Source: Nanobdellota archaeon
Lineage (GTDB): Archaea > Nanobdellota > Nanobdellia > Pacearchaeales > UBA12030
NCBI GenBank assembly: GCA_013331945.1
Contig: DUFK01000014.1
Coordinates: 9,234 to 51,912 of the forward strand
Length of the DNA stretch: 42,679 nucleotides
Direction: 5' to 3'
Shown here: positions 1 through 42,679 of the stretch, piece after piece
Layout of the letters: every line of letters starts with the position of its first letter
How positions within the stretch are numbered: position 1 is the stretch's first letter
Notes under the pieces: generated by a model
Seen by the model: the letters and a program-made list of their open reading frames with translations, nothing else
Told to the model about the DNA's origin: nothing
The model's database searches: none
Position numbers and translations under genes: made by a program

Positions 1-447
1 CTCCTTCTTTACATTCCTCTTTTCCTTGAATACCTTATCCCTCTCTTGCTGAAGCGATGCAAGGGCAAGATCTACCGAGATGTACATTTCATCGCCGATT
101 TTCTTCAGTCCGTCATTCTCTATACCTCTTTCTGGGTGTGCCTTGGTTATAAAGAGATAGGCGCCAAATTTATCCAGAACATCGCTGTATGGGGGCCGAA
201 AATAAGTAGGAGTAAGTTTCGCAATCATCTTCACCCCTCCAGCCTCTAGTTCCTGCTCGATCACCTCTTCAAGAGGAGCGGTGTAACTAACTTGACCTAT
301 AGCGGCCGCTTTAAACTGTTCATGTGGAATGCTTGCAGCACCAACTTCATTGCTCCACCTTACAAAGTCCTTGAAGCTGTCCTCATCAAGAGAAGCCATT
401 GAAGGAAGAAGAATTGTTTGCTGCCTCAGTATATTTGCCTTCACCAT
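1..447 (-). CDS. hypothetical protein, N-terminal 149 codons (C-terminus lies beyond the window start)
   Basis: Absent from the ORF track because no stop lies in the window. The hand-translated minus frame is open from the ATG (445-447) to base 1: MVKANILRQQTILLPSMASLDEDSFKDFVRWSNEVGAAS... A TATA-like ttataaataa (plus 473-482) sits about 30 nt upstream. No family recognised. Confidence 0.5.
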   Translation of the reverse strand, partial: MVKANILRQQTILLPSMASLDEDSFKDFVRWSNEVGAASIPHEQFKAAAIGQVSYTAPLEEVIEQELEAGGVKMIAKLTPTYFRPPYSDVLDKFGAYLFITKAHPERGIENDGLKKIGDEMYISVDLALASLQQERDKVFKEKRNVKKE

Positions 448-523
448 CTTAACTCAAAACAATGGGGGAAAATTATTTATAATTATCGAGAGAATTAAGC
501 TTCTTTCAAAACGCACCGGAATC

Positions 524-654
524 CTCGAAGCGAAGCTTCGGGACGCCGGAAAGCTCTGCTTTCCGAGCGTGCACTCATTCCGGCGCGCGGAAGCGCTTCT
601 TGCGAGAAGCGCTCAGAATCCGGAGGATTCTGGCGTGCCGGAACAGATGTTCCG
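524..654. other. GC-rich cluster of six adjacent perfect short hairpins (candidate structured RNA or REP-like palindrome cluster)
   Basis: Inverted repeats read directly: 526-540 cgaagc/gaa/gcttcg; 548-564 ggaaagc/tct/gctttcc; 578-592 ttccg/gcgcg/cggaa; 593-612 gcgcttc/ttgcga/gaagcgc; 616-630 gaatcc/gga/ggattc; 639-654 cggaac/agat/gttccg. The cluster lies between the sepF stop (728) and the TATA box of the next minus-strand gene. Confidence 0.6.
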
Positions 655-727
655 AGCACTTATGCAAGAAAGTAACTAAATCCCTACAAAAGAGGATCTA
701 GAATCAGCACTTTAAACTTTAAAGTAC

Positions 728-1153
728 CTAGTACTTATCGATAGGCCTTCTTGGAGCTCCTGTGTCCTCTGGAGCAGCTTGTCCCGTAGTGCCTACCTGT
801 GCGGGTGCGCCCCTTCCCCTGTGAATCTTTGCAAATGCAGGGGTTACGATTATAAGGTTATCGAATCCAGCGATATCTCCTTCAAGGGCATCACAGGTCT
901 TCTTAATCTTCCCTACAGCCCTCTTAAGCTCAAAGACATCCCTATCACGAAGGTGCTTGACATCAACTATTGCGATAGTGTAGCCATTTCGAAGGGTCTC
1001 TAGAACATTTTTGACATCATCGAATTCACGAAGAACAAAAGGCCTAATCAAGATTTTCGCCTTCTCTCCGACCTGTCCTGTTTCAACCTCGAGATACTCG
1101 CCTTCTTCCTTAGAAGAAAACATGCTTCCCAACCAATCCATCAATCCTGCCAT
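728..1153 (-). CDS. sepF: cell division protein SepF (archaeal FtsZ membrane anchor)
   Basis: 141 aa. Has an N-terminal amphipathic MAGLMDWLGSMF and a core (EYLEVE...ILIRPFVLREFDDVKNVLETLRNGYTIAIVDV...GDIAGFDNLIIVTP) that matches the SepF/DUF552 pattern. ftsZ lies in the same window. Confidence 0.85.
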   Translation of the reverse strand: MAGLMDWLGSMFSSKEEGEYLEVETGQVGEKAKILIRPFVLREFDDVKNVLETLRNGYTIAIVDVKHLRDRDVFELKRAVGKIKKTCDALEGDIAGFDNLIIVTPAFAKIHRGRGAPAQVGTTGQAAPEDTGAPRRPIDKY

Positions 1154-1267
1154 TTTACCTTCTTTTTTATCAGAATGTTATTTAACGTGCCTTAAAGTTT
1201 ATAAATATTTCTGTTTCTTCCGGCTTTTAGAGAGTACCACTCATTTTTAGCGATATTTTGCCGTATC

Positions 1268-1591
1268 TTACTTCATATGCTTCAACACGGTCTTGCGCAA
1301 CTCCTCAACATGGCTCTGAAGCGCTCTTTCCTGCTTTTCGATGCTTTTCATCCTAAGAGAGATCAGATCTTTCTTCTCATCGAGTTCTTTTTTCAGCCTT
1401 TCCTTGCTGCTTTTGATCATCACATTCCCGACAATCTTGAACACATCGCCTTTACTTGCTTCAAGCTCCTCGCTTGCAGACGTCACTTCTCCAAGTTCAA
1501 GCTGGAATGTCTGTTTCTGGAAAAGCAGGTTTCCAAGATTCTGCTCAAGCAGTTGTAATTCCTTTACTTTTTCATCTATGTCTTGTTCCAT
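1268..1591 (-). CDS. pfdB: prefoldin beta subunit
   Basis: 107 aa with two coiled-coil arms around a central beta hairpin region (VFKIVGNVMIKSSKERLKKEL). Size and pattern are typical of archaeal prefoldin beta. Confidence 0.8.
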   Translation of the reverse strand: MEQDIDEKVKELQLLEQNLGNLLFQKQTFQLELGEVTSASEELEASKGDVFKIVGNVMIKSSKERLKKELDEKKDLISLRMKSIEKQERALQSHVEELRKTVLKHMK

Positions 1592-1683
1592 TTTGCTTTA
1601 TTTTTGTGTTTGGTACTGGCTCGCAAGAAACACGCGTGTTTCCGCGTGCGTGCGTTTTTGTGTGTTTAGATGTGAGAAAGGGC

Positions 1684-1824
1684 TTAATCTGCCTTTATTC
1701 TCGTGACCGTGCTCCTTACTTTATAGAAGATCCTGCTATCGCAGTAAGTGCATTTACCTTTGGTCTTCTGCAAAGCCTTGTGTGCAATCTTCTTCCCACA
1801 CTTGAAACATTTGTAATTCGCCAT
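1684..1824 (-). CDS. rpoP: DNA-directed RNA polymerase subunit P (Rpo12)
   Basis: The track ORF 1684-1911 is trimmed to the internal ATG at 1822-1824. This gives MANYKCFKCGKKI...CTYCDSRIFYKVRSTVTRIKAD, 46 aa, with a CxxC...CxxC zinc ribbon followed by RI.YK.R, as in Rpo12. The upstream extension is low-complexity and overlaps a repeat. Confidence 0.75.
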   Translation of the reverse strand: MANYKCFKCGKKIAHKALQKTKGKCTYCDSRIFYKVRSTVTRIKAD

Positions 1825-1870
1825 TTTATTTATCTTGATTTTCTTTGATTTATTTTTTCTTTGAGTTTTT

Positions 1871-1934
1871 GTTTCTTGCATAAGCTTCTTTTGCTTAAGT
1901 GTTTCTTGCATAAGCTTCTTTTTGAAAGAAGCTT
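1871..1934. repeat. tandem 20-mer plus 10-bp perfect hairpin (AAGCTT hairpin family)
   Basis: gtttcttgcataagcttctt occurs at 1871-1890 and 1901-1920. The second copy runs into the hairpin aagcttcttt/ttg/aaagaagctt (1912-1934), which overlaps the eL43 stop codon (1933-1935). A third copy with the same stem lies at 11465-11497. Confidence 0.85.
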
Positions 1935-2127
1935 AAGGCCAATAAGCCTGTCCTGTAAATTTCTTTTTGCACTTGGTGCAGTTGAAAATGCCTACTGAAA
2001 CCCTCTTTACCGCGAACCTGCTGCAGAACGGGCATTTATGTTTCTTGTACTGCCTCACTTCAATCTTCTCGACTTTCTTCTTGACAGTTGATCCATACCT
2101 CGGGCCAAATCTTTTCGTTGAGTTCAT
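1933..2127 (-). CDS. rpl37ae: 50S ribosomal protein L37Ae (eL43)
   Basis: 64 aa, MNSTKRFGPRYGSTVKKKVEKIE...HKCPFCSR..VKRVSVGIFNCTKCKKKFTG.AY. This is the characteristic eL43 zinc ribbon. Confidence 0.9.
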   Translation of the reverse strand: MNSTKRFGPRYGSTVKKKVEKIEVRQYKKHKCPFCSRFAVKRVSVGIFNCTKCKKKFTGQAYWP

Positions 2128-2149
2128 TTTTCGTTCAGGTTGTTTTGTC

Positions 2150-2157
2150 TTTTAAAT
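2150..2157 (-). promoter_or_regulatory. TATA box for rpl37ae
   Basis: Minus-strand tttaaaag lies 23-30 nt upstream of the ATG at 2127, in the 38-nt gap after tRNA-Pro. Confidence 0.5.
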
Positions 2158-2165
2158 TTTTGGAA

Positions 2166-2333
2166 TGGGGCTGCCCGGACTTTCAAGGCCCTTCCATTGG
2201 TTTCTTTCGTGGACGTTTCTTCCCAAGAAAGGTCCATTTGAACCGGGGTCACCAGCTCTCTTGTTTTGCAGAAGCTTTTTTTAAAAGCTTCATCCCAAGG
2301 CTGGGATCTTAGACCAAGCTGGACCACAGCCCC
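2166..2333 (-). tRNA. tRNA-Pro (UGG) with two introns: canonical 37/38 (2258-2293) and T-loop (about 2179-2235)
   Basis: Minus strand reads GGGGCTG-TG-GTCC-AGCTTGGTCTA-AGAT-C-CCAGC-CT-TGG-G[36 nt]A-GCTGG-TGAC-CCCGG-TTCAAAT[57 nt]CCGGG-CAGCCCC-A. The acceptor, anticodon and T stems are all Watson-Crick. Anticodon at 2295-2297. CCA is not encoded. This supersedes the 73-aa track ORF 2124-2345. Confidence 0.85.
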
Positions 2334-2357
2334 ACTCAAGAGCAACAGGATTAATCC

Positions 2358-2367
2358 TTTTAAATAA
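2358..2367 (-). promoter_or_regulatory. TATA box for tRNA-Pro
   Basis: Minus-strand ttatttaaaa ends about 25 nt upstream of tRNA position +1 (2333). Confidence 0.55.
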
Positions 2368-2430
2368 TTTCTTTTGTGCTGTGCCTTGATTTAGGCCAGG
2401 TTTTCTAGATCCCAGACGTAGTCTTAAGTT

Positions 2431-3180
2431 TTACTTCTTCTTGGCCTCTGGCTTTGCTTCCTTACCTTTCACAGGGGCTTTCGCTTTCTCTGCTTCTGGA
2501 GCAGCCTTGGCCACTTTGCCTTCTGCGGCCTTGCCTTCTTCAGCTTCTTTTCCTGCCTCTGCCTTCTCAGCCTCTGCAGGCTTCTTGGCCTTTGCCTCCT
2601 CAGCAGCTTTCGCAGCCTCTTCAGCCTTCTTTCTCTTCTCGAGGATTGCCTTAACTTCAGCAAGCTGCTTCTCGAGAATTTGTGCTTTCTCAGCGCTCAC
2701 TTCGGTGATCTGCTTGCTGATTAATGAATCATATTTTCCTGCATTTATATCTTTGATTGTCTCCTTAGGCTCTTTCCCTTCAACAAGCACTCCAAGAGAA
2801 GTGCAAGTCCCGACCACATTCTTAACAGCCTCTTTAAAAGAATTAACTAACATATCCTCCTGTTTCGCTTTCGCAACCTTGATTGCCTGTTCGATTGCGA
2901 AATTCCCTATTTTTGCTTTGCTATCTGCAGCTCCTTTTGCGAGTGCGAGCTCTTTTTTTATCAGTTCAGAGGTTGGGGGGGTTTTTAGTGAGACAGTGAA
3001 TGTTTTTGTTACAGGATCTATCTCAACTATGACTGGAACCTTGATCCCCTTGTACTTCTCGCTGGCTTTATTCACATCCGCAATAAGTTTCCCGAGATTG
3101 ATCCCAAGCGGACCGAGCTGCTGGCTAAGTGATGGGCCAGGTTTGGCATTTCCGCCCTCGACCAATAATTTAAGTTGCAT
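2431..3180 (-). CDS. rpl11: 50S ribosomal protein L11 (uL11) with a ~90-aa Lys/Ala/Glu-rich C-terminal extension
   Basis: N-terminal ~157 aa match uL11 (GGNAKPGPSLSQQLGPLGINLGKLIADVN...KTPPTSELIKK). The rest is AEEAAKAAEEAKAKKPAEAEKAEAGKEAEEGK... Located downstream of spt5, as in the conserved archaeal cluster. Confidence 0.9.
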   Translation of the reverse strand: MQLKLLVEGGNAKPGPSLSQQLGPLGINLGKLIADVNKASEKYKGIKVPVIVEIDPVTKTFTVSLKTPPTSELIKKELALAKGAADSKAKIGNFAIEQAIKVAKAKQEDMLVNSFKEAVKNVVGTCTSLGVLVEGKEPKETIKDINAGKYDSLISKQITEVSAEKAQILEKQLAEVKAILEKRKKAEEAAKAAEEAKAKKPAEAEKAEAGKEAEEGKAAEGKVAKAAPEAEKAKAPVKGKEAKPEAKKK

Positions 3181-3232
3181 TTTTGAGTTTTCTTTATCTT
3201 TACTTTATCCCACAAGATTATTCTTGGAAAGA

Positions 3233-3709
3233 TTAATTGAAGTCGTCGCTTCCTTCTTTCTCTGGGCCATCAGCCTCTCTGCGAATGACGCGGACATCAT
3301 CTATCTTCCTAGTTATAGGTATCGAGACAGCTGCCTCAAGAAGTTCGATGACAACTTCTTCCTTTGCTTTGTTGATTCTCACGACGCGTGCTTTTTCTCT
3401 CTTTAGGGGCTCTGCAATGATTTCGACGATATCGCCCTTCTCTATATTCATCTCTTCAACAGAGGTTTCGAGCATGTGTTTTATCTCGTCAAAACCCGCG
3501 GGATTTTTCAGGAGATTCTTGACATACGGCAGGTTCTTGAAAGCCTCTTCTGCTTCTTTCCTGTTCTCTGCTTCCACGACGATGTAACCTCGTAGGCCAT
3601 GGGGCCTTATGACAGAGTATATCTTCAAGCCCTTGGATTCGACACGCCTTGCTATCAAATCAACTGCCTGTTCTTCCTTATTTGTTGTTACTTTCAGAAC
3701 AAAAATCAT
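3233..3709 (-). CDS. spt5: transcription elongation factor Spt5 (NusG)
   Basis: 158 aa. NGN domain (IFVLKVTTNKEEQAVDLI...GYIVVEAE) plus a KOW motif (EKGDIVEIIAEPLKREKARVVRINK). Canonical position upstream of rpl11. Confidence 0.9.
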   Translation of the reverse strand: MIFVLKVTTNKEEQAVDLIARRVESKGLKIYSVIRPHGLRGYIVVEAENRKEAEEAFKNLPYVKNLLKNPAGFDEIKHMLETSVEEMNIEKGDIVEIIAEPLKREKARVVRINKAKEEVVIELLEAAVSIPITRKIDDVRVIRREADGPEKEGSDDFN

Positions 3710-3728
3710 TTTTCTTCTACAACCGCAG

Positions 3729-4685
3729 TTACAATCTGATGCTGGCGATGGCCTTAGCCAGTTTTAGTGAATCGTGTCTTAAAAGGTTTTTCTTTCGGAG
3801 AAAATCGCCTTTAATGACATTCGCTCCGATGTGCCCAACATCAGGCTCTGTCTGTACCTTAAATTCTTCCTCATACCGCTTTAATAAATCTTTTGGCGCA
3901 GGGGCCGTATTGACGATAGCGTAGTCTAATTTCTCTCCAAGATAGCTCTCGATTTCAGCAACATGTTTTGATGCGGAAAAACCATCTGTCTCTCCAGGCT
4001 GGGTCATGATATTCACGACATAGGCCTTTTTTGCCCTAGAAGTGCAGATTGCTGGGGCGATGTCCTTTACCAGCAAGTTCGGCAGGACAGAGGAATAAAG
4101 ACTCCCGGGGCCAAGCACTATCAAATCTGCCTCTTTGATCTCCTTAAGTGTCTGAGGATATGCTTCTGCATCTGGGGATAGGAAAAGCCTCTTTATCGGA
4201 GAGTTAAAGTTCCTCTTGATATTGCTCACCTCCACCTGTCCCCGAACAACACGGCCATTCTCAAGCTCTGCGCAAAGCCTTACATTGCTCAAGGTTGAAG
4301 GAAGAACTTTTCCTCTTACACCAAGAAGGCGTGCTGCCTCTTCGATCGCCGCGGGAAAGCTCCCGGTTATCTCCCTAAGTGCAGTGATGAGAAGATTTCC
4401 GAAAGAATGGCCCTTCAATCCTCCGCGCTGAAACCGGAACTCAAAAAGCTGACGCAGAGATTTTTCCGAGTGCGAGAGGGCTACAAGGCATCTGCGTATA
4501 TCGCCGGGAGGTAGAATTCCGTACTCATCGCGCAGCACTCCGGAAGAGCCACCATCATCAGATGTCGCGACTATTGCAGTTATATTAAAATCAAGATCCT
4601 TAAGTCCAGAGAGAAGAGTAAAAAGTCCTGTGCCTCCTCCGAGAACAACCAAGTTCTTAGTCTTTTTTTCTTTAATCCCTTTCAT
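3729..4685 (-). CDS. YvcK/CofD-like (UPF0052, gluconeogenesis-factor family) protein
   Basis: 318 aa. VVLGGGTGLFTLLSGLK...ITAIVATSDDGGSSGVLRDEYGILPPGDIRRCLVALS matches the family signature. Confidence 0.8.
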   Translation of the reverse strand: MKGIKEKKTKNLVVLGGGTGLFTLLSGLKDLDFNITAIVATSDDGGSSGVLRDEYGILPPGDIRRCLVALSHSEKSLRQLFEFRFQRGGLKGHSFGNLLITALREITGSFPAAIEEAARLLGVRGKVLPSTLSNVRLCAELENGRVVRGQVEVSNIKRNFNSPIKRLFLSPDAEAYPQTLKEIKEADLIVLGPGSLYSSVLPNLLVKDIAPAICTSRAKKAYVVNIMTQPGETDGFSASKHVAEIESYLGEKLDYAIVNTAPAPKDLLKRYEEEFKVQTEPDVGHIGANVIKGDFLRKKNLLRHDSLKLAKAIASIRL

Positions 4686-4702
4686 GAACGGGGAAAACCC
4701 AT

Positions 4703-4714
4703 AAGGTATTTAAG
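4703..4714 (+). promoter_or_regulatory. BRE/TATA element aaggtatttaag
   Basis: Ends about 22 nt upstream of the ATG at 4736. It shares the AAGGTWT... form with the promoters at 13141, 24523, 35980 and 39455. Confidence 0.5.
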
Positions 4715-4735
4715 TTTTAGCTAGTTATTTTCCAG

Positions 4736-5371
4736 ATGAGACTTTTAGTTCCGGAAAAATTCCTTGATGAGAGCACAGGGAGTGAAGAATTTGTGGAGAG
4801 GGATTTCGACCTGGAAAGGATTCTTGCAGAAGCTCCGCTTGAGGTAGAGTTCAGGCCGGATGAGAATGGATTTTACTTGATGAATGATGCATTATTTATC
4901 CGGTACACAAAATCGGGTGGAGTTCTGCATAGAGATATGCTGGATCTTTTCTTCTTGACAACTCAACCGATGATTGAACTGAGCGGCGATAATGCTTGGA
5001 TGCCTTATTTGACTATGCATAAAGATGCAATCAAGTGCGACTATATAGCAGAAAAGATTGGTTCTCCTTTTTCTGCAATTTTTCCTATAGACGGGAGCAT
5101 TGGAGACACCGTGAATATCCACAAAGAGCCACCATTAGCATATGATTCTGAAGATAGAAGCAGTATGATCGGAAAACCAGAATGGTACGAGGAAGGAAAA
5201 AGAATTCTAAAGCAGGCTGCTGAAAAGTACAATGTTAGTGAGGCTTATGGTAAATTCAGATCATGGGAAAGAGCGCAGGCATATGACAACTTCAGGGCAG
5301 GAGTCAAGGGCTTCCTTAGAAAAGCCTCCAAATTCCTTGGGTTCATGAGCAGAGGAAAAACAGGTTTCTAA
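4736..5371 (+). CDS. hypothetical protein (orphan, opposite strand, inserted in the secE-spt5 cluster)
   Basis: 211-aa ORF with ATG start and a TATA at -25. No recognisable motif. Confidence 0.55.
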   Translation: MRLLVPEKFLDESTGSEEFVERDFDLERILAEAPLEVEFRPDENGFYLMNDALFIRYTKSGGVLHRDMLDLFFLTTQPMIELSGDNAWMPYLTMHKDAIKCDYIAEKIGSPFSAIFPIDGSIGDTVNIHKEPPLAYDSEDRSSMIGKPEWYEEGKRILKQAAEKYNVSEAYGKFRSWERAQAYDNFRAGVKGFLRKASKFLGFMSRGKTGF

Positions 5372-5413
5372 TTTATCTGGATAGATTATCCAGGAATAAC
5401 TATCCGAGAATAA

Positions 5414-5611
5414 CTATCTGAAAATTCCGCCAAGAGGCTGCCATAAGGCATAGAGCAAGAAGCCAAGAAGACCGACAATCCCGATTCCTATCGCAGAAAC
5501 AGCTGCAACAATCTTGAATTCCTGCATCGAAGGCTTGCGCGTTATCTGCCACACGCGCTTGCTCTGCTCAGTGAAGGATGCAAGTTTCCTAGGAATGTTT
5601 TTGAAGTTCAT
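5414..5611 (-). CDS. secE: protein translocase subunit SecE (Sec61 gamma)
   Basis: The C-terminal part, FTEQSKRVWQITRKPSMQEFKIVAAVSAIGIGIVGLLGFLLYALW, is the SecE amphipathic helix plus TM. The track ORF begins at a TTG (5665); I trimmed it to the ATG at 5609-5611 (MNFKN...), so the start is uncertain. Confidence 0.8.
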   Translation of the reverse strand: MNFKNIPRKLASFTEQSKRVWQITRKPSMQEFKIVAAVSAIGIGIVGLLGFLLYALWQPLGGIFR

Positions 5612-5703
5612 TTTTCTTTTGCTATTTTCAGTGCTCTTTTCTGTGTCGGTACGATTTAGAGACAATTTTAGGTTTTAAAACTTTTACTTTCGGAGAATTC
5701 TGT

Positions 5704-6045
5704 TCAAACAAGGACAGGTAAGGTATGCAGGTTATGTGCAAACTTTTCTGTATAAGCAAGAATATTCAAATCCTTGGCGAAGCCATAACCCATGCCCCTT
5801 AAAATGTCAATACGATCTATCTTATCTGAAGGCGACATCTGCAAAGTCACTTTCTTTAAAAGTGGTCCGGACAAGTAAACACGGGTAGCAGTCTGTTTCG
5901 TCTCATCGCCACTCCCTGAACCATATACTTTTTCTTGTATGAATCTCCACCCACATTCTTGAGCAGTTTTCTCGAGTGCGCTAAGAACTCTTCCCCTATC
6001 TTGGATTCCTTCTCCGAGAATTAAAGTATAATTATCATATCCCAT
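5704..6045 (-). CDS. hypothetical protein, coupled to ftsZ
   Basis: 113 aa. Its ATG lies 2 nt after the ftsZ stop codon (6048-6050). No family recognised. Confidence 0.55.
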
Positions 6046-6047
6046 TT

Positions 6048-7142
6048 TCAGTCAATAAACTCGATTCCAAGCTCATTTGCGGCTCCCTTCTCCCTCTCTT
6101 CGCGCGCGGCGAGCGCGCCGAAAATCTGTGGCGACTTCACTCCAGTCATGATGAGCATGACACGCAAATTTGCACCCATATCAGGGCTTAGGCTTGCTCC
6201 CCATATAAATTTCGCGTCTGAATCAAGCTTAGAGCTTACATACTCAATGACTTCTTTGGCCTCCTCAAGGCTCATATCTTTTCCGCCGACGATGTTCACA
6301 AGAGCCCCTGAAGATCCTTCGATGTCTATATCGAGCAGAGGATTATTTATTGCTTTTTCAATAGCTTCCTTTGCCCTGTGCTTACTGTCTGATTCACCAA
6401 CTCCGATCATAGCAACCCCCGCATTCGTCATAACTGTCTTGATATCTGCAAAATCAACATTAACCAGACCGGGCGAAGTGATGAGTTCTGTAATTCCCTT
6501 CACTGCATTTGTAAGAATCTCATCTGCAACCTTGAATGCAGTCTGAAGCGGTAAATCCGGAGCGAGTTCAAGAAGCTTGTCATTTGGTATCACAATCAGC
6601 GTGTCTACAAGGTCCTCAAGCCTCTCAAGACCGAGCATCGCATTCTCCCATCTCCTTTTACCTTCAATAGTGAATGGTAAGGTAACAACTGCTATGGTAA
6701 GGATTCCTGCCTTCTTTGCCACTTCGGCGATTACAGGGGCTGCTCCTGTTCCAGTTCCTCCCCCAAGTCCACAGGTGATGAAGACTAGATTAGCGCCCTG
6801 CATCCTCTTTCGGATTTCGCTTTCGCTCTCTTTGGCCGCATCAAAACCTACCTTTGGATTGCTTCCTGCTCCAAGACCGAATGTGAGCTCTTTTCCGATC
6901 AAAATCTTAGCAGAGGCAGTTGTATAAAGCAAGTCCTGTGCGTCGGTATTGACGGCGATCATATCAGCGCCCTTGATGCCGACTTCCATCATACGGGCAA
7001 GAGTATTGTTCCCTCCCCCACCTACGCCGAAAACCTTTACTCGCGCTTTTTGAAGCTCAAGAAATCTGCGTAATTCCTTATCAACCTCTTCAATATTCTT
7101 AGGTTCTTCTATCTCGAACCGCAACTCTTCTTTTTCATACAT
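6048..7142 (-). CDS. ftsZ: cell division GTPase FtsZ
   Basis: 364 aa. Carries the tubulin signature [13 protein letters not shown], plus [12 protein letters not shown] and NTDAQDL. Confidence 0.95.
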
Positions 7143-7166
7143 ACGAGGTTGGGGTAAAAAAGATAT

Positions 7167-7961
7167 TTAAACTTTTTTCTTTTCGGGCGCTTTTTGCTCC
7201 TTGCCTTCAGAATCAGTGCTCTCCACTTTCTTGCCCTCTTTATCCCTCTTCCCGGATTTCTTCCCATCCTCCGTGCCCATTTCTCCCTGCCCCGTGCCCT
7301 CTTCCTCCAGTCTTGCGGCCTCTTTCTCCACATTTGTGTCCTCTTTTACCTTGAAATCCCCCACAAGCTCCTTTATCTTCTTCTCCAATTCACGTGTAAA
7401 ATCCGTGCCGAGCTTCTTTTCAAGCAGGATCTCGTGCTCTTTGAGGGAGAATTTGTCTGTTCTCGCATATCTCTGAAGCAAGATCCCTATCTTTTCCTTA
7501 TCTTCATCTATCTTGCGTAGTATCTTTAAGTCATAAAATATCTTTTTCCCGGCGAAAGGATGATTAAAATCAGTGATTACCCTTCCCCCACTTACAGCGC
7601 GCACAGTAGCAATCAGATTGTCGATCGCGAGCGCAAGACCTGGGTAAGGATTTACCTGTTTTTCGTGAAAAACTTTCAGCGGAATTATCTTCACTAGCTT
7701 TGAATCGCGTTGGCCGAATGCCTCTTCTGGAGAAAGCTGGATTTCATATCCTTTTCCTACTTCCTTTCCGATAAGCTGCTTGTCCAATCCGCGCAAAAGC
7801 TGCCCTTCTCCAACGCAAAGCTTCACGGGAGCGTAATCTGCATCAGCAGGGAGGCCAGCTTCCTTCGCATCTTTCTTATTCGTAGTATCAAAAACCTTGC
7901 CCTCTTCAGTCTTTGCAGTAAATTCAAGCTCGATGAAATCCTTCTCTTTGACTTTTTCCAT
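7167..7961 (-). CDS. FKBP-type peptidyl-prolyl cis-trans isomerase (SlyD/long archaeal type) with an acidic/basic C-terminal tail
   Basis: Trimmed to the ATG at 7959-7961 (MEKVKEKDFIELEFTAKTEEGKVFDTT...). Has an FKBP core, an IF-type insert and ...TDFNHPFAGKKIFYDLKI. The last ~50 aa are Lys/Glu/Gly-rich. Confidence 0.8.
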   Translation of the reverse strand: MEKVKEKDFIELEFTAKTEEGKVFDTTNKKDAKEAGLPADADYAPVKLCVGEGQLLRGLDKQLIGKEVGKGYEIQLSPEEAFGQRDSKLVKIIPLKVFHEKQVNPYPGLALAIDNLIATVRAVSGGRVITDFNHPFAGKKIFYDLKILRKIDEDKEKIGILLQRYARTDKFSLKEHEILLEKKLGTDFTRELEKKIKELVGDFKVKEDTNVEKEAARLEEEGTGQGEMGTEDGKKSGKRDKEGKKVESTDSEGKEQKAPEKKKV

Positions 7962-8056
7962 ATTAAAAGTAAAAAACAAAGAAATGTTTTTAAATTGTTC
8001 TTTCTTAAGGCGGTGTGGAAACAAGGGAAAAATTAGCCATAGGTGGAAAAAAGAAC

Positions 8057-8449
8057 ATGGAAACGAGATTTGATTCGGTTATATCCTTGCGCAAGGGATC
8101 TTATGTGATAATAGATAATCAACCCTGTGTCGTCAAAAGCATAGATATAAGCAAGACCGGAAAGCACGGAGCGAGCAAGGCAAGAGTCGAGGCCGTCGGA
8201 TTGCTGGATGGGCAGAAGAGGATCATCGTAAAGCCAGGACATGAGAATATACCTATACCGATCATCGAGAAGAGAAGAGGCCAGATCCTGCATTGCGATG
8301 AGGGCAAAGCGAGCATCATGGACTCTGAGACCTTCGAGACATTTGATGCGGATCTGGATGAGGATGTGCAAAGCGAGGCGCAGGACGGGAAGCAGGTAGA
8401 GTACTGGAAAGTCATGGGGAAATGTGTTGTCAAGAGGATTATAAATTGA
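8057..8449 (+). CDS. eif5a: translation initiation factor 5A (aIF5A)
   Basis: Carries the hypusine-loop motif SKTGKHGASKARVEAVGL and an OB C-terminal domain. The track ORF starts at a GTG (8015); the ATG at 8057 gives a typical 130-aa protein. Confidence 0.9.
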   Translation: METRFDSVISLRKGSYVIIDNQPCVVKSIDISKTGKHGASKARVEAVGLLDGQKRIIVKPGHENIPIPIIEKRRGQILHCDEGKASIMDSETFETFDADLDEDVQSEAQDGKQVEYWKVMGKCVVKRIIN

Positions 8450-8480
8450 TCAGAAATTTGTAATGTGGGGTTCTAAGTAA

Positions 8481-9773
8481 ATGACCGGCAGGATTTATGG
8501 GCTTGAAACAGAATTTGGAGTTCTTCCAGTTCTAGAGAGTCCGGAGGATATAGCAAAAAAAGTTCCTTCTAAAGGATTCACTAAGAATGGCGGAAGATAT
8601 TATGTATGTGTTTCAGGAAATCATCCCGAATATGCAACTCCAGAATGTGCAAGTGTGCGTGACTTGGTGAAGTACGATAAAACAGGTGAAGTCATCGCGC
8701 AAGCCTTGTCGCCAAAGTTAGAACTGTATAAGAATAATTTAGGGTATCGTGGAGAGGAGACATTTGGCTGCCATGAGAACTACTTGGTGAAGAAGGAAAT
8801 CTTCAATGAAGAAAAGCTTGCACCATTAATCCCATTCCTCGTAACGCGGCAGATTTTTGCAGGCGCAGGGTGGGTTGAGTTCTATAGCGATGGAGAAATG
8901 AAATACAATTTATCGCAGAGAGCGCAGAAGATGACTGAGGAGTTCAGCACAGGCACAAGCGCTGCCACAAATAGGGCCATAGTCCATCTGAAAGGCGAGC
9001 CGCACACAACTATAGGAGAGCGGCTCCACCTTATTCTTGGGGATTCGAACATGTCCGAAATCGCCACATATCTGAAAGTCGGGACAACTTCACTCGTTCT
9101 GGATATGATTGAAGACGGTACTCTAGAGGAAAAAATCAGGCTTGAAGATCCACTCAGAGCCTTGCGTAATATATCTGAAGACCAATCAAGAAGATGGATT
9201 GGAAGAAGAGACGATGGGAAAACTATTTCTGCTATAGATATCCAGCGGATGTATCTCGAGAGGGCGATGGAGTATAAGGGAGTGGATGACGAAACAGATG
9301 ACATCCTTGCAAGATGGGAAAGAACTCTGGATTTGCTGGAAAGGAAGGACTTCACAGCGCTTTCGAGACAAGTGGATTGGGTCGCTAAAAAAGGCCTAGT
9401 AGATATTTGTGCCAATGATGAAAGAAAAGTTGAAGTGGACAAGTTAAGAAGCATTGATCTGATGTACAGCGCAATAGACAAGGAAGAAAGTTTATTTTAT
9501 GCGCTCCAGGATCAAGGCTGTATGGACAGGATTGTGAGCGATGAGGAGATCAAAGAGGCCACTTTTACTCCGCCGAGAGATACTAGGGCATGGTGCAGAG
9601 GAAACCTTGTCGGAAAAAGGATCATCACATCCATAGATTGGGAAGAAGTCGACACAAAGTATGGATACGTAAGTTTAGATGACCCATTTAACCAATATGA
9701 AAAGAAGCTAAAGAGAGTCCTAACGCTCCATAATCTAAAACGAACCAACACTTTTAAAAAGGAGCGGGGTTAG
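8481..9773 (+). CDS. Pup ligase/deamidase family protein (PafA/Dop homologue)
   Basis: 430 aa. It aligns by eye along its whole length with my recollection of mycobacterial PafA. Shared motifs: RIYGLETEFG, HPEYATPEC, FGCHENYLV, PFLVTRQIFAGAG, LSQRA, GDSNMSE..YLKVGTTSLVL, IDIQR.Y, VDWV.KK. Confidence 0.85.
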   Translation: MTGRIYGLETEFGVLPVLESPEDIAKKVPSKGFTKNGGRYYVCVSGNHPEYATPECASVRDLVKYDKTGEVIAQALSPKLELYKNNLGYRGEETFGCHENYLVKKEIFNEEKLAPLIPFLVTRQIFAGAGWVEFYSDGEMKYNLSQRAQKMTEEFSTGTSAATNRAIVHLKGEPHTTIGERLHLILGDSNMSEIATYLKVGTTSLVLDMIEDGTLEEKIRLEDPLRALRNISEDQSRRWIGRRDDGKTISAIDIQRMYLERAMEYKGVDDETDDILARWERTLDLLERKDFTALSRQVDWVAKKGLVDICANDERKVEVDKLRSIDLMYSAIDKEESLFYALQDQGCMDRIVSDEEIKEATFTPPRDTRAWCRGNLVGKRIITSIDWEEVDTKYGYVSLDDPFNQYEKKLKRVLTLHNLKRTNTFKKERG

Positions 9774-9807
9774 AGGTAATAAAATACCCTGAAAATCAAA
9801 AAATAAA

Positions 9808-9972
9808 ATGGTAAAGATTCCAGTTGCGCAACAAAGGCTCTACAAGAACATATTTGTGTGCAAGCGCTGCTCGCTCAAGAGAAGGGCCACTCCAAAGCAC
9901 ATCATCGAAAAGAGGGTAAAGTGCAGGCGCTGCGGAAGGAATGAGTTCAGGCCTATCAGGAAGAAGACGTAA
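9808..9972 (+). CDS. rpl40e: 50S ribosomal protein L40e (eL40)
   Basis: Not in the track (54 aa). Hand translation: MVKIPVAQQRLYKNIFVCKRCSLKRRATPKHIIEKRVKCRRCGRNEFRPIRKKT. The CxxC...CxxC pattern and RP.R.K tail are typical of eL40. Confidence 0.8.
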   Translation: MVKIPVAQQRLYKNIFVCKRCSLKRRATPKHIIEKRVKCRRCGRNEFRPIRKKT

Positions 9973-9983
9973 TCTCGAGGATA

Positions 9984-10235
9984 ATGGTGAAGGCCAAAAT
10001 ATACATATTCATGAGGCCAGAGTATCTAAATGGCGCAGCAGATTCAAAAAAAGAGGACCTCATCAGGAATGGATTCGCCGAAGTCAAAGATGTTACGCAA
10101 AGTAAGTATATAGAATTGGAACTTCAATCCTCGAAATCCAGAAAAAGCCTGGAAAGAAGGGTTGATGAGATGTGCAAAGGTCTGCTTGCAAATAAGGTGT
10201 ATGAGACTTACAGGTTTGAAATTGAAACTAGATGA
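9984..10235 (+). CDS. PurS-like protein (FGAM synthase PurS family fold)
   Basis: 83 aa. KIYIFMRPEYLNGAADSKKEDLIRNGFAEVKDVTQSKYIELEL...VDEMCKGLLANKVYETYRFEIE follows the PurS consensus closely (V.V..K..VLDPQG......L...G...V..VR.GK.IEL......V..MC.KLLAN.VIE.Y..E). No purL or purQ in the window. Confidence 0.65.
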   Translation: MVKAKIYIFMRPEYLNGAADSKKEDLIRNGFAEVKDVTQSKYIELELQSSKSRKSLERRVDEMCKGLLANKVYETYRFEIETR

Positions 10236-10249
10236 AATATTAAAGAAAA

Positions 10250-11416
10250 ATGGTTAATTATGATCTTATCTTATTCGGAATTTTTGCCTTTCTTCTCGTA
10301 ATTTTCTACTTCAGGAACAAAAAGAAGATTGAGTTCCAGGGGATTGTCGCGCTCTATAAGACAAAGCTCGGTCTTGCGCTTTCAAAGAAGATTGTGCGCA
10401 AGCGCGAGAAGCTTTTCATTGTCCTGGGATACATCGGGATTGTTCTCGGATTTATCGGAATGGCATTCATTTTCTATACTCTCGCTTCCGGAAGCGTGAA
10501 CGTCTTCATCAAGCCAGAAGCAGCCCCAGTTGTGGCTCCAGTGCTTCCATTCGTGAAGATTCCTGGCCTTCCTCCCCTGCTCTTTACGTATTGGATAATC
10601 AGCATCTTCATCGTTGCTGTAATTCATGAATTCTCTCATGCACTTCTTTCAGTTGCGCATAAAATCAAGGTGAAGAGCTCTGGCTTTGCTTTCTTTGGCC
10701 CCATCCCTGCTGCATTTGTAGAGCCGGATGAGAAACAGCTGGCAAAAAAGAGCAGGGCTGCGCAACTTTCAGTGTTCGCTGCAGGGCCATTCTCTAACAT
10801 CATCACAGGAATTTTGTTCTTCCTCATATTCGCCTTCCTGATTGCACCTTATGTTGCTTCGATGGGAAATGTTAATTTTGAGATCGCAGATGTAGTTAAT
10901 GGAAGCCCTGCATTCCTATCAGGCCTCCAGAAAGGGCAGACCATAGAGAGTATGAATGGCCTTGATGCTTCACCAAAGAACGTTTCCTCGGTTCTTGCAA
11001 GCCTTGAGCCAAATGACATCCTTGAGATAAAATCTGGAGGAAAAACCTACACACTAAAAACAGATAAGAATCCCCAGAACCAGAGCAAGGGATTTATCGG
11101 AATAAGCATTGATGCGAAGCTTGAGCCGAAGCGGGAGACCAGCAAGGCATATTTCAGTTTCATGATGTGGCTTCGCCAGCTTTTCTTCTGGCTTTTCGCA
11201 CTCTCACTTGGAATCGGTCTTTTCAACCTGCTCCCACTAGGTCCTATAGATGGAGGAAGAATGCTTCTAGTCGGCCTCGGTTCTTTCATGAAGGATGAGA
11301 AGAGAGCAAAGAAGATTTTTTCATTCGTCTCATTTGTAAGCCTTCTTTTGATACTGATAAATCTGGCACCATGGTTTGCAAAAGCCTTTGGCTCGATCGG
11401 AAGGGCCATAGGGTAG
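10250..11416 (+). CDS. site-2 protease family (M50) intramembrane metalloprotease with PDZ domain
   Basis: 388 aa. HEFSHAL (HExxH) sits in a TM helix, with a PDZ-like GSPAFLSGLQKGQTIESMNG and a second S2P motif FNLLPLGPIDGGRM. Confidence 0.9.
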   Translation: MVNYDLILFGIFAFLLVIFYFRNKKKIEFQGIVALYKTKLGLALSKKIVRKREKLFIVLGYIGIVLGFIGMAFIFYTLASGSVNVFIKPEAAPVVAPVLPFVKIPGLPPLLFTYWIISIFIVAVIHEFSHALLSVAHKIKVKSSGFAFFGPIPAAFVEPDEKQLAKKSRAAQLSVFAAGPFSNIITGILFFLIFAFLIAPYVASMGNVNFEIADVVNGSPAFLSGLQKGQTIESMNGLDASPKNVSSVLASLEPNDILEIKSGGKTYTLKTDKNPQNQSKGFIGISIDAKLEPKRETSKAYFSFMMWLRQLFFWLFALSLGIGLFNLLPLGPIDGGRMLLVGLGSFMKDEKRAKKIFSFVSFVSLLLILINLAPWFAKAFGSIGRAIG

Positions 11417-11464
11417 ATTTCCAGCTAGCCAGGCTTTTCAGGTAAGTTTTAAATCTTAGAGTTC

Positions 11465-11497
11465 TTTCTTGCATAAGCTTCTTTCTTAAAGAAGCTT
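11465..11497. repeat. third copy of tttcttgcataagcttctt plus the 10-bp hairpin aagcttcttt/ctt/aaagaagctt
   Basis: Same 19-mer and same stem as at 1872-1934; only the loop differs. It ends 3 nt before tRNA-Ala position +1. A TATA-like ttttaaat sits about 50 nt upstream of the tRNA. Confidence 0.85.
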
Positions 11498-11500
11498 AAA

Positions 11501-11571
11501 GGGCTCGTGGTCCAATGGTAAGATACTGCTTTCGCATGGCAGAGATGCGGGTTCGATTCCCGCCGAGTCCA
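11501..11571 (+). tRNA. tRNA-Ala (CGC), no intron
   Basis: GGGCTCG-TG-GTCC-AATGGTA-AGAT-A-CTGCT-TT-CGC-AT-GGCAG-AGAT-GCGGG-TTCGATT-CCCGC-CGAGTCC-A. Has the G3:U70 alanine identity pair. Anticodon at 11533-11535. CCA is not encoded directly. Confidence 0.9.
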
Positions 11572-11573
11572 TA

Positions 11574-11603
11574 GGACCTTTCTTTTTTGAAAAAGAAATG
11601 TCC
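11574..11603 (+). terminator. hairpin with internal T-run immediately 3' of tRNA-Ala
   Basis: ggacctttcttttttgaaaaagaaatgtcc forms 13 bp with one mismatch and contains a T6 run. It shares its ends (GGACCTTTCTT...AGAAAYGTCC) with the tRNA-Pro T-loop intron hairpin (plus 2211-2235). Confidence 0.55.
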
Positions 11604-11671
11604 ATCAAAGAAAAATAATTTACATGAACAGCAAAAAGAAAGTTTTTAAATGAAAATTTCCTATTGTGGAG

Positions 11672-12436
11672 ATGGCAAAGAGCGCAGAAAAGAGGAAAGG
11701 AAAAGAGGGCATATTCAGCCTCATCGGAAAATCCTTCTCAACCTATTTCAAGAATCTCAATCTTGCACTGCCATTCATCTTCCTGCTCCTGTTCCTGATA
11801 ATTGTCGCCGCGGTATTCATCGCCACAATTACTCCCGTCACCGGCACAAATGTAGAGAACCTTCAACTTGATCCTGCAACGCTCGGGATGGTTGCCATCG
11901 TTTCTATAGTTCTAGTCTTAGTACTGCTTGCGGGCTCATCATTCTTATCTAGTGGGATTATCGGAATGGCCTCGGAAATCGCAAGCAAGGGAAAGACACG
12001 GCTTTCAGTGATGTTCAGCACTGGAGGAAAATACTGGTTTAGATTTCTTGGCGCAACATTGAGCATCCTTGTGATAGTGCTTGTTCCGTTCCTGGCCGTA
12101 TTATTTACTGCGAATAAGTTTTTGTATGATTCAGTTCCGGCAGCACAATTAATCGCCATAATCTTAATTCTACTCGTATTGATGCTCTTCTTCGTCTTTT
12201 TTGCCTTCGCTCCATATTTCCTAGTCATGAAAGATATGAGGGTTTTCGCATCGATAAAAGAAAGCTTCGCTTTTGTGAAGAAGAACTATGTTGATGCTCT
12301 CCTGCTCTTCCTTATCCTAACCATCACATCGATCTTGATAAATCAGATCCCATATGTTGGGTGGGTGATAAACCTGTTGCTGCTCGGCCCGGTGCAGGCG
12401 CTTGTGCTCGTGTATTTCATCAATTCGAGAAAGTAA
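11672..12436 (+). CDS. polytopic membrane protein, unknown function
   Basis: About 6 TM segments. The track ORF starts at a GTG (11666). The ATG at 11672 lies about 25 nt after the TATA gtttttaaat. Confidence 0.6.
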   Translation: MAKSAEKRKGKEGIFSLIGKSFSTYFKNLNLALPFIFLLLFLIIVAAVFIATITPVTGTNVENLQLDPATLGMVAIVSIVLVLVLLAGSSFLSSGIIGMASEIASKGKTRLSVMFSTGGKYWFRFLGATLSILVIVLVPFLAVLFTANKFLYDSVPAAQLIAIILILLVLMLFFVFFAFAPYFLVMKDMRVFASIKESFAFVKKNYVDALLLFLILTITSILINQIPYVGWVINLLLLGPVQALVLVYFINSRK

Positions 12437-12446
12437 CATTAAGTTC

Positions 12447-13121
12447 TTATCTCCCGCTAAGTTCATCTAGGGCTTTTTCCACTTCTGGATGGCTCGCTAT
12501 TTCTGATTGGTTTAGTATATCACGGAGTTCTTTCGAGGCTTTCTCTGTTTCTTTTTGTTTTTTTATCTCCCGGAGGAGAAGGAGCTTTATTTCTCGCGCA
12601 AGAGAAGCTATTTTTGGGAGATTTTTACTGGAGTCAATTGCAGTTTTAGACTCGCTTATCGCGTGTAAAGAGATATAATAATCTTGGCTATGCTCCAGAT
12701 ATTTACCTTTTTTAGTGAGAGTTATCTCATATTCCACCCCCCTCCTAAGTTTTTGGAGTTCAAAGTTTATCGAAAATAGGGCCCCCTCGACATCTTCAAT
12801 GTAACTTATGACCCCCGCTATATTTCCAGAATTAATAGACTTCTTGGCAGATCCTACAAGCTCCAATATCTTTAAGTATAAACTTTTTATGTGGCTTACA
12901 ATCTCGTAACAATACTCCGGACCGGAACCAAAATCCCATATTGGTCGATTTAAATACACTATCCTTATTTTACTATGGCTGTTATAAATTCTTTTAATTA
13001 GATTCTCACAAGAATCCAGCATCCTCTTAACTTCTTTAGAACTCTTAAACATCTCGAGGCTCTTCTTCTTGTACACCTCGTCAGCGCTTGCCCTCTTCTT
13101 CCCAAATATCCACCATCCCAT
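12447..13121 (-). CDS. hypothetical helical protein, N-terminus MGWWIFGKKR (orphan family)
   Basis: 224-aa ORF, visibly AT-rich, with an ATG start. An AAGGT-type TATA lies 20-33 nt upstream. Confidence 0.6.
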   Translation of the reverse strand: MGWWIFGKKRASADEVYKKKSLEMFKSSKEVKRMLDSCENLIKRIYNSHSKIRIVYLNRPIWDFGSGPEYCYEIVSHIKSLYLKILELVGSAKKSINSGNIAGVISYIEDVEGALFSINFELQKLRRGVEYEITLTKKGKYLEHSQDYYISLHAISESKTAIDSSKNLPKIASLAREIKLLLLREIKKQKETEKASKELRDILNQSEIASHPEVEKALDELSGR

Positions 13122-13140
13122 CTTGATGGGACTCGAGGCT

Positions 13141-13154
13141 GATTTAATAACCTT
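13141..13154 (-). promoter_or_regulatory. BRE/TATA element (minus strand aaggttattaaatc)
   Basis: Lies 20-33 nt upstream of the ATG at 13121. Confidence 0.5.
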
Positions 13155-13216
13155 ATCCAGAACTGTTTTTGAAGAACAATTTTTTGGGTGTAGCTTTTCT
13201 TGTTTTCTAAAGAAGC

Positions 13217-14110
13217 TTACTCAGTAACCTTCAGCGTCGCTTCAGAAGTCTCCACATACTTGTACCTCAAGCGGAATCTTATAGGGCTTACATGATCTGA
13301 AGCGCCCTGCATGTTCCTCTTGCACAGGATCGTGCTCCCAACTCTTCCTTCGCCGCTCTTCTCTCCGCTCAATGTAGGCTTGCAATCAAGAGGCTCTTCT
13401 GTCTCTATCGCTGCGAGGATCGCATTCTCTAAGTAAGGCTCTGGGGTTGCGCAGTTTGCAGTTGGCGCATAAACCTTTCCTCTTCCTTTATTCTCAACAA
13501 CGAATTTAATGAGAACATTCTGTCCACTTCTCTCTTCGGTCAAAGAAGTGATCTGCAATGGTCCATCCCCTATTGTTGCACCCTTAAGCTTGCCTTCCTT
13601 ATCTTTCGCTCCTGCACTTAGAGAGCATACCTGCGATCCTTCGAAAGCAAAGCAGATGTCTGCCCTCACATCTGACTCATATACATAGCATGATTTGTAG
13701 GAAATCTTCTGATCGTAATTCACATTCTGTCCCGTATAGCGCGCATTATCAGTGAAGATGATATTCTCCCTTCCGCCAGCAACTCCAGATGCACGAAGGG
13801 CCTTCTTGAGCTCTGCTTTGTTTTGCTTTACCAGTTCAGTCTGCGACAGCGAAAAAAGTTCAGGAAAGAATCCTCCAAGAAATACCTGTGCCTCTCCTGC
13901 CTTTACATCATAACTCCCCTTATTCTCAAGCGTGACCATGAATCTAAAGTCTTGGCCCTTACTTACCTGCGATGGAGGAGCGCCAGAAACCAGTTCAAGA
14001 GCAAGGCCTTCTGTTCCCGAGGCTTGCTGCCCCCCTCTTTTGCATCCGGCTTGCCCGAAGGCAAGCAAGGCGAGTATGAGTGTGAGTGCGAGAATATGTG
14101 TTGTTTTCAT
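13217..14110 (-). CDS. secreted/lipoprotein-like beta-rich protein, paralogue 1
   Basis: 297 aa. Signal peptide MKTTHILALTLILALLAFGQAGC (lipobox-like AGC). Shares its architecture and C-terminal strand pattern with 14140-15060 and with the ectodomain of 15108-16613. Confidence 0.7.
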   Translation of the reverse strand: MKTTHILALTLILALLAFGQAGCKRGGQQASGTEGLALELVSGAPPSQVSKGQDFRFMVTLENKGSYDVKAGEAQVFLGGFFPELFSLSQTELVKQNKAELKKALRASGVAGGRENIIFTDNARYTGQNVNYDQKISYKSCYVYESDVRADICFAFEGSQVCSLSAGAKDKEGKLKGATIGDGPLQITSLTEERSGQNVLIKFVVENKGRGKVYAPTANCATPEPYLENAILAAIETEEPLDCKPTLSGEKSGEGRVGSTILCKRNMQGASDHVSPIRFRLRYKYVETSEATLKVTE

Positions 14111-14139
14111 TTTCCTCTTTCTTTTGTCTCCTTTATTTT

Positions 14140-15060
14140 TTAACGTTGTTTATCTTCAGATTCTACGAACAAGGTATGGGTCTTCACCGCTTCTACTGTA
14201 TAATCCAGCTTTATCCTTAACGGATGGGCTATGACTCCTTCAGAATTAATCACCCCCGTACACCTTAAAACCCTTTCGGTCAGCACTTCTAAAGTGCTTC
14301 CATCTGTATCACATTCCAAAGAATATGGCCCAAAACTGACGTCATTGACAAATACTTTATTCACAGCCTCTTCATTGAATCCGGAGACAGCTCCCGGAAG
14401 CAGCAACTTCCCATTCACCTGTTTCTTCAGGTTTATCTTCACAGAAAGTTTCACCTGCCCATCAGAGATGCGGAAAACATTCTTTTCTATGCTGGAAATT
14501 CCAAGAGGTGCTTTTACTTTAGAAGAGATGCTTTCAGAGGTCTTGCAGGAGGTTGTTGTCTGCTTGAGCGGATCTTTCACACATATCACTTGTGAGAAGT
14601 CAGTAGAGTATTGATACAAAATGGAAGTAGAGATTGTAGTTGGCTGACTATCCAATCCCCGATACATAAAAGAACTTCCTTCTGAAGGAAGCGAGATTAT
14701 TTCGCTCCTCGGAACAACCTTGCCTTTGTCTTGAGATGCCGAAGCGATAGAGAAGATTTCGCAATTTTTCCCTATTCCACCGTAAATATCATCTACAGTA
14801 TCTTCAACGCAGAGCTCGCCAGTTGTTGGAATCTCCCCAAAATTCTCTATCTTAGCGATGACCTGGAATTCTGCGTCAGGCTCTATTTTTACAGGCGGCG
14901 CATCTGGAAGCAAAGAGAAATCAAGACCAATCGTACCTGCCTTGCTGTTTGTCCCTCCCCCACCCGGAAAGGTGAAAGGATTTGAAGCACTGCATCCGGC
15001 TTGCCCGAAGGCGAGGAGTGCCAGCAAAAGTGTGAGCGCCAATGCGTGATGTGTTTTCAT
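14140..15060 (-). CDS. secreted/lipoprotein-like beta-rich protein, paralogue 2
   Basis: 306 aa. The signal peptide MKTHHALALTLLLALLAFGQAGC is almost identical to paralogue 1. The 21 nt gcatccggcttgcccgaaggc are identical in both genes. Confidence 0.7.
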   Translation of the reverse strand: MKTHHALALTLLLALLAFGQAGCSASNPFTFPGGGGTNSKAGTIGLDFSLLPDAPPVKIEPDAEFQVIAKIENFGEIPTTGELCVEDTVDDIYGGIGKNCEIFSIASASQDKGKVVPRSEIISLPSEGSSFMYRGLDSQPTTISTSILYQYSTDFSQVICVKDPLKQTTTSCKTSESISSKVKAPLGISSIEKNVFRISDGQVKLSVKINLKKQVNGKLLLPGAVSGFNEEAVNKVFVNDVSFGPYSLECDTDGSTLEVLTERVLRCTGVINSEGVIAHPLRIKLDYTVEAVKTHTLFVESEDKQR

Positions 15061-15107
15061 TTTCTTCCTTTTTTATAGTATATTACTTGCTTGATTTATT
15101 AAAATAG

Positions 15108-16613
15108 TTATCCTGTGACTTTTTCCCTTTCTGATTCTTCCAGGACAGTGAGCGGAAGCTCATAGACAGATTCAAATTGGAATTCTGCGCTTGCGCGCAC
15201 AACTGATTTCTCCGGTGCCAGCCTTGAGGGATCAAGGCCTCCAATCTGCAATGTGCACTGAATATCTATTGGAACATCTTTTAATCTCAGGATTCTAGTC
15301 GCCGTGTCCAGCTTGCTCGAACTTAGCGAGTAAGAATCAAAGCCCTCATCAAGCTCGCATGGCTGGGTAAATCGCACCGTCTTGCTCTTCGGATCTTCAA
15401 GAGTCAAGCTTTTGATCGATGTGATATTTCCATTAATGTCCTGCTCTCTCAAGACTACAGAGAATGGCCAGCTCCCCTCAAATAATGGCTGGTCATTGTC
15501 GCTTCCGATAGAAACCTTCAGTGGAGATTCATACTTCATCTTGCTCAGAACTGTCCTTCCCCGCAAATTCTCCTGGATGCCAGAGAAAGGATCTTCTTTG
15601 AGCGCGAGTGCATCTTCGTGCATAGTGTAGATGTTCCATTCTGTTTTTGTGACAATATCCCTCAATAAGCGTAATTCAAAATCATGAGATTCGACCTCTT
15701 TCTTTATATCCCCAGTTACTTCTTCTCCAACGGAATTTTCCTGTGAGATTTTCAGTCCTCCCTTTTTCCTGCATATCACAGAAGCTCTCTGCTCGATAGA
15801 ACTTTTTCCGAAGGTGAGAACTCCGCCCCGGATTAATGGAGAGGATAATATCTCCATTTCCTCGTCATCTGCAACACATCGCGGCTCTATGATATACTCC
15901 TCATCAAAAGGATTTGTAACAACGACGGCCGCCTTGACAATCACATCTTCCCCTTCAAAGAACACAGACTTTGATTCTGAAAAATCAACCCGAACCTGCA
16001 CTTCCTCCTTCTTGTTTTCTGTAACGCTTGGCTCGCTCCAGTCGTAGAATGGCTTGAAGAAGCATTCGACAGGATCAAGCATGCAACGCATTCCCTTCTG
16101 AATTCCAATTGTGACCCTGTCAAGATTAAATCCAAGGGGGCCTAGGAAGACCTCAAATGCTCCAGCTCTCCACCAGATGAAGGCAAGGGTTGCGACTAGG
16201 CCGATTCCTATGAAGACTATGACTGTTGTCTGCGTCTCAGGTGCAAGAAGAGAGAAGATAAAACCGAAAGCGGCTCCAGCAATCCCACCGATTATCATCC
16301 CTCCAAGTCCTCCCGAGAAAGAGTATCCGATGAAAGCTCCAACGCCGACAAAGATTCCTGCGAAAGTAATAGTCCTTATCGCTTTTTGAGACTTAGAAGA
16401 AGGCTCTGTGGTTATAATCAGGAACAAAATTCCAAGACCAGCGCCTATCACTAGCCCCATCACAGCGCCAGCAAGAATTCCGAAAACTCCCGAAAATCCG
16501 AAAATCACAATCCCTGTAATTCCGAAAAGGACTGCGAAAATCGCCGCGAATATTATTCCGCCGAATATCGCTGCTCCGAGCAAAGTCCCTTTTAAACTTG
16601 AAGCGTCAGCCAT
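15108..16613 (-). CDS. membrane protein with a Gly-rich multi-TM N-terminal region and a large ectodomain related to the two lipoprotein-like paralogues
   Basis: 501 aa. The first ~165 aa form about 5 TM helices full of small-residue (GxxxG/A-type) spacings. The C-terminal ~330 aa are beta-rich and end ...RASAEFQFESVYELPLTV, compare IRFRLRYKYVETSEATLKV and LRIKLDYTVEAVKTHTLFV. Confidence 0.7.
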   Translation of the reverse strand: MADASSLKGTLLGAAIFGGIIFAAIFAVLFGITGIVIFGFSGVFGILAGAVMGLVIGAGLGILFLIITTEPSSKSQKAIRTITFAGIFVGVGAFIGYSFSGGLGGMIIGGIAGAAFGFIFSLLAPETQTTVIVFIGIGLVATLAFIWWRAGAFEVFLGPLGFNLDRVTIGIQKGMRCMLDPVECFFKPFYDWSEPSVTENKKEEVQVRVDFSESKSVFFEGEDVIVKAAVVVTNPFDEEYIIEPRCVADDEEMEILSSPLIRGGVLTFGKSSIEQRASVICRKKGGLKISQENSVGEEVTGDIKKEVESHDFELRLLRDIVTKTEWNIYTMHEDALALKEDPFSGIQENLRGRTVLSKMKYESPLKVSIGSDNDQPLFEGSWPFSVVLREQDINGNITSIKSLTLEDPKSKTVRFTQPCELDEGFDSYSLSSSKLDTATRILRLKDVPIDIQCTLQIGGLDPSRLAPEKSVVRASAEFQFESVYELPLTVLEESEREKVTG

Positions 16614-16656
16614 TTTTCAACACATTTGTTTTAGGCCAAAGGTTAAGATTACGAAA

Positions 16657-17103
16657 TCACTCGACCTCTAGCTCGCCTTCCATCCCGGCTTCCTTATGGC
16701 CTTGAACAGAGCAGTAGAAAGTAAATGTCCCTCTTTTATTAGCGATAAATGTGATAGTATCCTTCTCTCCAGGTTCTATAGTGTCTGTCCTTACATTAAA
16801 AGAGGGGATACCAAAGTTATGTGAAATATCTCCATTATTCTTGAACGTTACGATGAGCTTGTCTCCTTTCTCCACAGTTATCCTGTCTGGATCAAAAGAG
16901 AACTCAGTGGCTTCAACAGTCACCCTTATGGTTTCGCCAGTGAAATCTTCATCTGTAGATCTATCTGAAGAAGTATTCAGGAGTCTTTCCCTATCCTCTA
17001 AAGGAAGCGAGATTATATAGATAAGAATGAACACAAGCATGACAATAATCAGGACAGCTACAGGGATTGTCGATTGCCCTCTTTTCACTAATATGTTTCC
17101 CAT
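16657..17103 (-). CDS. cupredoxin-domain protein with class III (type IV pilin-like) signal peptide
   Basis: Trimmed to the ATG at 17101-17103: MGNILVKRG/QSTIPVAVLIIVMLVFILIYII. The C-terminus has type 1 copper ligands: ISHNF ... FTFYCSVQGHKEAGMEGELEV (H, C, H, M). A TATA lies about 30 nt upstream. Confidence 0.75.
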   Translation of the reverse strand: MGNILVKRGQSTIPVAVLIIVMLVFILIYIISLPLEDRERLLNTSSDRSTDEDFTGETIRVTVEATEFSFDPDRITVEKGDKLIVTFKNNGDISHNFGIPSFNVRTDTIEPGEKDTITFIANKRGTFTFYCSVQGHKEAGMEGELEVE

Positions 17104-17131
17104 TATTTCTGGCTTTGAAAGCCCAAATGCA

Positions 17132-17142
17132 TTTATAAATTT
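17132..17142 (-). promoter_or_regulatory. TATA box (minus aaatttataaa) for the cupredoxin-pilin gene
   Basis: Lies 29-39 nt upstream of the ATG at 17103. Confidence 0.5.
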
Positions 17143-17236
17143 TTTTGAGAGCAAAATAAGGCAAAGTATAAAAGTGCCCCCCGCTAGAGTAAGGAAAAGA
17201 GGTCAGAAGGTCTAAAAGGCCAAGAAGGAAGAGTAA

Positions 17237-18115
17237 ATGTTGGGGTGGTTTTTGCTTACAATCGCATTTATCTGGATACTTGGAGCTACAGTTACAGACC
17301 TGAAAAAGAGAGAAGTTCCTGACTGGCTAAGTATTTCCCTTGTTGCCATAGCCCTTGTTGCAAGGATGATTTACTCCCTTCTTGAGAAAGATATCTCCTT
17401 CTTCCTTCAGGGGGCGCTTTTCTTTGCCATTTTCTTTGCACTGGCAAATTTATTCTACTATGCGAGGATCTTTGCGGGAGGAGATGCAAAACTTTTGATG
17501 GGCCTTGGCGCGATTCTTGCAGCTCCGCCAGTGCTTCCTTTCTCCCAAGGCACAAGTGCTGTAATCTCAATTCCTATGCCATTCGTATTCATCCTTAATC
17601 TACTCATCGTGGGGTCTTTGTATGGATTGCTTTTCACTACTGTAGTTGCCATCAAGAACAGGAAAAGATTTTTCCCAGAATTTGTGAAGAAGTGCGGGAA
17701 GGTAAGAATATTCTTCTTGCCGGTAGCGGCTCTTGTTATAGTGGTTGCCATACTCACTATCTTCACAAAAAGTTACTTCCTTCTGCCGTTCGCGGTACTC
17801 GCGCTACTCTTTCCATTCATCCACTCCGCAATAAAAGCCCTCGAGGAAGTCGGGATGGTTTCCCTAGTGCACCCGAAAGATCTCGCTCTCGGAGACTGGC
17901 TCGCTCGAGAAGTGCGTGCAGGAGGAAAAGTGGTAAAGCCAACATGGGAAGGCCTGAGCAAAAAAGAGCTTGAGTTTCTGCAGAGGGCAAAGAAAAAAGT
18001 TCTTGTAAAGTATGGGATTCCATTCGTGCCTGCCTTTTTGCTCACTCTTTTGGCTACAATACTCTTAGGAAATCTCTTTGAATTCCTGATTAGAATAATT
18101 ATGCCCTTCTCCTAA
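17237..18115 (+). CDS. A24-family prepilin/preflagellin peptidase (PibD/FlaK-like)
   Basis: 292 aa, polytopic. First catalytic Asp region is GATVTDLKKREVPDWL; the second is RIFAGGDAKLLMGLG. Confidence 0.85.
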   Translation: MLGWFLLTIAFIWILGATVTDLKKREVPDWLSISLVAIALVARMIYSLLEKDISFFLQGALFFAIFFALANLFYYARIFAGGDAKLLMGLGAILAAPPVLPFSQGTSAVISIPMPFVFILNLLIVGSLYGLLFTTVVAIKNRKRFFPEFVKKCGKVRIFFLPVAALVIVVAILTIFTKSYFLLPFAVLALLFPFIHSAIKALEEVGMVSLVHPKDLALGDWLAREVRAGGKVVKPTWEGLSKKELEFLQRAKKKVLVKYGIPFVPAFLLTLLATILLGNLFEFLIRIIMPFS

Positions 18116-18713
18116 ATTTCAGGGCACGCTCAATCTCTCGCGAGGAGTCGCTTTGTGCCTGTGCTTCTTCCTTGTACGATTTCTTCTTCTCACCCATCTC
18201 CTTTTCAAGACTCGTCTTAAGCATGGCGGCAATCTTCTTCAACTCTTCCTGATTTGCTTTTTTCGCGTCCCAATCGAAAGAAAGCCCATCCTTATCAAAG
18301 CGGGGAATCAAATGCAGGACAAAGTGGGGCATTTTCTGTCCGGCTGTTGCACCGTTTGCCACATACAAGTTGAAGCCTCCTGCCTTCAGCACATTCACCA
18401 AATAGATGGAGAGAGAACTTGCCGTCGAGAATATCTTCTCTCGCGTCTCCGGTGAAATCTGGAAGAGAAACTGAAAATGTTTTTTTGGGAAGATGAGGGT
18501 ATGCCCAGGCACTGCTGGATTTATATCGAGTGCAACAATAATCTCAGAATCCTCGAATACTTTTATCGTCTCGATGCTTCCCTTCGAGATTTGACAGAAG
18601 ATGCATTGCTTCTCGATCAACTCAAGCTTTTTATCAGGAGGAAGTTCTGCAAATCTCTTCAGTTGTGCTATCTGCTCCTCTGAAAGCTCCTCTTTAAGCT
18701 CTTTTTTGACCAT
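18099..18713 (-). CDS. HIT (histidine triad) family hydrolase with N- and C-terminal extensions
   Basis: 204 aa. Motifs CIFCQI..G, NPAVPGHTLIFPKKH and the triad region MPHFVLHLIPR. Its 3' end overlaps the peptidase gene by 17 nt (convergent). Confidence 0.8.
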   Translation of the reverse strand: MVKKELKEELSEEQIAQLKRFAELPPDKKLELIEKQCIFCQISKGSIETIKVFEDSEIIVALDINPAVPGHTLIFPKKHFQFLFQISPETREKIFSTASSLSIYLVNVLKAGGFNLYVANGATAGQKMPHFVLHLIPRFDKDGLSFDWDAKKANQEELKKIAAMLKTSLEKEMGEKKKSYKEEAQAQSDSSREIERALKFRRRA

Positions 18714-18836
18714 CGCTAATTTAGGGGGCTGTCATTTAAAAATTCTGCCGGGCGCGTGCGGGGAAAGATTTTTAAATATGATTCATCTAAAAGTAGTAAC
18801 AATATCTGGGTTATCCGAGATTATTTGAAGCAACAG

Positions 18837-19364
18837 ATGAAATTAAACACAATACTCTTATCAGCCGCTATAACTAATTCTGCTAATGTGAGCTCTCCGC
18901 AAAAACACTTGGAGGAGATGATCTCCCCATCCAGCGTATCTCAGAATTTTGTGATAGAGTGGGGGAGAACGAGCAATGATGCGATTAGGGCATCTGAGAT
19001 GAAGGGAGGAAAAATAAGAAGGTATGGGGGAACGAATAATTATGAAATAGAGCTTCCGGCATTCAGAAGAGGAAATTCAGTAACTGCATCTGCTCCATAT
19101 GAAAAAGAGAGGGGGGAAGAACAGCTCTATGCGCTCGAAGTAGATTATCGAAGGGGAGAGAAAACATGCCAGTGGAGAAGCATCCAGCCACTGAAGTGGA
19201 ATGATATCCCAATAGAGGCACTGGATAAGAATTCAAAGATAAAGATGATGAGAGTTAATTATGCTGGAAAAATTGGTGGCAAAAGAAACCTAAGGGGAGC
19301 AGATATCTATGTGGCAGATCAAACAGTAAAGAATGTAAGGTTCAAAGTAAAGGGCGATTACTAA
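18837..19364 (+). CDS. hypothetical protein (possible signal peptide MKLNTILLSAAITNSANV)
   Basis: The track ORF starts at a GTG (18756); I trimmed it to the in-frame ATG at 18837. No family recognised. Confidence 0.5.
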   Translation: MKLNTILLSAAITNSANVSSPQKHLEEMISPSSVSQNFVIEWGRTSNDAIRASEMKGGKIRRYGGTNNYEIELPAFRRGNSVTASAPYEKERGEEQLYALEVDYRRGEKTCQWRSIQPLKWNDIPIEALDKNSKIKMMRVNYAGKIGGKRNLRGADIYVADQTVKNVRFKVKGDY

Positions 19365-19376
19365 TTAAATCCGCAC

Positions 19377-20099
19377 TTAGTACCTACATTCCGGTGGAGG
19401 CTCAATCGGGTTTATTTCTCCATCTTTGCAGATCCCAAGTCCTGGATTTCCCCCAGTGATGTCACTGAATAGACTCTTTGACAGATCGAATTGATTGCAG
19501 TTTTTGCAAGATGGGCAAGCATCTGCTACATATCCTGTCGCACATCTCCTCTTTCCATTAACAGTACAACAAGCCTGCACCCATTGATTTCTGCTCTTGC
19601 ACGGAGTTGTGACTGAAGGAGAAGATGAAGGCCAGCAATTAGAGCATGGTTTCCCTCCGGGATTTGGTGCAGCTATGTACTTATCCCCATATTTTTCTCT
19701 GCAGGCTTTCGGTAATTTTTTGTATGTGTCTGAACCTGTAGGTGGCCTGTTATACCAAGAGAAGAATGCGTCATCATTCTCAACACATGTCGGAGGAAGT
19801 GCCCGTTCTATACCAGTGCCTCCACCAGACCCAGATCCTCCGCTTGGAGACCCCCTAGACTTAAGCACAGAAAGGATTTTATCCACACCAACTATCTCCC
19901 CAGTACTTTCTACTCCCGAGAGGAAAAAGAAAACAGTTAGAACGATGAATAAGGCCGCGAAGATCGTTACAAATTTATGCGCAGATGGAGATTTCACAAG
20001 CTTATGCGCTGACCGCGAAGGCCTTGGCACCAAAAGATTCCTCTTTTTCATTTTCGTAGCAAGTAGCAAGATATGAGCTCTATTTAAAAGTTTATCCAA
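19377..20099 (-). CDS. membrane-anchored Cys-rich secreted protein
   Basis: 240 aa. One TM (FVTIFAALFIVLTVFFFL), a Gly/Ser linker, then a ~140-aa domain with about 16 Cys (CSNCW, ACCTVNGKRRC, CPSCKNC). The start is uncertain (20099 or the ATG at 20051). Confidence 0.6.
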   Translation of the reverse strand: MDKLLNRAHILLLATKMKKRNLLVPRPSRSAHKLVKSPSAHKFVTIFAALFIVLTVFFFLSGVESTGEIVGVDKILSVLKSRGSPSGGSGSGGGTGIERALPPTCVENDDAFFSWYNRPPTGSDTYKKLPKACREKYGDKYIAAPNPGGKPCSNCWPSSSPSVTTPCKSRNQWVQACCTVNGKRRCATGYVADACPSCKNCNQFDLSKSLFSDITGGNPGLGICKDGEINPIEPPPECRY

Positions 20100-20358
20100 T
20101 CGCCCTTCTTACATCCACAATTTCTGCAGAGTTTATATCAGACAACGCAGAAAGCTCCTGCTCGAGCACATCAGGACTCTCGTTATCCGGCCAAGTGAAG
20201 ATAAGAAGCAGTGCATTAAGGCCGAATGCGATGGGCTGTATCTCCTCCTTAAGCAGTTTCTGCCCATGCTTCTCGATGATATGCTCTGCATTCTTCTTTA
20301 CCTCACCCAGATCGCTCTGGGGAGATTCAGGCATTATCTTCACTTGTATGAGTAACAT
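20092..20358 (-). CDS. ef1b: elongation factor 1-beta (aEF-1beta)
   Basis: 88 aa. VKIMPESP..DL..VK.....I......L...EIQPIAFGL.AL........VDVRR matches archaeal EF-1beta. Confidence 0.9.
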   Translation of the reverse strand: MLLIQVKIMPESPQSDLGEVKKNAEHIIEKHGQKLLKEEIQPIAFGLNALLLIFTWPDNESPDVLEQELSALSDINSAEIVDVRRAIG

Positions 20359-20367
20359 TCTGTATCT

Positions 20368-20493
20368 CTACTGTTTTGTCTCGTCGTAACCCTTGCCTTC
20401 GTAAACACTCGCTTGACTTTCGCGGCTGTCTGCACGACTTCGCAAGTATCCTCTGAAAACTCTAAGAGCGCTTGTTCTATTGTTGACTTTCAT
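20368..20493 (-). CDS. possible small basic protein (41 aa)
   Basis: Not in the track. Hand translation: MKVNNRTSALRVFRGYLRSRADSRESQASVYEGKGYDETKQ. The ATG lies 1 nt after the Zn-ribbon stop, and its stop lies 9 nt before the ef1b ATG. No family recognised; it could instead be untranslated spacer. Confidence 0.3.
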   Translation of the reverse strand: MKVNNRTSALRVFRGYLRSRADSRESQASVYEGKGYDETKQ

Positions 20494-20494
20494 T

Positions 20495-20671
20495 TTAAGG
20501 TCCTACAAATCCACAATCTCCACATTCATAACTGGAAGAAATCCGTCTGCATTTCAGGCATCTCGCCATCTCTCGCTTAGAGCACTGCGGACAGTGAAAT
20601 GTGACTCCTTGCCTTCCAACCCCCTCTTTACACGAGGCGCAAACAAGTTTTTCTTTATCCAGTTTAATCAT
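20495..20671 (-). CDS. small zinc-finger protein (HVO_2753-like, four CxxC)
   Basis: Trimmed to the ATG at 20669-20671: MIKLDKEKLVCASCKEGVGRQGVTFHCPQCSKREMARCLKCRRISSSYECGDCGFVGP (58 aa). The ending ...RC.KCR....Y.C..CGF.GP and the position upstream of ef1b are typical of this family. Confidence 0.8.
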   Translation of the reverse strand: MIKLDKEKLVCASCKEGVGRQGVTFHCPQCSKREMARCLKCRRISSSYECGDCGFVGP

Positions 20672-20710
20672 AGTGAGAAGTTTTATAACAATCCTTTTAT
20701 AAATCTTTGC

Positions 20711-21235
20711 ATGAAATCCGACATTCAAAAAGCCATCAGAAAAGGATGTATCTTCATCTATCCGACAGATACCATCTATGGAATTGGATGCGATGCCACA
20801 AATTCGCTGGCAGTAAGAAGGATACGCAACCTGAAGAGGAGCAAAAAACCATTTTCCATCATCGCGAGCAAGGAGTGGATAAGGAAGAATTGTGTGCTCG
20901 GGGGACATGAAAGGTTTCTTAGGCTTTTGCCAGGTCCCTATACTTTGATACTGAAACTAAAGCGCGTGGATGCAGTAAGCAAAGAAGTAAATCCAAATGG
21001 GAAGACTATCGGAGTAAGAATCCCAAAACACCCATTTACAAAGGAAATCCTCAAGAGCAAAAGGCCATTCATCACAACATCTGTGAACGAGACCGGCGAG
21101 AGATTCATAACAAGCCCGGGTGAAATCCCTGAAAGATTTAAGAAAGCTGCCACCATCATAGATGCCGGCAAGCTTAGGGGAATGCCATCAAAGATTTATG
21201 ATCTTACTGGTCCTCGGGCGAAGAGAATCAGGTGA
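20711..21235 (+). CDS. tsaC: L-threonylcarbamoyladenylate synthase, YrdC/TsaC-type (short form)
   Basis: Trimmed to the ATG at 20711 (the track ORF used a TTG at 20480 overlapping the Zn-ribbon gene). IFIYPTDTIYGIGCDA, KPFSII, GPYTLIL and ITTSVN match YrdC-domain motifs. Confidence 0.8.
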   Translation: MKSDIQKAIRKGCIFIYPTDTIYGIGCDATNSLAVRRIRNLKRSKKPFSIIASKEWIRKNCVLGGHERFLRLLPGPYTLILKLKRVDAVSKEVNPNGKTIGVRIPKHPFTKEILKSKRPFITTSVNETGERFITSPGEIPERFKKAATIIDAGKLRGMPSKIYDLTGPRAKRIR

Positions 21236-21240
21236 TGCAG

Positions 21241-21362
21241 GCTCCTATGGTGTAACGGATAGCACACAACCTTGCGGAGGACCTTCTTTGCGAAAGAAGC
21301 TCCACCAAGAAAGAAGGGAAAGTGAAAAGGTTGTAATCGGGGTTCGAATCCTCGTGGGGGCA
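21241..21362 (+). tRNA. tRNA-Arg (GCG) with a 50-nt canonical intron (21278-21327)
   Basis: GCTCCTA-TG-GTGT-AACGGATA-GCAC-A-CAACC-TT-GCG-G[50 nt]A-GGTTG-TAAT-CGGGG-TTCGAAT-CCTCG-TGGGGGC-A. Anticodon at 21274-21276. Starts 5 nt after the tsaC stop. Confidence 0.8.
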
Positions 21363-21425
21363 TCACTCCTTAATTTTCAAATAGCCCGACAAAAGATATA
21401 TATATATGATTTCGTAAAAGTTGGT

Positions 21426-21875
21426 ATGGGAATATTTGGACGAAAACGCAAGGAAACAGAAGCGGTGGAACTAACCAAGGCGGAAATAAAAATAATACAA
21501 GATGATATTCAACGTATAGAAATTATAAGTGAGTCTATTCGTATTGCGGATAATTCTTTACAAAGAATGATTTCGCATTATAGTGATAAGGTTGAACCCG
21601 CTATGAGAAGTATTGATTCTATAAGGAAGTCACTAGTAAATGCTGGAACAGAAGTGGAGAAGGCTGGAAAATTATGTAACCATCACCTCAACTTTATAGA
21701 TTACAAAGGAATCAAGCCCCATATGAGAAAAGTAGAGGGTTCGCTCATTAATGCTATTGCAGGACTAGACACAGCAATTGGTATCATGTGGAATGCCATT
21801 CCTAGAGAGGACCTCCAGAAAACTAGAACTAATTTAGTAAATGCGTCTAAAATAGCCGAAAAGTTGTTGAGATGA
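21426..21875 (+). CDS. hypothetical helical protein, N-terminus MGIFGRKRKE (orphan family)
   Basis: 149 aa from the internal ATG. The first 88 codons of track ORF 21162-21875 overlap tRNA-Arg and are rejected. A TATA (atatatatat) lies about 25-30 nt upstream. Confidence 0.65.
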   Translation: MGIFGRKRKETEAVELTKAEIKIIQDDIQRIEIISESIRIADNSLQRMISHYSDKVEPAMRSIDSIRKSLVNAGTEVEKAGKLCNHHLNFIDYKGIKPHMRKVEGSLINAIAGLDTAIGIMWNAIPREDLQKTRTNLVNASKIAEKLLR

Positions 21876-21942
21876 GAGTATAATCGACTTTCTAATTTTT
21901 ATTTAACAGCCTTATAATTTATTTAATTACCTGTTTAGAATT

Positions 21943-24426
21943 TCACTCCTTATCGCTCAAGCCAGCCTCGCGCAGGAAGAATAAGCATTCCGCATCTGGC
22001 ATGTTCGGCGAGTCGATAAGTTTTGCGACCCTGCTGTCTTTCTTTCCTTTTCTGAAATATAATCTGTAAGTTGAATTATGTACAATAAATCCATTTGCAA
22101 TGTAATTCTCATTCTTAGGCACGCTTAGATCAAAGAGTGGCTCACTATTTGCTTTCTCCCTAATACTTCTTATCTTCTCGAATCTTAGATCTCCATTAAG
22201 AAGTGAAATTAAGAATTCCATCTTTCTTTTGATCTGCATATCTTTAATCTCAGTTCTCATTAAAGTATTTACAGCTGCGCGCAATTCTCTTACATTCACA
22301 TATTGGTAACTTTCCGGTCTATGCTTGATAATCTTTGAAGGAACCAGGCCAGCATCTTTGAGTAGATGCCATAACTCTTTTCTTTTTACAGGAGTCATCT
22401 CTTTGGTATAAGTATTACTGCAATAGTTTACCCATCCCTCAAGCAGCTTTTGCTTATCCGTTGCTGTAAAACCGATTCTTGTATAATCAAAAACATCTCT
22501 ATCTCTTATGTCTAGATGTGTATGTTTTTTCTTTCCGACATCAAGGCGGAGATGGCTTCTTACTCCAAGTCTAAGCAATAATAGCTGTATACGTTTCAAA
22601 ATTTCCTTATCTTTCTGTGCAAGCGTGATTCTCGGTCTTTTCTTGCTGATGTAGCCCTCTGCATCAGAAAAGCCCTTTATGAAGGCTGCGATATGCTCTT
22701 CTTTGCTTTTTCCTATATAATCGAATAAGTCAACGAAGAGTTTTTCAAAGAGCTCTTTTATTGCTACTGAGTTTATATTCAATGTATAGCAATTCTTGCC
22801 CCCCATCTTTGTTATGCCTCCTTCTACATTGAACATTTCCTTAAACAACTGCCTATAATTTTCCAAAACCTCAAGCCTTTCATCCCTAAATCTAAGCCCA
22901 GATTTCTCAAAATTACCATCCCCTAAGAAATAGCCTAGTATTTGCGCTATCTGTGGCACTAAAATTTCCGACATAATTATGTTTCTATGCTTGTGTGTCT
23001 CATGTAAGGCAACGTGTTGAACAAGATGCAATCCAAGATAATTCTGCAAGCTGTCTATTACCGGGCTATAAGTTGGATATTCTTGATTTAGAACTCTTCT
23101 AAATTGTCTTGGGGTTATTCCAATCTTCTTACAGACTTCTTTTCTTGTAACATTGTTTTCCCTTAGCTTCTCCTTAATGACTTTTTGGCCTTCTTTAGAA
23201 ATCTTCTTTACAGTCTTAACCGTGATTGCTGGCAGCTTCTGCTCCTCTCCCTCTATTTCTAACTTTCTGGCCATTAAAACAAAGTCTCCATTTTTTAGAT
23301 TTCTGGCTTCTTCTTCTTTAACTGAAAAGTCTTCAACCAAGAAGAATCTATGGAGTGGAGAGGCTTCTATTGTGCTTCCTGCTTTAATTTCATACACTTT
23401 GTTGATGGTAGGATTAACAAATCTTGCATCATTTTCTGCTGCTTCAAGCTTCATCCTGCTGAAATTGGCTGCCATTAAAGAATTATTCTTGTTTAAATCC
23501 ACTATTGCCCTGATTCTGCCATCTGAAAGTTGGATAAGGGTATCGGAAGTAAGACAGGCGTGCCCGATGATGTTCCCTCCAACGGCCGCTGTTGGATCTC
23601 CGAAAAGCATGTCTGGCCTTGACATTACTTGGTTTGTGATGTAAATCGCCAGGTTGTATGAATCTGCAAGCTTCTGCAGCTGATGTAGGTGCTGATTAAG
23701 CTTCTGCTGCCTATCTGCCAGCATTCCTCTGCCGACAAATTCACTTCTGAAAAGATTCATGATAGAATCCACGATGACGAGCTTGATAGGATTTCCGCCG
23801 TTTATCAAGTCTGAAACTTTTTCTGCAAGAAGCATTTGGTGGTCTGATGAGAATGCACGTGCGACGAGAATCTTTTTCAGGGCTTCTTCAGGATTCATCC
23901 CGTAACCTTTTGCGAGCTGTTTGATTCTCTCTGGCCTGAATGTCGCTTCTGTATCGATATAGACTGCCATCCCTTCTGCACCACTCTTCGTCTTAGGGAG
24001 TTGTACAGAGCACGCAAGTGAATGTGCAACCTGTGTCTTTCCGCTTCCGAAAGCGCCGAAAGCCTCTGTTATGGATTTGGTCTCAACTCCTCCCCCGAGC
24101 AGGCCATCAAGATTCTTGCTCCCTGTTGTTATTCTAAGAACTTCCTTTCTTTTTTCTAAGAACTGGTTGGCATCAGTAAATCCTAAATCAAGCCCCTTCC
24201 TTGCAGCAAGTATCGCTTTCCTTGCAGTGCTCTCTGTGAGCTCGGCCATCTGTGAAAGTGCGCGCGGAGAAAGAACAGCAATGCTCATAAGGTCTACGTA
24301 ACCTGCAGAAATCAATCTCTTTGCTGTAGCCTCGCCAATCCCGGGCAAGTCTGTAAGCTCAAGCTCTGGCTCTTTCTGCTCAGCTTGCTCAACTTGTAGT
24401 GGCTTTTCCTCAATTTTATCTGGCAT
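21943..24426 (-). CDS. radA: DNA repair and recombination protein RadA, interrupted by an intein
   Basis: HhH N-domain (LTDLPGIGEATAKRLISAGY), Walker A (GAFGSGKTQ), Walker B (LVIVDS), then ...AVGGNIIGHA / intein / STYRLYFRKGKK... The track start is a TTG (24471); the ATG at 24424-24426 (MPDKIEEK) is preferred. Confidence 0.92.
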   Translation of the reverse strand: MPDKIEEKPLQVEQAEQKEPELELTDLPGIGEATAKRLISAGYVDLMSIAVLSPRALSQMAELTESTARKAILAARKGLDLGFTDANQFLEKRKEVLRITTGSKNLDGLLGGGVETKSITEAFGAFGSGKTQVAHSLACSVQLPKTKSGAEGMAVYIDTEATFRPERIKQLAKGYGMNPEEALKKILVARAFSSDHQMLLAEKVSDLINGGNPIKLVIVDSIMNLFRSEFVGRGMLADRQQKLNQHLHQLQKLADSYNLAIYITNQVMSRPDMLFGDPTAAVGGNIIGHACLTSDTLIQLSDGRIRAIVDLNKNNSLMAANFSRMKLEAAENDARFVNPTINKVYEIKAGSTIEASPLHRFFLVEDFSVKEEEARNLKNGDFVLMARKLEIEGEEQKLPAITVKTVKKISKEGQKVIKEKLRENNVTRKEVCKKIGITPRQFRRVLNQEYPTYSPVIDSLQNYLGLHLVQHVALHETHKHRNIIMSEILVPQIAQILGYFLGDGNFEKSGLRFRDERLEVLENYRQLFKEMFNVEGGITKMGGKNCYTLNINSVAIKELFEKLFVDLFDYIGKSKEEHIAAFIKGFSDAEGYISKKRPRITLAQKDKEILKRIQLLLLRLGVRSHLRLDVGKKKHTHLDIRDRDVFDYTRIGFTATDKQKLLEGWVNYCSNTYTKEMTPVKRKELWHLLKDAGLVPSKIIKHRPESYQYVNVRELRAAVNTLMRTEIKDMQIKRKMEFLISLLNGDLRFEKIRSIREKANSEPLFDLSVPKNENYIANGFIVHNSTYRLYFRKGKKDSRVAKLIDSPNMPDAECLFFLREAGLSDKE
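22075..23556 (-). mobile_element. RadA intein (494 aa) with LAGLIDADG homing-endonuclease domain
   Basis: Starts with Cys (CLTSDTLIQLSDGRI) and has a block B-like SPLH. Two dodecapeptide motifs (LGYFLGDGNF, IKGFSDAEGY). Ends ...NGFIVHN followed by the +1 Ser. Boundary codons were verified on the sequence (tgt at 23554-23556, aat at 22075-22077). Confidence 0.88.
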
Positions 24427-24522
24427 TTTCCCCTTCCCTATTTTCCCCTTGCTGGATGAGAAAGGCGGCAAAAACTTATAAATTTATGCGTGATTTTTGG
24501 CTATTTGTTGCGTGGTTGGAGG

Positions 24523-24534
24523 AAGGTATAAAAA
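24523..24534 (+). promoter_or_regulatory. BRE/TATA element aaggtataaaaa
   Basis: Ends 22 nt upstream of the ATG at 24556. Confidence 0.55.
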
Positions 24535-24555
24535 CCATCCCCAACAACAGATTTT

Positions 24556-25056
24556 ATGGGATTATTTAAGAGGAACCCCAATAAAGAAGAGGGAAGAAGA
24601 GGGAGGGGTCTCGAAGATACGATCGTGCTCGTAGTAGGAATTGTAGCTTCAATAGCCATGGCGATTACAATTATTTCTAGCCAGTATAATCTTAGAAAGA
24701 AATTTGAAAAATCCGATGTTGATTATTCACTGAGCGGGTATACTGAGAAAGGGGGAAAAGTTACAGGAGCCTTCAACAAAGCATTTGATCAAGGCAGAAT
24801 TACAGTGCAAGACTTGTACTTCGTACATGGTAAAATCAATGATGCTGGTGGTTGGCTGACACGAGCAAGGCAATTTTTCAATCGGCAGAAGCTGGACAAG
24901 GCATTTGATTGTGTGATAAATGCAAATAGTGAGATAGATAAAGGGAACCAGAGATTTAAGGGAAGACCAGAGCTTCAGAAATATTTTGAACCTGCAAGAG
25001 CTGCTGTTCTTAAGGTAAGGAAAGAACTAAATGAATACAGGAAATTAGTTAAGTGA
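24556..25056 (+). CDS. hypothetical protein, N-terminus MGLFKRNPNKEEGRRGRG followed by one TM helix (possible class III signal)
   Basis: 166 aa. ...GRRGRG/LEDTIVLVVGIVASIAMAITIISS, then a helical soluble domain. Confidence 0.6.
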   Translation: MGLFKRNPNKEEGRRGRGLEDTIVLVVGIVASIAMAITIISSQYNLRKKFEKSDVDYSLSGYTEKGGKVTGAFNKAFDQGRITVQDLYFVHGKINDAGGWLTRARQFFNRQKLDKAFDCVINANSEIDKGNQRFKGRPELQKYFEPARAAVLKVRKELNEYRKLVK

Positions 25057-25071
25057 TTTCTCTCACTCTTC

Positions 25072-26064
25072 TTACTCCAATCCAGTAGCCTTGCTCAATT
25101 CATCTATCAGGGCAACAATATCTACCGCATTTGCTGAATTGATGACAAATTCTATTCTGTCCATCATCGCGTTCTTCCTCACGCGGCCATCGAACATGAA
25201 TTCCTCTCCGAGTAGCTTTTCGCGGAGCTCTTCCTCCTGCACTGCATTACTCCTTAAGTCAGATACTTCATCCTCACGCAGATTATAGAGCTTCCTCACT
25301 GCATCAAGAAAACCTATCGCTCTCACGCTTGCGGTGCCATCATCGATGTACAGGTTGATGATTGGAAGGAATTTTTCCTTGACTTCTTTATGCACGAGAC
25401 AGTAATATTTCCCATCTGACTCTGTAACTCTCTTTTTGCATTCAGGGCAGGAGGGAAAAAACTTTAGGGGAAACGCCTGCACTATCGTTGCCCGCAGGCT
25501 AGTTCTTTCGCCATCCCTAAATTCAGAAATCTTGGAAGAGGAAGCACTGCTGGGAGAAGTTCTAACATTTTCTATCACCTCATCACTATGTTCTATCGAA
25601 CTTTTTCCGCCGAGGTGCAACTCTTTCATATCAGTGCCACGCACATCAGCCTTCTTAAGGAAAATAACGTTGCCTTCTTCAAGCCTCTTCTCCTCCAGGA
25701 GGGCGGTATGCATCGTGTCCCATAGGACAACGCGCACAGAGCCAGTATCATCGGCGAGAATAAAACTTCCAATCTTACCTTCCTTGCCATCTTTTTGCTT
25801 ATAGGTTTTCACAGGATAAATCCTTGTAATCTTCCCGAGGATATCTACATTGCGCATGCCTACCATGAGTCCAGAGACCTTGACGCGTTGCGCATCGAAC
25901 TTGATTCCAAGCTCGCTTGCAACGATGAGAGAAGCTCCTTCCAAGGAAACCAGACCTCCGAGAGAGATTTGCTTCTGTTTGATGCGTTTCTCCAATTCCT
26001 CCTCAGAAAGCCCGCTCTCTTTCGCAACCCGTATTACAAACTCCTTATATCTTGCCTGCATCAT
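25072..26064 (-). CDS. replication protein A (ssDNA-binding, OB folds plus zinc ribbon)
   Basis: 330 aa. OB fold (VDILGKITRIYPVKTY....G..GKIGSFILADDTGSVRVVLWD), then CPECKKRV....GKYYCLVH. Confidence 0.8.
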   Translation of the reverse strand: MMQARYKEFVIRVAKESGLSEEELEKRIKQKQISLGGLVSLEGASLIVASELGIKFDAQRVKVSGLMVGMRNVDILGKITRIYPVKTYKQKDGKEGKIGSFILADDTGSVRVVLWDTMHTALLEEKRLEEGNVIFLKKADVRGTDMKELHLGGKSSIEHSDEVIENVRTSPSSASSSKISEFRDGERTSLRATIVQAFPLKFFPSCPECKKRVTESDGKYYCLVHKEVKEKFLPIINLYIDDGTASVRAIGFLDAVRKLYNLREDEVSDLRSNAVQEEELREKLLGEEFMFDGRVRKNAMMDRIEFVINSANAVDIVALIDELSKATGLE

Positions 26065-26137
26065 ACAAGAGAAAAAGCAGGGAAAATATATAAGGCTTTT
26101 TGAAAGATTTACCCCCCGCCCCAGATTACACTATAAG

Positions 26138-26971
26138 TCAGCTATCACGTATAGAGAAGGCAAAATTGAACTTTAGCTCTCCGAATTTATCCACTCCATC
26201 TGTAAAGAACACTTTTCTCTTAGAACTTGCCTCGAAGATAATGAAGTCTCCGTCTTTATTCACGACTACATTAAAACTCTTGAACTTTTCAGAGTCTAAA
26301 GAAGAGATGACGCAGGCGTACACATCCCTCTCTTTTTTACATTGCCCCATAGACTTCTTGCCTTCGCCATAAAGAGAGTAAAATTCAGAGAGGGAGAAAG
26401 GCAACTCCACACTGATTGGAGAATTGCTACTATACTGAAATTTTGGTAAGGAGTATTCCAAGCTTTTTTTAGGGGTTACTGTTAGAACCTCTTCGGAAAG
26501 TTTTATATCGAAGCCACTTTCAGCCTTGCCTGTGACGACTTTTGAGAGAGAAGTTGGGGGGATATAGAGTAAATCATTACTGCTCCAGGTTGTTTCATAC
26601 TTACCTACAGAATCTTTGAGGTACATCTCAAATCTGGATAGGAACTCCGCCTCAAACTCATTTTTTGGAGCAAGGGTACATTTAGAGTCGAACACTCTCC
26701 CATAGATGCCTGAAACAGAACATCTGCCCTCGGTCGGCGGATTTTCCGCGAGTTTGAAAATGGATTGGTCTGAAGCCAAACGTGTTGACTCTTCCAAATA
26801 AAATTGTGCCTCTCGGGCCTCTGATTGGATAGCCAGAAGCGTAAGTGGGCTCAAAACCTCATCGGCAATCTCTCCACGGAAGACAACACCTGCATAGATG
26901 GCGTAGACCGTTACAGCGATGGCTATGATTAGGATTCCGAATGCGAAAGTCGTTCCTTTTTTATTTTCCAT
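26138..26971 (-). CDS. class III signal peptide (pilin-like) protein
   Basis: 277 aa. MENKKG/TTFAFGILIIAIAVTVYAIYAGVVF. Last gene of the minus-strand operon. Confidence 0.7.
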   Translation of the reverse strand: MENKKGTTFAFGILIIAIAVTVYAIYAGVVFRGEIADEVLSPLTLLAIQSEAREAQFYLEESTRLASDQSIFKLAENPPTEGRCSVSGIYGRVFDSKCTLAPKNEFEAEFLSRFEMYLKDSVGKYETTWSSNDLLYIPPTSLSKVVTGKAESGFDIKLSEEVLTVTPKKSLEYSLPKFQYSSNSPISVELPFSLSEFYSLYGEGKKSMGQCKKERDVYACVISSLDSEKFKSFNVVVNKDGDFIIFEASSKRKVFFTDGVDKFGELKFNFAFSIRDS

Positions 26972-26993
26972 TCTCCTGTTCGTAGCTCCCAGA

Positions 26994-28472
26994 CTAGCCC
27001 GCGATCAAGACAATTGCAGATTTTTCTGGAGCTATATCATCTGTTGAGCATTTAAGGTAATTGATAGATGAAAGGATCTTCTTTTCGTTCGGGTCAAAGA
27101 AAGTATTCTCACGATTTATGTTGGCGCTCATTATCGATCTTCCAGTCTTGCCTTTATCCTCCACCTTGTTCCCTAAGCAGCAGACACCGTCTCCGATTAG
27201 GTCTGGGGATATTCCAGCAGAGATTCCACAGCAAACGTTTGGATCATTTGGATTGGTTGATGCAGGATTACATCCAAGCTCTTTTTTCAGCATATTCACG
27301 CTGGGATCACATCCGTCACTCTCGAATAATAGGGAGTTACATCCCGGAGAAAGATAGCTGCAATATTGGTCGCCGAAACCAAAGGAGCTGTGAGAGAATT
27401 CATGGAGCAATGTATCTAGACTAGTTGGGGATTCTGAATCTCCCTGAAAGATGGGGAAGATGAGATTAAATTTATCCGGCTCATACCCTAGTGCATCCAG
27501 TTTCTTACGGACAAATCCAGCCCATTCCAGCTCCCCAAGATTGTATTCCTCGAATGCAAAGAGAGAACTGCTAGGATCATCATTTCCTTGAAAAGCTGTG
27601 CTGAAATCGTTTTTAGTGAAGACATTTACATTACCGATCTTGGAATAGACTTTGCTTCTGCAATCCTTTAAAGGGAGATTATCGATAAAGAAGTCAACTA
27701 TCTTCTTCCCCTCTTTATTTGCAGCGTCTTGAGATTCCCATTCGCCAGCAGGCACTAATAAAAGTTCTATCTTGTACTTTTTCTCGGCGGGAGAAAGAGT
27801 GGAGCCTTCCCTGCCTTGCAAAGGTTCCGATGCCCCACTCAAGGTCTGCGAATTGGAGCCAGTATCGGAGAAGCTTTTTACATTGCACATAGTATTGCAT
27901 TCTTCAAAACTTTTTTCTTCCAGGCAGGAATTGTATGATTCCTTGAAGCTAAATTTAAATTTTGGATGTTGTATTACGGAGACTCGGGGCGTGAGGGGCG
28001 GTGATCCAGTTGGTGTCAAAATAGATTGCCGAGAGGGATTGCCGCTTTGTGGCTGCTCAACCCAGTTGTAGTTTATTTCACTCCCATCTGGAAATTCTAC
28101 CTTGAATGCATAGCATTCTCCATAAGTCCTCTCGAGTGCTTCATTTACTCTATCTTTAATGAGCTCTTCAGGCACATCAGCCTCGACTTTTGCTTTATAA
28201 ATCGAAAAAAACTCAGCGAAAGTCATCACTGTTTTTGGCGAATGATCCACTTCTAATTTAAGGGAGGTTTTCAATAACGATTCTGCTGGAGAGCTGTCTT
28301 CAAAGCTGAGGGCACTTTTAGTCTCGAATTCTTTCTTCAGGAAGAATGGAAAGAAGATATGCGTGACTACCAGAAATGCAAATATAATTCCTGCCAAAAA
28401 GAAGATGGCTAGCATCGTTGCGAATGCCGAGCCCATTATCCCTCGTTTTTCCGATTTCATATTTGATTTCAT
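26994..28472 (-). CDS. pilin-like N-terminus fused to a putative zinc metallopeptidase domain
   Basis: 492 aa. MKSNMKSEKRG/IMGSAFATMLAIFFLAGIIFAFLVV. The LLHEFSHSSFGFGDQYC motif (HExxH at 27390-27404) resembles HEFGHSFGGLADEY-type zincins. The C-terminus is Cys-rich (CCGISAG...GVCCLGN). Confidence 0.65.
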   Translation of the reverse strand: MKSNMKSEKRGIMGSAFATMLAIFFLAGIIFAFLVVTHIFFPFFLKKEFETKSALSFEDSSPAESLLKTSLKLEVDHSPKTVMTFAEFFSIYKAKVEADVPEELIKDRVNEALERTYGECYAFKVEFPDGSEINYNWVEQPQSGNPSRQSILTPTGSPPLTPRVSVIQHPKFKFSFKESYNSCLEEKSFEECNTMCNVKSFSDTGSNSQTLSGASEPLQGREGSTLSPAEKKYKIELLLVPAGEWESQDAANKEGKKIVDFFIDNLPLKDCRSKVYSKIGNVNVFTKNDFSTAFQGNDDPSSSLFAFEEYNLGELEWAGFVRKKLDALGYEPDKFNLIFPIFQGDSESPTSLDTLLHEFSHSSFGFGDQYCSYLSPGCNSLLFESDGCDPSVNMLKKELGCNPASTNPNDPNVCCGISAGISPDLIGDGVCCLGNKVEDKGKTGRSIMSANINRENTFFDPNEKKILSSINYLKCSTDDIAPEKSAIVLIAG

Positions 28473-28942
28473 CTTTTTTTGACTAATATTTCGATATCTA
28501 AAGTTCCTGGATGTACTGTGCCTTCGAGATTAACTGCCACATATTTCCTAGACTTACTGCAGTAAGGAGCATTTTTCTCCTCATTGAACACACAAAGTGG
28601 CTCCAAGTAATCAAATTCATCTGTCTTAGCCACAATACTTGCATCCAGGACAGTTAAATTAAGTTTAGCTCCGACTGCATCTGATGAGAGGCATTTTTCA
28701 AGTTCTTTCGAGTCGATTTTGGCGAAATCTATAACTCCAACATCCTCGTAAAAACAGGTTCCTGCTCTTTGGGAGAAAATGGCTGCTTCTATGGGAGTTA
28801 CGTCTATAGCAGAAACTAGGATAGCGATAAAAAAGGAGACTGCAAGAGCTAAGGGCAAAAGAAGAAAAAGTAGCCTGGGAATCCATAGCATACCTTCTGC
28901 TACATCCCCTTTTTTATCATTAAGCAGGTTTTTGTTTAACAT
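28469..28942 (-). CDS. possible pilin-like protein
   Basis: 157 aa. MLNKNLLNDKKG/DVAEGMLWIPRLLFLLLPLALAVSFFIAILV. Overlaps both neighbours (4 nt and 23 nt). Confidence 0.55.
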   Translation of the reverse strand: MLNKNLLNDKKGDVAEGMLWIPRLLFLLLPLALAVSFFIAILVSAIDVTPIEAAIFSQRAGTCFYEDVGVIDFAKIDSKELEKCLSSDAVGAKLNLTVLDASIVAKTDEFDYLEPLCVFNEEKNAPYCSKSRKYVAVNLEGTVHPGTLDIEILVKKR

Positions 28943-29327
28943 TTATTTCCAGTGTATTTTCAGTAGATTTTTTGGTGATCTCTTTATTCTCGTTCAGGAC
29001 TATTTTGTAAGATGTGGCTGATAAGAGTTTTGATTTTTTGATCTCCAGCTTTTTCTCTTTTTCATTTACCACTATATCGAAATTTTCTCCTTCGACTAGG
29101 GCCTTGTTCAGATTAAATGCGACGGCAGCGTCTGGATCGGAATTAAAGGCTGCGTCCAGCCATAATGCCTGCGATTTTGAGGCGAGGTTTAGTTGGAGTT
29201 TTTCTCCGTGGAGAGAGGAGTAGATAAAATATAAAAGGGAAGCACCGATGATCGCAACTATAATCAGCTTGATTATCTCATTATACAGCAATCCCATAAC
29301 TCCTCTTTTATCTTTCATCAGTCCCAT
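28920..29327 (-). CDS. class III signal peptide (pilin-like) protein
   Basis: Trimmed to the ATG at 29325-29327, 1 nt after the upstream stop: MGLMKDKRG/VMGLLYNEIIKLIIVAIIGASLLYFIY. Confidence 0.65.
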   Translation of the reverse strand: MGLMKDKRGVMGLLYNEIIKLIIVAIIGASLLYFIYSSLHGEKLQLNLASKSQALWLDAAFNSDPDAAVAFNLNKALVEGENFDIVVNEKEKKLEIKKSKLLSATSYKIVLNENKEITKKSTENTLEINVKQKPA

Positions 29328-29328
29328 T

Positions 29329-30417
29329 TTATGCTGCCCCCCCAGTTTCACCGGTTTCTTCATCTGCATAGTATTTCTTCCACTGCTGGTAGAAGCTCAA
29401 AATTCTTGATTGATAATCGCAGGTTGTTCCCGATTTCCCAGTATTATAGACGCAGAAGATGCACTTCCATTTTCCTTCCTCATCTCTGAAATTTCCAACG
29501 CAGGAGGCATAAGACCCTTCAGCCCTTCCTGAAGCCTGCTCATATGCGCTTCTGAGCGTTTTTGCGGTGCACTTCAACTGCCCTTCATCACTGAATACAT
29601 TGTCTCCAGAACACTTGCATCCTCGCTTGCAAGAAGTGGGCCATCCGCATCCGGTGAGAGCACTTTTTCCGACAGAAGTGCATTTATTGTTTGTTCCCAT
29701 CCCGCTCTCGAGTGATGCGAATGATGCGATAAGTGCAGGATCAATTCCTTTCTGAGAGGCATAATCTTCAGCGAGCTCTTTCCTCGTCTTATCAGATTTG
29801 AATGCCTTGCTTTCGTACGCCTTGACAAAGTTGGAGCTTGGAAGTTCTGTGCCTGCAGATACTCCCGGGCCAACTACAGGTGAAGTTCCTCCAAGACCTG
29901 CATCTCCATCTACATCATCAATATCCGTTCCAGCCTTTCCTGCTTTTTTATCTCCGCTTATCAGAACATAACTCGCATCCTGTGACAAGTAGACATCATA
30001 AGGCCCCTCACCGAACTCAACCTTGTTCTTGTTCCCTTCTGAATCCTGTATTTTTACATCCTTGAATACTATTTTGCAATATCCCTCTTGCTCGCAATCA
30101 GTGCTTCCGAACCATCCATTCTTGCAAAGGCATAGGCAAGAAGCTCCGGAGCAGGAATCAGGGCTTGCTCCCTTATCAGCTCCTTTATCAAAGCCTTTTA
30201 TTGTCCACCCGCTTCCGACGTAAAGGACAAAAAAGCTTGGCTGCTCCCCTGTTTTGAGTTTCTGTATCTCTGTGATGAGTGTGTTGAAGTATTCCTTCGT
30301 AACTCTTCCCTCTGTTTTAGATAGGTAGCTGGCAGTAGCGAGAATTATGAGTGCAATGAGCATCAGCAGCAGAATTATTTCAATAAAATTCTTCCTCAGC
30401 ACACCCTTTTTTTCCAT
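29329..30417 (-). CDS. pilin-like N-terminus fused to a lytic-transglycosylase (SLT)-like, Cys-rich domain
   Basis: 362 aa. MEKKG/VLRKNFIEIILLLMLIALIILATASY. The C-terminal part, GIDPALIASFASLESGMGTNN...GKSALTGCGW, resembles the SLT catalytic E-S motif region (Glu codon at 29707-29709). Confidence 0.6.
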   Translation of the reverse strand: MEKKGVLRKNFIEIILLLMLIALIILATASYLSKTEGRVTKEYFNTLITEIQKLKTGEQPSFFVLYVGSGWTIKGFDKGADKGASPDSCSGASCLCLCKNGWFGSTDCEQEGYCKIVFKDVKIQDSEGNKNKVEFGEGPYDVYLSQDASYVLISGDKKAGKAGTDIDDVDGDAGLGGTSPVVGPGVSAGTELPSSNFVKAYESKAFKSDKTRKELAEDYASQKGIDPALIASFASLESGMGTNNKCTSVGKSALTGCGWPTSCKRGCKCSGDNVFSDEGQLKCTAKTLRSAYEQASGRAEGSYASCVGNFRDEEGKWKCIFCVYNTGKSGTTCDYQSRILSFYQQWKKYYADEETGETGGAA

Positions 30418-30479
30418 TAAAGATAGAAGGAGAATTATTTTTTAAAGGTTGTTAAGAGGGGAAAAGAAAAAGGAAGAGA

Positions 30480-30674
30480 TTAAGGCAGGTTCTTCAGGCC
30501 CTCTCCGGCCCCAGATTTCGCAAGCCCGAGCATCTCGCCGATCTTTCCGAAGATCTCCCGGAAAGTTCCTGTAGTGAAGAGGAGAACGATAACAAGGATA
30601 ATCAGAATGATGATTATAGTGACAATCGTATTGGTTGGGAGGGATGTGCCTCTTTTGGCTTGTTTAGAAGGCAT
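30480..30674 (-). CDS. mini pilin-like protein (64 aa)
   Basis: MPSKQAKRG/TSLPTNTIVTIIIILIILVIVLLF. The ATG lies 1 nt after the upstream stop. Confidence 0.65.
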   Translation of the reverse strand: MPSKQAKRGTSLPTNTIVTIIIILIILVIVLLFTTGTFREIFGKIGEMLGLAKSGAGEGLKNLP

Positions 30675-30675
30675 T

Positions 30676-31023
30676 TTATTCTGGAATTATTTTTGGAGTT
30701 TCTCCAGTGCATTCTATGAATTGGCATTTCACCCCAAGGCCAGGGCAGTTAAATCCGCCTTCCTTACCCGTTATCTTTATCTCTTTGCAGAATGCGATTC
30801 CAGATCTGGTCTGACATAAGCTCTCACACTGGGCTTTCACTACATCCTCGCTCGCAGTGCCAGGCCTGTAGAATATCTCCTTGATCTTCCCTACAAGCTG
30901 TGCCATTCCGCCTGCAAAAAATGCGGCTGAAATGACAAGAACTAGCAAGGCGATGATTACGATGATTATGGTATTTGTAGAAATCTCTACTCCTCTTTTA
31001 TCGTTTAGCGGTCTTAGCTTCAT
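30676..31023 (-). CDS. class III signal peptide (pilin-like) protein with Cys-rich head
   Basis: 115 aa. MKLRPLNDKRG/VEISTNTIIIVIIALLVLVISAAFF. Has 6 Cys in the C-terminal 60 aa. Confidence 0.7.
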   Translation of the reverse strand: MKLRPLNDKRGVEISTNTIIIVIIALLVLVISAAFFAGGMAQLVGKIKEIFYRPGTASEDVVKAQCESLCQTRSGIAFCKEIKITGKEGGFNCPGLGVKCQFIECTGETPKIIPE

Positions 31024-31036
31024 CTTCCTCTTTTCT

Positions 31037-31249
31037 TTAAGATTCTAAACCCTGGCTGTTTTTAAAACTTTTCATTAGGGGAATTACCAAAGCGCCCGGT
31101 GCTGCTGGTGGTACAGGTGGCTCTCCCCCGAATACGCCGAATACTGGCTTGAGCAAAAAGGTGTAGAGTGCCCAACCGACAATCAAGAGAACCGTGATTA
31201 TCAAAATCCACTTCACAATTATCCCAGCTCCTCCTGATTCTTCTGACAT
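31037..31249 (-). CDS. small single-TM protein
   Basis: 70 aa, MSEESGGAGIIVKWILIITVLLIVGWALYTF... No K/R-G motif, so it is not clearly a pilin. Confidence 0.5.
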   Translation of the reverse strand: MSEESGGAGIIVKWILIITVLLIVGWALYTFLLKPVFGVFGGEPPVPPAAPGALVIPLMKSFKNSQGLES

Positions 31250-31284
31250 TTTCTTTTTCCTTTATCTCTTTTCTCTATACCTTT

Positions 31285-31443
31285 CTAACGCCCAAATCTC
31301 AAGATATCAAATATCCGGTCTATAAAACCTACTCCTTTTCCTTTGAGAAAGAACAAGATGAGGAATAAGACTACAAGAACCAAGAGAGCAAGAATCCACA
31401 TCGCTGTACTGCTCTCCACAAATCCTTTTTTATTTTTTGCCAT
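31285..31443 (-). CDS. mini pilin-like protein (52 aa)
   Basis: Not in the track. Hand translation: MAKNKKG/FVESSTAMWILALLVLVVLFLILFFLKGKGVGFIDRIFDILRFGR. Confidence 0.55.
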   Translation of the reverse strand: MAKNKKGFVESSTAMWILALLVLVVLFLILFFLKGKGVGFIDRIFDILRFGR

Positions 31444-31508
31444 GGTTTTGTAGCTCCTTTTTCTTCCTTGGTGCTTTCTTTGGTGGAGCTTTCTTTTTAA
31501 GAAAGGTC

Positions 31509-32417
31509 CTATGGAAGGCTCTCAAGAGAACCGCACAATTCCCCCAAGGTTTGGGCATTATATGTGGTTAAGATAACTTGGGAGCATCCGGCTTCATTAC
31601 CATTACAATACCCTGCGGCAAATACTTGATCTGTCTCTGCATTATATGCCTGATAGCCTATCACCCCTAAAAGAGATACAAGAGTTACTATTGCCCCCGC
31701 AGGGGTTTTCATTATAGATCCAATCGCCCCACCAACTGCCTTTCCACCAGGTACTTTACTGCCTAAAAAGAAAGTTCCGCCTACAGCGCCAACATCTTTT
31801 GCTAATAGATTCCACGCATCCTGAGATTCAAACCTAAAGAAGACGACGGCATAGTCTTGATCTGTTCTGATGGGTGAGATTTGAAATCCAGATGAGATAT
31901 CTGCTCCCTCCTGATCTGTGAAGTATTCTAAGTAAGTAATCTTTTTTTGGGGGATTTTTGTTTCCTTAAGATAACTTCCGAGAGAGATTGTTTTTGGGGA
32001 TTTTTGTATAGCGCCGCTGAATTTTATTGTGGAGCATATCAAACAAGAGGATTTCGCATTCGAAAGTCCAAAACTTTCACCTGTATCAAGAAAGTCGACC
32101 TTTCCTCTTCCAAGCATATCCCAACAATCATACATCGCATTCGCAACTGTTTTTTTAATCTCTTCTTCGTTCGTCGTTTTAACTCCTATCGGTTGGGTCT
32201 TGCACTGCAACTCTGGCTTTACATCATCTGGAAGCTGGTTTATTCCCCACAATCCCCTCTTCACGACAGATTCCTTGCATGCTTCCTTATCCAGTATTGC
32301 TGGAGTCTTGGCATAGAGCTGATAGATGAATACTCCGAATACAAGAAGTCCTGCAAGGCCAATCGTCCAGAGGACTACCTCATGATGTTCTTGCCCTCTT
32401 TTTTTTCTTTCTTGCAT
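31509..32417 (-). CDS. class III signal peptide (pilin-like) protein
   Basis: 302 aa. MQERKKRG/QEHHEVVLWTIGLAGLLVFGVFIY. Has a second hydrophobic stretch near the C-terminus. Confidence 0.6.
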   Translation of the reverse strand: MQERKKRGQEHHEVVLWTIGLAGLLVFGVFIYQLYAKTPAILDKEACKESVVKRGLWGINQLPDDVKPELQCKTQPIGVKTTNEEEIKKTVANAMYDCWDMLGRGKVDFLDTGESFGLSNAKSSCLICSTIKFSGAIQKSPKTISLGSYLKETKIPQKKITYLEYFTDQEGADISSGFQISPIRTDQDYAVVFFRFESQDAWNLLAKDVGAVGGTFFLGSKVPGGKAVGGAIGSIMKTPAGAIVTLVSLLGVIGYQAYNAETDQVFAAGYCNGNEAGCSQVILTTYNAQTLGELCGSLESLP

Positions 32418-32424
32418 TTTGCAC

Positions 32425-32532
32425 CTAGATTATTTTAAGCAGCTTGAATATGAAATAGAGCACAAAGCCGGCGATGAGCAGCACAAGTATCAGTGTTATG
32501 ATTCCCTCTCGTGTCAGGCCTCTCTTTTTCAT
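32425..32532 (-). CDS. mini pilin-like protein (35 aa)
   Basis: Not in the track. Hand translation: MKKRG/LTREGIITLILVLLIAGFVLYFIFKLLKII. Its stop lies 7 nt before the next ATG. Confidence 0.45.
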   Translation of the reverse strand: MKKRGLTREGIITLILVLLIAGFVLYFIFKLLKII

Positions 32533-32565
32533 ATTCTCTTCTCTCGTTTCTCCTTCTCCATTTCC

Positions 32566-33222
32566 CTACATAGTGTAGTGACTCATATCATTCAGGTACT
32601 GTAATTTAAAGTTCTTTCCTTGATTCCAGCAAGTGATACGGCTTACAGAGGCGTTGCCTATGGTGAAGTTCTTGAAATATCTTAGCCCTCCGAAAAGCTT
32701 TCCGACAATGAACTTTGCAGGAGCTTGATGAGTTACAATTACGATCCTCTGGCCCTCATTCTGCTTCACGATGCGCAGGAATGCGTCCCAGCACCTTTTC
32801 TCTGCGTCTGGAAAGCTCTCTCCAAGAACAACTTTAGATGGATCACCATCATCATATTTAGAGAACCAATTCTTCGCGATAGGAAGGAATCTGCTCTCGA
32901 GCTCTTCCTGTGTCATCATCTCATACTTGCCCATGTCATGCTCTCGCAGGGCTTTGTCAAATATGATCTTATAGCCATTCAAATCTGCGAGAGGCTTTAT
33001 AGTCTCAACCGCTCTGCGCAAATCACTGCTATATATCGCTGCGATCTTTTCCTTCTTCAAGCGCTGGGCAAGCTTCTTTGCTTGCTCCTTTCCCTTAGCA
33101 CTGAGACCAAGATCGTTCTTTGGATCACTGCTGAAGATATCTTTCAGATTGAGCTTGCTCTGTGCATGGCGCACAAGAAATACTTCTGTGACTTCTTTCT
33201 CTTTTGATTTTTCCTTTTTCAT
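32566..33222 (-). CDS. histidine phosphatase (phosphoglycerate mutase-like) family protein
   Basis: 218 aa. FLVRHAQSKLN (RHG-type motif), SSDLRRAVET, EHDMG and VTHQAP. Confidence 0.8.
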   Translation of the reverse strand: MKKEKSKEKEVTEVFLVRHAQSKLNLKDIFSSDPKNDLGLSAKGKEQAKKLAQRLKKEKIAAIYSSDLRRAVETIKPLADLNGYKIIFDKALREHDMGKYEMMTQEELESRFLPIAKNWFSKYDDGDPSKVVLGESFPDAEKRCWDAFLRIVKQNEGQRIVIVTHQAPAKFIVGKLFGGLRYFKNFTIGNASVSRITCWNQGKNFKLQYLNDMSHYTM

Positions 33223-33263
33223 TTTTTCCTCTTTCTTAGTGCAGGTTCTTTTTAAAGAAAGTG

Positions 33264-35411
33264 CTAAGTCCCTATAGGTCCGATCTGATTCATTACAAGA
33301 GATGCGAGCAGACTTAAAACTACTATGGTGATGAATGCTACAATAAGGTAGAAGAACATCCCGCGATAAAGGGCCTTGGATATCTCATTCTTCTCAGTGA
33401 GCTTGTCGCTTCCGTTCTCTATCACAACTACAGTAGCACTCAGGATGAAGATTATCTGTATCAGATACAAGCCGATGGCGATCTGCAAGAAATAAGGCGG
33501 AATCATCTTCTCTATCTCAAATAATGTGACTATTCCCGCGGCTCCGCCGAGTCCCTCTGCTCCTCCCGATTCAAGTCCAGTCAGGAGCGTGGAAAGCTGA
33601 TTGATGATGAGAGTTATCATCACTGCAAGCCCTACAACAATCCCTCCGAGAACAGGTGCCAAAAAGGAGACATTGCTTTTCATGCTCACAACGACATCTG
33701 CGACAAGGTCTTTCAGCCTCTCTTCTATTTTGTGGATATTCTTTGCATGCTCTGAAATGCTCATAACGCTTTCAGAAGCAATCTTAAGACTTTTCTTGAC
33801 TCCTTCAACAAGTATGAACATCGAGGTCTTGATGAGTGAGGATGGGTAGAAAGTGATTGCCCCTCTTTGCCTTCCGAAGATCGCTTCCTGCACACTGGCG
33901 CCATTCTGGATATTATTGTTGACCATCATGAAGAATCTTCCTGTCGGAGTTCCACGCAGGACTTCTGCAACCCTTCCGAATGCCATTTCTGCTGGCACTC
34001 CTGCGGCAAGCCTATTCCCGAGCTGGAAGAGTGCAGAGCTGAATTCATCTTCCAGTTTCTTAGTTTCTTGTCTTGTCTTTATGAGGTTCTTGGTGCGCAT
34101 TCCGTAATTCACCGCAAAGAAAAGGCCAAGTGAAAGCGGAATAAATAGGCTAAGAAGAGTGGCGCCAACTCCAAATGGCCCAATCTGCTTTCCGCCAACA
34201 TCCTTGAAATCAAAAAAGCTTCCGATGAATGGAAGAGTGAAATCGTGCAGGCCTATCGCAGAAGAGAGTGCAGGGGAGAGCATCAGCAAGGGCAGGATTC
34301 CTAGCACAAAGAAAGGGAGTGCGATGAAGAAGGCAATCCATGTCGGCGTAGAACTCTTGTATTCTGCATATCTCGGATGTGCCTCCAAAAGTTCTGGCTC
34401 TCCATATCCTGTAGGTCTTGAAAGCAAGATCTGCGATGTAAGATAATAAACAAAGAATGGAATTATCACATTAAACATTATAATCACATGCTGCCAGGTC
34501 ATCAATCCACCAAGAAGTGCAGAGGCAAGGGGAAGCAGGGCAAGAGCCAGCGTAGGAAGCACAATCCCGAGCATGTACACATTTGTCAGAGGCGCCTTGA
34601 TGGAATGAGAGTAAGTGAGCATCTTTTCCTGCACTCCTTCGAGCATCACAGAAAGGCTTTTCTCTAAGGTTGCAACTCTCTTGCTTTCTACCGGCTCGTA
34701 GAGCGAGGATTCAATTAGGTGCATCGCCTCTGCGAATTCCAGATTCGATTCGCGCCATCTTTCAAGATAAGCATCAATGCTATCTCTCACTGTCGGATAT
34801 TTTCCTACTTCAACATCCCAGAATATCTTCTTGAAATCCAAAGAGAGGGGAGCTTGCAGATGCTCAGAGGTAAATTTTACAGCTCTCTCTAAATTCGGGG
34901 TGTGCTTCATATAGATTACGATGAAAAGCAATGCCTGAATCAGCTGCGATGAGGCCTTGAGCTGCCACTTCTTTGCCTCCATCATCGGAAAAGTGTAGAG
35001 CCAGTAATACAAGAATGCAGAGAAAGCGATTCCAAGCACAAGATACATGAAAGCGAAAGTTCCAGTGAAAACGTAAAAGGCAGCGAATGCAAAAACACTC
35101 AGCACAAGAGCGAGAATGAACATGTTGATGGCAAGGCTTGCTGCCTCTTCTGGCTTTAATTCAGAATGGATCGTTTCCAGGGCTTTTCGGAACTTTGCCG
35201 CATCTTTGGCAGATGGCTTTACCTTGATGATGGAGCCACTTATTTTTGCAGCCTTCTCGTAGCGGCTTAGGGGCTTGAATGCCTCTTGCTTGAACTGCAC
35301 ATACTCCTGAGTGAAGTTGACTCTATCTGGATTCCCGGGATCGTAGTCAAGCCCGCGCTCAAGCTCCCGCTCATACTTCTTAAGAATATCATCCACTCTC
35401 CGTGATGCCAC
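33264..35411 (-). CDS. type IV pilus/archaellum platform protein (FlaJ/TadC/PilC-like polytopic membrane protein)
   Basis: 715 aa with many TM helices and two cytoplasmic helical domains. Located near the FlaI-like ATPase. GTG start at 35409-35411; there is no nearby in-frame ATG. Confidence 0.7.
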   Translation of the reverse strand: MASRRVDDILKKYERELERGLDYDPGNPDRVNFTQEYVQFKQEAFKPLSRYEKAAKISGSIIKVKPSAKDAAKFRKALETIHSELKPEEAASLAINMFILALVLSVFAFAAFYVFTGTFAFMYLVLGIAFSAFLYYWLYTFPMMEAKKWQLKASSQLIQALLFIVIYMKHTPNLERAVKFTSEHLQAPLSLDFKKIFWDVEVGKYPTVRDSIDAYLERWRESNLEFAEAMHLIESSLYEPVESKRVATLEKSLSVMLEGVQEKMLTYSHSIKAPLTNVYMLGIVLPTLALALLPLASALLGGLMTWQHVIIMFNVIIPFFVYYLTSQILLSRPTGYGEPELLEAHPRYAEYKSSTPTWIAFFIALPFFVLGILPLLMLSPALSSAIGLHDFTLPFIGSFFDFKDVGGKQIGPFGVGATLLSLFIPLSLGLFFAVNYGMRTKNLIKTRQETKKLEDEFSSALFQLGNRLAAGVPAEMAFGRVAEVLRGTPTGRFFMMVNNNIQNGASVQEAIFGRQRGAITFYPSSLIKTSMFILVEGVKKSLKIASESVMSISEHAKNIHKIEERLKDLVADVVVSMKSNVSFLAPVLGGIVVGLAVMITLIINQLSTLLTGLESGGAEGLGGAAGIVTLFEIEKMIPPYFLQIAIGLYLIQIIFILSATVVVIENGSDKLTEKNEISKALYRGMFFYLIVAFITIVVLSLLASLVMNQIGPIGT

Positions 35412-35422
35412 TTTCTTTTGCT

Positions 35423-35443
35423 GAAGCTTTTTCTAAAAGCTTC
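35423..35443. repeat. 9-bp perfect hairpin gaagctttt/tct/aaaagcttc in the platform-gene 5' region
   Basis: Differs by one loop base from plus 2271-2291 (gaagctttt/ttt/aaaagcttc), which is the core of the canonical tRNA-Pro intron. Confidence 0.85.
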
Positions 35444-35534
35444 CCTCTTTTAGTTATGGAAAGAAAACGAATACGGATTTTAAATCCTTTTGTGCCGAGA
35501 AAAAATATATAAACGTATAGCCTCTAAAGAAATA

Positions 35535-35948
35535 ATGGGACTTTTCGGGTTTGGAAAAAAGAAGGAAGCGGAGAACGCGAAGAAAGGAAAAGCGGTGGCA
35601 GATGATCGTGCCAGAACGGATGCTTATGATGAGATACAGGCTATTCTAGGCCGGATAGAAAAGACCTTTGATGGGAAGGCAAAACATGTCTTAAATGTGG
35701 CTGCATCCCGTGGGGCAGGGACAAAAACTTATACTGAAAGAGAAATCATAAAATTAAGAGCACCATTACTAGATGCGCGACATGCTCAACAACGAGGAGT
35801 CTTTCGCAATATTTTACCCAACCTCCTTAAGTTTTCTGAGCTATTGAGTAAGAGCGAATACTTTATGTCAGACGGAACCTTCTTGAGGGATATCGGGAGG
35901 GATATAACTGCCATAGAGCAGAGCCTTAAGAAAGGGAAGTATATCTGA
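35535..35948 (+). CDS. hypothetical helical protein, N-terminus MGLFGFGKKKE (orphan family)
   Basis: 137 aa from the ATG at 35535. A TATA (aatatataaa) lies about 25 nt upstream. The track ORF's upstream extension starts at a non-ATG codon. Confidence 0.6.
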   Translation: MGLFGFGKKKEAENAKKGKAVADDRARTDAYDEIQAILGRIEKTFDGKAKHVLNVAASRGAGTKTYTEREIIKLRAPLLDARHAQQRGVFRNILPNLLKFSELLSKSEYFMSDGTFLRDIGRDITAIEQSLKKGKYI

Positions 35949-35979
35949 TTTTAAATCCTTTCCTCTCGCGCTACTCAGA

Positions 35980-35991
35980 AAGGTATAAATA
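35980..35991 (+). promoter_or_regulatory. BRE/TATA element aaggtataaata
   Basis: Ends 23 nt upstream of the ATG at 36014. Confidence 0.55.
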
Positions 35992-36013
35992 GACTATTTG
36001 CTCAAAATCAAAT

Positions 36014-36376
36014 ATGGCAATTGAGCTAGGCGAGATTATAAATGTAGAGGCTAAGCTGAGCAGAGAGATCAATAAAATCAGGGAGCTGCAACGTCATGAG
36101 ATTTATGGACGGGTCCAAAAGCATAAAGAACAAATAAGCATTTTGATTAGAGTTCTCTCCAATGCATTAAATGATCTAGGGGACTGTAGAAAGGCTATTC
36201 AGAAACAAAACTATGCTAAAGGATTAAAAGACGTGCAGAAGGCAACTAACAATCTTATAGAATGCAGTAAATTCAGTTTTATTTTAGGCTTAGTTGGGAC
36301 TAACATTAGATACTTCACAAGAGAATGCGCACGCATACAGGTGTCTTTGGAAAATACTATAAGAACAGCCAGGTAA
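36014..36376 (+). CDS. hypothetical helical protein
   Basis: 120 aa, all-helical appearance, AT-rich. Its 3' end converges on the ATPase gene, 12 nt away. Confidence 0.55.
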   Translation: MAIELGEIINVEAKLSREINKIRELQRHEIYGRVQKHKEQISILIRVLSNALNDLGDCRKAIQKQNYAKGLKDVQKATNNLIECSKFSFILGLVGTNIRYFTRECARIQVSLENTIRTAR

Positions 36377-36388
36377 TTTATCAAAAAA

Positions 36389-38635
36389 TTAAACCCTTGC
36401 CCTCTTTATCTCCTGCTTGAGCCAATCTTGCCACTCTGCAAAGATTCTCTTGCTGTCCATGTTTCCAGAGTCCCGCAGCACTTTGTCAGAGATGTTGTGG
36501 AATGCATTGTTTGATTTCACAATAAATGGGGCCTCGAGCAATGCAGGCATCTTCTCTGAAACTCGGACAAGTTCTTCCTTCATCTTCGCTCTCAGCAAGA
36601 TATTATCCCATACAGCATCCCAGTTCCCTGCCCATTCTTTTACATTTGCTGCAATCTCCTTGAGTATTTCACTCTCCCCATTCTTCAATTCATCTGTCGG
36701 CTCCAACTTATCCGTCATGGCATTGTAGCGCATCAAATCGACAAAGCCTTTCTCTGCAAGAGGATCATTCTTCCACTTCTTCCTCACTTCACTTATCTGC
36801 AAAATCCTTCTTGCAGAATGCATCCCATCAGGACTTCTTATAGGATTTGCCACAATAATGATATCTGTCGCCTTGAAACTCGTAATCGGCACGCCGAGAT
36901 CGTTTACAACTCTGTCAAAGATCGCATATGGCGAGGCTCCATGAATTGTTCCGGCAACTGTATTCGCAAGAGCACCAACCCTCATTGCTTCATAAAGTGC
37001 TTTTGCTTCTGTGCTCCTTACCTCACCGACAATCAGCACAGAGTCTCCCAATCTCAAGGAAGTTCTGATTCCTTCTTCGGCAGAAACTTCTGTGGATTCT
37101 TTCAAGAGCGCCGCGCGCACTTTCATCCTCTGCACATCATATCCCAACTTTCTTAGGGCATCTATAGGGAGTTCAAGTGTATCTTCCACAACTATCACCC
37201 TATACTTTGACATCAACTCGAAGAGCATGCTTCCGAGCAATGAGGTTTTTCCAGAGCTTCTTGTTCCTCCAACAAGCATTGTCCTGCTTCCATCAATCAA
37301 GAAACTGAGGAGGCCAGCGGCAAGCGGATCAAGCATCCCTTGCTTGATGAAAAGCGGCAGGGTCCATGGCTTCTCCCTGAATCTCCTGAACGCGAACGCA
37401 AGACCGTAAGGGGAGAGCGGCTCTTGGATGACACTCACTCTTGCTCCGACATTCTGCAACGTAAGTTCTGTATCTAAAACCGGATGTGCTTCATCAAGAG
37501 GCCTTCCGGAAATGAGCCTGAACTTCGCGGCCCAGCTTTCTGAATCCTCCCGAGAAGGAATTATGTTCGTTGCACATTCATCGTAATCTGCGTGCCTCGC
37601 AAAAATCTGCGTCATTCCGATTGGTGCATTTATCACAACGTCCTGCAGCCGCGGATCCTGCAGAAGTATCTCAACAATCCCGAAACCGACAGTATGGCGC
37701 ACAAGGATCTTTGCCAGGTTCGTCAGCTCTTTGTACTCAAGCTCAATATTTTTTGTCTGTGCCAGTTCTGCAATCAGATCTCTAGCGATATTAAAGAAAA
37801 CTCCTCGCATCCTTTCCGGATCTAGGAATTCTTCAGCCCTTGGCCTGTGCTCAAGTAGAACTTGTTTTGCCAAATCCAAGAGAGTTAAGGAATCCTCATC
37901 GAGCTTGAATTCGGGCGGCATCAAATGATAGTAATACTTCACCTCATTCTTTTTCTTCAGAATCGTGACATCGGCCTTTTCCTCCCCTTCACCAATGCTG
38001 TATTCCTCGAGAAGCTCTGCGTCCAGAGGAAGATCAGTCATCAATCTTGTGAAAGTGAAATTTGGCAGCACTTCCGGTCTCAAGATGTCAGCGTAAATCA
38101 TCCTATCTCCGACGCGATGACCCGCGAGTTTATCCTTTATCCCAGAGATGAGTGCACTCTTATCGAGTAGAGAGTAGATTTTCTCAAGCCTGCGCAAGTA
38201 CTCGCCAGAGCGCGGTGCCTGCACTTGCAACGCTTTCTCCTCGCGGATGAGTCTTTTTGCAGTAACGTAGGCTCCAACAGGATCTGATCTAATGAGAGTA
38301 AGGACAATGTAATTCAAGAACCCGAGCTTGTCTTGCTCCAAGTTCCCCAGCGAAAGCACTCTTTCTTCTTTCGTCAGAAAATTGTAGATATTTGAGATCT
38401 CGATAAGGGCTTGTGTCTGATCATAGGAATAAGCATAGTTTTTCTGTTGGGAAAGGACAATGCGACTCACACGGGAATTTTCAATGAGATTATCCATGAT
38501 TCGGGCCATCATCGCCGCGTCATCAGAGATGCTCGGGACAAGGGCATAGCCAAAGCAGTTCACGTACATGACATCTTCTGATCCTTCCTTGATCACTTCG
38601 TAACCGAAAAGCTTTGTTTCCTGCCTGAAGATCAT
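36389..38635 (-). CDS. type IV pilus/archaellum assembly ATPase (FlaI/PilB/VirB11 superfamily), enlarged
   Basis: 748 aa. Walker A (GGTRSSGKTS), Walker B/Asp box (RVIVVEDTLEL), and LIVGEVRSTEA. The N-terminal region before the ATPase core is long. Confidence 0.88.
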   Translation of the reverse strand: MIFRQETKLFGYEVIKEGSEDVMYVNCFGYALVPSISDDAAMMARIMDNLIENSRVSRIVLSQQKNYAYSYDQTQALIEISNIYNFLTKEERVLSLGNLEQDKLGFLNYIVLTLIRSDPVGAYVTAKRLIREEKALQVQAPRSGEYLRRLEKIYSLLDKSALISGIKDKLAGHRVGDRMIYADILRPEVLPNFTFTRLMTDLPLDAELLEEYSIGEGEEKADVTILKKKNEVKYYYHLMPPEFKLDEDSLTLLDLAKQVLLEHRPRAEEFLDPERMRGVFFNIARDLIAELAQTKNIELEYKELTNLAKILVRHTVGFGIVEILLQDPRLQDVVINAPIGMTQIFARHADYDECATNIIPSREDSESWAAKFRLISGRPLDEAHPVLDTELTLQNVGARVSVIQEPLSPYGLAFAFRRFREKPWTLPLFIKQGMLDPLAAGLLSFLIDGSRTMLVGGTRSSGKTSLLGSMLFELMSKYRVIVVEDTLELPIDALRKLGYDVQRMKVRAALLKESTEVSAEEGIRTSLRLGDSVLIVGEVRSTEAKALYEAMRVGALANTVAGTIHGASPYAIFDRVVNDLGVPITSFKATDIIIVANPIRSPDGMHSARRILQISEVRKKWKNDPLAEKGFVDLMRYNAMTDKLEPTDELKNGESEILKEIAANVKEWAGNWDAVWDNILLRAKMKEELVRVSEKMPALLEAPFIVKSNNAFHNISDKVLRDSGNMDSKRIFAEWQDWLKQEIKRARV

Positions 38636-38746
38636 TTTTTCTTTTGCCCTCTTTTTTTGTCTTTTTGAACTCTTTCACTTAAAGAGAGAGTATTATTAAA
38701 TTTTGCTTACGCAAAATTGATAAAGTTGAAATAGGTGATAGGTACT

Positions 38747-39433
38747 ATGATCTGGCCATTCAAGAAAAGAGAAGAGAATAACATTAAAAAGTATTATAAG
38801 AGACGGCGCAAAATCAGAGACCTTTTAATAAATGAGATCCACCTATGGGAGGAATTTCTGGGGAGGGTAGATGATGTGCAGAATAGAGGGTATACAGTTG
38901 AAAGGGTCGGAGATACGAGAACGTATAAATCGCGGGCGTTTACAGGGTTTATAAAGAGCGACTCTATGGCGGCCATACACCTCTTAGTGCGGGTCAAAAA
39001 CCAAATGGGGGGTGAGCTTAAAGCCCACCGAGATTACGAAATGGGAACTTCCGGGCTTAAGGAAGGTTGTTATGTGGTAAGAGATACTATTACATGTGTA
39101 TCTTATCTCAATTCTACTGAAAAGATTTTGAGAGCGGTATTACGTAGGATAGAGTATATGATTGAAAGATACTTTAAACACGAAAAAGATGAAGGAGTTG
39201 TAGTATATAATGAAGAATTTCCGGAATATGCAAGGCGTCAAAGTTTTGAGGCTTTTTTTAGTATGGTGTTTGAAGAAAAGAAAAGGCTAGACCAAATTCT
39301 GGCGACACATAAATTGGTGAAGTCACTTTTACTGGAACAGCTAAAGGAAGACGAGGAGAGGGCGCGGGGTCTTAATGAGATTTTTGGTGGGCTACATAGC
39401 GAGAAGTATTGGAGGTATTACTATGGGGGATAA
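38747..39433 (+). CDS. hypothetical protein, N-terminus MIWPFKKREE, C-terminus ...YWRYYYGG
   Basis: The track ORF starts at a GTG (38735); the first ATG is at 38747. AT-rich. No family recognised. Confidence 0.55.
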   Translation: MIWPFKKREENNIKKYYKRRRKIRDLLINEIHLWEEFLGRVDDVQNRGYTVERVGDTRTYKSRAFTGFIKSDSMAAIHLLVRVKNQMGGELKAHRDYEMGTSGLKEGCYVVRDTITCVSYLNSTEKILRAVLRRIEYMIERYFKHEKDEGVVVYNEEFPEYARRQSFEAFFSMVFEEKKRLDQILATHKLVKSLLLEQLKEDEERARGLNEIFGGLHSEKYWRYYYGG

Positions 39434-39454
39434 ATTTTCCCCGTAGCAGAACAT

Positions 39455-39466
39455 AAGGTTTAAAAC
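39455..39466 (+). promoter_or_regulatory. BRE/TATA element aaggtttaaaac
   Basis: Ends 22 nt upstream of the ATG at 39488. Confidence 0.5.
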
Positions 39467-39487
39467 TTCCTCCGTGCTTCAGGAAGA

Positions 39488-39859
39488 ATGGCAGAAGTAA
39501 ATGCAATTTCCGCACTCCTTTCAGATTTTGCCGGGAGGGTTAAGGCGCTGGAAGAGAAATTCAACCTTCTGCGTGAGCGAGTTCTAGTACTTACACAAAA
39601 TTTTGTTTCGCGGGAGAGAGACCTGCAGAAAGAACTGGATATGATCCAGGATGAGAATAAGAATCTGCGTCTTGAGATGCGCAAGCTAAGTGAAAGGTTC
39701 GAGTCCATGGTTTCAAGGCAAGAGGATTATGCGCGCAAAGAAGAGCTCGCAGTCGTGGAAAAGTATTTTAAGCTCTTTGAACCAATAAAGTTTGTCACCT
39801 CTGAGGAAATTGAGGAGCGCGTCGAGCGCATCTTGAAAGAGAGGAAACATAAGGATTAA
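39488..39859 (+). CDS. coiled-coil protein
   Basis: 123 aa with heptad-like repeats (VKALEEKFNLLRERVLVL...NKNLRLEMRKLSERFESM). Confidence 0.6.
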   Translation: MAEVNAISALLSDFAGRVKALEEKFNLLRERVLVLTQNFVSRERDLQKELDMIQDENKNLRLEMRKLSERFESMVSRQEDYARKEELAVVEKYFKLFEPIKFVTSEEIEERVERILKERKHKD

Positions 39860-39933
39860 GCCTATACAAAGATAGGATTAATTATACAGAACAGGATTAA
39901 AGAAGACTAAACAGAAATAAAGAAAGAGGAAAA

Positions 39934-40821
39934 ATGGCAGAGAGCGTTGCAAGTGTTGTTTTGAAGATGCAGAATGCCGGAATCGGCGATGCAGAGATCA
40001 TTGAGCGCTTGCGCGAGCAAGGTTTTTCCGAGAGGCAGATTAATGATGGATTCAACCAGGCGAAAGTGAGAACAACGATAAGAGCTGATGATTTTGGATC
40101 TATGGAAGATCCTTCTGTTGCAGAAGAGCCTGTTGCCAGAAGAGCTGGCGTTGGGGGCGCGCGGGGTGGAGGACGCAGGACAGGTAGCTCAGGGCGCGGG
40201 ACTCAAAGCAGGGAGCGTGGAGGCCGTGGAGGATTTACATCTGAAGAGTTCATTCAAGCGCCTGCACCCGAAGAAGATTACACTGGAGAAAGTTATGAAA
40301 CCTCGCAGATGCAGGATGCATCCGACTGGAGTTCTGATCCAAACGCAAGTGCTGGCGGAGCTGGGGGGGGAGGAGCTGGAACTGCCGGCGGAGGGTATTA
40401 TGGCTATTCTTATCCACAAACACAGCAAGCACAGGGCTATGCTCAAGGGTATGATGCAGGATACACTGCAGAGGCATTTGAGGAAGTTGCAGAATCAATT
40501 ATAGAAGAGAAATGGCGTTCTTTTACCGAGAAAGTTGGCGACGTGCAACTCTGGCGCGAGAGCATAGACAGAGACATAGCGAGAATGGAAAAAAGAATAG
40601 ATAAGATAGATGACTCAATCACGGCAATTCATTCTGCCATCCTCGACAAGGTCGGAGAATATGGCAAGGGAGTAAAGAGCCTTGGCAGCGATGTAAAGGC
40701 TGTAGAGAAAGTGCTTTCGCAGATTCTTGAGCCGTTGATGCATAACGTGAAAGAGCTCAAGAGTGTTACAGAGGAGCTTAAGAGGAAGAAGGTTTCAGTT
40801 TCTGGAAAAGGAAAAGAGTAA
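39934..40821 (+). CDS. protein with small helical N-domain, RGG/Gly-Tyr low-complexity linker and C-terminal coiled coil
   Basis: 295 aa. VVLKMQNAGIGDAEIIERLREQGFSERQINDGFNQA; then GGARGGGRRTGSSGRGTQSRERGGRGG and GGAGGGGAGTAGGGYYGYSY; then a coiled coil (IARMEKRIDKIDDSITAIHSAILDKV). Confidence 0.65.
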   Translation: MAESVASVVLKMQNAGIGDAEIIERLREQGFSERQINDGFNQAKVRTTIRADDFGSMEDPSVAEEPVARRAGVGGARGGGRRTGSSGRGTQSRERGGRGGFTSEEFIQAPAPEEDYTGESYETSQMQDASDWSSDPNASAGGAGGGGAGTAGGGYYGYSYPQTQQAQGYAQGYDAGYTAEAFEEVAESIIEEKWRSFTEKVGDVQLWRESIDRDIARMEKRIDKIDDSITAIHSAILDKVGEYGKGVKSLGSDVKAVEKVLSQILEPLMHNVKELKSVTEELKRKKVSVSGKGKE

Positions 40822-40822
40822 T

Positions 40823-41245
40823 ATGTTCGGAATGAAAGACTTTCAAAAAGAGGTGGAAAAGTTTTTTACCGTAGTTGATTCTACAAGGGAAGTTTTAATG
40901 ATCATTCACCGCACGTTCGGGATGACTAAGAATTATGATCCTCTGGATATGAGTAAAGTAGGGGAAATACGCGTGGCCTTAGTTAATTGGCTAGACTTAT
41001 TGCCTAAAAACACTGAGTTTGAACTAGGGGGAACGGCGATTACCTCGCAAGCGGAGAGGAACTTGAGGTGTATAGTAGATGATGTAAATTACCACATTAA
41101 AAGACGGAAAAATCTTGAAAAGTATATTAATATCAAAGACCTTTACACTGCTGTGGGTAATGCAAAACTAGCGTTATCTATTCTTAGAAGTGTTAGAAAA
41201 ATGCAGGAGAGACACATAAGGCAGATAAGAGTAGTTCGTGGTTAG
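40823..41245 (+). CDS. hypothetical helical protein (MFGMKDFQKE...), translationally coupled to the upstream gene
   Basis: The ATG lies 1 nt after the stop at 40819-40821. 140 aa. Confidence 0.55.
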   Translation: MFGMKDFQKEVEKFFTVVDSTREVLMIIHRTFGMTKNYDPLDMSKVGEIRVALVNWLDLLPKNTEFELGGTAITSQAERNLRCIVDDVNYHIKRRKNLEKYINIKDLYTAVGNAKLALSILRSVRKMQERHIRQIRVVRG

Positions 41246-41291
41246 CTGCACCACTCCTTTATGCTTAAGTCCTCTAGTCAAATCCTAAAGA

Positions 41292-41864
41292 TTACTTCGT
41301 CCCTAGAACCCATGCAGTGACTGCAGCGATTATGAACAGCAAGGCAAGCCCTAGAATTGCAGGATGGAATAATACTTTCTTCACTCCCTCACCTATGACT
41401 CCTGTAGCTCCATCTCCTGAAACTCCATCTGTCGGCGAAAGCATAGGTCCGAATGCAGATATTCCTGCGAAGATGAATATCGCAAGGATTACAACAATGA
41501 TGAGCCACGCAAGCCAGGTGTTTCCTCCTACAGCGCCCGCGAGGCCTGCGCCTTTCGGCAACACCTCAAGCCAATTCAGAATCAAGAATATGAATAAGAG
41601 CGAGATTATGAATACGACCATCCAGGGAGTTACCGCGTTCGTGAATTTGACAGCTGCCGGCGTTACGACGAAAACTATCGCAATCACGAAAGAGATAACC
41701 ATCACCGGAAAGGGTGAATCTCCGATAAGCCCTGTCTTTTTGAGTAGTGCGAAAACAAGGGCGAAGACGAACAGAAAGAGAAAGATAGGCATGAAGTATT
41801 TCAAGAGAGCTATGTTCAGCGTCGCCTCTTCACTCGCTGCCTGAAGCAAAAATTGGATTGCCAT
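41292..41864 (-). CDS. polytopic membrane protein, paralogue A
   Basis: 190 aa. Shares the N-terminal motif PIFLFLFVFALVFALLKKTGLIG with its neighbour (ILPFLLIFALVFAILEKSKILG). Confidence 0.65.
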   Translation of the reverse strand: MAIQFLLQAASEEATLNIALLKYFMPIFLFLFVFALVFALLKKTGLIGDSPFPVMVISFVIAIVFVVTPAAVKFTNAVTPWMVVFIISLLFIFLILNWLEVLPKGAGLAGAVGGNTWLAWLIIVVILAIFIFAGISAFGPMLSPTDGVSGDGATGVIGEGVKKVLFHPAILGLALLFIIAAVTAWVLGTK

Positions 41865-41889
41865 TTTATTTACTTTGACCTACTCTTAC

Positions 41890-42456
41890 TTATCTTGGGG
41901 TAAAGAGTTTTTTAAGTGTTTCTCCGGGAGTCTCGTCTCCATGCGGCACCATCACCACGACAAGCACAATGACTGCAAGTATCGCTCCGCCATAAATCAC
42001 AGTGCTCCAAAGCACTGGATTTGCATAGAAAAATTCGTACACGAGCGGCTGCAAGCCAGCATCATTTATGCTTCTCCCCAATACCCAGAAGAAGATTACT
42101 ATCCCAAATAGCATACCAACCCATATCCATCCATTCTTTCCATCTTTAGCTGTGAACATTCCCAACAGCAGGACGAAGACAAGCAGCACTGCGAATCCAA
42201 GAGCGGCATTCGCGAATAAGATTGCAAAGAAAGGAGTCAGGTAGGGATTAGATATCGAGAAGAATGAAATTGCAAGGGAGATTATAGCATAGACAGCCCT
42301 ATTGCTCCCTAAGATCTTGCTCTTCTCGAGGATTGCGAAGACGAGTGCGAAGATAAGCAAGAATGGCAGGATTATATCAAAGATTCCTGCATTTCTCCAG
42401 ATCTCCAAGATACTGCGAAAATCAAGAACTGGCATCTGGGTCAAAAAGTTTATCAT
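41890..42456 (-). CDS. polytopic membrane protein, paralogue B
   Basis: 188 aa, about 5 TM. See paralogue A. Confidence 0.65.
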   Translation of the reverse strand: MINFLTQMPVLDFRSILEIWRNAGIFDIILPFLLIFALVFAILEKSKILGSNRAVYAIISLAISFFSISNPYLTPFFAILFANAALGFAVLLVFVLLLGMFTAKDGKNGWIWVGMLFGIVIFFWVLGRSINDAGLQPLVYEFFYANPVLWSTVIYGGAILAVIVLVVVMVPHGDETPGETLKKLFTPR

Positions 42457-42586
42457 TCCTCTTATTCCTCTTTTTTATTTTATAGATTTAAGGAGTTTCT
42501 TTTATTTTTAAACCTTTATTTCCCCTCTTTTGAAGAGGTAAGAATTTCATTCCCCCCTTGTTTCCCTGTTACTTAATCCTGCCACT

Positions 42587-42679
42587 CTAGTCCTTAGAAG
42601 ATCTCGATGCGGCGACAATCGTTGCGATGACTGCGATGACCGCGGCGATAAGAAGCACCATCCCGATTATCTCTCCAGT
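42587..42679 (-). CDS. small hydrophobic (pilin-like?) protein, C-terminal fragment
   Basis: Hand-translated minus frame, open to the window end: ...TGEIIGMVLLIAAVIAVIATIVAASRSSKD stop (cta at 42587-42589). Confidence 0.4.
   Translation of the reverse strand, partial: TGEIIGMVLLIAAVIAVIATIVAASRSSKD

Follow-up and report, generated by a model that had tools for sequence, protein, structure and literature searches.

An archaeal PafA/Dop homologue with cysteine in place of the catalytic aspartate probably acts outside normal pupylation

Genes at the locus and their archaeal host

The gene described here lies in a stretch of DNA of 42,679 nucleotides (the window, by which the whole stretch analysed is meant), within a co-directional cluster that encodes aIF5A, the ligase homologue itself, a probable eL40, PurS and an M50 peptidase (Table 1). 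The initial annotation had recognised a complete PafA/Dop homologue of 430 amino acids, and this was borne out: the ORF is as given there, all of the motifs listed are present (GLETEFG, residues 7-13; HPEYATPEC, 48-56; GCHENY, 96-101; FLVTRQ, 119-124; LSQRA, 144-148; GDSNMSE, 187-193; LKVGTT, 198-203), and a Pfam profile search matched residues 30-390 of the protein to positions 69-440/441 of the Pup_ligase profile PF03136 with 373 bits (E = 2.9e-111, cut-off 25).

Table 1. Features of the ligase homologue and its neighbourhood (coordinates within the window)
Feature	Position	Strand	Remarks
Prefoldin beta, L37ae, L11, Spt5	1.4-3.4 kb	minus	Gene calls on L002 and L098
aIF5A gene	8015..8449	+	31 nt upstream of the ligase homologue; NCBIfam NF003076, 148.7 bits, cut-off 138
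PafA/Dop-family gene (Pup_ligase, PF03136), Cys-variant orphan clade	8481..9773	+	430 aa, ATG start
GhExE nucleotide/Mg2+ motif, G7-L8-E9-T10-E11, retained	8499..8513	+	Each position at least 96% conserved in the family
Catalytic loop, R39-Y-Y-V-C43-V-S-G-N-H-P-E-Y51	8595..8633	+	Cys43 codon TGT, 8607-8609
Alpha-loop segment, ~residues 149-165, QKMTEEFSTGTSAATNR	8925..8975	+	Diverges from PafA and Dop
C-terminal helical domain typical of PafA/Dop, ~residues 266-416	9276..9728	+	From conservation table and model secondary structure
54-aa C4 zinc-ribbon ORF, probable eL40	9808..9972	+	34 nt downstream of the ligase homologue
PurS gene	9984..10235	+	11-nt gap; Pfam PF02700, TIGR00302
M50 site-2-protease-type membrane peptidase gene	10250..11416	+	Last of the co-directional cluster; Pfam PF02163

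The gene had been placed between those for aIF5A and eL40, and the upstream assignment is secure by its NCBIfam score; the likely true start of aIF5A would give a protein of ~130 amino acids, and the hypusine-site motif SKTGKHG is present. The downstream assignment is only probable, as the 54-aa ORF matches nothing in Pfam or NCBIfam. In the PDB it comes closest to archaeal eL40 proteins (E = 0.08 with the single sequence, 0.006 with a profile of the clade), with which it is collinear across both CxxC knuckles, and it is 89-91% conserved in contigs L002 and L003. The description of the cluster as a translation-gene operon was overstated; PurS and the M50 peptidase also belong to it.

Archaeal genes in the window encode an intein-containing RadA, RPA, aEF-1beta, aIF5A, FtsZ/SepF and an intron-sized tRNA, and FtsZ is 100% identical to a protein of a Nanoarchaeota metagenome-assembled genome and 99% identical to one of GW2011_AR6. 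The host is a tiny DPANN archaeon from groundwater, GW2011_AR6-like and related to Nanoarchaeota/Pacearchaeota, and the gene is native to it. That a bacterial gene reached an archaeal contig through an error of assembly or binning is exceedingly improbable: the PafA/Dop family is overwhelmingly bacterial, but the same gene order recurs in four assemblies made independently of one another and from different samples (ENA ERZ909577 and ERZ909590, Logan SRR22387954, and JGI 3300021357), the GC content of the gene (0.439) is close to that of the window (0.435), its GC3 matches that of its neighbours, and the archaeal genes on either side run in the same direction, with short gaps between them. A check for chimerism at 8450-9800 found no break in composition. 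A search for a phage or mobile-element origin of the gene gave no match in PHROGs.

The adjacency of aIF5A and the ligase homologue is repeated in contigs L001-L003 and L098. EpmA acts on bacterial EF-P, and by analogy the enzyme might modify its own neighbours, either aIF5A (for instance on or close to its hypusine lysine) or the probable eL40. This is very unlikely: although the tight spacing of the three genes (31 and 34 nt) is found in all five contigs of the clade, these are close relatives, with neighbouring genes 85-96% identical, and the synteny may be inherited gene order; moreover, neither aIF5A nor the putative eL40 has a C-terminal Glu or Gln. Other archaeal homologues are found in unrelated contexts, namely type IV pilus loci and thermosome/TrpRS loci, and the ORF of ~131 aa that precedes P0219 and P0391, two homologues without the Asp, does not encode aIF5A. 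A conserved functional link between aIF5A and the ligase was rejected, as the association stops at the limits of the clade and other relatives lie in pilus loci.

Assignment to the PafA/Dop family

Profile, tree and structure comparisons place the product of the gene in the PafA/Dop family, as neither PafA nor Dop. It scores below the NCBIfam equivalog cut-offs for both PafA (TIGR03686, 320 bits against 551.3) and Dop (TIGR03688, 301.7 bits against 492.3) and falls outside the clades of both, and therefore cannot be named PafA. A neighbour-joining tree built from 189 taxa recovers the window clade (bootstrap 100) separately from the smallest group that holds actinobacterial and Nitrospirae PafA and from the Dop clade, and excludes it from both clades of UBact-locus paralogues (bootstrap 76 and 60). 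The nearest sequences, at 41-48% identity, are PafA2-family proteins and archaeal tier-2 homologues. The clade is very rare, being represented by a single 50%-identity cluster in a set of 1.84 billion representatives, and the matches listed by a scan of GTDB species representatives included no close relative, the best of them being bacterial and 41% identical. The ancestor was presumably a bacterial-type Pup/UBact conjugation enzyme that was acquired horizontally by archaea and repurposed here, but the deep nodes of the tree have bootstrap values of at most 20, so that both this scenario and a sister relation to the UBact-like archaeal group are provisional.

The AF2 model (pLDDT 91.5, pTM 0.93) is predicted to have the two-domain PafA/Dop fold, as Foldseek comparisons with all Dop and PafA entries gave TM scores of 0.86-0.88 for Dop and 0.81-0.86 for PafA, against 0.5 for the next fold. 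The protein shares with PafA of C. glutamicum (4B0T, 4BJR) the active-site motifs GhExE, HPEY, GCHENY, TRQ, SQRA and GDSNMSE and the C-terminal domain as well as the fold; it also has in common with PafA the lack of a Dop-loop, the loop length and several discriminating residues. It differs from PafA in its ~31-41% identity, in being ~45 residues shorter (in the N-terminal segment and internal loops), in C43 for D64 with a one-residue insertion, in an alpha-loop that is not predicted to be helical, and in its archaeal host and a locus without the neighbourhood of pup, proteasome, pafBC and mpa genes. The best PDB match is Dop of A. cellulolyticus (4B0R, 7OXY; 241 bits), which the protein resembles in the proline of HPEYxTPE and in the loop-like alpha-loop of the model, whereas it lacks the Dop-loop and D94, and most discriminators are not Dop-like.

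The Dop-loop, an insertion of ~40 residues before the NG-R-LY strand, is absent according to the family alignment, with residues 14-34 spanning the region; the HMMER alignment to Dop begins at Dop residue 86. At the discriminator positions (PMC7947786, Table 1), A25, S30, F33, V44, G46, A52, S156 and D386 are PafA-like, and V42 and P54 are Dop-like. The view that the protein is more PafA-like than Dop-like stands with respect to these residues and the missing loop. More distant members of the superfamily, GCS2/YbdK and glutamine synthetase, have in common with PafA/Dop an ATP-dependent acyl-phosphate chemistry and a beta-sheet cradle (PMC2588565), whereas their similarity to the protein of the window is limited to TM ~0.5 and ~10% identity, and they lack the PafA/Dop C-terminal domain.

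Retained and altered residues of the active site

The GhExE motif is as defined previously (PMC2588565, PMC7947786), and every nucleotide, Mg2+ and phosphate ligand of the PafA/Dop family is retained: the family conservation table gives G7, E9, E11, E50, H98, E99, N100, R123, R147, R165, R181, H183, N190, E193 and K199. The family-invariant residues W279, D299, W300, K303, P365, T368, R369 and R373 of the C-terminal domain are also kept. Among 78 positions conserved in at least 90% of the family, the only clade-wide departures are D43C, N169H and H330S.

The alpha-loop, the role of which has been described (PMC7947786, PMC8599861), is predicted in the AF2 model to consist of strand and loop, not helix. 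It retains R165, equivalent to R201 of PafA, which contacts the C-terminus of Pup (PMC8599861). Nine PafA-specific positions were compared (H188, W190, E191, G192, S194, S195, A196, R199 and S200 in C. glutamicum numbering), of which about three are matched (E153, S156 and T157), the alignment being ambiguous. A reading of two conserved alpha-loop threonines as AA was discarded as alignment-dependent, the alignment to PafA giving T159-S160.

The departure at residue 43 concerns the catalytic aspartate of the family (D64 of PafA, D94 of Dop), which has been proposed to act as the base and may also serve as a nucleophile (PMC3511204, PMC8599861). This column is Asp in 261 of 267 family members and in 391 of 412 members of an enlarged set, and no aspartate is present anywhere in the loop from GGRYYV to HPEY of the 430-aa protein. 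HMMER aligns C43 with D64 of PafA and with N64 of 4BJR, with a one-residue insertion. The D64N mutation of PafA reportedly served to trap the PafA-Pup complex 4BJR. The HMMER pairwise alignment to Dop puts S45, not C43, opposite D94; that C43 occupies the catalytic-Asp position is indicated by the alignment to PafA, by multiple alignments and by the model, whose predicted secondary structure puts C43 right after strand 39-42. The initial annotation had noted the conservation of essentially every block and had concluded that the protein was probably catalytically competent, a conclusion that missed this substitution.

Cysteine is also found in the Asp column of two other representatives, P0127 and P0179, both with loops of PafA length. 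A pattern scan of metagenomes for the Cys-containing loop led to no contig other than the two known before. The archaeal clade of P0219 and P0391 has a more degenerate loop, with Asn and a nine-residue insertion, and P0391 has His at the position of R147. Such degeneration could mean that the DPANN copies have lost catalysis in general.

Selection on the gene

Comparison of the clade contigs gave dN/dS values of 0.10-0.13 for the ligase homologue, indicating purifying selection, and of 0.04-0.06 for the putative eL40. The dN of the ligase homologue (0.19-0.21, against 0.036-0.09 in neighbouring housekeeping genes) corresponds to protein evolution three to six times faster. Cys43 is invariant across five sequences that are 63-72% identical, and its codon is TGT in the window and TGC in L002 and L003. 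Taken together, the retained ATP/Mg ligands, the dN/dS of ~0.1 and the synonymous change of the Cys codon indicate that Cys43 is kept by selection.

These data bear on whether the protein is a pseudoenzyme, in which catalysis has been lost and which either persists by binding ATP and/or peptides (as a receptor, a chaperone-like protein or a regulator, for instance) or is itself being lost. The missing catalytic base and the lost linkage to a modifier, the faster evolution relative to housekeeping neighbours, and the additional decay that the loop and R147 show in the related P0219/P0391 clade would fit such a fate, but the low dN/dS, the invariance of the Cys despite synonymous codon change, the strict retention of all metal and nucleotide ligands (needless for mere binding), the streamlined nature of DPANN genomes and the recurrence of Cys at the exact site in other lineages argue against it, and it is judged rather unlikely.

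Search for modifier and proteasome genes

As reported in the initial annotation, no credible ORF ending in GGQ or GGE was found in the window by motif scan, and none of its ORFs that were scanned showed a proteasome or AAA unfoldase domain, such as mpa/arc or prcAB would encode. A frame ending in ..AGGQ (30198-30344, minus strand) was rejected, having no start codon and lying out of frame inside a gene for a 362-aa protein. Searches with HMMs built from Pup, bacterial UBact (reference sequences from loci L011 and L019) and the archaeal ..YKQxxxE ORFs described below, together with scans for C-terminal motifs, found nothing above noise in ~63 kb comprising the window and its two 10-kb extensions (L090 and L098), nor in L001-L003. 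An adjacent UBact gene, recognisable by an end in ..R-[TS]-G-[EQ], is likewise absent from the clade.

Three archaeal tier-2 homologues (P0005, P0012 and P0031) resemble the protein of the window in being short (411-428 aa), in having no Dop-loop and in their archaeal host. They differ from it, as do the PafA2-family proteins of UBact/Pup loci in the Gram-negative phyla Armatimonadota, Latescibacterota, Planctomycetota and Poribacteria, in that the catalytic Asp is kept and a modifier gene is adjacent. Directly upstream of P0005, P0012 and P0031 are small Pup/UBact-like ORFs (in L004, L087 and L088) ending in ..VYKQSTRE, ..VYKQHPRE or ..QYKQEGGE, which align with bacterial UBact from L011 and L019; the tails are thus ..RYRQRTGE in bacterial PafA2 loci and ..YKQxxxE in archaeal tier-2 loci, with no counterpart at the locus of the window. 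The statement that pupylation is bacterial therefore needs qualification, as genes resembling Pup/UBact lie next to PafA/Dop homologues on related contigs from archaea. In the collection of papers that was searched, none links Pup ligases with DPANN archaea.

Bacterial Pup is reportedly always encoded next to a PafA homologue (PMC2588565). The protein could in principle be a catalytically competent PafA-like Pup ligase that attaches a Pup-type modifier encoded elsewhere to lysines by the standard mechanism, and the retention of all ATP/Mg motifs, the C-terminal domain and R165, the missing Dop-loop and the mostly PafA-like discriminators agree with this. Nevertheless, such a role is highly improbable, given that the catalytic Asp is absent, that the score is 320 bits against a PafA cut-off of 551 bits, that the protein lies outside the PafA clade, that the alpha-loop is not predicted to be helical, and that no Pup/UBact-like ORF is found in ~63 kb although one is adjacent both in bacteria and in the archaeal relatives.

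The missing modifier gene would also fit an enzyme that had reverted to the ancestral habit of GS/GCS2, ligating or hydrolysing a gamma-glutamyl thiol, polyamine or amide instead of a protein tag. The superfamily relatives YbdK/GCS2 and GS are small-molecule ligases (PMC2588565), the gene for the Cys-type P0179 follows one for a pyridine-nucleotide disulfide oxidoreductase after a gap of 33 nt, P0127 adjoins GMP synthase, and polyamine genes are present ~35 kb away in the same genome. A small-molecule role is nonetheless quite unlikely, since the PafA/Dop-specific C-terminal domain and its invariant residues are kept, the predicted structure resembles Dop/PafA (TM 0.86) far more than YbdK (0.5), and no metabolic operon partner is conserved among the Cys-type members.

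Possible function of the Cys-variant enzyme

The archaeal PafA/Dop homologue probably does something other than normal pupylation, because its catalytic Asp is replaced by Cys and no tag gene lies nearby. The idea in the initial annotation that its ligase activity may be directed at another substrate or modifier is still a reasonable one. The interpretation favoured here, with evenly balanced confidence, is that the protein is a functional, neofunctionalised orphan enzyme of the PafA/Dop type in which Cys handles the nucleophile step.

Such an enzyme would most likely still bind ATP and would convert the gamma-carboxyl (or amide) of the C-terminal Glu or Gln of a peptide or protein encoded elsewhere to the usual acyl-phosphate; a protein substrate with C-terminal Glu/Gln is an extrapolation from family conservation only. 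The second step, normally the attack of Asp-activated water or lysine, would here be performed with Cys43, which might act as a thiolate nucleophile to form an enzyme-bound thioester that an amine, water or a thiol would then resolve, or might be a substitute base. On this reading the enzyme would be an orthodox form neither of the Pup ligase PafA nor of the depupylase Dop. Cys at position 43 could equally inactivate the second half-reaction.

That Cys43 is a true nucleophile, carrying a C-terminal Glu gamma-carboxylate by way of the acyl-phosphate to an E1-like enzyme thioester on a glutamine-synthetase fold, is a specific possibility that is itself unlikely. If Cys43 captures the carboxylate in this way, the logic would parallel that of E1-type ubiquitin- and SAMP-activating enzymes, in which ATP activation is followed by a Cys thioester; the parallel is wholly hypothetical, and those enzymes have an unrelated fold and proceed by acyl-adenylate instead of acyl-phosphate.

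Conclusions

The enzymes of pupylation have so far been treated as a bacterial speciality with a mechanism that hinges on one aspartate. The present analysis adds an archaeal variant of PafA/Dop in which selection maintains Cys for Asp and which lacks a neighbouring tag gene, and related archaeal loci in which tag genes of the Pup/UBact type are present. Should the Cys be catalytic, nature would have performed an experiment in rewiring the ligase/hydrolase chemistry of PafA/Dop, perhaps by a thioester route on a glutamine-synthetase fold, and the natural variant would complement the engineered conversion of Dop to PafA (PMC7947786). If the thioester reading is true, a hitherto unknown chemistry of protein (or thiol) conjugation would exist in DPANN archaea, and together with the Asp-type ..YKQxxxE loci it would mean that Pup/UBact-like tagging is present and diversified in Archaea. 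If the protein is instead a pseudoenzyme, it would be a record of how streamlined DPANN genomes let a tagging system gained by horizontal transfer decay or put it to another use. In both cases, these loci offer concrete candidates for Pup-like tagging in Archaea.

Host and gene context

The window encodes archaeal marker genes (an intein-containing RadA, RPA, aEF-1beta, aIF5A, FtsZ and SepF) as well as a prepilin peptidase and an archaeal-type pilus ATPase. FtsZ from the window matches a protein of a 'Nanoarchaeota archaeon' MAG at 100% identity and its counterpart in 'archaeon GW2011_AR6' at 99%; the nearest named relatives, at ~70%, are Pacearchaeota. This gene content and these identities show the host to be a groundwater DPANN archaeon.

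The ligase homologue, a PafA/Dop-family protein, is encoded by a genuine ORF in the order FKBP (opposite strand), aIF5A, ligase homologue, 54-aa ORF, PurS, M50. The arrangement is repeated in L001, L002, L003 and L098, which stem from independent assemblies of different samples, and the GC (0.439) and GC3 of the gene are in line with its neighbours; thus, the check for a chimera proposed in the initial annotation was negative, and the probability that the locus is an assembly artefact is negligible. The 54-aa ORF is probably eL40, although with weak statistics. The cluster (aIF5A, ligase homologue, 54-aa ORF, PurS, M50) does not form a 'translation operon'; its functions are mixed. Domain scans found no proteasome or AAA domain in the window ORFs; because proteasome components are reported in all archaea (PMC12288473), their absence from 42 kb is uninformative.

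The same genome encodes polyamine genes ~35 kb beyond the ligase gene and unlinked to it, which bear on hypusination of aIF5A. Two long plus-strand ORFs are probably spurious; in the gene calls of the syntenic contigs L002 and L098, this region (about 1400-3700) encodes prefoldin beta, L37ae, L11 and Spt5/NusG, all on the minus strand. A tRNA found with Rfam, which ARAGORN did not report, spans 122 nt against a 71-position model, implying an intron.

Coordinates of features in the window and on related contigs
Contig	Position (strand)	Feature	Remarks
Window	1456-1848, 2441-3406 (+)	Long ORFs	Probably spurious
Window	8481-9773 (+)	Ligase homologue	430 aa, start ATG
Window	13217-14110 (-), 14140-15060 (-)	Neighbouring paralogues	Nearly same lipoprotein-like N-terminus (MKT.H.LALTL.LALLAFGQAGC); no Pfam match
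Window	21241-21362 (+)	tRNA	Intron-sized
Window	21943-24471 (-)	RadA recombinase	Split by intein with LAGLIDADG homing-endonuclease domain
Window	26138-31249 (-), 36389-38635 (-)	Pilus region	Pilin-like small membrane proteins, T2SSE-family ATPase
L004	9751-9924	Small ORF directly upstream of Asp-type homologue	UBact alignment
L087	2055-2234	Small ORF directly upstream of Asp-type homologue	UBact alignment
L088	5788-5967 (= L089:30-209)	Small ORF directly upstream of Asp-type homologue	UBact alignment
L017	9623-16659	Three PafA/Dop paralogues in tandem	
L017	12692-12883	Pup-like ORF between paralogues	C-terminal ending ..DGVMDEMDYLINKDNLEKNYKQTSAE
L090	1438-3766	Polyamine genes	AdoMet decarboxylase, BpsA_C-type aminopropyltransferase, agmatinase/arginase
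L091	1549-4358	P0179 and upstream oxidoreductase	
L092	7537-7947, 10001-11299	Conserved context of P0219/P0391	Also L094, L095

Family membership

Every conserved PafA/Dop motif listed in the initial annotation is found in the protein, and the Pup-ligase HMM search that it proposed matched Pup_ligase (PF03136) at 373 bits (E = 2.9e-111). Among solved structures, the sequence matches Dop at 241 bits and PafA at 189 bits. The AlphaFold2 model, with 77 homologues as input, is confident (pLDDT 91.5, pTM 0.93) and superposes on all Dop and PafA entries with TM 0.81-0.88; the next fold, YbdK/GCS2, reaches only ~0.5, and reversion to small-molecule chemistry is considered very unlikely.

The equivalog scores lie below the cut-offs for both PafA (320 versus 551 bits) and Dop (302 versus 492 bits). 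A neighbour-joining tree built from 189 non-redundant family members recovers the window clade (the homologue and its close relatives) as monophyletic with a bootstrap of 100. The tree puts it outside the clades of PafA and Dop and outside both UBact-locus paralogue clades, but does not resolve its deeper attachment. The family alignment contains no Dop-loop for the protein, and at the discriminator positions of PMC7947786 (Table 1) it mostly resembles PafA (A25, S30, F33, V44, G46, A52, S156 and D386); V42 and P54 are Dop-like, and several positions fit neither. The 'alpha-loop' is predicted to be non-helical in the AlphaFold2 model.

Replacement of the catalytic aspartate

The catalytic loops of PafA (Y-L-D64-V-G-S-H-P-E-Y) and Dop (Y-V-D94-H-A-H-P-E-Y) contain an Asp described in the literature as the base that primes lysine or water for attack and, in Dop, perhaps as a nucleophile itself (PMC3511204; PMC8599861), whereas the window protein has Y-Y-V-C43-V-S-G-N-H-P-E-Y. 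HMMER pairs C43 with PafA D64 and with N64 of the D64N mutant crystallised as 4BJR; its alignment to Dop, shifted by the difference in loop length, puts S45 opposite D94, and under either alignment the loop lacks an acidic residue. In the MAFFT alignment this column is Asp in 261 of 267 members and Cys only in the five window-clade sequences; in the HMM alignment it is Asp in 391 of 412 (nine gaps being fragments), and Cys is found outside the window clade as well, in the two representatives P0127 and P0179.

Of 78 positions with a conservation of 90% or more in the family, only three differ in the clade as a whole (D43C, N169H, H330S), and in the family conservation table all nucleotide, Mg and phosphate ligands are kept. 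The gene is under purifying selection (dN/dS 0.10-0.13, similar to 0.11 for PurS; aIF5A, eL40 and FtsZ are lower, 0.03-0.06), and Cys43 is encoded by TGT in the window but by TGC in L002 and L003. Because of this selection and the synonymous codon change, Cys43 is, on the evidence of the sequences, selected and not an error. The substitutions suggest that the chemistry was altered specifically, and do not resemble general decay; that the protein is a pseudoenzyme is considered unlikely.

Relatives and their modifier genes

The window clade is very small: 5.8 billion proteins yielded three further clusters at 90% identity, and 1.84 billion representatives a single cluster at 50% identity. A scan of 241 million metagenome records for the Cys-loop pattern returned only two contigs, both already known, and no close relative was among the matches listed for GTDB representatives.

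The next tier (P0005, P0012 and P0031; 44-48% identity) has archaeal contexts and keeps the Asp. These homologues occur in type IV pilus loci (T2SSE, T2SSF, T2SSF, small ORF, ligase homologue, archaeal pilins of DUF7266/DUF7289). The small ORFs all end in Glu (..EEIVYKQSTRE, ..KETVYKQHPRE, ..GRQYKQEGGE) and align with bacterial UBact (..RYRQRTGE, ..RYRQRSGE) recovered from loci L011 and L019, their endings being intermediate between UBact and Pup (..YVQKGGQ/E). Judged by sequence, these loci are candidate archaeal modules for Pup/UBact-like tagging that are associated with pilus genes. The tandem paralogues of L017, a 237-kb contig labelled Methanosarcinales, include a degenerate one (ETKYG, with Gly at the catalytic Asp position) and are accompanied by a Pup-like ORF terminating ..MDEMDYLINKDNLEKNYKQTSAE. 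Thus, Pup/UBact-like modules are present on archaeal contigs.

For the window clade, no Pup/UBact-like ORF was found in the window, in extensions of 10 kb on both sides or on the contigs of its relatives. That the protein is an orthodox Pup ligase whose pup gene lies far away is highly improbable; a modifier directed at aIF5A/eL40 is given equally little credence, since the adjacency to aIF5A is not conserved beyond the window clade. The ligase homologue is ~17 kb from the pilus region of the window, whereas its Asp-type relatives sit inside pilus loci.

Several other family members were noted. P0219 and P0391 form a second Asp-less archaeal clade, with Y-V-N (Asn) and a 9-residue loop insertion, and look more eroded; their conserved neighbourhood consists of thermosome, an unknown ~131-aa ORF, homologue and TrpRS/TyrRS. 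Just 5' of the thermosome, a 136-aa ORF of L092 ends ..RRLKLGGE, and its shorter L094 counterpart ends ..NARDE. P0399 (705 aa) and P0410 (701 aa) contain Pup_ligase and Proteasome (PF00227) domains in one protein; they appear to be fusions of a ligase with a proteasome subunit, or else two genes merged in one call. The Cys-type P0179 (loop H-A-C-S-N-F-H-P-E-Y) starts 33 nt downstream of the gene for a pyridine-nucleotide disulfide oxidoreductase (with Pyr_redox_2 and dimerisation domains), which might hint at thiol chemistry.

Proposed function

The window protein may be a functional, neofunctionalised, orphan PafA/Dop-type enzyme with a catalytic Cys43, a proposal for which belief and doubt are evenly balanced. 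Because the ATP/Mg site and the C-terminal domain are intact, the first half-reaction and peptide binding would be retained, so that a gamma-glutamyl phosphate would be formed or handled at a C-terminal Glu/Gln. For the second half-reaction an Asp base is no longer available, and the simplest interpretation has Cys43 participating, either as a thiolate nucleophile forming an enzyme thioester to be resolved by amine, water or thiol, or as a weaker general base; thioester chemistry specifically is a decidedly doubtful proposition.

The founding comparative analysis (PMC2588565) and a later phylogeny (PMC7947786) report the PafA/Dop family from bacteria alone, and no paper linking Pup ligases with DPANN archaea was found in the literature searched. 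The interest of the locus lies in the selected change of a catalytic residue, in its archaeal setting and in the Pup/UBact-like genes at the Asp-type archaeal loci.

Follow-up and report, generated by a model that had tools for sequence, protein, structure and literature searches.

A predicted blue-copper protein with a class III-like N-terminus, encoded beside a prepilin peptidase gene in a DPANN archaeon

Introduction

Sulfocyanin carries an N-terminal transmembrane (TM) segment and halocyanin a lipid anchor, and auracyanin and lipid-modified azurin are also attached to the membrane. Halocyanins are Tat substrates that are processed by SPase I or II (PMC3387779). Another mode of anchoring is provided by class III signals, which are documented on non-pilin binding proteins (PMC13705601; PMC3387779). 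According to published rules, archaeal signal peptidase III needs a basic residue at position -2, and weight is also given to positions -1 and +1 (PMC3387779). In the literature, we found no precedent for a class III signal or a pilin joined to a cupredoxin, nor for blue copper in DPANN archaea.

Here, we analyse a stretch of 42,679 nucleotides from a Nanobdellota genome (contig DUFK01000014.1), which is referred to as the window. It contains a gene that joins a class III-like N-terminus to a cupredoxin domain. In our analysis, this cupredoxin is best read as resembling a cargo domain on a prepilin anchor, and it is probably not a structural pilin.

Results

The cupredoxin gene is located on the minus strand at 16657..17103 and encodes 148 amino acids plus the stop codon, starting from ATG 17103 with the N-terminal sequence MGNILVKRGQSTIPVAVLIIVMLVFILIYII. 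Read from a TTG, the same open reading frame (16657-17154, minus strand) would yield 165 amino acids. The promoter (17132..17146, minus strand) consists of a BRE-like run of seven A residues at 17146-17140 followed by the TATA box TTTATAAA at 17139-17132, 28 nt upstream of the ATG, and the mRNA is predicted to be near-leaderless. The BRE/TATA sequence AAAAAAATTTATAAAT is the same in the window and in the related loci L001, L004, L005 and L021; in L026 the core reads AAATTTATAAAT and the A run is shorter. Because this element is conserved and TTG 17154 lies upstream of it, we assign the start to ATG 17103, in line with the starts of the orthologues. The first-pass annotation had chosen the same ATG with its upstream TATA box and had named the TTG as the start that would overturn its reading. 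The TTG was rejected, as it precedes a BRE/TATA element that is identical across the three related loci aligned. The conservation of KKFINA in the TTG extension is only apparent at the amino acid level and represents the promoter read as protein. On the plus strand, a TATA-like element AAAGTATAAAAG (17164..17175) was read from the sequence, and its reverse complement is kept in L004. It would act as the promoter of the peptidase gene, so that the two promoters stand back to back, ~25 nt apart.

Residues 58-148 (16660..16932, minus strand) form the cupredoxin domain. Both Cupredoxin_1 (PF13473; 5e-14, 52.6 bits) and Copper-bind (PF00127; 7.5e-11, 42.8 bits) match above cut-off, and the AF2 model folds residues 58-147 into a beta-sandwich of seven strands, as in cupredoxins. 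The top Foldseek matches, 4hcf (a Cupredoxin_1 structure with bound copper; E 4e-9) and nitrosocyanin, have a probability of 1.00, as does auracyanin. The ligands of the type-1 copper site are H95 (16821-16819), C131 (16713-16711), H136 (16698-16696) and M141 (16683-16681), all on the minus strand. They align to His, Cys, His and Met in the N-terminal cupredoxin domains of 2dv6 (Hyphomicrobium nitrite reductase) and 6tfd, residues which we take to be the type-1 copper ligands of those structures. The aligned segments of the window and of 2dv6 are ISHNF/AQHDV and YCSVQGHKEAGMEG/YCSIAGHRQAGMEG, respectively. A lack of copper ligands after proper alignment, the second way in which the initial reading could have failed, is thus ruled out, and the full ligand set it had claimed is confirmed. 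We conclude from the sequence that the gene product is a type-1 (blue) copper cupredoxin with predicted copper binding.

A different role for such a domain would be copper handling, either as a sequestering protein or chaperone for tolerance similar to CopI or CupA or as a ferroxidase-type protein like EfeO or FtrB, with an anchor that only holds it at the membrane. Partial matches to several models of CopI (2e-9, below cut-off) point in this direction, as do the CupA, EfeO and FtrB cupredoxins in the Foldseek list, the lack of respiratory partners among the genes found and the presence of one P-type ATPase in the genome. However, both the ligand set and the spacing within the loop match classical type-1 sites for electron transfer and follow the same pattern as the N-terminal domain of NirK. 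The Met/His-rich tracts of CopI and the Cys pair of CupA are both missing, and the P-type ATPase is untyped and unlinked to the cupredoxin gene. We consider this role unlikely.

Motif conservation and genome-wide enrichment both point to residues 1-9, MGNILVKRG (17077..17103, minus strand), as a class III leader. It is short and basic, and the predicted cut falls between G9 (17079-17077) and Q10 (17076-17074) in KRG/Q. With K/R at -2 and G/A at -1, it agrees with the published rule (PMC3387779). Eleven of the 12 relatives keep [KR][GA]/Q without change, although their leaders range from 5 to 13 residues and vary in sequence; the twelfth, P0010, was called without its N-terminus, and its genomic open reading frame reads MEKRG/Q. 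This substantiates the class III-like N-terminus proposed in the first-pass annotation. Directly before an N-terminal TM helix, the genome has 10 instances of [KR][GA]Q where 0.8 would be expected, a ~12-fold enrichment. The tetrapeptide KRG/Q also starts a Class_IIIsignal-positive pilin of the same genome, and the pilin-like genes at 26138-32417 do share, as had been noted, N-termini built from [KR]G and a hydrophobic helix. None of the pilin and class III models in Pfam reached a match on the cupredoxin N-terminus, and Class_IIIsignal (PF04021, DUF361) gave none at E <= 1; PF04021 does match the pilin of the same genome that begins MKRGQVAIEY (28.8 bits; cut-off 23.7). A cleavable Sec signal was also considered and rejected, as an AxA-type site is missing and the hydrophobic stretch has the length of a TM helix.

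The absence of HMM matches speaks for a rival reading, in which the protein is a plain cupredoxin with a type II signal anchor. Its basic N-terminus would then serve only the positive-inside rule, the helix would be an uncleaved TM anchor, and the likeness of KRGQ to prepilins as well as the neighbouring peptidase gene would be incidental. Cleavage would make no difference to topology or function. What this explanation leaves unaccounted for is the invariance of [KR][GA]Q in the 11 relatives that retain the N-terminus while the leader around it varies, and the enrichment of a motif that the pilin-like proteins of this genome have in common. Other small cupredoxins of this type, both within the order and beyond it, are almost always held by plain N-terminal TM anchors or lipoboxes, which favours the uncleaved anchor; yet the leaders of these plain-anchored relatives comprise 3-6 residues and are devoid of [KR][GA]Q. 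On balance, we regard an uncleaved anchor as a serious possibility, though a doubtful one.

The N-terminal module that follows the predicted cut (16975..17076, minus strand) consists of the polar stretch QSTIP, a hydrophobic helix (aa 13-32) and a juxtamembrane segment SLPxEDRERLLN (aa 32-43). It is the best conserved part of the protein, above the cupredoxin domain, with V15, A16, V17, L18, I19, M22, L23, F25, I28, Y29, S32, L33, P34, R38, L41 and L42 invariant. Helices are modelled by AF2 at residues 13-32 and 35-45, and the hydrophobicity reaches a Kyte-Doolittle value of 3.34 (aa 15-33). As in class III proteins, a hydrophobic helix of ~20 residues is found after the predicted cleavage site. 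Four polar residues (QSTI) precede its core, which begins only at +4/+5 after the putative cut. The only other match to an HMM of this module in the genome is another surface protein, which carries KRA/Q. The module is separated from the copper domain by an acidic, Ser/Thr-rich linker (aa 44-57; 16933..16974, minus strand) that is variable in alignment A1 and predicted to be disordered. In an AF2 model resting on 10 sequences, residues 43-57 between helix and domain are of low confidence, with pLDDT <50 for residues 43-49 and a mean of 45 for residues 41-50.

Divergent from the cupredoxin gene, an A24 prepilin/preflagellin-type aspartyl peptidase of 292 amino acids with ~8-9 predicted TM helices is encoded at 17237..18115 on the plus strand (Peptidase_A24 Pfam match, 8e-13). 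Alignment to FlaK (3s0x) places both catalytic residues, D21 (17297-17299) and D83 within GGD (17483-17485). The best NCBIfam match is FlaK, below cut-off. It is the only A24 match found in this 82%-complete genome, and the A24 peptidase that had been pointed out as the divergent neighbour is thus adjacent, sole and intact in its catalytic Asp pair. The adjacency is conserved among relatives, yet the whole neighbourhood including housekeeping genes is conserved equally. Since synteny extends this far, adjacency is weak evidence on its own, which again leaves room for an uncleaved anchor with an incidental peptidase neighbour.

The cupredoxin gene heads an envelope operon that is separate from the pilus operon. 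Its second gene (15108..16613, minus strand) follows 43 nt downstream with no TATA box in the gap and encodes an envelope protein of 501 residues, in which Gly-zipper helices (aa 11-185) precede tandem beta-sandwich ectodomains (aa 206-491). In every related locus, this gene follows either the cupredoxin gene or the gene for the N-terminal module. We also considered the 501-residue protein as an FTR1/EfeU-like permease or a redox partner; this was rejected, as it has no family matches and the AF2 model comprises Gly-zipper helices and generic Ig/FN3-like sandwiches. The third gene (14140..15060, minus strand) encodes a lipobox protein of 306 residues (LLAFGQAGC) with equivalent 290-residue genes in L001 and L002, and the fourth (13217..14110, minus strand) encodes a paralogous lipobox protein of 297 residues with a weak CARDB match. 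Beyond the operon, searches of the genome, which is 82% complete, yielded no terminal oxidase (COX1), no complex I and no cytochrome bd, and for this reason no electron chain is obvious.

The search of related genomes proposed in the first-pass annotation did recover the fusion, limited to one small lineage. The joining of a cupredoxin to a class III N-terminus is of single origin and confined to one family of "Nanoarchaeota" MAGs, in which two sister genera (G024 and G004) hold the N-terminal module alone as a gene of 60-62 residues. This stand-alone module is under purifying selection, and the Gly-zipper gene again lies downstream of it. In a library of 1.84 billion proteins, a class III-type N-terminus occurs in only three clusters among the 150 best of 10,798 profile matches, and of 185,579 species genomes scanned, only two other MAGs carried the fusion. 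The copper site itself changes within the family: Met is replaced by Glu in P0005-8, ligands are lost in P0009, P0010 and P0016, and one sister genus is without copper ligands. The copper function is dispensable in the lineage, because close relatives have altered the axial Met, lost ligands or lack the domain. A DoxX gene is the neighbour of an anchored cupredoxin at 6 of the order's 27 loci, and also in G018, and within the family an intact type-1 copper site tracks with an intact DoxX in five incomplete genomes.

A type IV filament ATPase is encoded in the same window, and the gene next to it is a putative platform gene that no family match confirmed; the ATPase/platform system is placed at 33264-38635. 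The cupredoxin could be a true pilin subunit, minor or at the tip, with its helix inserted in a filament of this system and its copper centres displayed on the pilus, possibly to exchange electrons outside the cell with a partner cell or mineral. The class III-like signal, a strongly conserved N-terminal helix such as those packed in the cores of filaments, and the presence of filament ATPase and pilin-like cluster in one window are consistent with such a role, and SPIII cargo proteins have been proposed to enter filaments (PMC13705601). However, the cupredoxin gene is found ~9 kb from the pilin cluster, among envelope proteins in a different operon, and is hence not encoded with the filament machinery. 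The linker predicted to be disordered would hold helix and domain apart, unlike in pilins, where the globular domain packs onto the C-terminal half of the N-terminal helix, and single cupredoxins, each flexibly tethered to its subunit, offer no obvious conductive path. The helix module is kept in sister genera where the copper site is decayed or the domain absent, and in the 82%-complete genome no redox chain was found to feed it. We consider pilin identity quite improbable. The initial proposal of a copper subunit displayed on, or anchored like, a pilus is supported in part: the class III-like N-terminus speaks for the anchoring, while display is disfavoured by the predicted disordered linker and the separate envelope operon.

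A bolder variant starts from the conserved helix module of 50 residues, which would be a minimal pilin that polymerizes or docks on a type IV filament and in some genera bears a blue-copper centre, giving a copper-decorated appendage for electrons to or from host cell or mineral. Such an appendage of respiration-less episymbiotic archaea may be a cupredoxin-based counterpart of conductive pili. We regard this as very improbable.

Discussion

With modest confidence, we favour a bindosome-like arrangement in which the cupredoxin is processed by the prepilin peptidase and tethered by its helix on the cell surface. The protein would be exported in N-in/C-out orientation, and the neighbouring A24 peptidase would most likely cut after Gly9, so that the mature protein would begin with Gln10. 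Its pilin-type hydrophobic helix would keep it on the external side of the membrane, with the copper domain swinging on the short flexible linker. The conserved helix module would probably dock to a partner in the membrane, the obvious candidate being the Gly-zipper envelope protein from the second gene of the operon. On the cell surface, the tethered copper centre would carry single electrons or act as an oxidant, tentatively with a DoxX-family membrane protein as its partner. As to topology, an uncleaved positive-inside signal anchor would place the domain in the same way.

If cleavage is confirmed, the cargoes of archaeal prepilin anchors would be extended from solute-binding proteins to a redox metalloprotein, and the protein would add to the picture of the class III signal as a general device for surface display in DPANN archaea. 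The locus also represents a conveniently small system, with a substrate of 148 residues, the peptidase gene adjacent to it, natural variants with intact, Met-to-Glu and decayed copper sites, and helix-only versions. It is a puzzle why a surface blue-copper protein is kept without a detectable respiratory chain, the link to DoxX being tentative.

[quoted passage not shown] In both, the hydrophobic helix is retained on the mature protein, as predicted here, and the gene is located away from the filament machinery. In contrast to the bindosome, the cargo here is a redox copper protein and not a solute-binding one, no ABC transporter gene is adjacent, the lineage is DPANN, Gln is invariant at +1, and processing is predicted.

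In halocyanin, sulfocyanin, auracyanin and lipid-modified azurin, an N-terminal anchor and linker likewise keep a small type-1 copper domain on the outside of the cytoplasmic membrane. Their mode of anchoring is a different one, and the known examples serve respiratory or photosynthetic chains, of which none was found in this genome. The Epd pilins of Methanococcus maripaludis, which are processed by EppA, share the cleavage motif [KR]G/Q with Gln at +1. The peptidase of the window, which is longer than FlaK/PibD, recalls the 9-TM form of EppA (PMC4858521), whereas its best family match is to FlaK. Unlike the Epd pilins, the cupredoxin N-terminus fails PF04021, whose pattern after the cut is QxSxEY/FL, and has neither E at +5 nor the Y/F-L pattern. 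Finally, the Cupredoxin_1 protein 4hcf from Bacillus anthracis and the N-terminal type-1 copper domain of three-domain nitrite reductase (2dv6, 6tfd) have the same fold and the same C-x4-H-x4-M loop. Those are soluble proteins or domains of enzymes, while here the domain makes up the whole ectodomain of what we read as a pilin-anchored protein.

Results

The reverse-strand ORF at 16657-17154 carries a cupredoxin domain (Pfam Cupredoxin_1 5e-14, Copper-bind 7.5e-11) and encodes 165 aa if translated from TTG 17154 and 148 aa if translated from ATG 17103. The AF2 model (pLDDT 76) contains helices 13-32 and 35-45, low confidence at 43-57 and a seven-stranded sandwich at 58-147; its Foldseek matches include copper-bound Cupredoxin_1 4hcf (E 4e-9), nitrosocyanin and auracyanin. 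By phmmer against the PDB, H95 and the loop C131-x4-H136-x4-M141 align with the N-terminal cupredoxin domain of Hyphomicrobium nitrite reductase (2dv6, 6tfd), the ligand loops reading YCSVQGHKEAGMEG in the window protein and YCSIAGHRQAGMEG in the reductase. With all four residues aligned, the full type-1 copper ligand set claimed in the first-pass annotation is complete.

Orthologues differ at this site. P0005-P0008 and the genome G012 have Glu in place of the axial Met; P0005-P0008 and L012/L043 retain His, Cys and His (GHRxAGEFGELEV), and Glu as axial ligand of a type-1 site is unusual. His95, His136 and Met141 are lost in the P0009, P0010, P0016 and G018 orthologues. Elsewhere in DPANN and CPR, in Woesearchaeota, Pacearchaeota and Parcubacteria MAGs, we observe a CuA-type loop C-x3-C-x3-H-x2-M in small anchored cupredoxins (L047, L059, L064, L045), each a single small protein with a plain anchor or lipobox.

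The start at ATG 17103 was checked against the upstream TTG 17154. The promoter element AAAAAAATTTATAAAT (17146-17131, coding strand) is identical in the window and three related contigs, and the TTG lies upstream of this BRE/TATA, which rules it out as start. The apparent conservation of KKFINA in the TTG extension is merely BRE/TATA read as protein. ATG 17103 is thus the start, and the TTG start that the first-pass annotation had set as a refuting condition does not apply. The distance from TATA box to ATG is 28 nt in the window, 21 nt in two loci and 35 nt in a third, spacings that fit leaderless or near-leaderless archaeal mRNAs.

The divergent neighbour (17237-18115, plus strand) is, as had been proposed, an A24 peptidase (Peptidase_A24, 8e-13). 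In the alignment to FlaK (3s0x), D21 and the GGD83 motif are both in place. About 8-9 TM helices are predicted, and the genome (82% complete) has no other A24 match. The peptidase is longer than FlaK/PibD and carries a soluble insert of ~50 residues (aa ~205-255). Its TATA-like element lies ~25 nt from the cupredoxin TATA, back to back. The order HIT / A24 / cupredoxin is retained in the five related loci for which the upstream flank was recovered, but tells little on function, because the housekeeping neighbours are retained too.

The first-pass annotation further described the N-terminus as pilin-like. In 11 of 12 relatives, a basic leader of 5-13 residues with drifting sequence (MSQKRG, MERRG, MIKRGLLSKG, MQKRGLLAKKG, MKKGVRNIIGSKG, ..MIAKKA) ends in [KR][GA] before Gln, a motif without exception among them; in the twelfth, P0010, the gene call begins at a later Met, and MEKRG/Q (slash, predicted cut) is what the genomic ORF encodes. 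The helix after [KR][GA]/Q is the best-conserved part of the protein. For archaeal signal peptidase III, published rules put the emphasis on position -2, which is basic, and on positions -1 and +1 (PMC3387779). [KR][GA]Q directly precedes the N-terminal TM helix in 10 of 154 such proteins of the genome (0.8 expected), and the other nine are pilin-like; one pilin-like protein, MKRG/QVAIEY..., passes the Pfam Class_IIIsignal model. The cupredoxin N-terminus itself matches neither PF04021 nor any other pilin model tried, and four polar residues precede its hydrophobic core. Both points speak against a class III signal. A plain uncleaved anchor we nevertheless regard as the less likely case given the shared [KR][GA]/Q.

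Pilin-like genes of the [KR]G type form a row at 26138-32417 of the same window, which is contig 44 of a 0.92-Mb genome in 49 contigs (completeness estimated at 82%). The window also holds a type IV filament ATPase (36389-38635) and, adjoining the ATPase, a putative platform gene (33264-35411, 715-aa ORF) with no Pfam or NCBIfam family match. An intein-bearing RadA, RPA and BRE/TATA promoters of archaeal type mark the DNA as archaeal; among named genomes, those closest to it are "Nanoarchaeota archaeon" MAGs (DPANN). We lean towards a cupredoxin that would be cut from its precursor by the prepilin peptidase and would remain tethered via its helix in the manner of a bindosome. That the cupredoxin is a true pilus subunit, a case which would likewise involve cleavage, appears improbable.

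The N-module, the conserved helix and juxtamembrane motif following the predicted cut, also occurs alone. An N-module HMM run against the six-frame genome has one other match only, a 523-aa Cys-rich surface protein with a KRA/Q N-terminus (contig C9, 364-1936, plus strand; E 1.8e-4). Sister genera G024 (L021:1501-1690, minus strand) and G004 (L026:1480-1665, minus strand) encode stand-alone 60-62-aa modules, MIKRGIKARKA/QAPAAGTAAVAVLIIVMLVF...SLPPSERARLLN.. and MRFVKEVKA/QGGTIAVAVLIMVMLVF...LPPDQRARLLN..., which hold only leader, KA/Q site, conserved helix and LPPxxRxRLLN motif. Each has a BRE/TATA motif identical or nearly identical to that of the cupredoxin gene and is followed immediately by the Gly-zipper gene; a geranylgeranyl-reductase-like FAD gene separates each from the A24 gene. 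The two copies differ at many synonymous positions, a sign of purifying selection, and the product could be a mini-pilin or small membrane subunit.

Anchored cupredoxins are found in 40 of 151 genomes of the order, while the N-module is confined to the window's family (5/5 genomes). The fusion is present in three genera, the module alone in two. The fusion was found in only two other MAGs among 185,579 species genomes scanned, and in only three clusters among the best 150 hits in a 1.84-billion-protein library; it is restricted to a narrow lineage. In the domain tree, all class III cupredoxins fall into a single clade (100/100) that lies within the lipoprotein-type and plain-anchored cupredoxins, with the ligand-less subclade on a long branch. 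Given this distribution and the single clade, the helix module is the constant element and the copper domain an optional cargo acquired once.

The cupredoxin gene is the first of a same-strand row. A 43-nt gap without TATA separates it from the gene for the 501-aa Gly-zipper protein (15108-16613, minus strand). In the model of this protein, Gly-zipper helices lead into tandem beta-sandwich domains, whose Ig/FN3 matches are no more than generic. Next in the row are the genes for two paralogous lipobox proteins. The 501-aa protein is lineage-specific, with six homologues only among 5.8 billion proteins, about 170 residues of GxxxG-repeat helices and four invariant Cys in the sandwich domains.

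COX1, cytochrome bd and complex I were not found in the genome (82% complete). A DoxX gene adjoins anchored cupredoxins in 6 of 27 loci from other families of the order. In G018, where the class III cupredoxin is without ligands, a separate type-1 Cu lipoprotein, 44% identical to the window's cupredoxin domain, lies directly upstream of DoxX; the row on contig C83 (L041:448-2016) comprises a Cys-less His-rich cupredoxin-like lipoprotein, this canonical lipoprotein and DoxX. In the window's genome and in G012 the copper site is intact or nearly so and DoxX is present, but there is no copy of the lipoprotein. Type-1 Cu cupredoxins are absent from G024 and G004, where DoxX is either broken or was not found. 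DoxX may tentatively be the partner of the anchored cupredoxin, a pattern that is only suggestive because it comes from five incomplete genomes. The arrangement at L041 is reciprocal to that in the window's genome, where contig C46 (L042:225-2824) has a Cys-less His-rich cupredoxin-like lipoprotein (HWPASDVHPTH ... HDH), a 494-nt gap, DoxX and a gene that by sequence resemblance is putatively thioredoxin-reductase-like. This gap takes the place of the type-1 Cu lipoprotein of G018, and the one ORF within it, of 143 aa, is on the opposite strand.

Discussion

The observation of a cupredoxin behind a pilin-type leader, divergent from the prepilin peptidase gene, is confirmed, and its interpretation is partly supported. 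Sulfocyanin is anchored by an N-terminal TM. Halocyanins have Tat signals and lipid anchors (PMC3387779). A literature search on class III signals and cupredoxins found no paper joining the two. That class III signals can sit on non-pilin cargo is established from the sugar-binding proteins of Sulfolobus, and such signals were recently reported to be widespread on substrate-binding proteins (PMC3387779; PMC13705601). Judged from sequence, the pilin-type-anchored cupredoxin would be a novel version of this cargo display in a narrow lineage only, a cupredoxin held by a class III helix much as in the Sulfolobus bindosome.

Follow-up and report, generated by a model that had tools for sequence, protein, structure and literature searches.

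A predicted archaeal type IV filament locus with modular, putatively wall-lytic minor pilins

The Epd pilus of Methanococcus maripaludis (archaeal TFF 'System 1') and the bacterial Tad/Flp pili are encoded by multigene clusters that hold several pilin-like genes, the Epd cluster having 11 genes, and clade-1 loci contain at least five minor pilins (Makarova et al. 2016). In bacteria, modular pilins are well documented, as are complexes of minor pilins located at the tip (PMC10191384), and extracellular lytic transglycosylases of the archaeal groups treated here have been proposed to act on bacterial walls (PMC8204110, PMC9723730). The window analysed here, a stretch of 42,679 nt from a Nanobdellota archaeon, carries a locus which, judging from its sequence, appears to encode archaeal type IV filament machinery whose modular minor pilins are putatively wall-lytic; several pilin-like genes are present in it as in the above clusters, and the general kind of such a system is known. 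An earlier interpretation made from the letters alone (the sequence-only reading) had regarded the system as undescribed and had assumed that characterised loci carry few pilin genes, an assumption with which the Epd and clade-1 counts do not agree. The term 'undescribed' is justified only in part: the kind is already known, but the family is essentially unannotated and no description of it was found in the searchable literature, where publications retrieved for Woesearchaeota pilins were unrelated. To our knowledge, no member of this clade has been cultured.

The operon comprises 13 co-directional genes on the minus strand, running from 35411 to 26138 at the positions previously assigned, and the intergenic distances computed from the ORF coordinates range from a 23-nt overlap up to 65 nt (Table 1). 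An independent gene caller predicted the same genes on the identical ENA contig (L081), including the ORFs of 35, 52, 64 and 70 aa, and the proposed single-strand operon with its spacers is thus confirmed. An overlap of 41 nt between p362 and p149 vanishes if p149 starts at the 135-aa form MGLMKDKRG, which is the start used in L081. The gene for RPA lies on the same strand, 73 nt beyond the pilin block. The identities of the histidine phosphatase, the T2SSE ATPase and the A24 peptidase have been confirmed by Pfam.

Table 1. Features of the filament locus and of linked genes in the window (strand in parentheses)
Feature	Coordinates	Strand	Basis
Cupredoxin with class-III-like N-terminus	16657..17154	(-)	Pfam Cupredoxin_1 5e-14; KRG/QSTIPVAVLIIVMLVF
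A24 prepilin (class III signal) peptidase	17237..18115	(+)	Pfam Peptidase_A24, 49.1 bits vs cutoff 26.5
166-aa protein with class-III-like N-terminus	24556..25056	(+)	RRG/RGLEDTIVLVVGIVASIAMAI
p277, last pilin-like protein of the block	26138..26971	(-)	KKG/TTFAFGILIIAIAV
p492, pilin-like module (~1-196) and orphan Cys-rich C-terminal region	26994..28472	(-)	KRG/IMGSAF..
p157, minor pilin-like	28469..28942	(-)	KKG/DVAEGMLWIPRLLFLLLPLALAV
p149/p135, minor pilin-like, likely start MGLMKDKRG	28920..29327	(-)	KRG/VMGLLYNEIIKLIIVAIIG; L081 gene call of 135 aa
p362, modular pilin: pilin-like module (1-157), linker, predicted GH23 lysozyme-like head (~180-355)	29329..30417	(-)	
p64, short p115 paralogue	30480..30674	(-)	KRG/TSLPTNTIVTIIIILIILV
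p115, small pilin with Cys-rich head	30676..31023	(-)	KRG/VEISTNTIIIVIIALLVLV
p70, small single-TM protein, no K/R-G motif	31037..31249	(-)	Gene call in L081
p52, Flp/EpdE-like headless mini-pilin	31285..31443	(-)	MAKNKKG/FVESST.., then hydrophobic helix; conserved C-terminus ..LRFGR
p302, pilin-like, Cys-rich head	31509..32417	(-)	K/R-G and hydrophobic segment kept in orthologues
p35, single-TM microprotein of a conserved family, next gene upstream of p302	32425..32532	(-)	Gene call in L081
Histidine phosphatase, 218 aa	32566..33222	(-)	Pfam His_Phos_1 8e-47
Platform-like polytopic membrane protein, 715 aa	33264..35411	(-)	Topology, haloarchaeal homology, ATPase linkage
Type IV filament assembly ATPase, 748 aa	36389..38635	(-)	Pfam T2SSE, 57.3 bits vs cutoff 24.9

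The ATPase carries an N-terminal extension of about 280 aa and a Walker A motif of GTRSSGKTS. Its NCBIfam matches to the TadA family (2.6e-37) and to FlaI (1e-35) are both under cutoff, the FlaI score being 123.5 against a cutoff of 550, and its sequence matches in the PDB are CpaF (9e-25), A. fulgidus GspE2 (3e-21) and FlaI (8e-15). The 715-aa membrane protein is probably a FlaJ/TadC analogue. It showed about nine hydrophobic segments, and two of its loops, each about 130 aa long, are soluble and are taken as cytoplasmic; no internal repeat was detectable when its halves were compared. Pfam and NCBIfam gave no match for the window protein and a PDB profile search was empty; T2SSF was found below threshold in 4 of 18 homologues (best E 0.0017), and some homologues carry the JGI name 'Flp pilus assembly protein TadB'. 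Residues 136-690 (about 555) are homologous to a 'secretion system protein' encoded on a Haloterrigena plasmid (tblastn 2e-21, blastp 2e-34), whose gene directly follows a T2SSE ATPase gene. The A24 peptidase keeps both Asp motifs (..TDLKKREVPD.. and ..AGGDAKLL..). Together with about ten class-III-like proteins, the ATPase, the platform-like protein and the linked A24 peptidase support the reading as a type IV filament locus. An archaellum was considered and rejected: archaellin (FlaA/B), FlaF, FlaG, FlaH, FlaC/D/E or FlaX, as well as Che families, are absent from the window ORFs scanned against Pfam, in line with what had been proposed for archaellin, FlaF/G/H and chemotaxis genes, and the FlaI model stays below cutoff.

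Members of the platform family occur across Nanoarchaeota of the Pace-/Woesearchaeota type, in at least 596 species genomes. The recurring order is ATPase, platform, pilin block, A24 peptidase, RPA and RadA; within 10 kb of the platform gene, the ATPase is found in 61 of 80 loci, the A24 peptidase in 40, RPA in 39 and RadA in 28. When the block was counted in the 58 loci with enough flanking sequence, the median number of pilin-like ORFs beside the platform was 8, and 48 of these loci had at least seven in one block. Ten pilin-like ORFs are therefore normal for the clade, and the description of the present system as oversized has to be abandoned. The histidine phosphatase, which had been counted as part of the filament system, has neither a signal nor a TM segment in its sequence and occurs at this operon position only in L001 and L002, the closest relatives among the 80 loci. 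By these predicted features the protein is cytoplasmic and its gene was inserted in this lineage only, so that a structural role is improbable; it may be a cytoplasmic passenger or a local regulator.

A K/R-G motif followed by about 20 hydrophobic residues is present at the N-terminus of 9-10 of the 12 distal ORFs. In the operon, 9 of 10 non-overlapping ORFs passed our rule-based scan, which requires K/R-G/A and then, starting within 12 residues, an uncharged hydrophobic stretch of 15 residues or more; in the rest of the window 5 of 52 ORFs passed (Fisher p = 9e-7). The 35-aa ORF p35 likewise fits the class III pattern. The N-terminal signals are conserved among the orthologues of each pilin-like family. 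A clade logo made from hundreds of ORFs gave an N-K-K/R-G/A leader, in which N at -4 (48%) and K at -3 (71%) are free positions, not set by the ORF filter behind the logo. Only about half of the sites conform to the strict four-residue FlaFind-like pattern, and Gln at +1 is found at 2 of 10 window sites and at 17% of sites clade-wide. Regarding the ten class III ORFs initially proposed, nine to ten do have the signal, but p70 lacks K/R-G and about half of the sites depart from the strict pattern. The relatives of p70 are confined to L001 and L002 among the 80 loci. No pilin-like ORF of the block matched a Pfam pilin family. Outside the block, the cupredoxin and the 166-aa protein are, on the basis of their N-termini, possible additional substrates of the peptidase; the latter had no Pfam match and no tblastn match among the 80 loci. 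A further pilin-like gene reported at 42587 was searched for and not found.

Of all pilin-like proteins in the block, p302 is the best conserved, with a tblastn orthologue in 60 of 80 loci and invariant Cys47/72/98/128; its AF2 model (pLDDT 70) has a helix at 10-59 and then an alpha/beta head, for which no match in PDB or BFVD and no recognisable fold was found. At the position equivalent to p35, about 50 of 59 loci have an ORF of 33-47 aa with the consensus ..LIK.LLWIVFF....G.YFLLK.., while the K-G/A motif exists in some members of this family only and is missing from many. The mini-pilin p52, found by tblastn in 33 of 80 loci and mostly as the first gene after the platform, is a candidate for the major subunit, and p115, whose family consensus KKG.E....TII.IILA.LVL was seen in 26 loci, is a candidate for a major or abundant pilin; which of the block proteins is the major pilin is a guess. 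In several loci p64 and p115 cross-match the same ORFs. Orthologues of p149 occur in L001, L003 and L067, those of p157 in five loci with the N-terminal pattern retained, and those of p277 in six loci, mostly as the final ORF before RPA.

Hydrolase-like heads had been assigned to two of the block proteins, and this assignment holds for one of them. For p492 we found only an HExxH motif (HEFSH at residue 357), around which HEFSHSSFGFGDQY resembles HELGHAVFGLTDEY within a weak M64 match of P0141; neither Pfam, with the limit relaxed to E 10, nor the PDB sequences gave a match for p492, and its orthologues in L001 and L003 have just 180-185 aa, showing that the C-terminal region is unique to this organism. 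The head of p362 is, according to its structural model, of the GH23 lysozyme-like fold. The AF2 model (mean pLDDT 80, above 90 in the head) has a helix at 4-56 and a beta-sheet at 63-157, and the top nine Foldseek matches of the head in the PDB are goose-type lysozymes (prob 1.0, but with a modest E of about 4e-3 and target-normalised TM of about 0.5), the folds of FlgJ and MltE being among the lower matches. E237 is invariant and S238 nearly so (at least 90%). Against Pfam, p362 itself gave only a sub-threshold match to Glucosaminidase (E 0.046) and no curated SLT/GH23 model at threshold, and its orthologues matched SLT_2 at about 0.002, under cutoff. Domains homologous to this head co-occur with Amidase_2/3, NlpC/P60, M23, VanY, SLT or CHAP.

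The N-terminal module of p362 is conserved in 20 loci, and its head is common to L001 and L002 only. In related loci, class-III-like block ORFs carry SLT, GH73 or M23 heads at the Pfam threshold (L003, L004, L006, L038, L047), the SLT threshold being passed by pilin-like ORFs of L003, L006, L038 and L047; jackhmmer found muralytic heads on block ORFs of L010 and L054, and a protein with GH23-like and M23 domains is among the pilin-like ORFs of L084, a short contig. Several of these heads sit on the p362-type module. Because only about 10 of 80 loci carry muralytic heads, they are accessory rather than core components. The cell-wall-breaching function suspected in the sequence-only reading has gained support from these peptidoglycan-hydrolase heads, and the presence of a pilin-like protein with a lysozyme-like head suggests that the filament serves for gripping or cutting the cell walls of bacteria.

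With moderate confidence, we interpret the locus as encoding the pilus-like type IV filament machine that is standard among DPANN of the Pace-/Woesearchaeota type, with p362 acting on bacterial peptidoglycan. The A24 peptidase would cut the short basic leader after K/R-G of the ten or so prepilin-like proteins, and the enlarged TadA/CpaF-like ATPase and the platform would pull the prepilins from the membrane and polymerise them into a presumed filament. The shaft would consist of small headless or small-headed subunits (p52, p115/p64), and p302, p362, p149, p157, p492 and p277 would be minor pilins, which would start off assembly and so come to lie in the finished filament at its tip or close to it. 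The GH23 lysozyme-like head of p362, displayed outside the cell, would bind and probably cleave peptidoglycan, presumably that of a bacterial partner or prey.

A tentative alternative, modelled on the Sulfolobus bindosome or the bacterial T2SS pseudopilus, is a surface-display or secretion machine, in which the class-III-signal proteins would stay membrane-proximal in a short assembly, from which enzymes and binding proteins, the lysozyme-like head and the cupredoxin among them, would be presented or released. There are known functionalised TFF machineries whose class-III-signal proteins do not form filaments (bindosome; preprint 10.64898/2026.04.22.720090). Large heads are present on many of the block proteins (p302, p362, p492, p277), and the cupredoxin carries the signal although it lies outside the operon. 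In addition, the p362-type head was found in 59 proteins, of which about 17 are very large, combine several hydrolase domains and have class-III-like N-termini; as shaft subunits these 17 are improbable. However, headless p52 and small p115/p64 resemble typical shaft pilins and are conserved beside the platform gene, and no substrate-binding proteins or ABC transporters were found among the block ORFs scanned. The surface-display and pilus models are not mutually exclusive.

The neighbourhood of RPA and RadA raises the question of a DNA-uptake or DNA-exchange pilus that would feed these recombination genes, by analogy with Com pili or Ups/Ced, and we consider this improbable. Nucleotide scavenging has been attributed to DPANN (PMC8204110), the neighbourhood of the Ups pilus likewise holds DNA-repair genes, and both the closeness of RPA to the block and the frequencies of RPA and RadA near the platform gene given above would fit. 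On the other hand, RPA and RadA are housekeeping genes whose order in streamlined genomes needs no functional link, the scanned window ORFs include no ComEC-, Ced- or DNA-binding pilin-like family, and the muralytic heads are left unexplained by such a pilus.

Bacterial envelope-spanning machines use dedicated lytic transglycosylases. By analogy with the bacterial VirB1, FlgJ and BfpH-type enzymes, the lysozyme-like, SLT, GH73 and M23 heads might locally open the archaeon's own wall for passage of the filament, as housekeeping wall remodelling, and the lower-ranking Foldseek matches, which include FlgJ and MltE, point in the same direction. We consider this very improbable: a role in passage should be universal but the heads occur in so few loci, no Mur-type genes were found among the window ORFs scanned, and murein transglycosylases are 'normally absent in Archaea', which have no murein (PMC8204110). 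Least credible of all is that unrelated membrane proteins lie near a secretion ATPase by chance and have plain signal anchors as their N-termini. No Pfam pilin family was matched and several sites deviate from the strict pattern, but the signals are strongly enriched, the motif including N at -4 and K at -3 is kept across hundreds of ORFs, dozens of genomes have the block in a fixed place beside the genes for ATPase, platform and A24 peptidase, and the p362 and p302 models both begin with a long helix followed by a beta-sheet (p362) or an alpha/beta head (p302).

Compared with known systems, the filament machine that we prefer shares with Tad/Flp an ATPase matching the TadA family and CpaF best, and the headless p52 corresponds to the headless major pilin of Epd and Tad/Flp. 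System 1 has two platform genes and a large EppA peptidase requiring Gln at +1, whereas the window locus has a single platform-like gene and its clade uses Gln at the low frequency given above; membership in Epd/System 1 was rejected on the single platform-like gene and on the two Gln sites among ten in the window, where no Pfam/NCBIfam pilin or Epd family was matched. The pair on Haloterrigena turkmenica pHTUR04, possibly Makarova subclade 4F, is adjacent in the same order, its ATPase being 36% identical (4e-71) and its membrane partner homologous over the stretch described above, but this pair has no adjacent pilin block and lies among helicase, ParA and DUF87 genes. The Sulfolobus bindosome (BasEF with class-III-signal sugar-binding proteins) combines non-pilin proteins having the pilin N-terminal blueprint with a TFF core; unlike it, the window locus has predicted hydrolytic cargo encoded inside the machine's own operon, and membership in the bindosome type was rejected on the lack of substrate-binding-protein or ABC-transporter families among the window ORFs scanned.

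PilB and PilC of Streptococcus sanguinis are tip minor pilins with a C-terminal functional domain on a pilin module (PMC10191384), and the p362 model shares this two-module layout. They carry adhesive modules (vWA, lectin) rather than muralytic enzymes, have bacterial class III signals with Glu5, and show no sequence similarity to p362. The archaeal lytic proteins reported in 2021 and, for GH23, by Vigneron et al. 2022 come from the same archaeal groups, have GH23-type chemistry and a proposed target in bacterial peptidoglycan; they are large and stand-alone, and the papers mention no pili, pilins or class III signals. In contrast to them, p362 has its predicted lysozyme-like head on a conserved minor-pilin module within a pilus operon.

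What we rate as new in this locus is a conserved and largely unannotated pilus operon of DPANN archaea, whose minor pilins, judging from the predicted proteins, appear to carry muralytic enzymes. Routine annotation overlooks such a locus, since neither the platform gene nor any of the pilin genes has a family hit. The features concerned are collected in the following table, in which ORFs are named by their length in amino acids (e.g., p362).

Features of the window and of related loci, with the number of the 80 loci around platform-gene relatives (L001-L080) that gave a tblastn match
Feature	Position	Strand	Loci matched	Remark
Platform-like membrane protein, 715 aa	33264-35411	-		First gene of operon
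Histidine phosphatase, 218 aa		-		Second gene of operon
ORFs of 35, 302, 52, 70, 115, 64, 362, 149, 157, 492 and 277 aa, in this order	end at 26138	-
p35, window member	32425-32532	-
p302		-	60
p52		-	33
p115		-	26
p362 N-terminal module		-	20
Assembly ATPase, 748 aa	36389-38635		61	Above Pfam T2SSE threshold
Two small ORFs	35490-35948 and 36014-36376	+		Between ATPase and platform gene, opposite strand; called as genes on L081; no Pfam family
RPA		-	39	73 nt after end of pilin block
RadA	21943-24471	-	28	Gene split by intein with LAGLIDADG endonuclease domain
RPA-RadA region	21943-26064
A24 peptidase, 292 aa	17237-18115		40	Above Peptidase_A24 threshold; both aspartate motifs
Cupredoxin (blue-copper)	16657-17154			Class-III-like N-terminus KRG/QSTIPVAVLIIV; adjoins A24 peptidase
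tRNA gene, 122 nt	21241-21362			Found by Rfam only; missed by ARAGORN
Pup-ligase family protein	8481-9773			Pfam PF03136, E 3e-111
CofD-family protein	3729-4685			Pfam E 4e-100; upstream
FtsZ	6048-7142			Upstream
Multi-TM protein	41890-42456	-		Weak DUF6057 match
L083, Haloterrigena turkmenica plasmid pHTUR04	10322-23764			Closest annotated relative of ATPase-platform pair
L013, class-III-like protein, 1147 aa	6449-9889			GH20b domain plus carbohydrate-binding module; near platform gene
L072, two large class-III-like proteins	12129-13880 and 14376-16238			DUF4215 repeats; near platform gene

Spacers in the operon range from a 23-nt overlap up to 65 nt, and a second, independent gene caller applied to the ENA contig identical to the window (L081) gave the same operon genes, small ORFs included; its start for the 149-aa ORF gives 135 aa. 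We searched for class III signals with our own rule-based scan (K/R-G/A, then an uncharged hydrophobic window within 12 residues), which flagged 9 of 10 non-overlapping operon ORFs versus 5 of 52 ORFs elsewhere in the window (Fisher p = 9e-7). The operon with class III signals described in the sequence-only reading is thus upheld for these genes and for the 35-aa ORF, which fits the pattern too, but not for the 70-aa ORF. A further pilin-like gene had been placed at 42587; a search in both orientations did not find it, and the nearest gene is that of the multi-TM protein.

In every operon family, the orthologues have retained both the basic K/R-G/A leader and the hydrophobic segment behind it. 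A logo of 663 class-III-like ORFs from the 80 loci has N at -4 in 48% and K at -3 in 71%, giving the leader N-K-K/R-G/A. Because the search rule for these ORFs imposed neither position, this leader suggests a clade-specific recognition motif for the peptidase. The p35 family comprises conserved single-TM microproteins of 33-47 aa (consensus ..LIK.LLWIVFF....G.YFLLK..). Roughly 50 of 59 loci have one immediately before the p302 orthologue, and the K-G/A motif is absent in many members. The predicted structure of p302 had no PDB or BFVD match, and sequence and profile searches of its family against PDB sequences gave nothing usable; in the contig collection, p302 occurs in 82 indexed blocks. Pfam at E 10 returned nothing meaningful for p277, p157, p149, a 501-aa protein, a 166-aa protein and the two small plus-strand ORFs.

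The ATPase and the A24 peptidase of the sequence-only reading were both confirmed, by the T2SSE and Peptidase_A24 thresholds, respectively. PDB matches of the ATPase include CpaF, A. fulgidus GspE2 and FlaI, and its TadA-family and FlaI NCBIfam matches lie below cutoffs. The cupredoxin encoded beside the peptidase gene may be a further substrate of this enzyme. For the 715-aa protein, there was no match in Pfam, NCBIfam or PDB sequences; an NCBIfam search with the alignment of its family found nothing, comparison of its N- and C-halves by hhalign found no internal repeat, and T2SSF matches, all sub-threshold, were obtained in only 4 of 18 homologues. We treat this protein as a putative platform analogue on the basis of four observations: some of its homologues are called TadB by JGI; it contains about nine hydrophobic segments, along with two soluble loops of ~130 aa; its gene and the ATPase gene are no more than 10 kb apart in 61 of the 80 loci; and over ~555 residues it is homologous to a "secretion system protein" of a Haloterrigena plasmid, which is encoded directly after a T2SSE ATPase that shares 36% identity with the window ATPase. 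On pHTUR04 the pair is surrounded by AAA ATPase, DEAD/DEAH helicase, ParA and DUF87 genes and has no neighbouring pilin block, a setting that may point to DNA transfer by the haloarchaeal sister system. Both plus-strand ORFs between the ATPase and platform genes are left out of the parts list because tblastn matched neither of them to any of the 80 loci.

More than 3,000 database entries are related to the platform family at 50-74% identity, and most of them bear the label Pacearchaeota or Nanoarchaeota; the family is found in at least 596 species-representative genomes. L001 and L003 are collinear with the window, as is L002 as far as its contig extends. Pilin-like ORFs were counted in the 58 loci whose pilin side extends over at least 7 kb; the median was 8 per block and 48 of the 58 had at least 7, so that ten pilin-like genes are normal for the clade. 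The description of the system as oversized therefore does not hold here. Outside the clade, too, loci with several pilin genes have been described: Epd is a cluster of 11 genes, and five or more minor pilins are encoded in clade-1 loci (Makarova et al., 2016). Nearly all of the Pace-/Woesearchaeota-type clade has a complete set of pilus-like genes.

The modular pilin-like protein p362 was modelled by AF2 with a mean pLDDT of 80. In the model, a long N-terminal helix (4-56) leads into a beta-sheet (63-157), and a disordered linker connects this part to a helical head (pLDDT >90). The nine best PDB matches of the model are goose-type (GH23) lysozymes (probability 1.0, E ~4e-3, target-normalised TM-score ~0.5), with FlgJ, MltE, MltF and AtlE ranked lower. 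Sequence and profile searches of p362 against PDB sequences gave nothing usable and a word-indexed homologue search with the head found nothing; an exhaustive search of representatives found 59 clusters with this type of head. An alignment of 23 such proteins shows Glu237 in all of them and Ser238 in nearly all. The relatives are multidomain, also with Amidase_2/3, NlpC/P60, M23, VanY, SLT or CHAP domains, and a class-III-like N-terminus is present in about 17 of the 59.

Other blocks carry related heads. Pilin-like block ORFs have SLT heads above the Pfam threshold in L003, L006, L038 and L047 and a GH73 glucosaminidase head in L004; M23 passes the threshold on a separate pilin-like ORF of L003, jackhmmer detected SLT heads in L010 and L054, and the short contig L084 has a GH23-like plus M23 protein amid pilin-like ORFs. 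The N-terminal signature of the p362 module is common to the ORFs concerned in L001, L003, L004, L006, L010 and L054. In most loci the p362-family protein is headless (150-220 aa), and muralytic heads occur in ~10 of the 80; the heads are accessory on this account, yet appear to have been grafted repeatedly onto pilin modules. The large proteins of L013 and L072 indicate that non-muralytic heads have also been grafted onto the class III leader.

Two hydrolase-like heads had been proposed from the sequence. That of p362 stands as a lysozyme-like head, but the C-terminal region of p492 has no match in Pfam (E 10) or PDB sequences and offers just the motif HEFSHSSFGFGDQY, which resembles a motif inside a weak M64 match of another protein. 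The conserved part of p492 is confined to residues 1-196, and its orthologues have 180-185 aa. The histidine phosphatase, included in the filament system by the same reading, is solidly assigned (family match 8e-47); we rejected it as a component, since it is cytoplasmic, without signal or TM segment, and shares its operon position only with the nearest relatives, L001 and L002. It is read as a lineage-specific insertion.

Among the remaining genes of the window is a Pup-ligase family protein in a DPANN archaeon; the family is best known from Actinobacteria. The span of the tRNA gene implies an intron; with this tRNA, the intein-bearing RadA gene and RPA, the window is archaeal. The CofD-family and FtsZ genes have no tie to the operon.

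From leader cleavage onward, we infer a mechanism, the best supported of the readings considered, as follows. The A24 peptidase would cut the leaders off the prepilin-like proteins, and the ATPase and platform would polymerise the small subunits, namely p115/p64 and p52, which has no head and resembles Flp and EpdE in this. The conserved pilin-like proteins of larger size would form a priming minor-pilin set at the tip, as established for bacterial systems (PMC10191384), and p362, as a modular pilin, would present its lysozyme-like head outside the cell. Because archaea are without murein, the likely substrate of this head is bacterial peptidoglycan, a target already proposed for stand-alone GH23 proteins of Pace-/Woesearchaeota (PMC8204110, PMC9723730). 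We tentatively regard it as possible that the Pace-/Woesearchaeota filament is a cell-wall-breaching attachment device and the p362 family a swappable tip adaptor, onto which heads (G-type GH23, SLT, GH73, and GH23-like plus M23) were repeatedly grafted.

A rather doubtful alternative is that the machine forms only a short assembly, comparable to the bindosome or a T2SS, which would display or secrete proteins. A pilus for DNA uptake or exchange is improbable, and the evidence on its side is the neighbourhood. RPA lies on the strand of the pilin block, and RadA further along the same strand, beyond a plus-strand ORF, paralleling the DNA-repair neighbourhood of the Ups pilus; the A24 peptidase, RPA and RadA genes are no more than 10 kb away from the platform gene in 40, 39 and 28 of the 80 loci, respectively, so that the order pilin block, A24, RPA, RadA is conserved at ~50% platform identity. 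Remodelling of the archaeon's own wall is very improbable, and that the N-termini are chance signal anchors of proteins other than pilins is the least probable of all.

If the tip-adaptor reading is true, the head repertoire would help to set which bacteria are attached to or preyed upon, a large part of this DPANN radiation would have bacteria, not archaea, as hosts, and the far larger multi-hydrolase proteins that share the leader would be further substrates of this machine. Few uncultured archaea are as abundant as Pacearchaeota and Woesearchaeota. The significance lies in the pilin-hydrolase link and the breadth of the locus, not in the number of pilin genes or in the phosphatase.

As to known systems, the locus is an archaeal type IV filament system, a kind already known, and the claim of an undescribed system survives in part, as the family is essentially without annotation and we found it described nowhere; a literature search on Woesearchaeota plus pilin found only unrelated papers. 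An archaellum was rejected, as the sequence-only reading had also held, because no archaellin or Fla accessory family appeared among the window ORFs scanned with Pfam. In a 2026 preprint, System 1 and subsystem 4A are the groups to which DPANN loci are assigned; we rejected membership in Epd/System 1, since the window locus has a single platform gene and no Gln at +1 rule. A clade-4F ATPase was noted in nanoarchaea with pilins that "could not be identified" (Makarova et al., 2016), and a groundwater study that used pili to separate CPR bacteria from DPANN took type IV pilus components to be "missing in DPANN genomes", which the window locus contradicts for the Pace-/Woesearchaeota-type clade. 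Large lytic transglycosylases of Pace-/Woesearchaeota have been described without a link to pili (PMC8204110). Filament ATPases of the type IV kind in DPANN and extracellular GH23 enzymes in these archaea had thus been reported apart from each other; the present analysis joins them in one testable mechanism of pilin-anchored muralytic heads, with the p362 head and the A24 peptidase as reagents and with predictions on bacterial hosts. Whereas the modular pilins of bacteria carry adhesive modules (PMC10191384), those of the window type would carry enzymatic, muralytic ones.

What the first reader, a model, noticed from the sequence alone, without database searches (positions are those of the whole stretch)
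29329..30417. Pilin-like anchor fused to a lytic-transglycosylase-like domain in an archaeon
The C-terminal ~170 aa contain QKGIDPALIASFASLESGMGTNN...GKSALTGCGW. This parallels the SLT/goose-lysozyme catalytic region (..DP.L..A.....ES.F......S..GA.GLMQ) and is embedded in a Cys-rich scaffold. The N-terminus, MEKKG/VLRKNFIEIILLLMLIALIIL, is pilin-like. Archaea do not make murein, so a murein-type glycosidase points to attack on a bacterial or pseudomurein-containing partner, or to local remodelling for filament passage, as with the SLT enzymes attached to bacterial secretion and pilus machines (established knowledge). Transglycosylase genes have, as far as I recall, been noted in DPANN-type genomes. 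The pilin-type tethering inside a pilus operon is the new element.
Basis: partly seen in the sequence, partly recalled or inferred. Interest (0 to 1): 0.65.

Follow-up and report, generated by a model that had tools for sequence, protein, structure and literature searches.

The report
Archaeal pilin-like protein carrying a muramidase
A tiny symbiotic-type archaeon (Pacearchaeota-like) has grafted a divergent, cysteine-rich lysozyme-type enzyme that should cut bacterial cell walls onto one subunit of its pilus-like surface machine, which suggests how such archaea could breach bacterial partners.

Summary
The 362-aa ORF (29329-30417, minus) is real and codon 29707-29709 encodes Glu237.

- **C-terminal domain.** Residues 190-356 fold with high confidence (pLDDT 96.6) into a lysozyme-superfamily domain closest to goose-type lysozymes and lytic transglycosylases (GH23). 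Glu237 is kept in 60 of 62 relatives. Pfam and NCBIfam do not recognise the domain.
- **Fusion partners.** Elsewhere the domain is fused mostly to peptidoglycan hydrolases: NlpC/P60, amidase, M23 and D-Ala-D-Ala peptidases.
- **N-terminus.** It carries the motif [N/D]-K-[K/R]-[G/A] followed by a hydrophobic helix. Sixty-two of 73 ORFs in eight syntenic clusters share this motif.
- **Cluster.** The gene sits in a conserved Pacearchaeota cluster next to a type IV pilus-type ATPase and a polytopic membrane protein. A prepilin peptidase lies 11 kb away.
- **Grafting.** In related genomes the same slot holds the N-module alone (157-167 aa), the N-module plus a canonical SLT domain, or a 1305-aa multi-hydrolase. 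The glycosidase is therefore a grafted module.

Murein transglycosylases in DPANN archaea and modular pilins in bacteria are both published. The combination and the unrecognised domain family are a new variant. Signal-peptide cleavage, filament incorporation and enzyme activity are all untested.

The parts
29329..30417 (-). Whole ORF, 362 aa: modular pilin-like protein with a C-terminal lysozyme-like domain
   Evidence: ORF list. Five-member orthologue group. Conserved position in syntenic clusters.
30403..30417 (-). Putative class III leader MEKKG (K at -2, G at -1 of the predicted prepilin-peptidase site)
   Evidence: K3 and G5 are invariant in six slot proteins from five other loci. The motif [ND]-K-[KR]-[GA] occurs in 62 of 73 cluster ORFs. 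Cleavage itself is inferred.
30328..30402 (-). Residues 6-30: short basic stretch (VLRKN) then a hydrophobic helix (FIEIILLLMLIALIILATASY)
   Evidence: Kyte-Doolittle maximum 2.93 over residues 11-29. Modelled as part of one long helix, residues 3-55, at low confidence.
29938..30327 (-). N-module, residues 31-160: end of the long helix plus a beta-rich part with 6 Cys (CLCLC motif); the 'pilin-like' body
   Evidence: Best BLASTP hit in three other Pacearchaeota loci is the positional counterpart, which stands alone as 167 and 157 aa proteins in two of them. Alignment A7 has invariant D77, L95, C96, C98, C108, C114. The fold is only modelled at pLDDT 56-79.
29851..29937 (-). Gly/Asp/Ala-rich linker, residues 161-189
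   Evidence: pLDDT below 50 over residues 158-210 in the full-length model. Poorly conserved and gapped among orthologues.
29350..29850 (-). Cys-rich lysozyme-superfamily (GH23-like) domain, residues 190-356
   Evidence: AF2 pLDDT 96.6, pTM 0.91. Foldseek top 50 in PDB are all peptidoglycan glycosidases, best g-type lysozymes with TM 0.5-0.59. Viral library gives the same kind of matches. The family has 66 representative clusters.
29707..29709 (-). Codon of Glu237, predicted catalytic acid (E-S motif)
   Evidence: E in 60 of 62 and S/T238 in 60 of 62 family members. Aligned to the ES of goose-type lysozymes by HMMER.
26138..29369 (-). Four downstream co-directional ORFs (277, 492, 157, 149 aa), each with K[KR]G + one N-terminal hydrophobic helix
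   Evidence: Orthologous ORFs sit in the same order in L001, L004 and L009.
30480..32417 (-). Five upstream co-directional ORFs (64, 115, 70, 52, 302 aa), all with one N-terminal hydrophobic helix, four with K[KR]G
33264..35411 (-). 715-aa polytopic membrane protein, candidate pilus platform (TadB/FlaJ-like)
   Evidence: About 10 predicted TM segments. It lies next to the ATPase in all loci. More than 3050 homologues, some named 'Flp pilus assembly protein TadB' by JGI. No Pfam, NCBIfam or PDB sequence match.
36389..38635 (-). 748-aa type IV pilus/archaellum-type assembly ATPase
   Evidence: Pfam T2SSE E 1.4e-15. NCBIfam TadA 2.6e-37, FlaI 1e-35, bindosome BasE 8e-19, all below equivalog cut-offs.
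17237..18115 (+). Prepilin/preflagellin peptidase (Peptidase_A24, FlaK-like)
   Evidence: Pfam PF01478 E 8.3e-13, above cut-off. NCBIfam FlaK_Arch 9.6e-12. Also present near the cluster in L001.

Best explanation
The gene encodes a modular, pilin-like surface protein of a Pacearchaeota-type (DPANN) archaeon.

Shown:
- It has a conserved N-terminal motif ([N/D]-K-[K/R]-[G/A], then a hydrophobic helix).
- It has an N-module of about 130 aa that occurs on its own in the same cluster slot of related genomes.
- It has a flexible linker.
- It has a disulfide-rich C-terminal domain with a lysozyme-superfamily (GH23-like) fold and a conserved Glu-Ser catalytic motif.

Inferred:
- The leader is cut after Gly5 by the genome's A24 prepilin peptidase.
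- The hydrophobic helix then either anchors the protein in the membrane or inserts it as a minor, probably tip-located, subunit of the filament built by the adjacent ATPase/platform machine.
- The C-terminal module cleaves the MurNAc-GlcNAc backbone of bacterial peptidoglycan at the contact site with a bacterial host or prey. This opens the wall locally for attachment, feeding or lysis.

Whether it acts as a hydrolase (lysozyme) or a lytic transglycosylase cannot be told from sequence.
For: - **Fold and active site.** AF2 model of residues 190-356 has pLDDT 96.6. All top-50 PDB and all named viral Foldseek matches are lysozyme-type peptidoglycan glycosidases. Profile-to-PDB hits align on the catalytic Glu. 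E237 is kept in 60 of 62 members, with LTGC 254-257, Q280, C306, C319 and Y324 near-invariant.
- **Murein as substrate.** In 55 family members the domain is fused to NLPC_P60 (12), Amidase_2 (5), Peptidase_M23 (4), CHAP (3), M15/VanY (5), Muramidase (2) and PG_binding_1 (2).
- **Natural module swap.** The positional orthologues P0005 and the L012 359-aa protein keep the N-module but carry a canonical SLT domain (ES, GLMQ, AYNTG).
- **Grafting.** The slot proteins in L011 and L013 are the N-module alone. In L007 the slot holds a 1305-aa protein; this architecture class carries NlpC/P60 and VanY-type modules beside the Cys-rich domain.
- **Pilin-like context.** Nine of 10 cluster ORFs carry the motif against 4 of 48 elsewhere in the window (Fisher p 6e-7), and 62 of 73 do so across eight loci. 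A T2SSE ATPase, a polytopic partner and a Peptidase_A24 are present. The published criterion for archaeal SPase III sites is a basic residue at -2 with the key residues at -2, -1 and +1 (PMC3387779).
- **Divergence pattern.** The machine protein is 71% identical between two MAGs, the target only 42%. This is as expected for an exposed, fast-evolving subunit.
Against: - No pilin family model hits the N-terminus.
- The N-module fold is only modelled at pLDDT 56-79 and gave no pilin match. The profile-to-PDB search gave only a non-significant PilE1 hit (E 1.1).
- Arg and Lys at +3/+4 (VLRKN) follow the predicted cleavage site, whereas classical pilins are hydrophobic from +1.
- The 715-aa membrane protein has no detectable T2SSF/FlaJ signature.
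- The window protein does not reach Pfam SLT threshold, and the GLMQ motif is replaced by LTGC.
- Profile-profile comparison with the two canonical-SLT orthologues was not significant.
- No bacterial partner is known and no activity data exist.
Confidence: 0.6

Rival explanations
1. The N-terminus is an ordinary uncleaved signal-anchor. The protein is a membrane-tethered ectoenzyme and the neighbouring ORFs form a membrane complex or pseudopilus-less assembly. The glycosidase acts at the cell surface but is never part of a filament.
For: Basic residues at +3/+4 after Gly5 fit a positive-inside cytoplasmic stub. There are no pilin-family hits and no confident pilin fold. No T2SSF signature is found on the putative platform.
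Against: A plain signal anchor does not need an invariant small residue after K-[KR]. The [ND]-K-[KR]-[GA] motif is kept in 62 of 73 ORFs across eight loci, and G5 is invariant in the slot proteins. An A24 peptidase and a pilus-type ATPase are present.
Confidence: 0.2
2. The domain acts on a glycan other than bacterial murein: chitin, pseudomurein or another beta-linked amino-sugar polymer of an archaeal host or of the organism's own envelope.
For: Some GH23/g-type lysozymes also cleave chitin oligomers (established knowledge). Known cultivated DPANN hosts are archaea. The domain is too divergent to infer subsite specificity (Pfam below threshold). Non-murein partners also occur in the family (Metallophos 5, GDSL 3).
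Against: The commonest fusion partners cleave murein-specific bonds: MurNAc-L-Ala amidase, D-Ala-D-Ala peptidases, NlpC/P60 and M23, with PG_binding_1 also present. Pseudomurein has beta-1,3 links and no D-amino acids and is lysozyme-resistant (established knowledge). Positional orthologues carry a textbook SLT.
Confidence: 0.1
3. The lysozyme-like module is a non-catalytic glycan-binding adhesin that only attaches the archaeon to bacterial walls.
For: Castelle et al. 2021 suggested binding as well as degradation for DPANN transglycosylase-domain proteins (PMC8204110). Two distant family members have lost the Glu.
Against: The Glu-Ser pair is kept in 60 of 62 members over deep divergence (27% mean column identity). 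This argues for selection on catalysis.
Confidence: 0.05
4. The enzyme remodels the producer's own wall to let the filament pass, as SLT enzymes do in bacterial secretion and pilus machines.
For: Analogy with VirB1, FlgJ and PilMx-type transglycosylases (established knowledge). The gene lies inside the machine's cluster.
Against: Archaea of this group have no murein (established knowledge) and no murein-synthesis genes were seen among the annotated ORFs of the window. Related genomes have the same cluster with the slot protein lacking any glycosidase module, so the machine does not need it.
Confidence: 0.03

Closest known systems
GH23 enzymes: goose-type lysozymes and family-1 lytic transglycosylases (Pfam SLT PF01464; e.g. 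GEWL 153L, cod g-lysozyme 3GXK, E. coli MltE/MltC)
   Same: All-helical lysozyme fold (TM 0.5-0.59 to g-type lysozymes). Catalytic Glu followed by Ser at the end of a helix. A Y-N-x-G-like motif (VYNTG). Association with other murein hydrolases.
   Different: About 16-20% identity and below Pfam threshold. GLMQ is replaced by LTGC. There is a Cys-rich insertion after that motif and ten conserved Cys in all. The host is archaeal.
[quoted passage not shown] 2021, PMC8204110; Vigneron et al. 2022, PMC9723730) and archaeal peptidoglycan hydrolases (Strock et al. 2025, PMC12352652)
   Same: DPANN archaea encoding murein-type glycosidases, proposed to target bacterial walls. Relatives of the present domain also occur in multi-hydrolase proteins of 1000 aa or more.
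   Different: Those reports rest on recognisable SLT/GH23 or PG-binding domains and do not mention pili, pilins or class III signal peptides. Strock et al. scored only Sec/Tat signals and found them in 32% of the proteins. This protein is small, is missed by Pfam, and sits in a pilus-type cluster.
Modular type IV pilins of bacteria (PilB/PilC of Streptococcus sanguinis; Raynaud et al. 2021, PMC8179133)
   Same: A small pilin-type module, a short linker and a grafted functional module, proposed to sit at the filament tip. The module-less form exists in relatives.
   Different: That survey was of bacterial IPR012902 pilins, with mostly adhesive modules. Here the system is archaeal, the module is a muralytic enzyme, and the pilin nature is inferred rather than shown.
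[quoted passage not shown]
   Same: Functional extracellular proteins that use the class III signal/prepilin-peptidase route and a T4P-like assembly system. The window's ATPase has a weak hit to bindosome ATPase BasE.
   Different: The cargo is a wall-degrading enzyme, not a solute-binding protein. The lineage and cluster composition differ.
Machine-associated transglycosylases of bacteria (VirB1, FlgJ, phage tail lysins, T6SS effector Tse3)
   Same: A lysozyme-fold enzyme physically coupled to a trans-envelope nanomachine. FlgJ and Tse3 are among the structural matches.
   Different: VirB1 and FlgJ open the producer's own wall. Here the producer has no murein, so the target must be another cell, which is closer in logic to phage tail lysins and Tse3.

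Membership tests
Lysozyme-like superfamily, GH23 (SLT / goose-type lysozyme) | All-alpha lysozyme fold with a substrate groove between two lobes | tested here: met
   pLDDT 96.6 model. Top 50 PDB matches are all lysozyme-type glycosidases, g-type lysozymes first (prob 1.0, TM 0.5-0.59). Viral library matches are LT_GEWL/SLT proteins.
Lysozyme-like superfamily, GH23 (SLT / goose-type lysozyme) | Catalytic Glu followed by Ser (motif I, E-S) at the end of the helix after the 'DPxLxxA' stretch | tested here: met
   E237 in 60 of 62 and S/T238 in 60 of 62 members. HMMER aligns it to the ES of goose-type lysozymes.
Lysozyme-like superfamily, GH23 (SLT / goose-type lysozyme) | Motif II G-L-M-Q | tested here: not met
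   The aligned position reads A-L-T-G-C in the window protein. L254/T255/G256/C257 are conserved in 53-58 of 62 members. The canonical-SLT orthologues have GLMQ/GLIQ there.
Lysozyme-like superfamily, GH23 (SLT / goose-type lysozyme) | Motif III A-Y-N-x-G | tested here: inconclusive
   The window has V-Y-N-T-G and Y324 is kept in 58 of 62 members, but N and G vary (commonest Y-Q-G). Equivalence rests on MAFFT alignment A7 and a non-significant HMMER stretch.
Lysozyme-like superfamily, GH23 (SLT / goose-type lysozyme) | Score above the Pfam SLT (PF01464) gathering threshold | tested here: not met
   The window protein has no SLT hit, only Glucosaminidase at E 0.046. Close homologues score 12-16 bits against a cut-off of 21.3. 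Only P0005 passes, at 25.3 bits.
Lysozyme-like superfamily, GH23 (SLT / goose-type lysozyme) | Cleavage of the MurNAc-beta-1,4-GlcNAc bond of murein | not testable with these tools
   Needs enzyme assays. Indirect support comes from fusion to murein hydrolases.
Archaeal type IV pilin-like proteins (class III signal peptide substrates) | Short leader with a basic residue at -2 and Gly/Ala at -1 (PMC3387779) | tested here: met
   MEKKG|V. K3 and G5 are invariant in six slot proteins. The consensus [ND]-K-[KR]-[GA] occurs in 62 of 73 cluster ORFs.
Archaeal type IV pilin-like proteins (class III signal peptide substrates) | Hydrophobic stretch of about 20 aa directly after the cleavage site | tested here: inconclusive
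   A hydrophobic helix is present (residues 11-29, KD 2.93), but it starts after VLRKN, with basic residues at +3 and +4.
Archaeal type IV pilin-like proteins (class III signal peptide substrates) | Cognate prepilin peptidase (Peptidase_A24) in the genome | tested here: met
   17237-18115 (+), PF01478 E 8.3e-13. FlaK_Arch 9.6e-12.
Archaeal type IV pilin-like proteins (class III signal peptide substrates) | Linkage to a T4P-type assembly ATPase and a polytopic platform protein | tested here: inconclusive
   The ATPase criterion is met (T2SSE 1.4e-15). The adjacent 715-aa polytopic protein has no T2SSF/FlaJ hit and only a JGI label 'TadB' on some homologues.
Archaeal type IV pilin-like proteins (class III signal peptide substrates) | Pilin fold: N-terminal helix of about 50 residues packed on an antiparallel beta-sheet | tested here: inconclusive
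   The full-length model shows helix 3-55 followed by seven strands, but at pLDDT 56-79. Foldseek on it gave no meaningful match.
Archaeal type IV pilin-like proteins (class III signal peptide substrates) | Leader cleavage and polymerisation into a filament | not testable with these tools
   Requires biochemistry, proteomics or imaging.
Modular pilins (pilin module + linker + functional module; PMC8179133) | The pilin-type module exists independently and the extra module is separable | tested here: met
   Stand-alone 167-aa and 157-aa slot proteins match the N-module (E 6.7e-9 and 2e-3 in a 31-protein database; alignment A7). The C-module is exchanged for a canonical SLT in P0005 and L012. The linker is disordered.
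DPANN large murein-like transglycosylase family fam00969 (PMC8204110) | Membership of that protein cluster | not tested
The window protein is much smaller (362 aa), and its domain is not detected by the SLT model that defined those proteins.

The most novel reading that the evidence does not exclude
The conserved Pacearchaeota pilus-like machine is a contact-dependent wall-breaching device. One minor-pilin slot is a swappable 'warhead' position that different lineages have loaded with a Cys-rich GH23-like muramidase, a canonical SLT, or a multi-enzyme murein-degrading protein. A second slot in this window carries an extra HExxH-containing module of about 300 aa. On this reading the filament tip drills through the peptidoglycan of bacterial hosts, which would identify bacteria as hosts of these archaea and give the first mechanism for cross-domain DPANN episymbiosis or predation.
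Probability: 0.3. Interest if true: 0.8.

Novelty: new variant of a known kind. Interest (0 to 1): 0.6.

Why it matters
The hosts of Pacearchaeota and Woesearchaeota, and how they interact with them, are unknown. Murein transglycosylase genes are the main published hint that some of these archaea live on bacteria.

This locus adds three things:
- **A delivery route.** The glycosidase is a module on a pilin-like subunit of a conserved surface machine. That makes the idea testable through leader cleavage, filament proteomics and tip labelling.
- **A natural experiment.** The same slot is found empty, with a canonical SLT, or with the Cys-rich domain. This argues that the module is an accessory weapon rather than part of the machine.
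- **An uncatalogued domain family.** A lysozyme-fold domain family of at least 66 representative clusters is missed by Pfam and NCBIfam, so surveys of archaeal peptidoglycan hydrolases undercount them.

It may also explain part of the 68% of archaeal peptidoglycan hydrolases reported without a Sec/Tat signal (PMC12352652). About 17 of 59 full-length relatives carry the class III-like N-terminus.

Tried and rejected
- **Full-length AF2 model.** With only five sequences it gave pLDDT 54. Foldseek on it gave noise, so the N-module fold stays unresolved.
- **N-module profile against PDB.** No significant hit was found. PilE1 at E 1.1 is not evidence.
- **hhalign of the domain family against the two canonical-SLT orthologues.** Not significant: probability 0.5% and 2.7%, with single-sequence templates.
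- **Word-indexed search with the 48-sequence domain alignment.** Only four proteins were returned.
- **GTDB scan.** With the close alignment it found only two Nanoarchaeota MAGs, so the taxonomic breadth of the family is not settled.
- **Cluster-member look-up.** It gave no organism names.
- **PHROGs and NCBIfam.** Nothing was found for the target or for the large pilin-like neighbours.
- **The 492-aa HExxH neighbour.** No PDB sequence match.
- **The 715-aa membrane protein.** No T2SSF/FlaJ match by Pfam, NCBIfam or PDB profile.
- **FlaFind pattern.** The original paper (PMC1797317) is not held. I used the criteria quoted in PMC3387779 instead.
- **Rejected readings.** Self-wall remodelling is rejected because the producer has no murein and the cluster occurs without the module. 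Pseudomurein as target is rejected because the fusion partners are murein-specific.
- **Correction.** An early note counted 11 cluster ORFs. The correct count is 10, of which 9 carry the motif.
Full report
**1. The observation**

The window has an ATG-to-stop ORF of 362 aa at 29329..30417 on the minus strand. The codon at 29707-29709 is GAG (Glu237) on the coding strand. The protein has 16 cysteines, six in residues 89-114 and ten in residues 246-333.

**2. Anatomy of the protein**

Four parts can be told apart.
- Residues 1-30 are MEKKG, a short basic stretch, and a strongly hydrophobic helix (Kyte-Doolittle maximum 2.93).
- Residues 31-160 form an N-module with a CLCLC motif. In the shallow full-length model this is the end of one long helix (residues 3-55) followed by seven strands, at pLDDT 56-79 only.
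- Residues 161-189 are a Gly/Asp/Ala-rich linker. It is poorly conserved and modelled below pLDDT 50.

**3. The C-terminal domain is a divergent lysozyme-fold glycosidase**

Sequence libraries do not recognise it. The window protein has only a Glucosaminidase hit at E 0.046 in Pfam and nothing in NCBIfam. Three of its four close homologues give sub-threshold SLT or SLT_2 hits on the same helix.

An exhaustive profile search with the domain found 66 representative clusters, 51 of them below 1e-10, mostly inside proteins of 450-2300 aa. In a 62-sequence alignment:
- Glu237 is kept in 60 sequences and Ser/Thr238 in 60.
- Leu254, Thr255, Gly256 and Cys257 are kept in 53-58.
- Gln280 is kept in 61, Cys306 and Cys319 in all 62, and Tyr324 in 58.

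A 48-sequence profile searched against PDB sequences returns goose-type lysozymes, MltC and a phage cell-wall hydrolase as 10 of its 11 hits. The best E-value is 0.0011, and all are aligned on the catalytic Glu-Ser.

With that alignment AlphaFold2 gives pLDDT 96.6 and pTM 0.91. Foldseek against the PDB returns only peptidoglycan glycosidases in the top 50: g-type lysozymes first (probability 1.0, TM 0.5-0.59), then FlgJ, AtlE, MltE/F/C and Tse3. The viral library gives LT_GEWL, SLT and muramidase proteins.

E-values are modest (about 0.01) and identity is 16-20%, so this is a distant branch. It fails the Pfam SLT threshold and has LTGC where SLT has GLMQ.

**4. What it acts on**

Fifty-five full-length family members were scanned in Pfam. 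The partners were:
- Murein-related: NLPC_P60 (12 members), Amidase_2 (5), Peptidase_M23 (4), CHAP (3), SLT (3), Peptidase_M15 (3), VanY (2), Muramidase (2), PG_binding_1 (2).
- Other: Metallophos (5) and GDSL (3).

MurNAc-L-Ala amidases and D-Ala-D-Ala peptidases have substrates only in bacterial murein. Pseudomurein has neither bond and is lysozyme-resistant (established knowledge). This points to bacterial peptidoglycan. Hydrolase versus lytic transglycosylase chemistry cannot be decided from sequence.

**5. The genomic setting**

The gene is the fifth of ten consecutive minus-strand ORFs (26138-32417). Each has a single N-terminal hydrophobic helix, and nine are preceded by K-[KR]-G. Only 4 of the 48 other non-overlapping ORFs of the window fit the same loose rule (Fisher p 6e-7).

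Upstream lie:
- a histidine phosphatase gene;
- a 715-aa protein with about ten TM segments;
- two plus-strand ORFs, not examined;
- a 748-aa ATPase of the T2SSE/FlaI/TadA kind.

A Peptidase_A24 gene (FlaK-like) is at 17237-18115. RadA and RPA follow the cluster.

The same order is found in MAGs labelled Nanoarchaeota and Candidatus Pacearchaeota: ATPase, polytopic protein, a run of short TM proteins, then RPA and RadA. Across eight loci, 62 of 73 cluster ORFs carry [N/D]-K-[K/R]-[G/A] before the hydrophobic stretch, with Lys at -3 in 58 of the 62.

Published work gives a basic residue at -2, with -1 and +1, as the key features of archaeal prepilin-peptidase sites (PMC3387779). A motif this sharp is hard to explain by the positive-inside rule alone.

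The polytopic protein has more than 3050 homologues. The named ones are mostly Pacearchaeota, and JGI calls some 'Flp pilus assembly protein TadB'. It has no Pfam, NCBIfam or PDB sequence match. I treat it as a candidate platform only.

**6. The glycosidase is a grafted module**

The equivalent slot in other genomes holds one of the following:
- the N-module plus the Cys-rich domain (P0002, P0003, P0004);
- the N-module plus a canonical SLT domain, in P0005 (passes the Pfam cut-off) and in the 359-aa protein of L012 (ES, GLMQ, AYNTG);
- the N-module alone, 167 aa in L011 and 157 aa in L013;
- a 1305-aa protein with the same type of N-terminus and the Cys-rich domain in L007, of the architecture class that carries NlpC/P60 and VanY-type modules.

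BLASTP of the window's N-module picks exactly these positional counterparts as best hits (E 6.7e-9, 3.8e-4 and 2e-3 in a 31-protein database). The alignment keeps K3, G5, D77 and four cysteines invariant.

So the cluster works without a glycosidase, and different lineages have attached different muralytic modules to the same subunit. The machine protein is 71% identical between two MAGs, while the target is only 42% identical. That pattern fits an exposed, fast-evolving part.

**7. Most likely mechanism**

- Shown: domain architecture, fold, conserved catalytic motif, motif-bearing cluster, presence of ATPase and peptidase, and modularity.
- Inferred: cleavage after Gly5 by the A24 peptidase; membrane anchoring or incorporation as a minor, probably tip-located, subunit; local cleavage of the glycan strands of a bacterial partner's wall.

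I put about 0.9 on the lysozyme-fold glycosidase, about 0.75 on murein as substrate, about 0.6 on class III processing, and about 0.35 on actual filament incorporation.

The main rival is a plain signal anchor, supported by Arg/Lys at +3/+4 and by the lack of any pilin-family hit. Other substrates, pure binding and self-wall remodelling are less likely, for the reasons given in the rival entries.

**8. Comparison with what is known**

Murein transglycosylase genes in Woese-/Pacearchaeota are published (PMC8204110, PMC9723730). Archaeal peptidoglycan hydrolases that kill bacteria have been demonstrated (PMC12352652). None of these papers mentions pili or class III signals. The last one scored only Sec/Tat signals and found them in 32% of cases.

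Modular pilins, with a functional module grafted on a pilin and probably tip-displayed, are established in bacteria (PMC8179133). The Sulfolobus bindosome shows that archaea route non-pilin proteins through class III signals (PMC3387779).

The present case combines these ideas in an archaeon with a muralytic module, and it uncovers a domain family missed by the standard libraries. I rate it a new variant of a known kind, with interest 0.6.

**9. Limits**

No activity, cleavage or localisation data exist. The N-module fold is unresolved. The platform assignment is weak. The taxonomy of most of the 66 family clusters was not determined. At least some members have ordinary signal peptides or polytopic N-termini, and a few may not be archaeal.

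Noticed in passing
window 26994-28472 (-): The 492-aa pilin-like neighbour has 14 Cys and an HExxH motif (LLHEFSHSSFGFGDQYC). Its positional counterparts in L001, L009 and L004 are only 185, 187 and 166 aa. It may be a second modular subunit, with a grafted metallopeptidase-like module of about 300 aa. No Pfam, NCBIfam, PHROGs or PDB match was found.
   Followed up: partly
window 21943-24471 (-): RadA (842 aa) is interrupted by an intein with a LAGLIDADG homing-endonuclease domain. RadA in the syntenic loci is 321-339 aa, so the intein is specific to this genome.
   Followed up: partly
window 33264-35411 (-): The 715-aa polytopic protein next to the pilus ATPase has more than 3050 homologues (mostly labelled Pacearchaeota, more than 50% identical) yet matches no Pfam or NCBIfam model. 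If it is the pilus platform, it is an uncatalogued, very divergent form.
   Followed up: partly
window 16657-17154 (-) and 15108-16613 (-): A cupredoxin-domain protein (VKRG|QSTIPVAV) and a 501-aa protein of unknown function also carry the basic-Gly + hydrophobic N-terminus. They lie next to the Peptidase_A24 gene, in the same arrangement as in L001. They are possible further substrates of the peptidase.
   Followed up: no
window 32566-33222 (-): A histidine phosphatase (His_Phos_1) gene sits between the platform-like gene and the pilin-like run, here and in L001. In L012 and L013 it lies elsewhere near the cluster. Its role is unknown.
   Followed up: no
P0010, P0014, P0025-P0027, P0033, P0034, P0040, P0054, P0065, P0066, P0069: A second architecture of the Cys-rich lysozyme-like domain: a long charged N-terminus, a block of many TM helices, a beta-rich region, then the domain at the C-terminus (some members read as carrying a further peptidase module). 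This looks like a different membrane-embedded delivery or anchoring system.
   Followed up: no
P0019, P0037, P0070 (locus L008), P0041 (locus L015): Some family members combine the domain with PG_binding_1 or a Hint module and have Sec-type signal peptides. L008 has sparse, short gene calls and L015 has a weak Pkr1 hit, so these may not be archaeal. The origin and direction of transfer of the domain remain open.
   Followed up: partly
window 28920-29369 (-): The listed start of this ORF overlaps the target's 3' end by 41 nt. Orthologues begin at the equivalent of Met18 (MKDKRG...), which would put its start just after the target's stop. This suggests tight translational coupling rather than a real overlap.
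   Followed up: no
L001 3840-4845; window 35490-36376 (+): In L001 a HEPN/nucleotidyltransferase toxin-antitoxin pair is inserted on the opposite strand between the ATPase and the platform-like gene. The window has two unexamined plus-strand ORFs (152 and 120 aa) in the same place.
   Followed up: no
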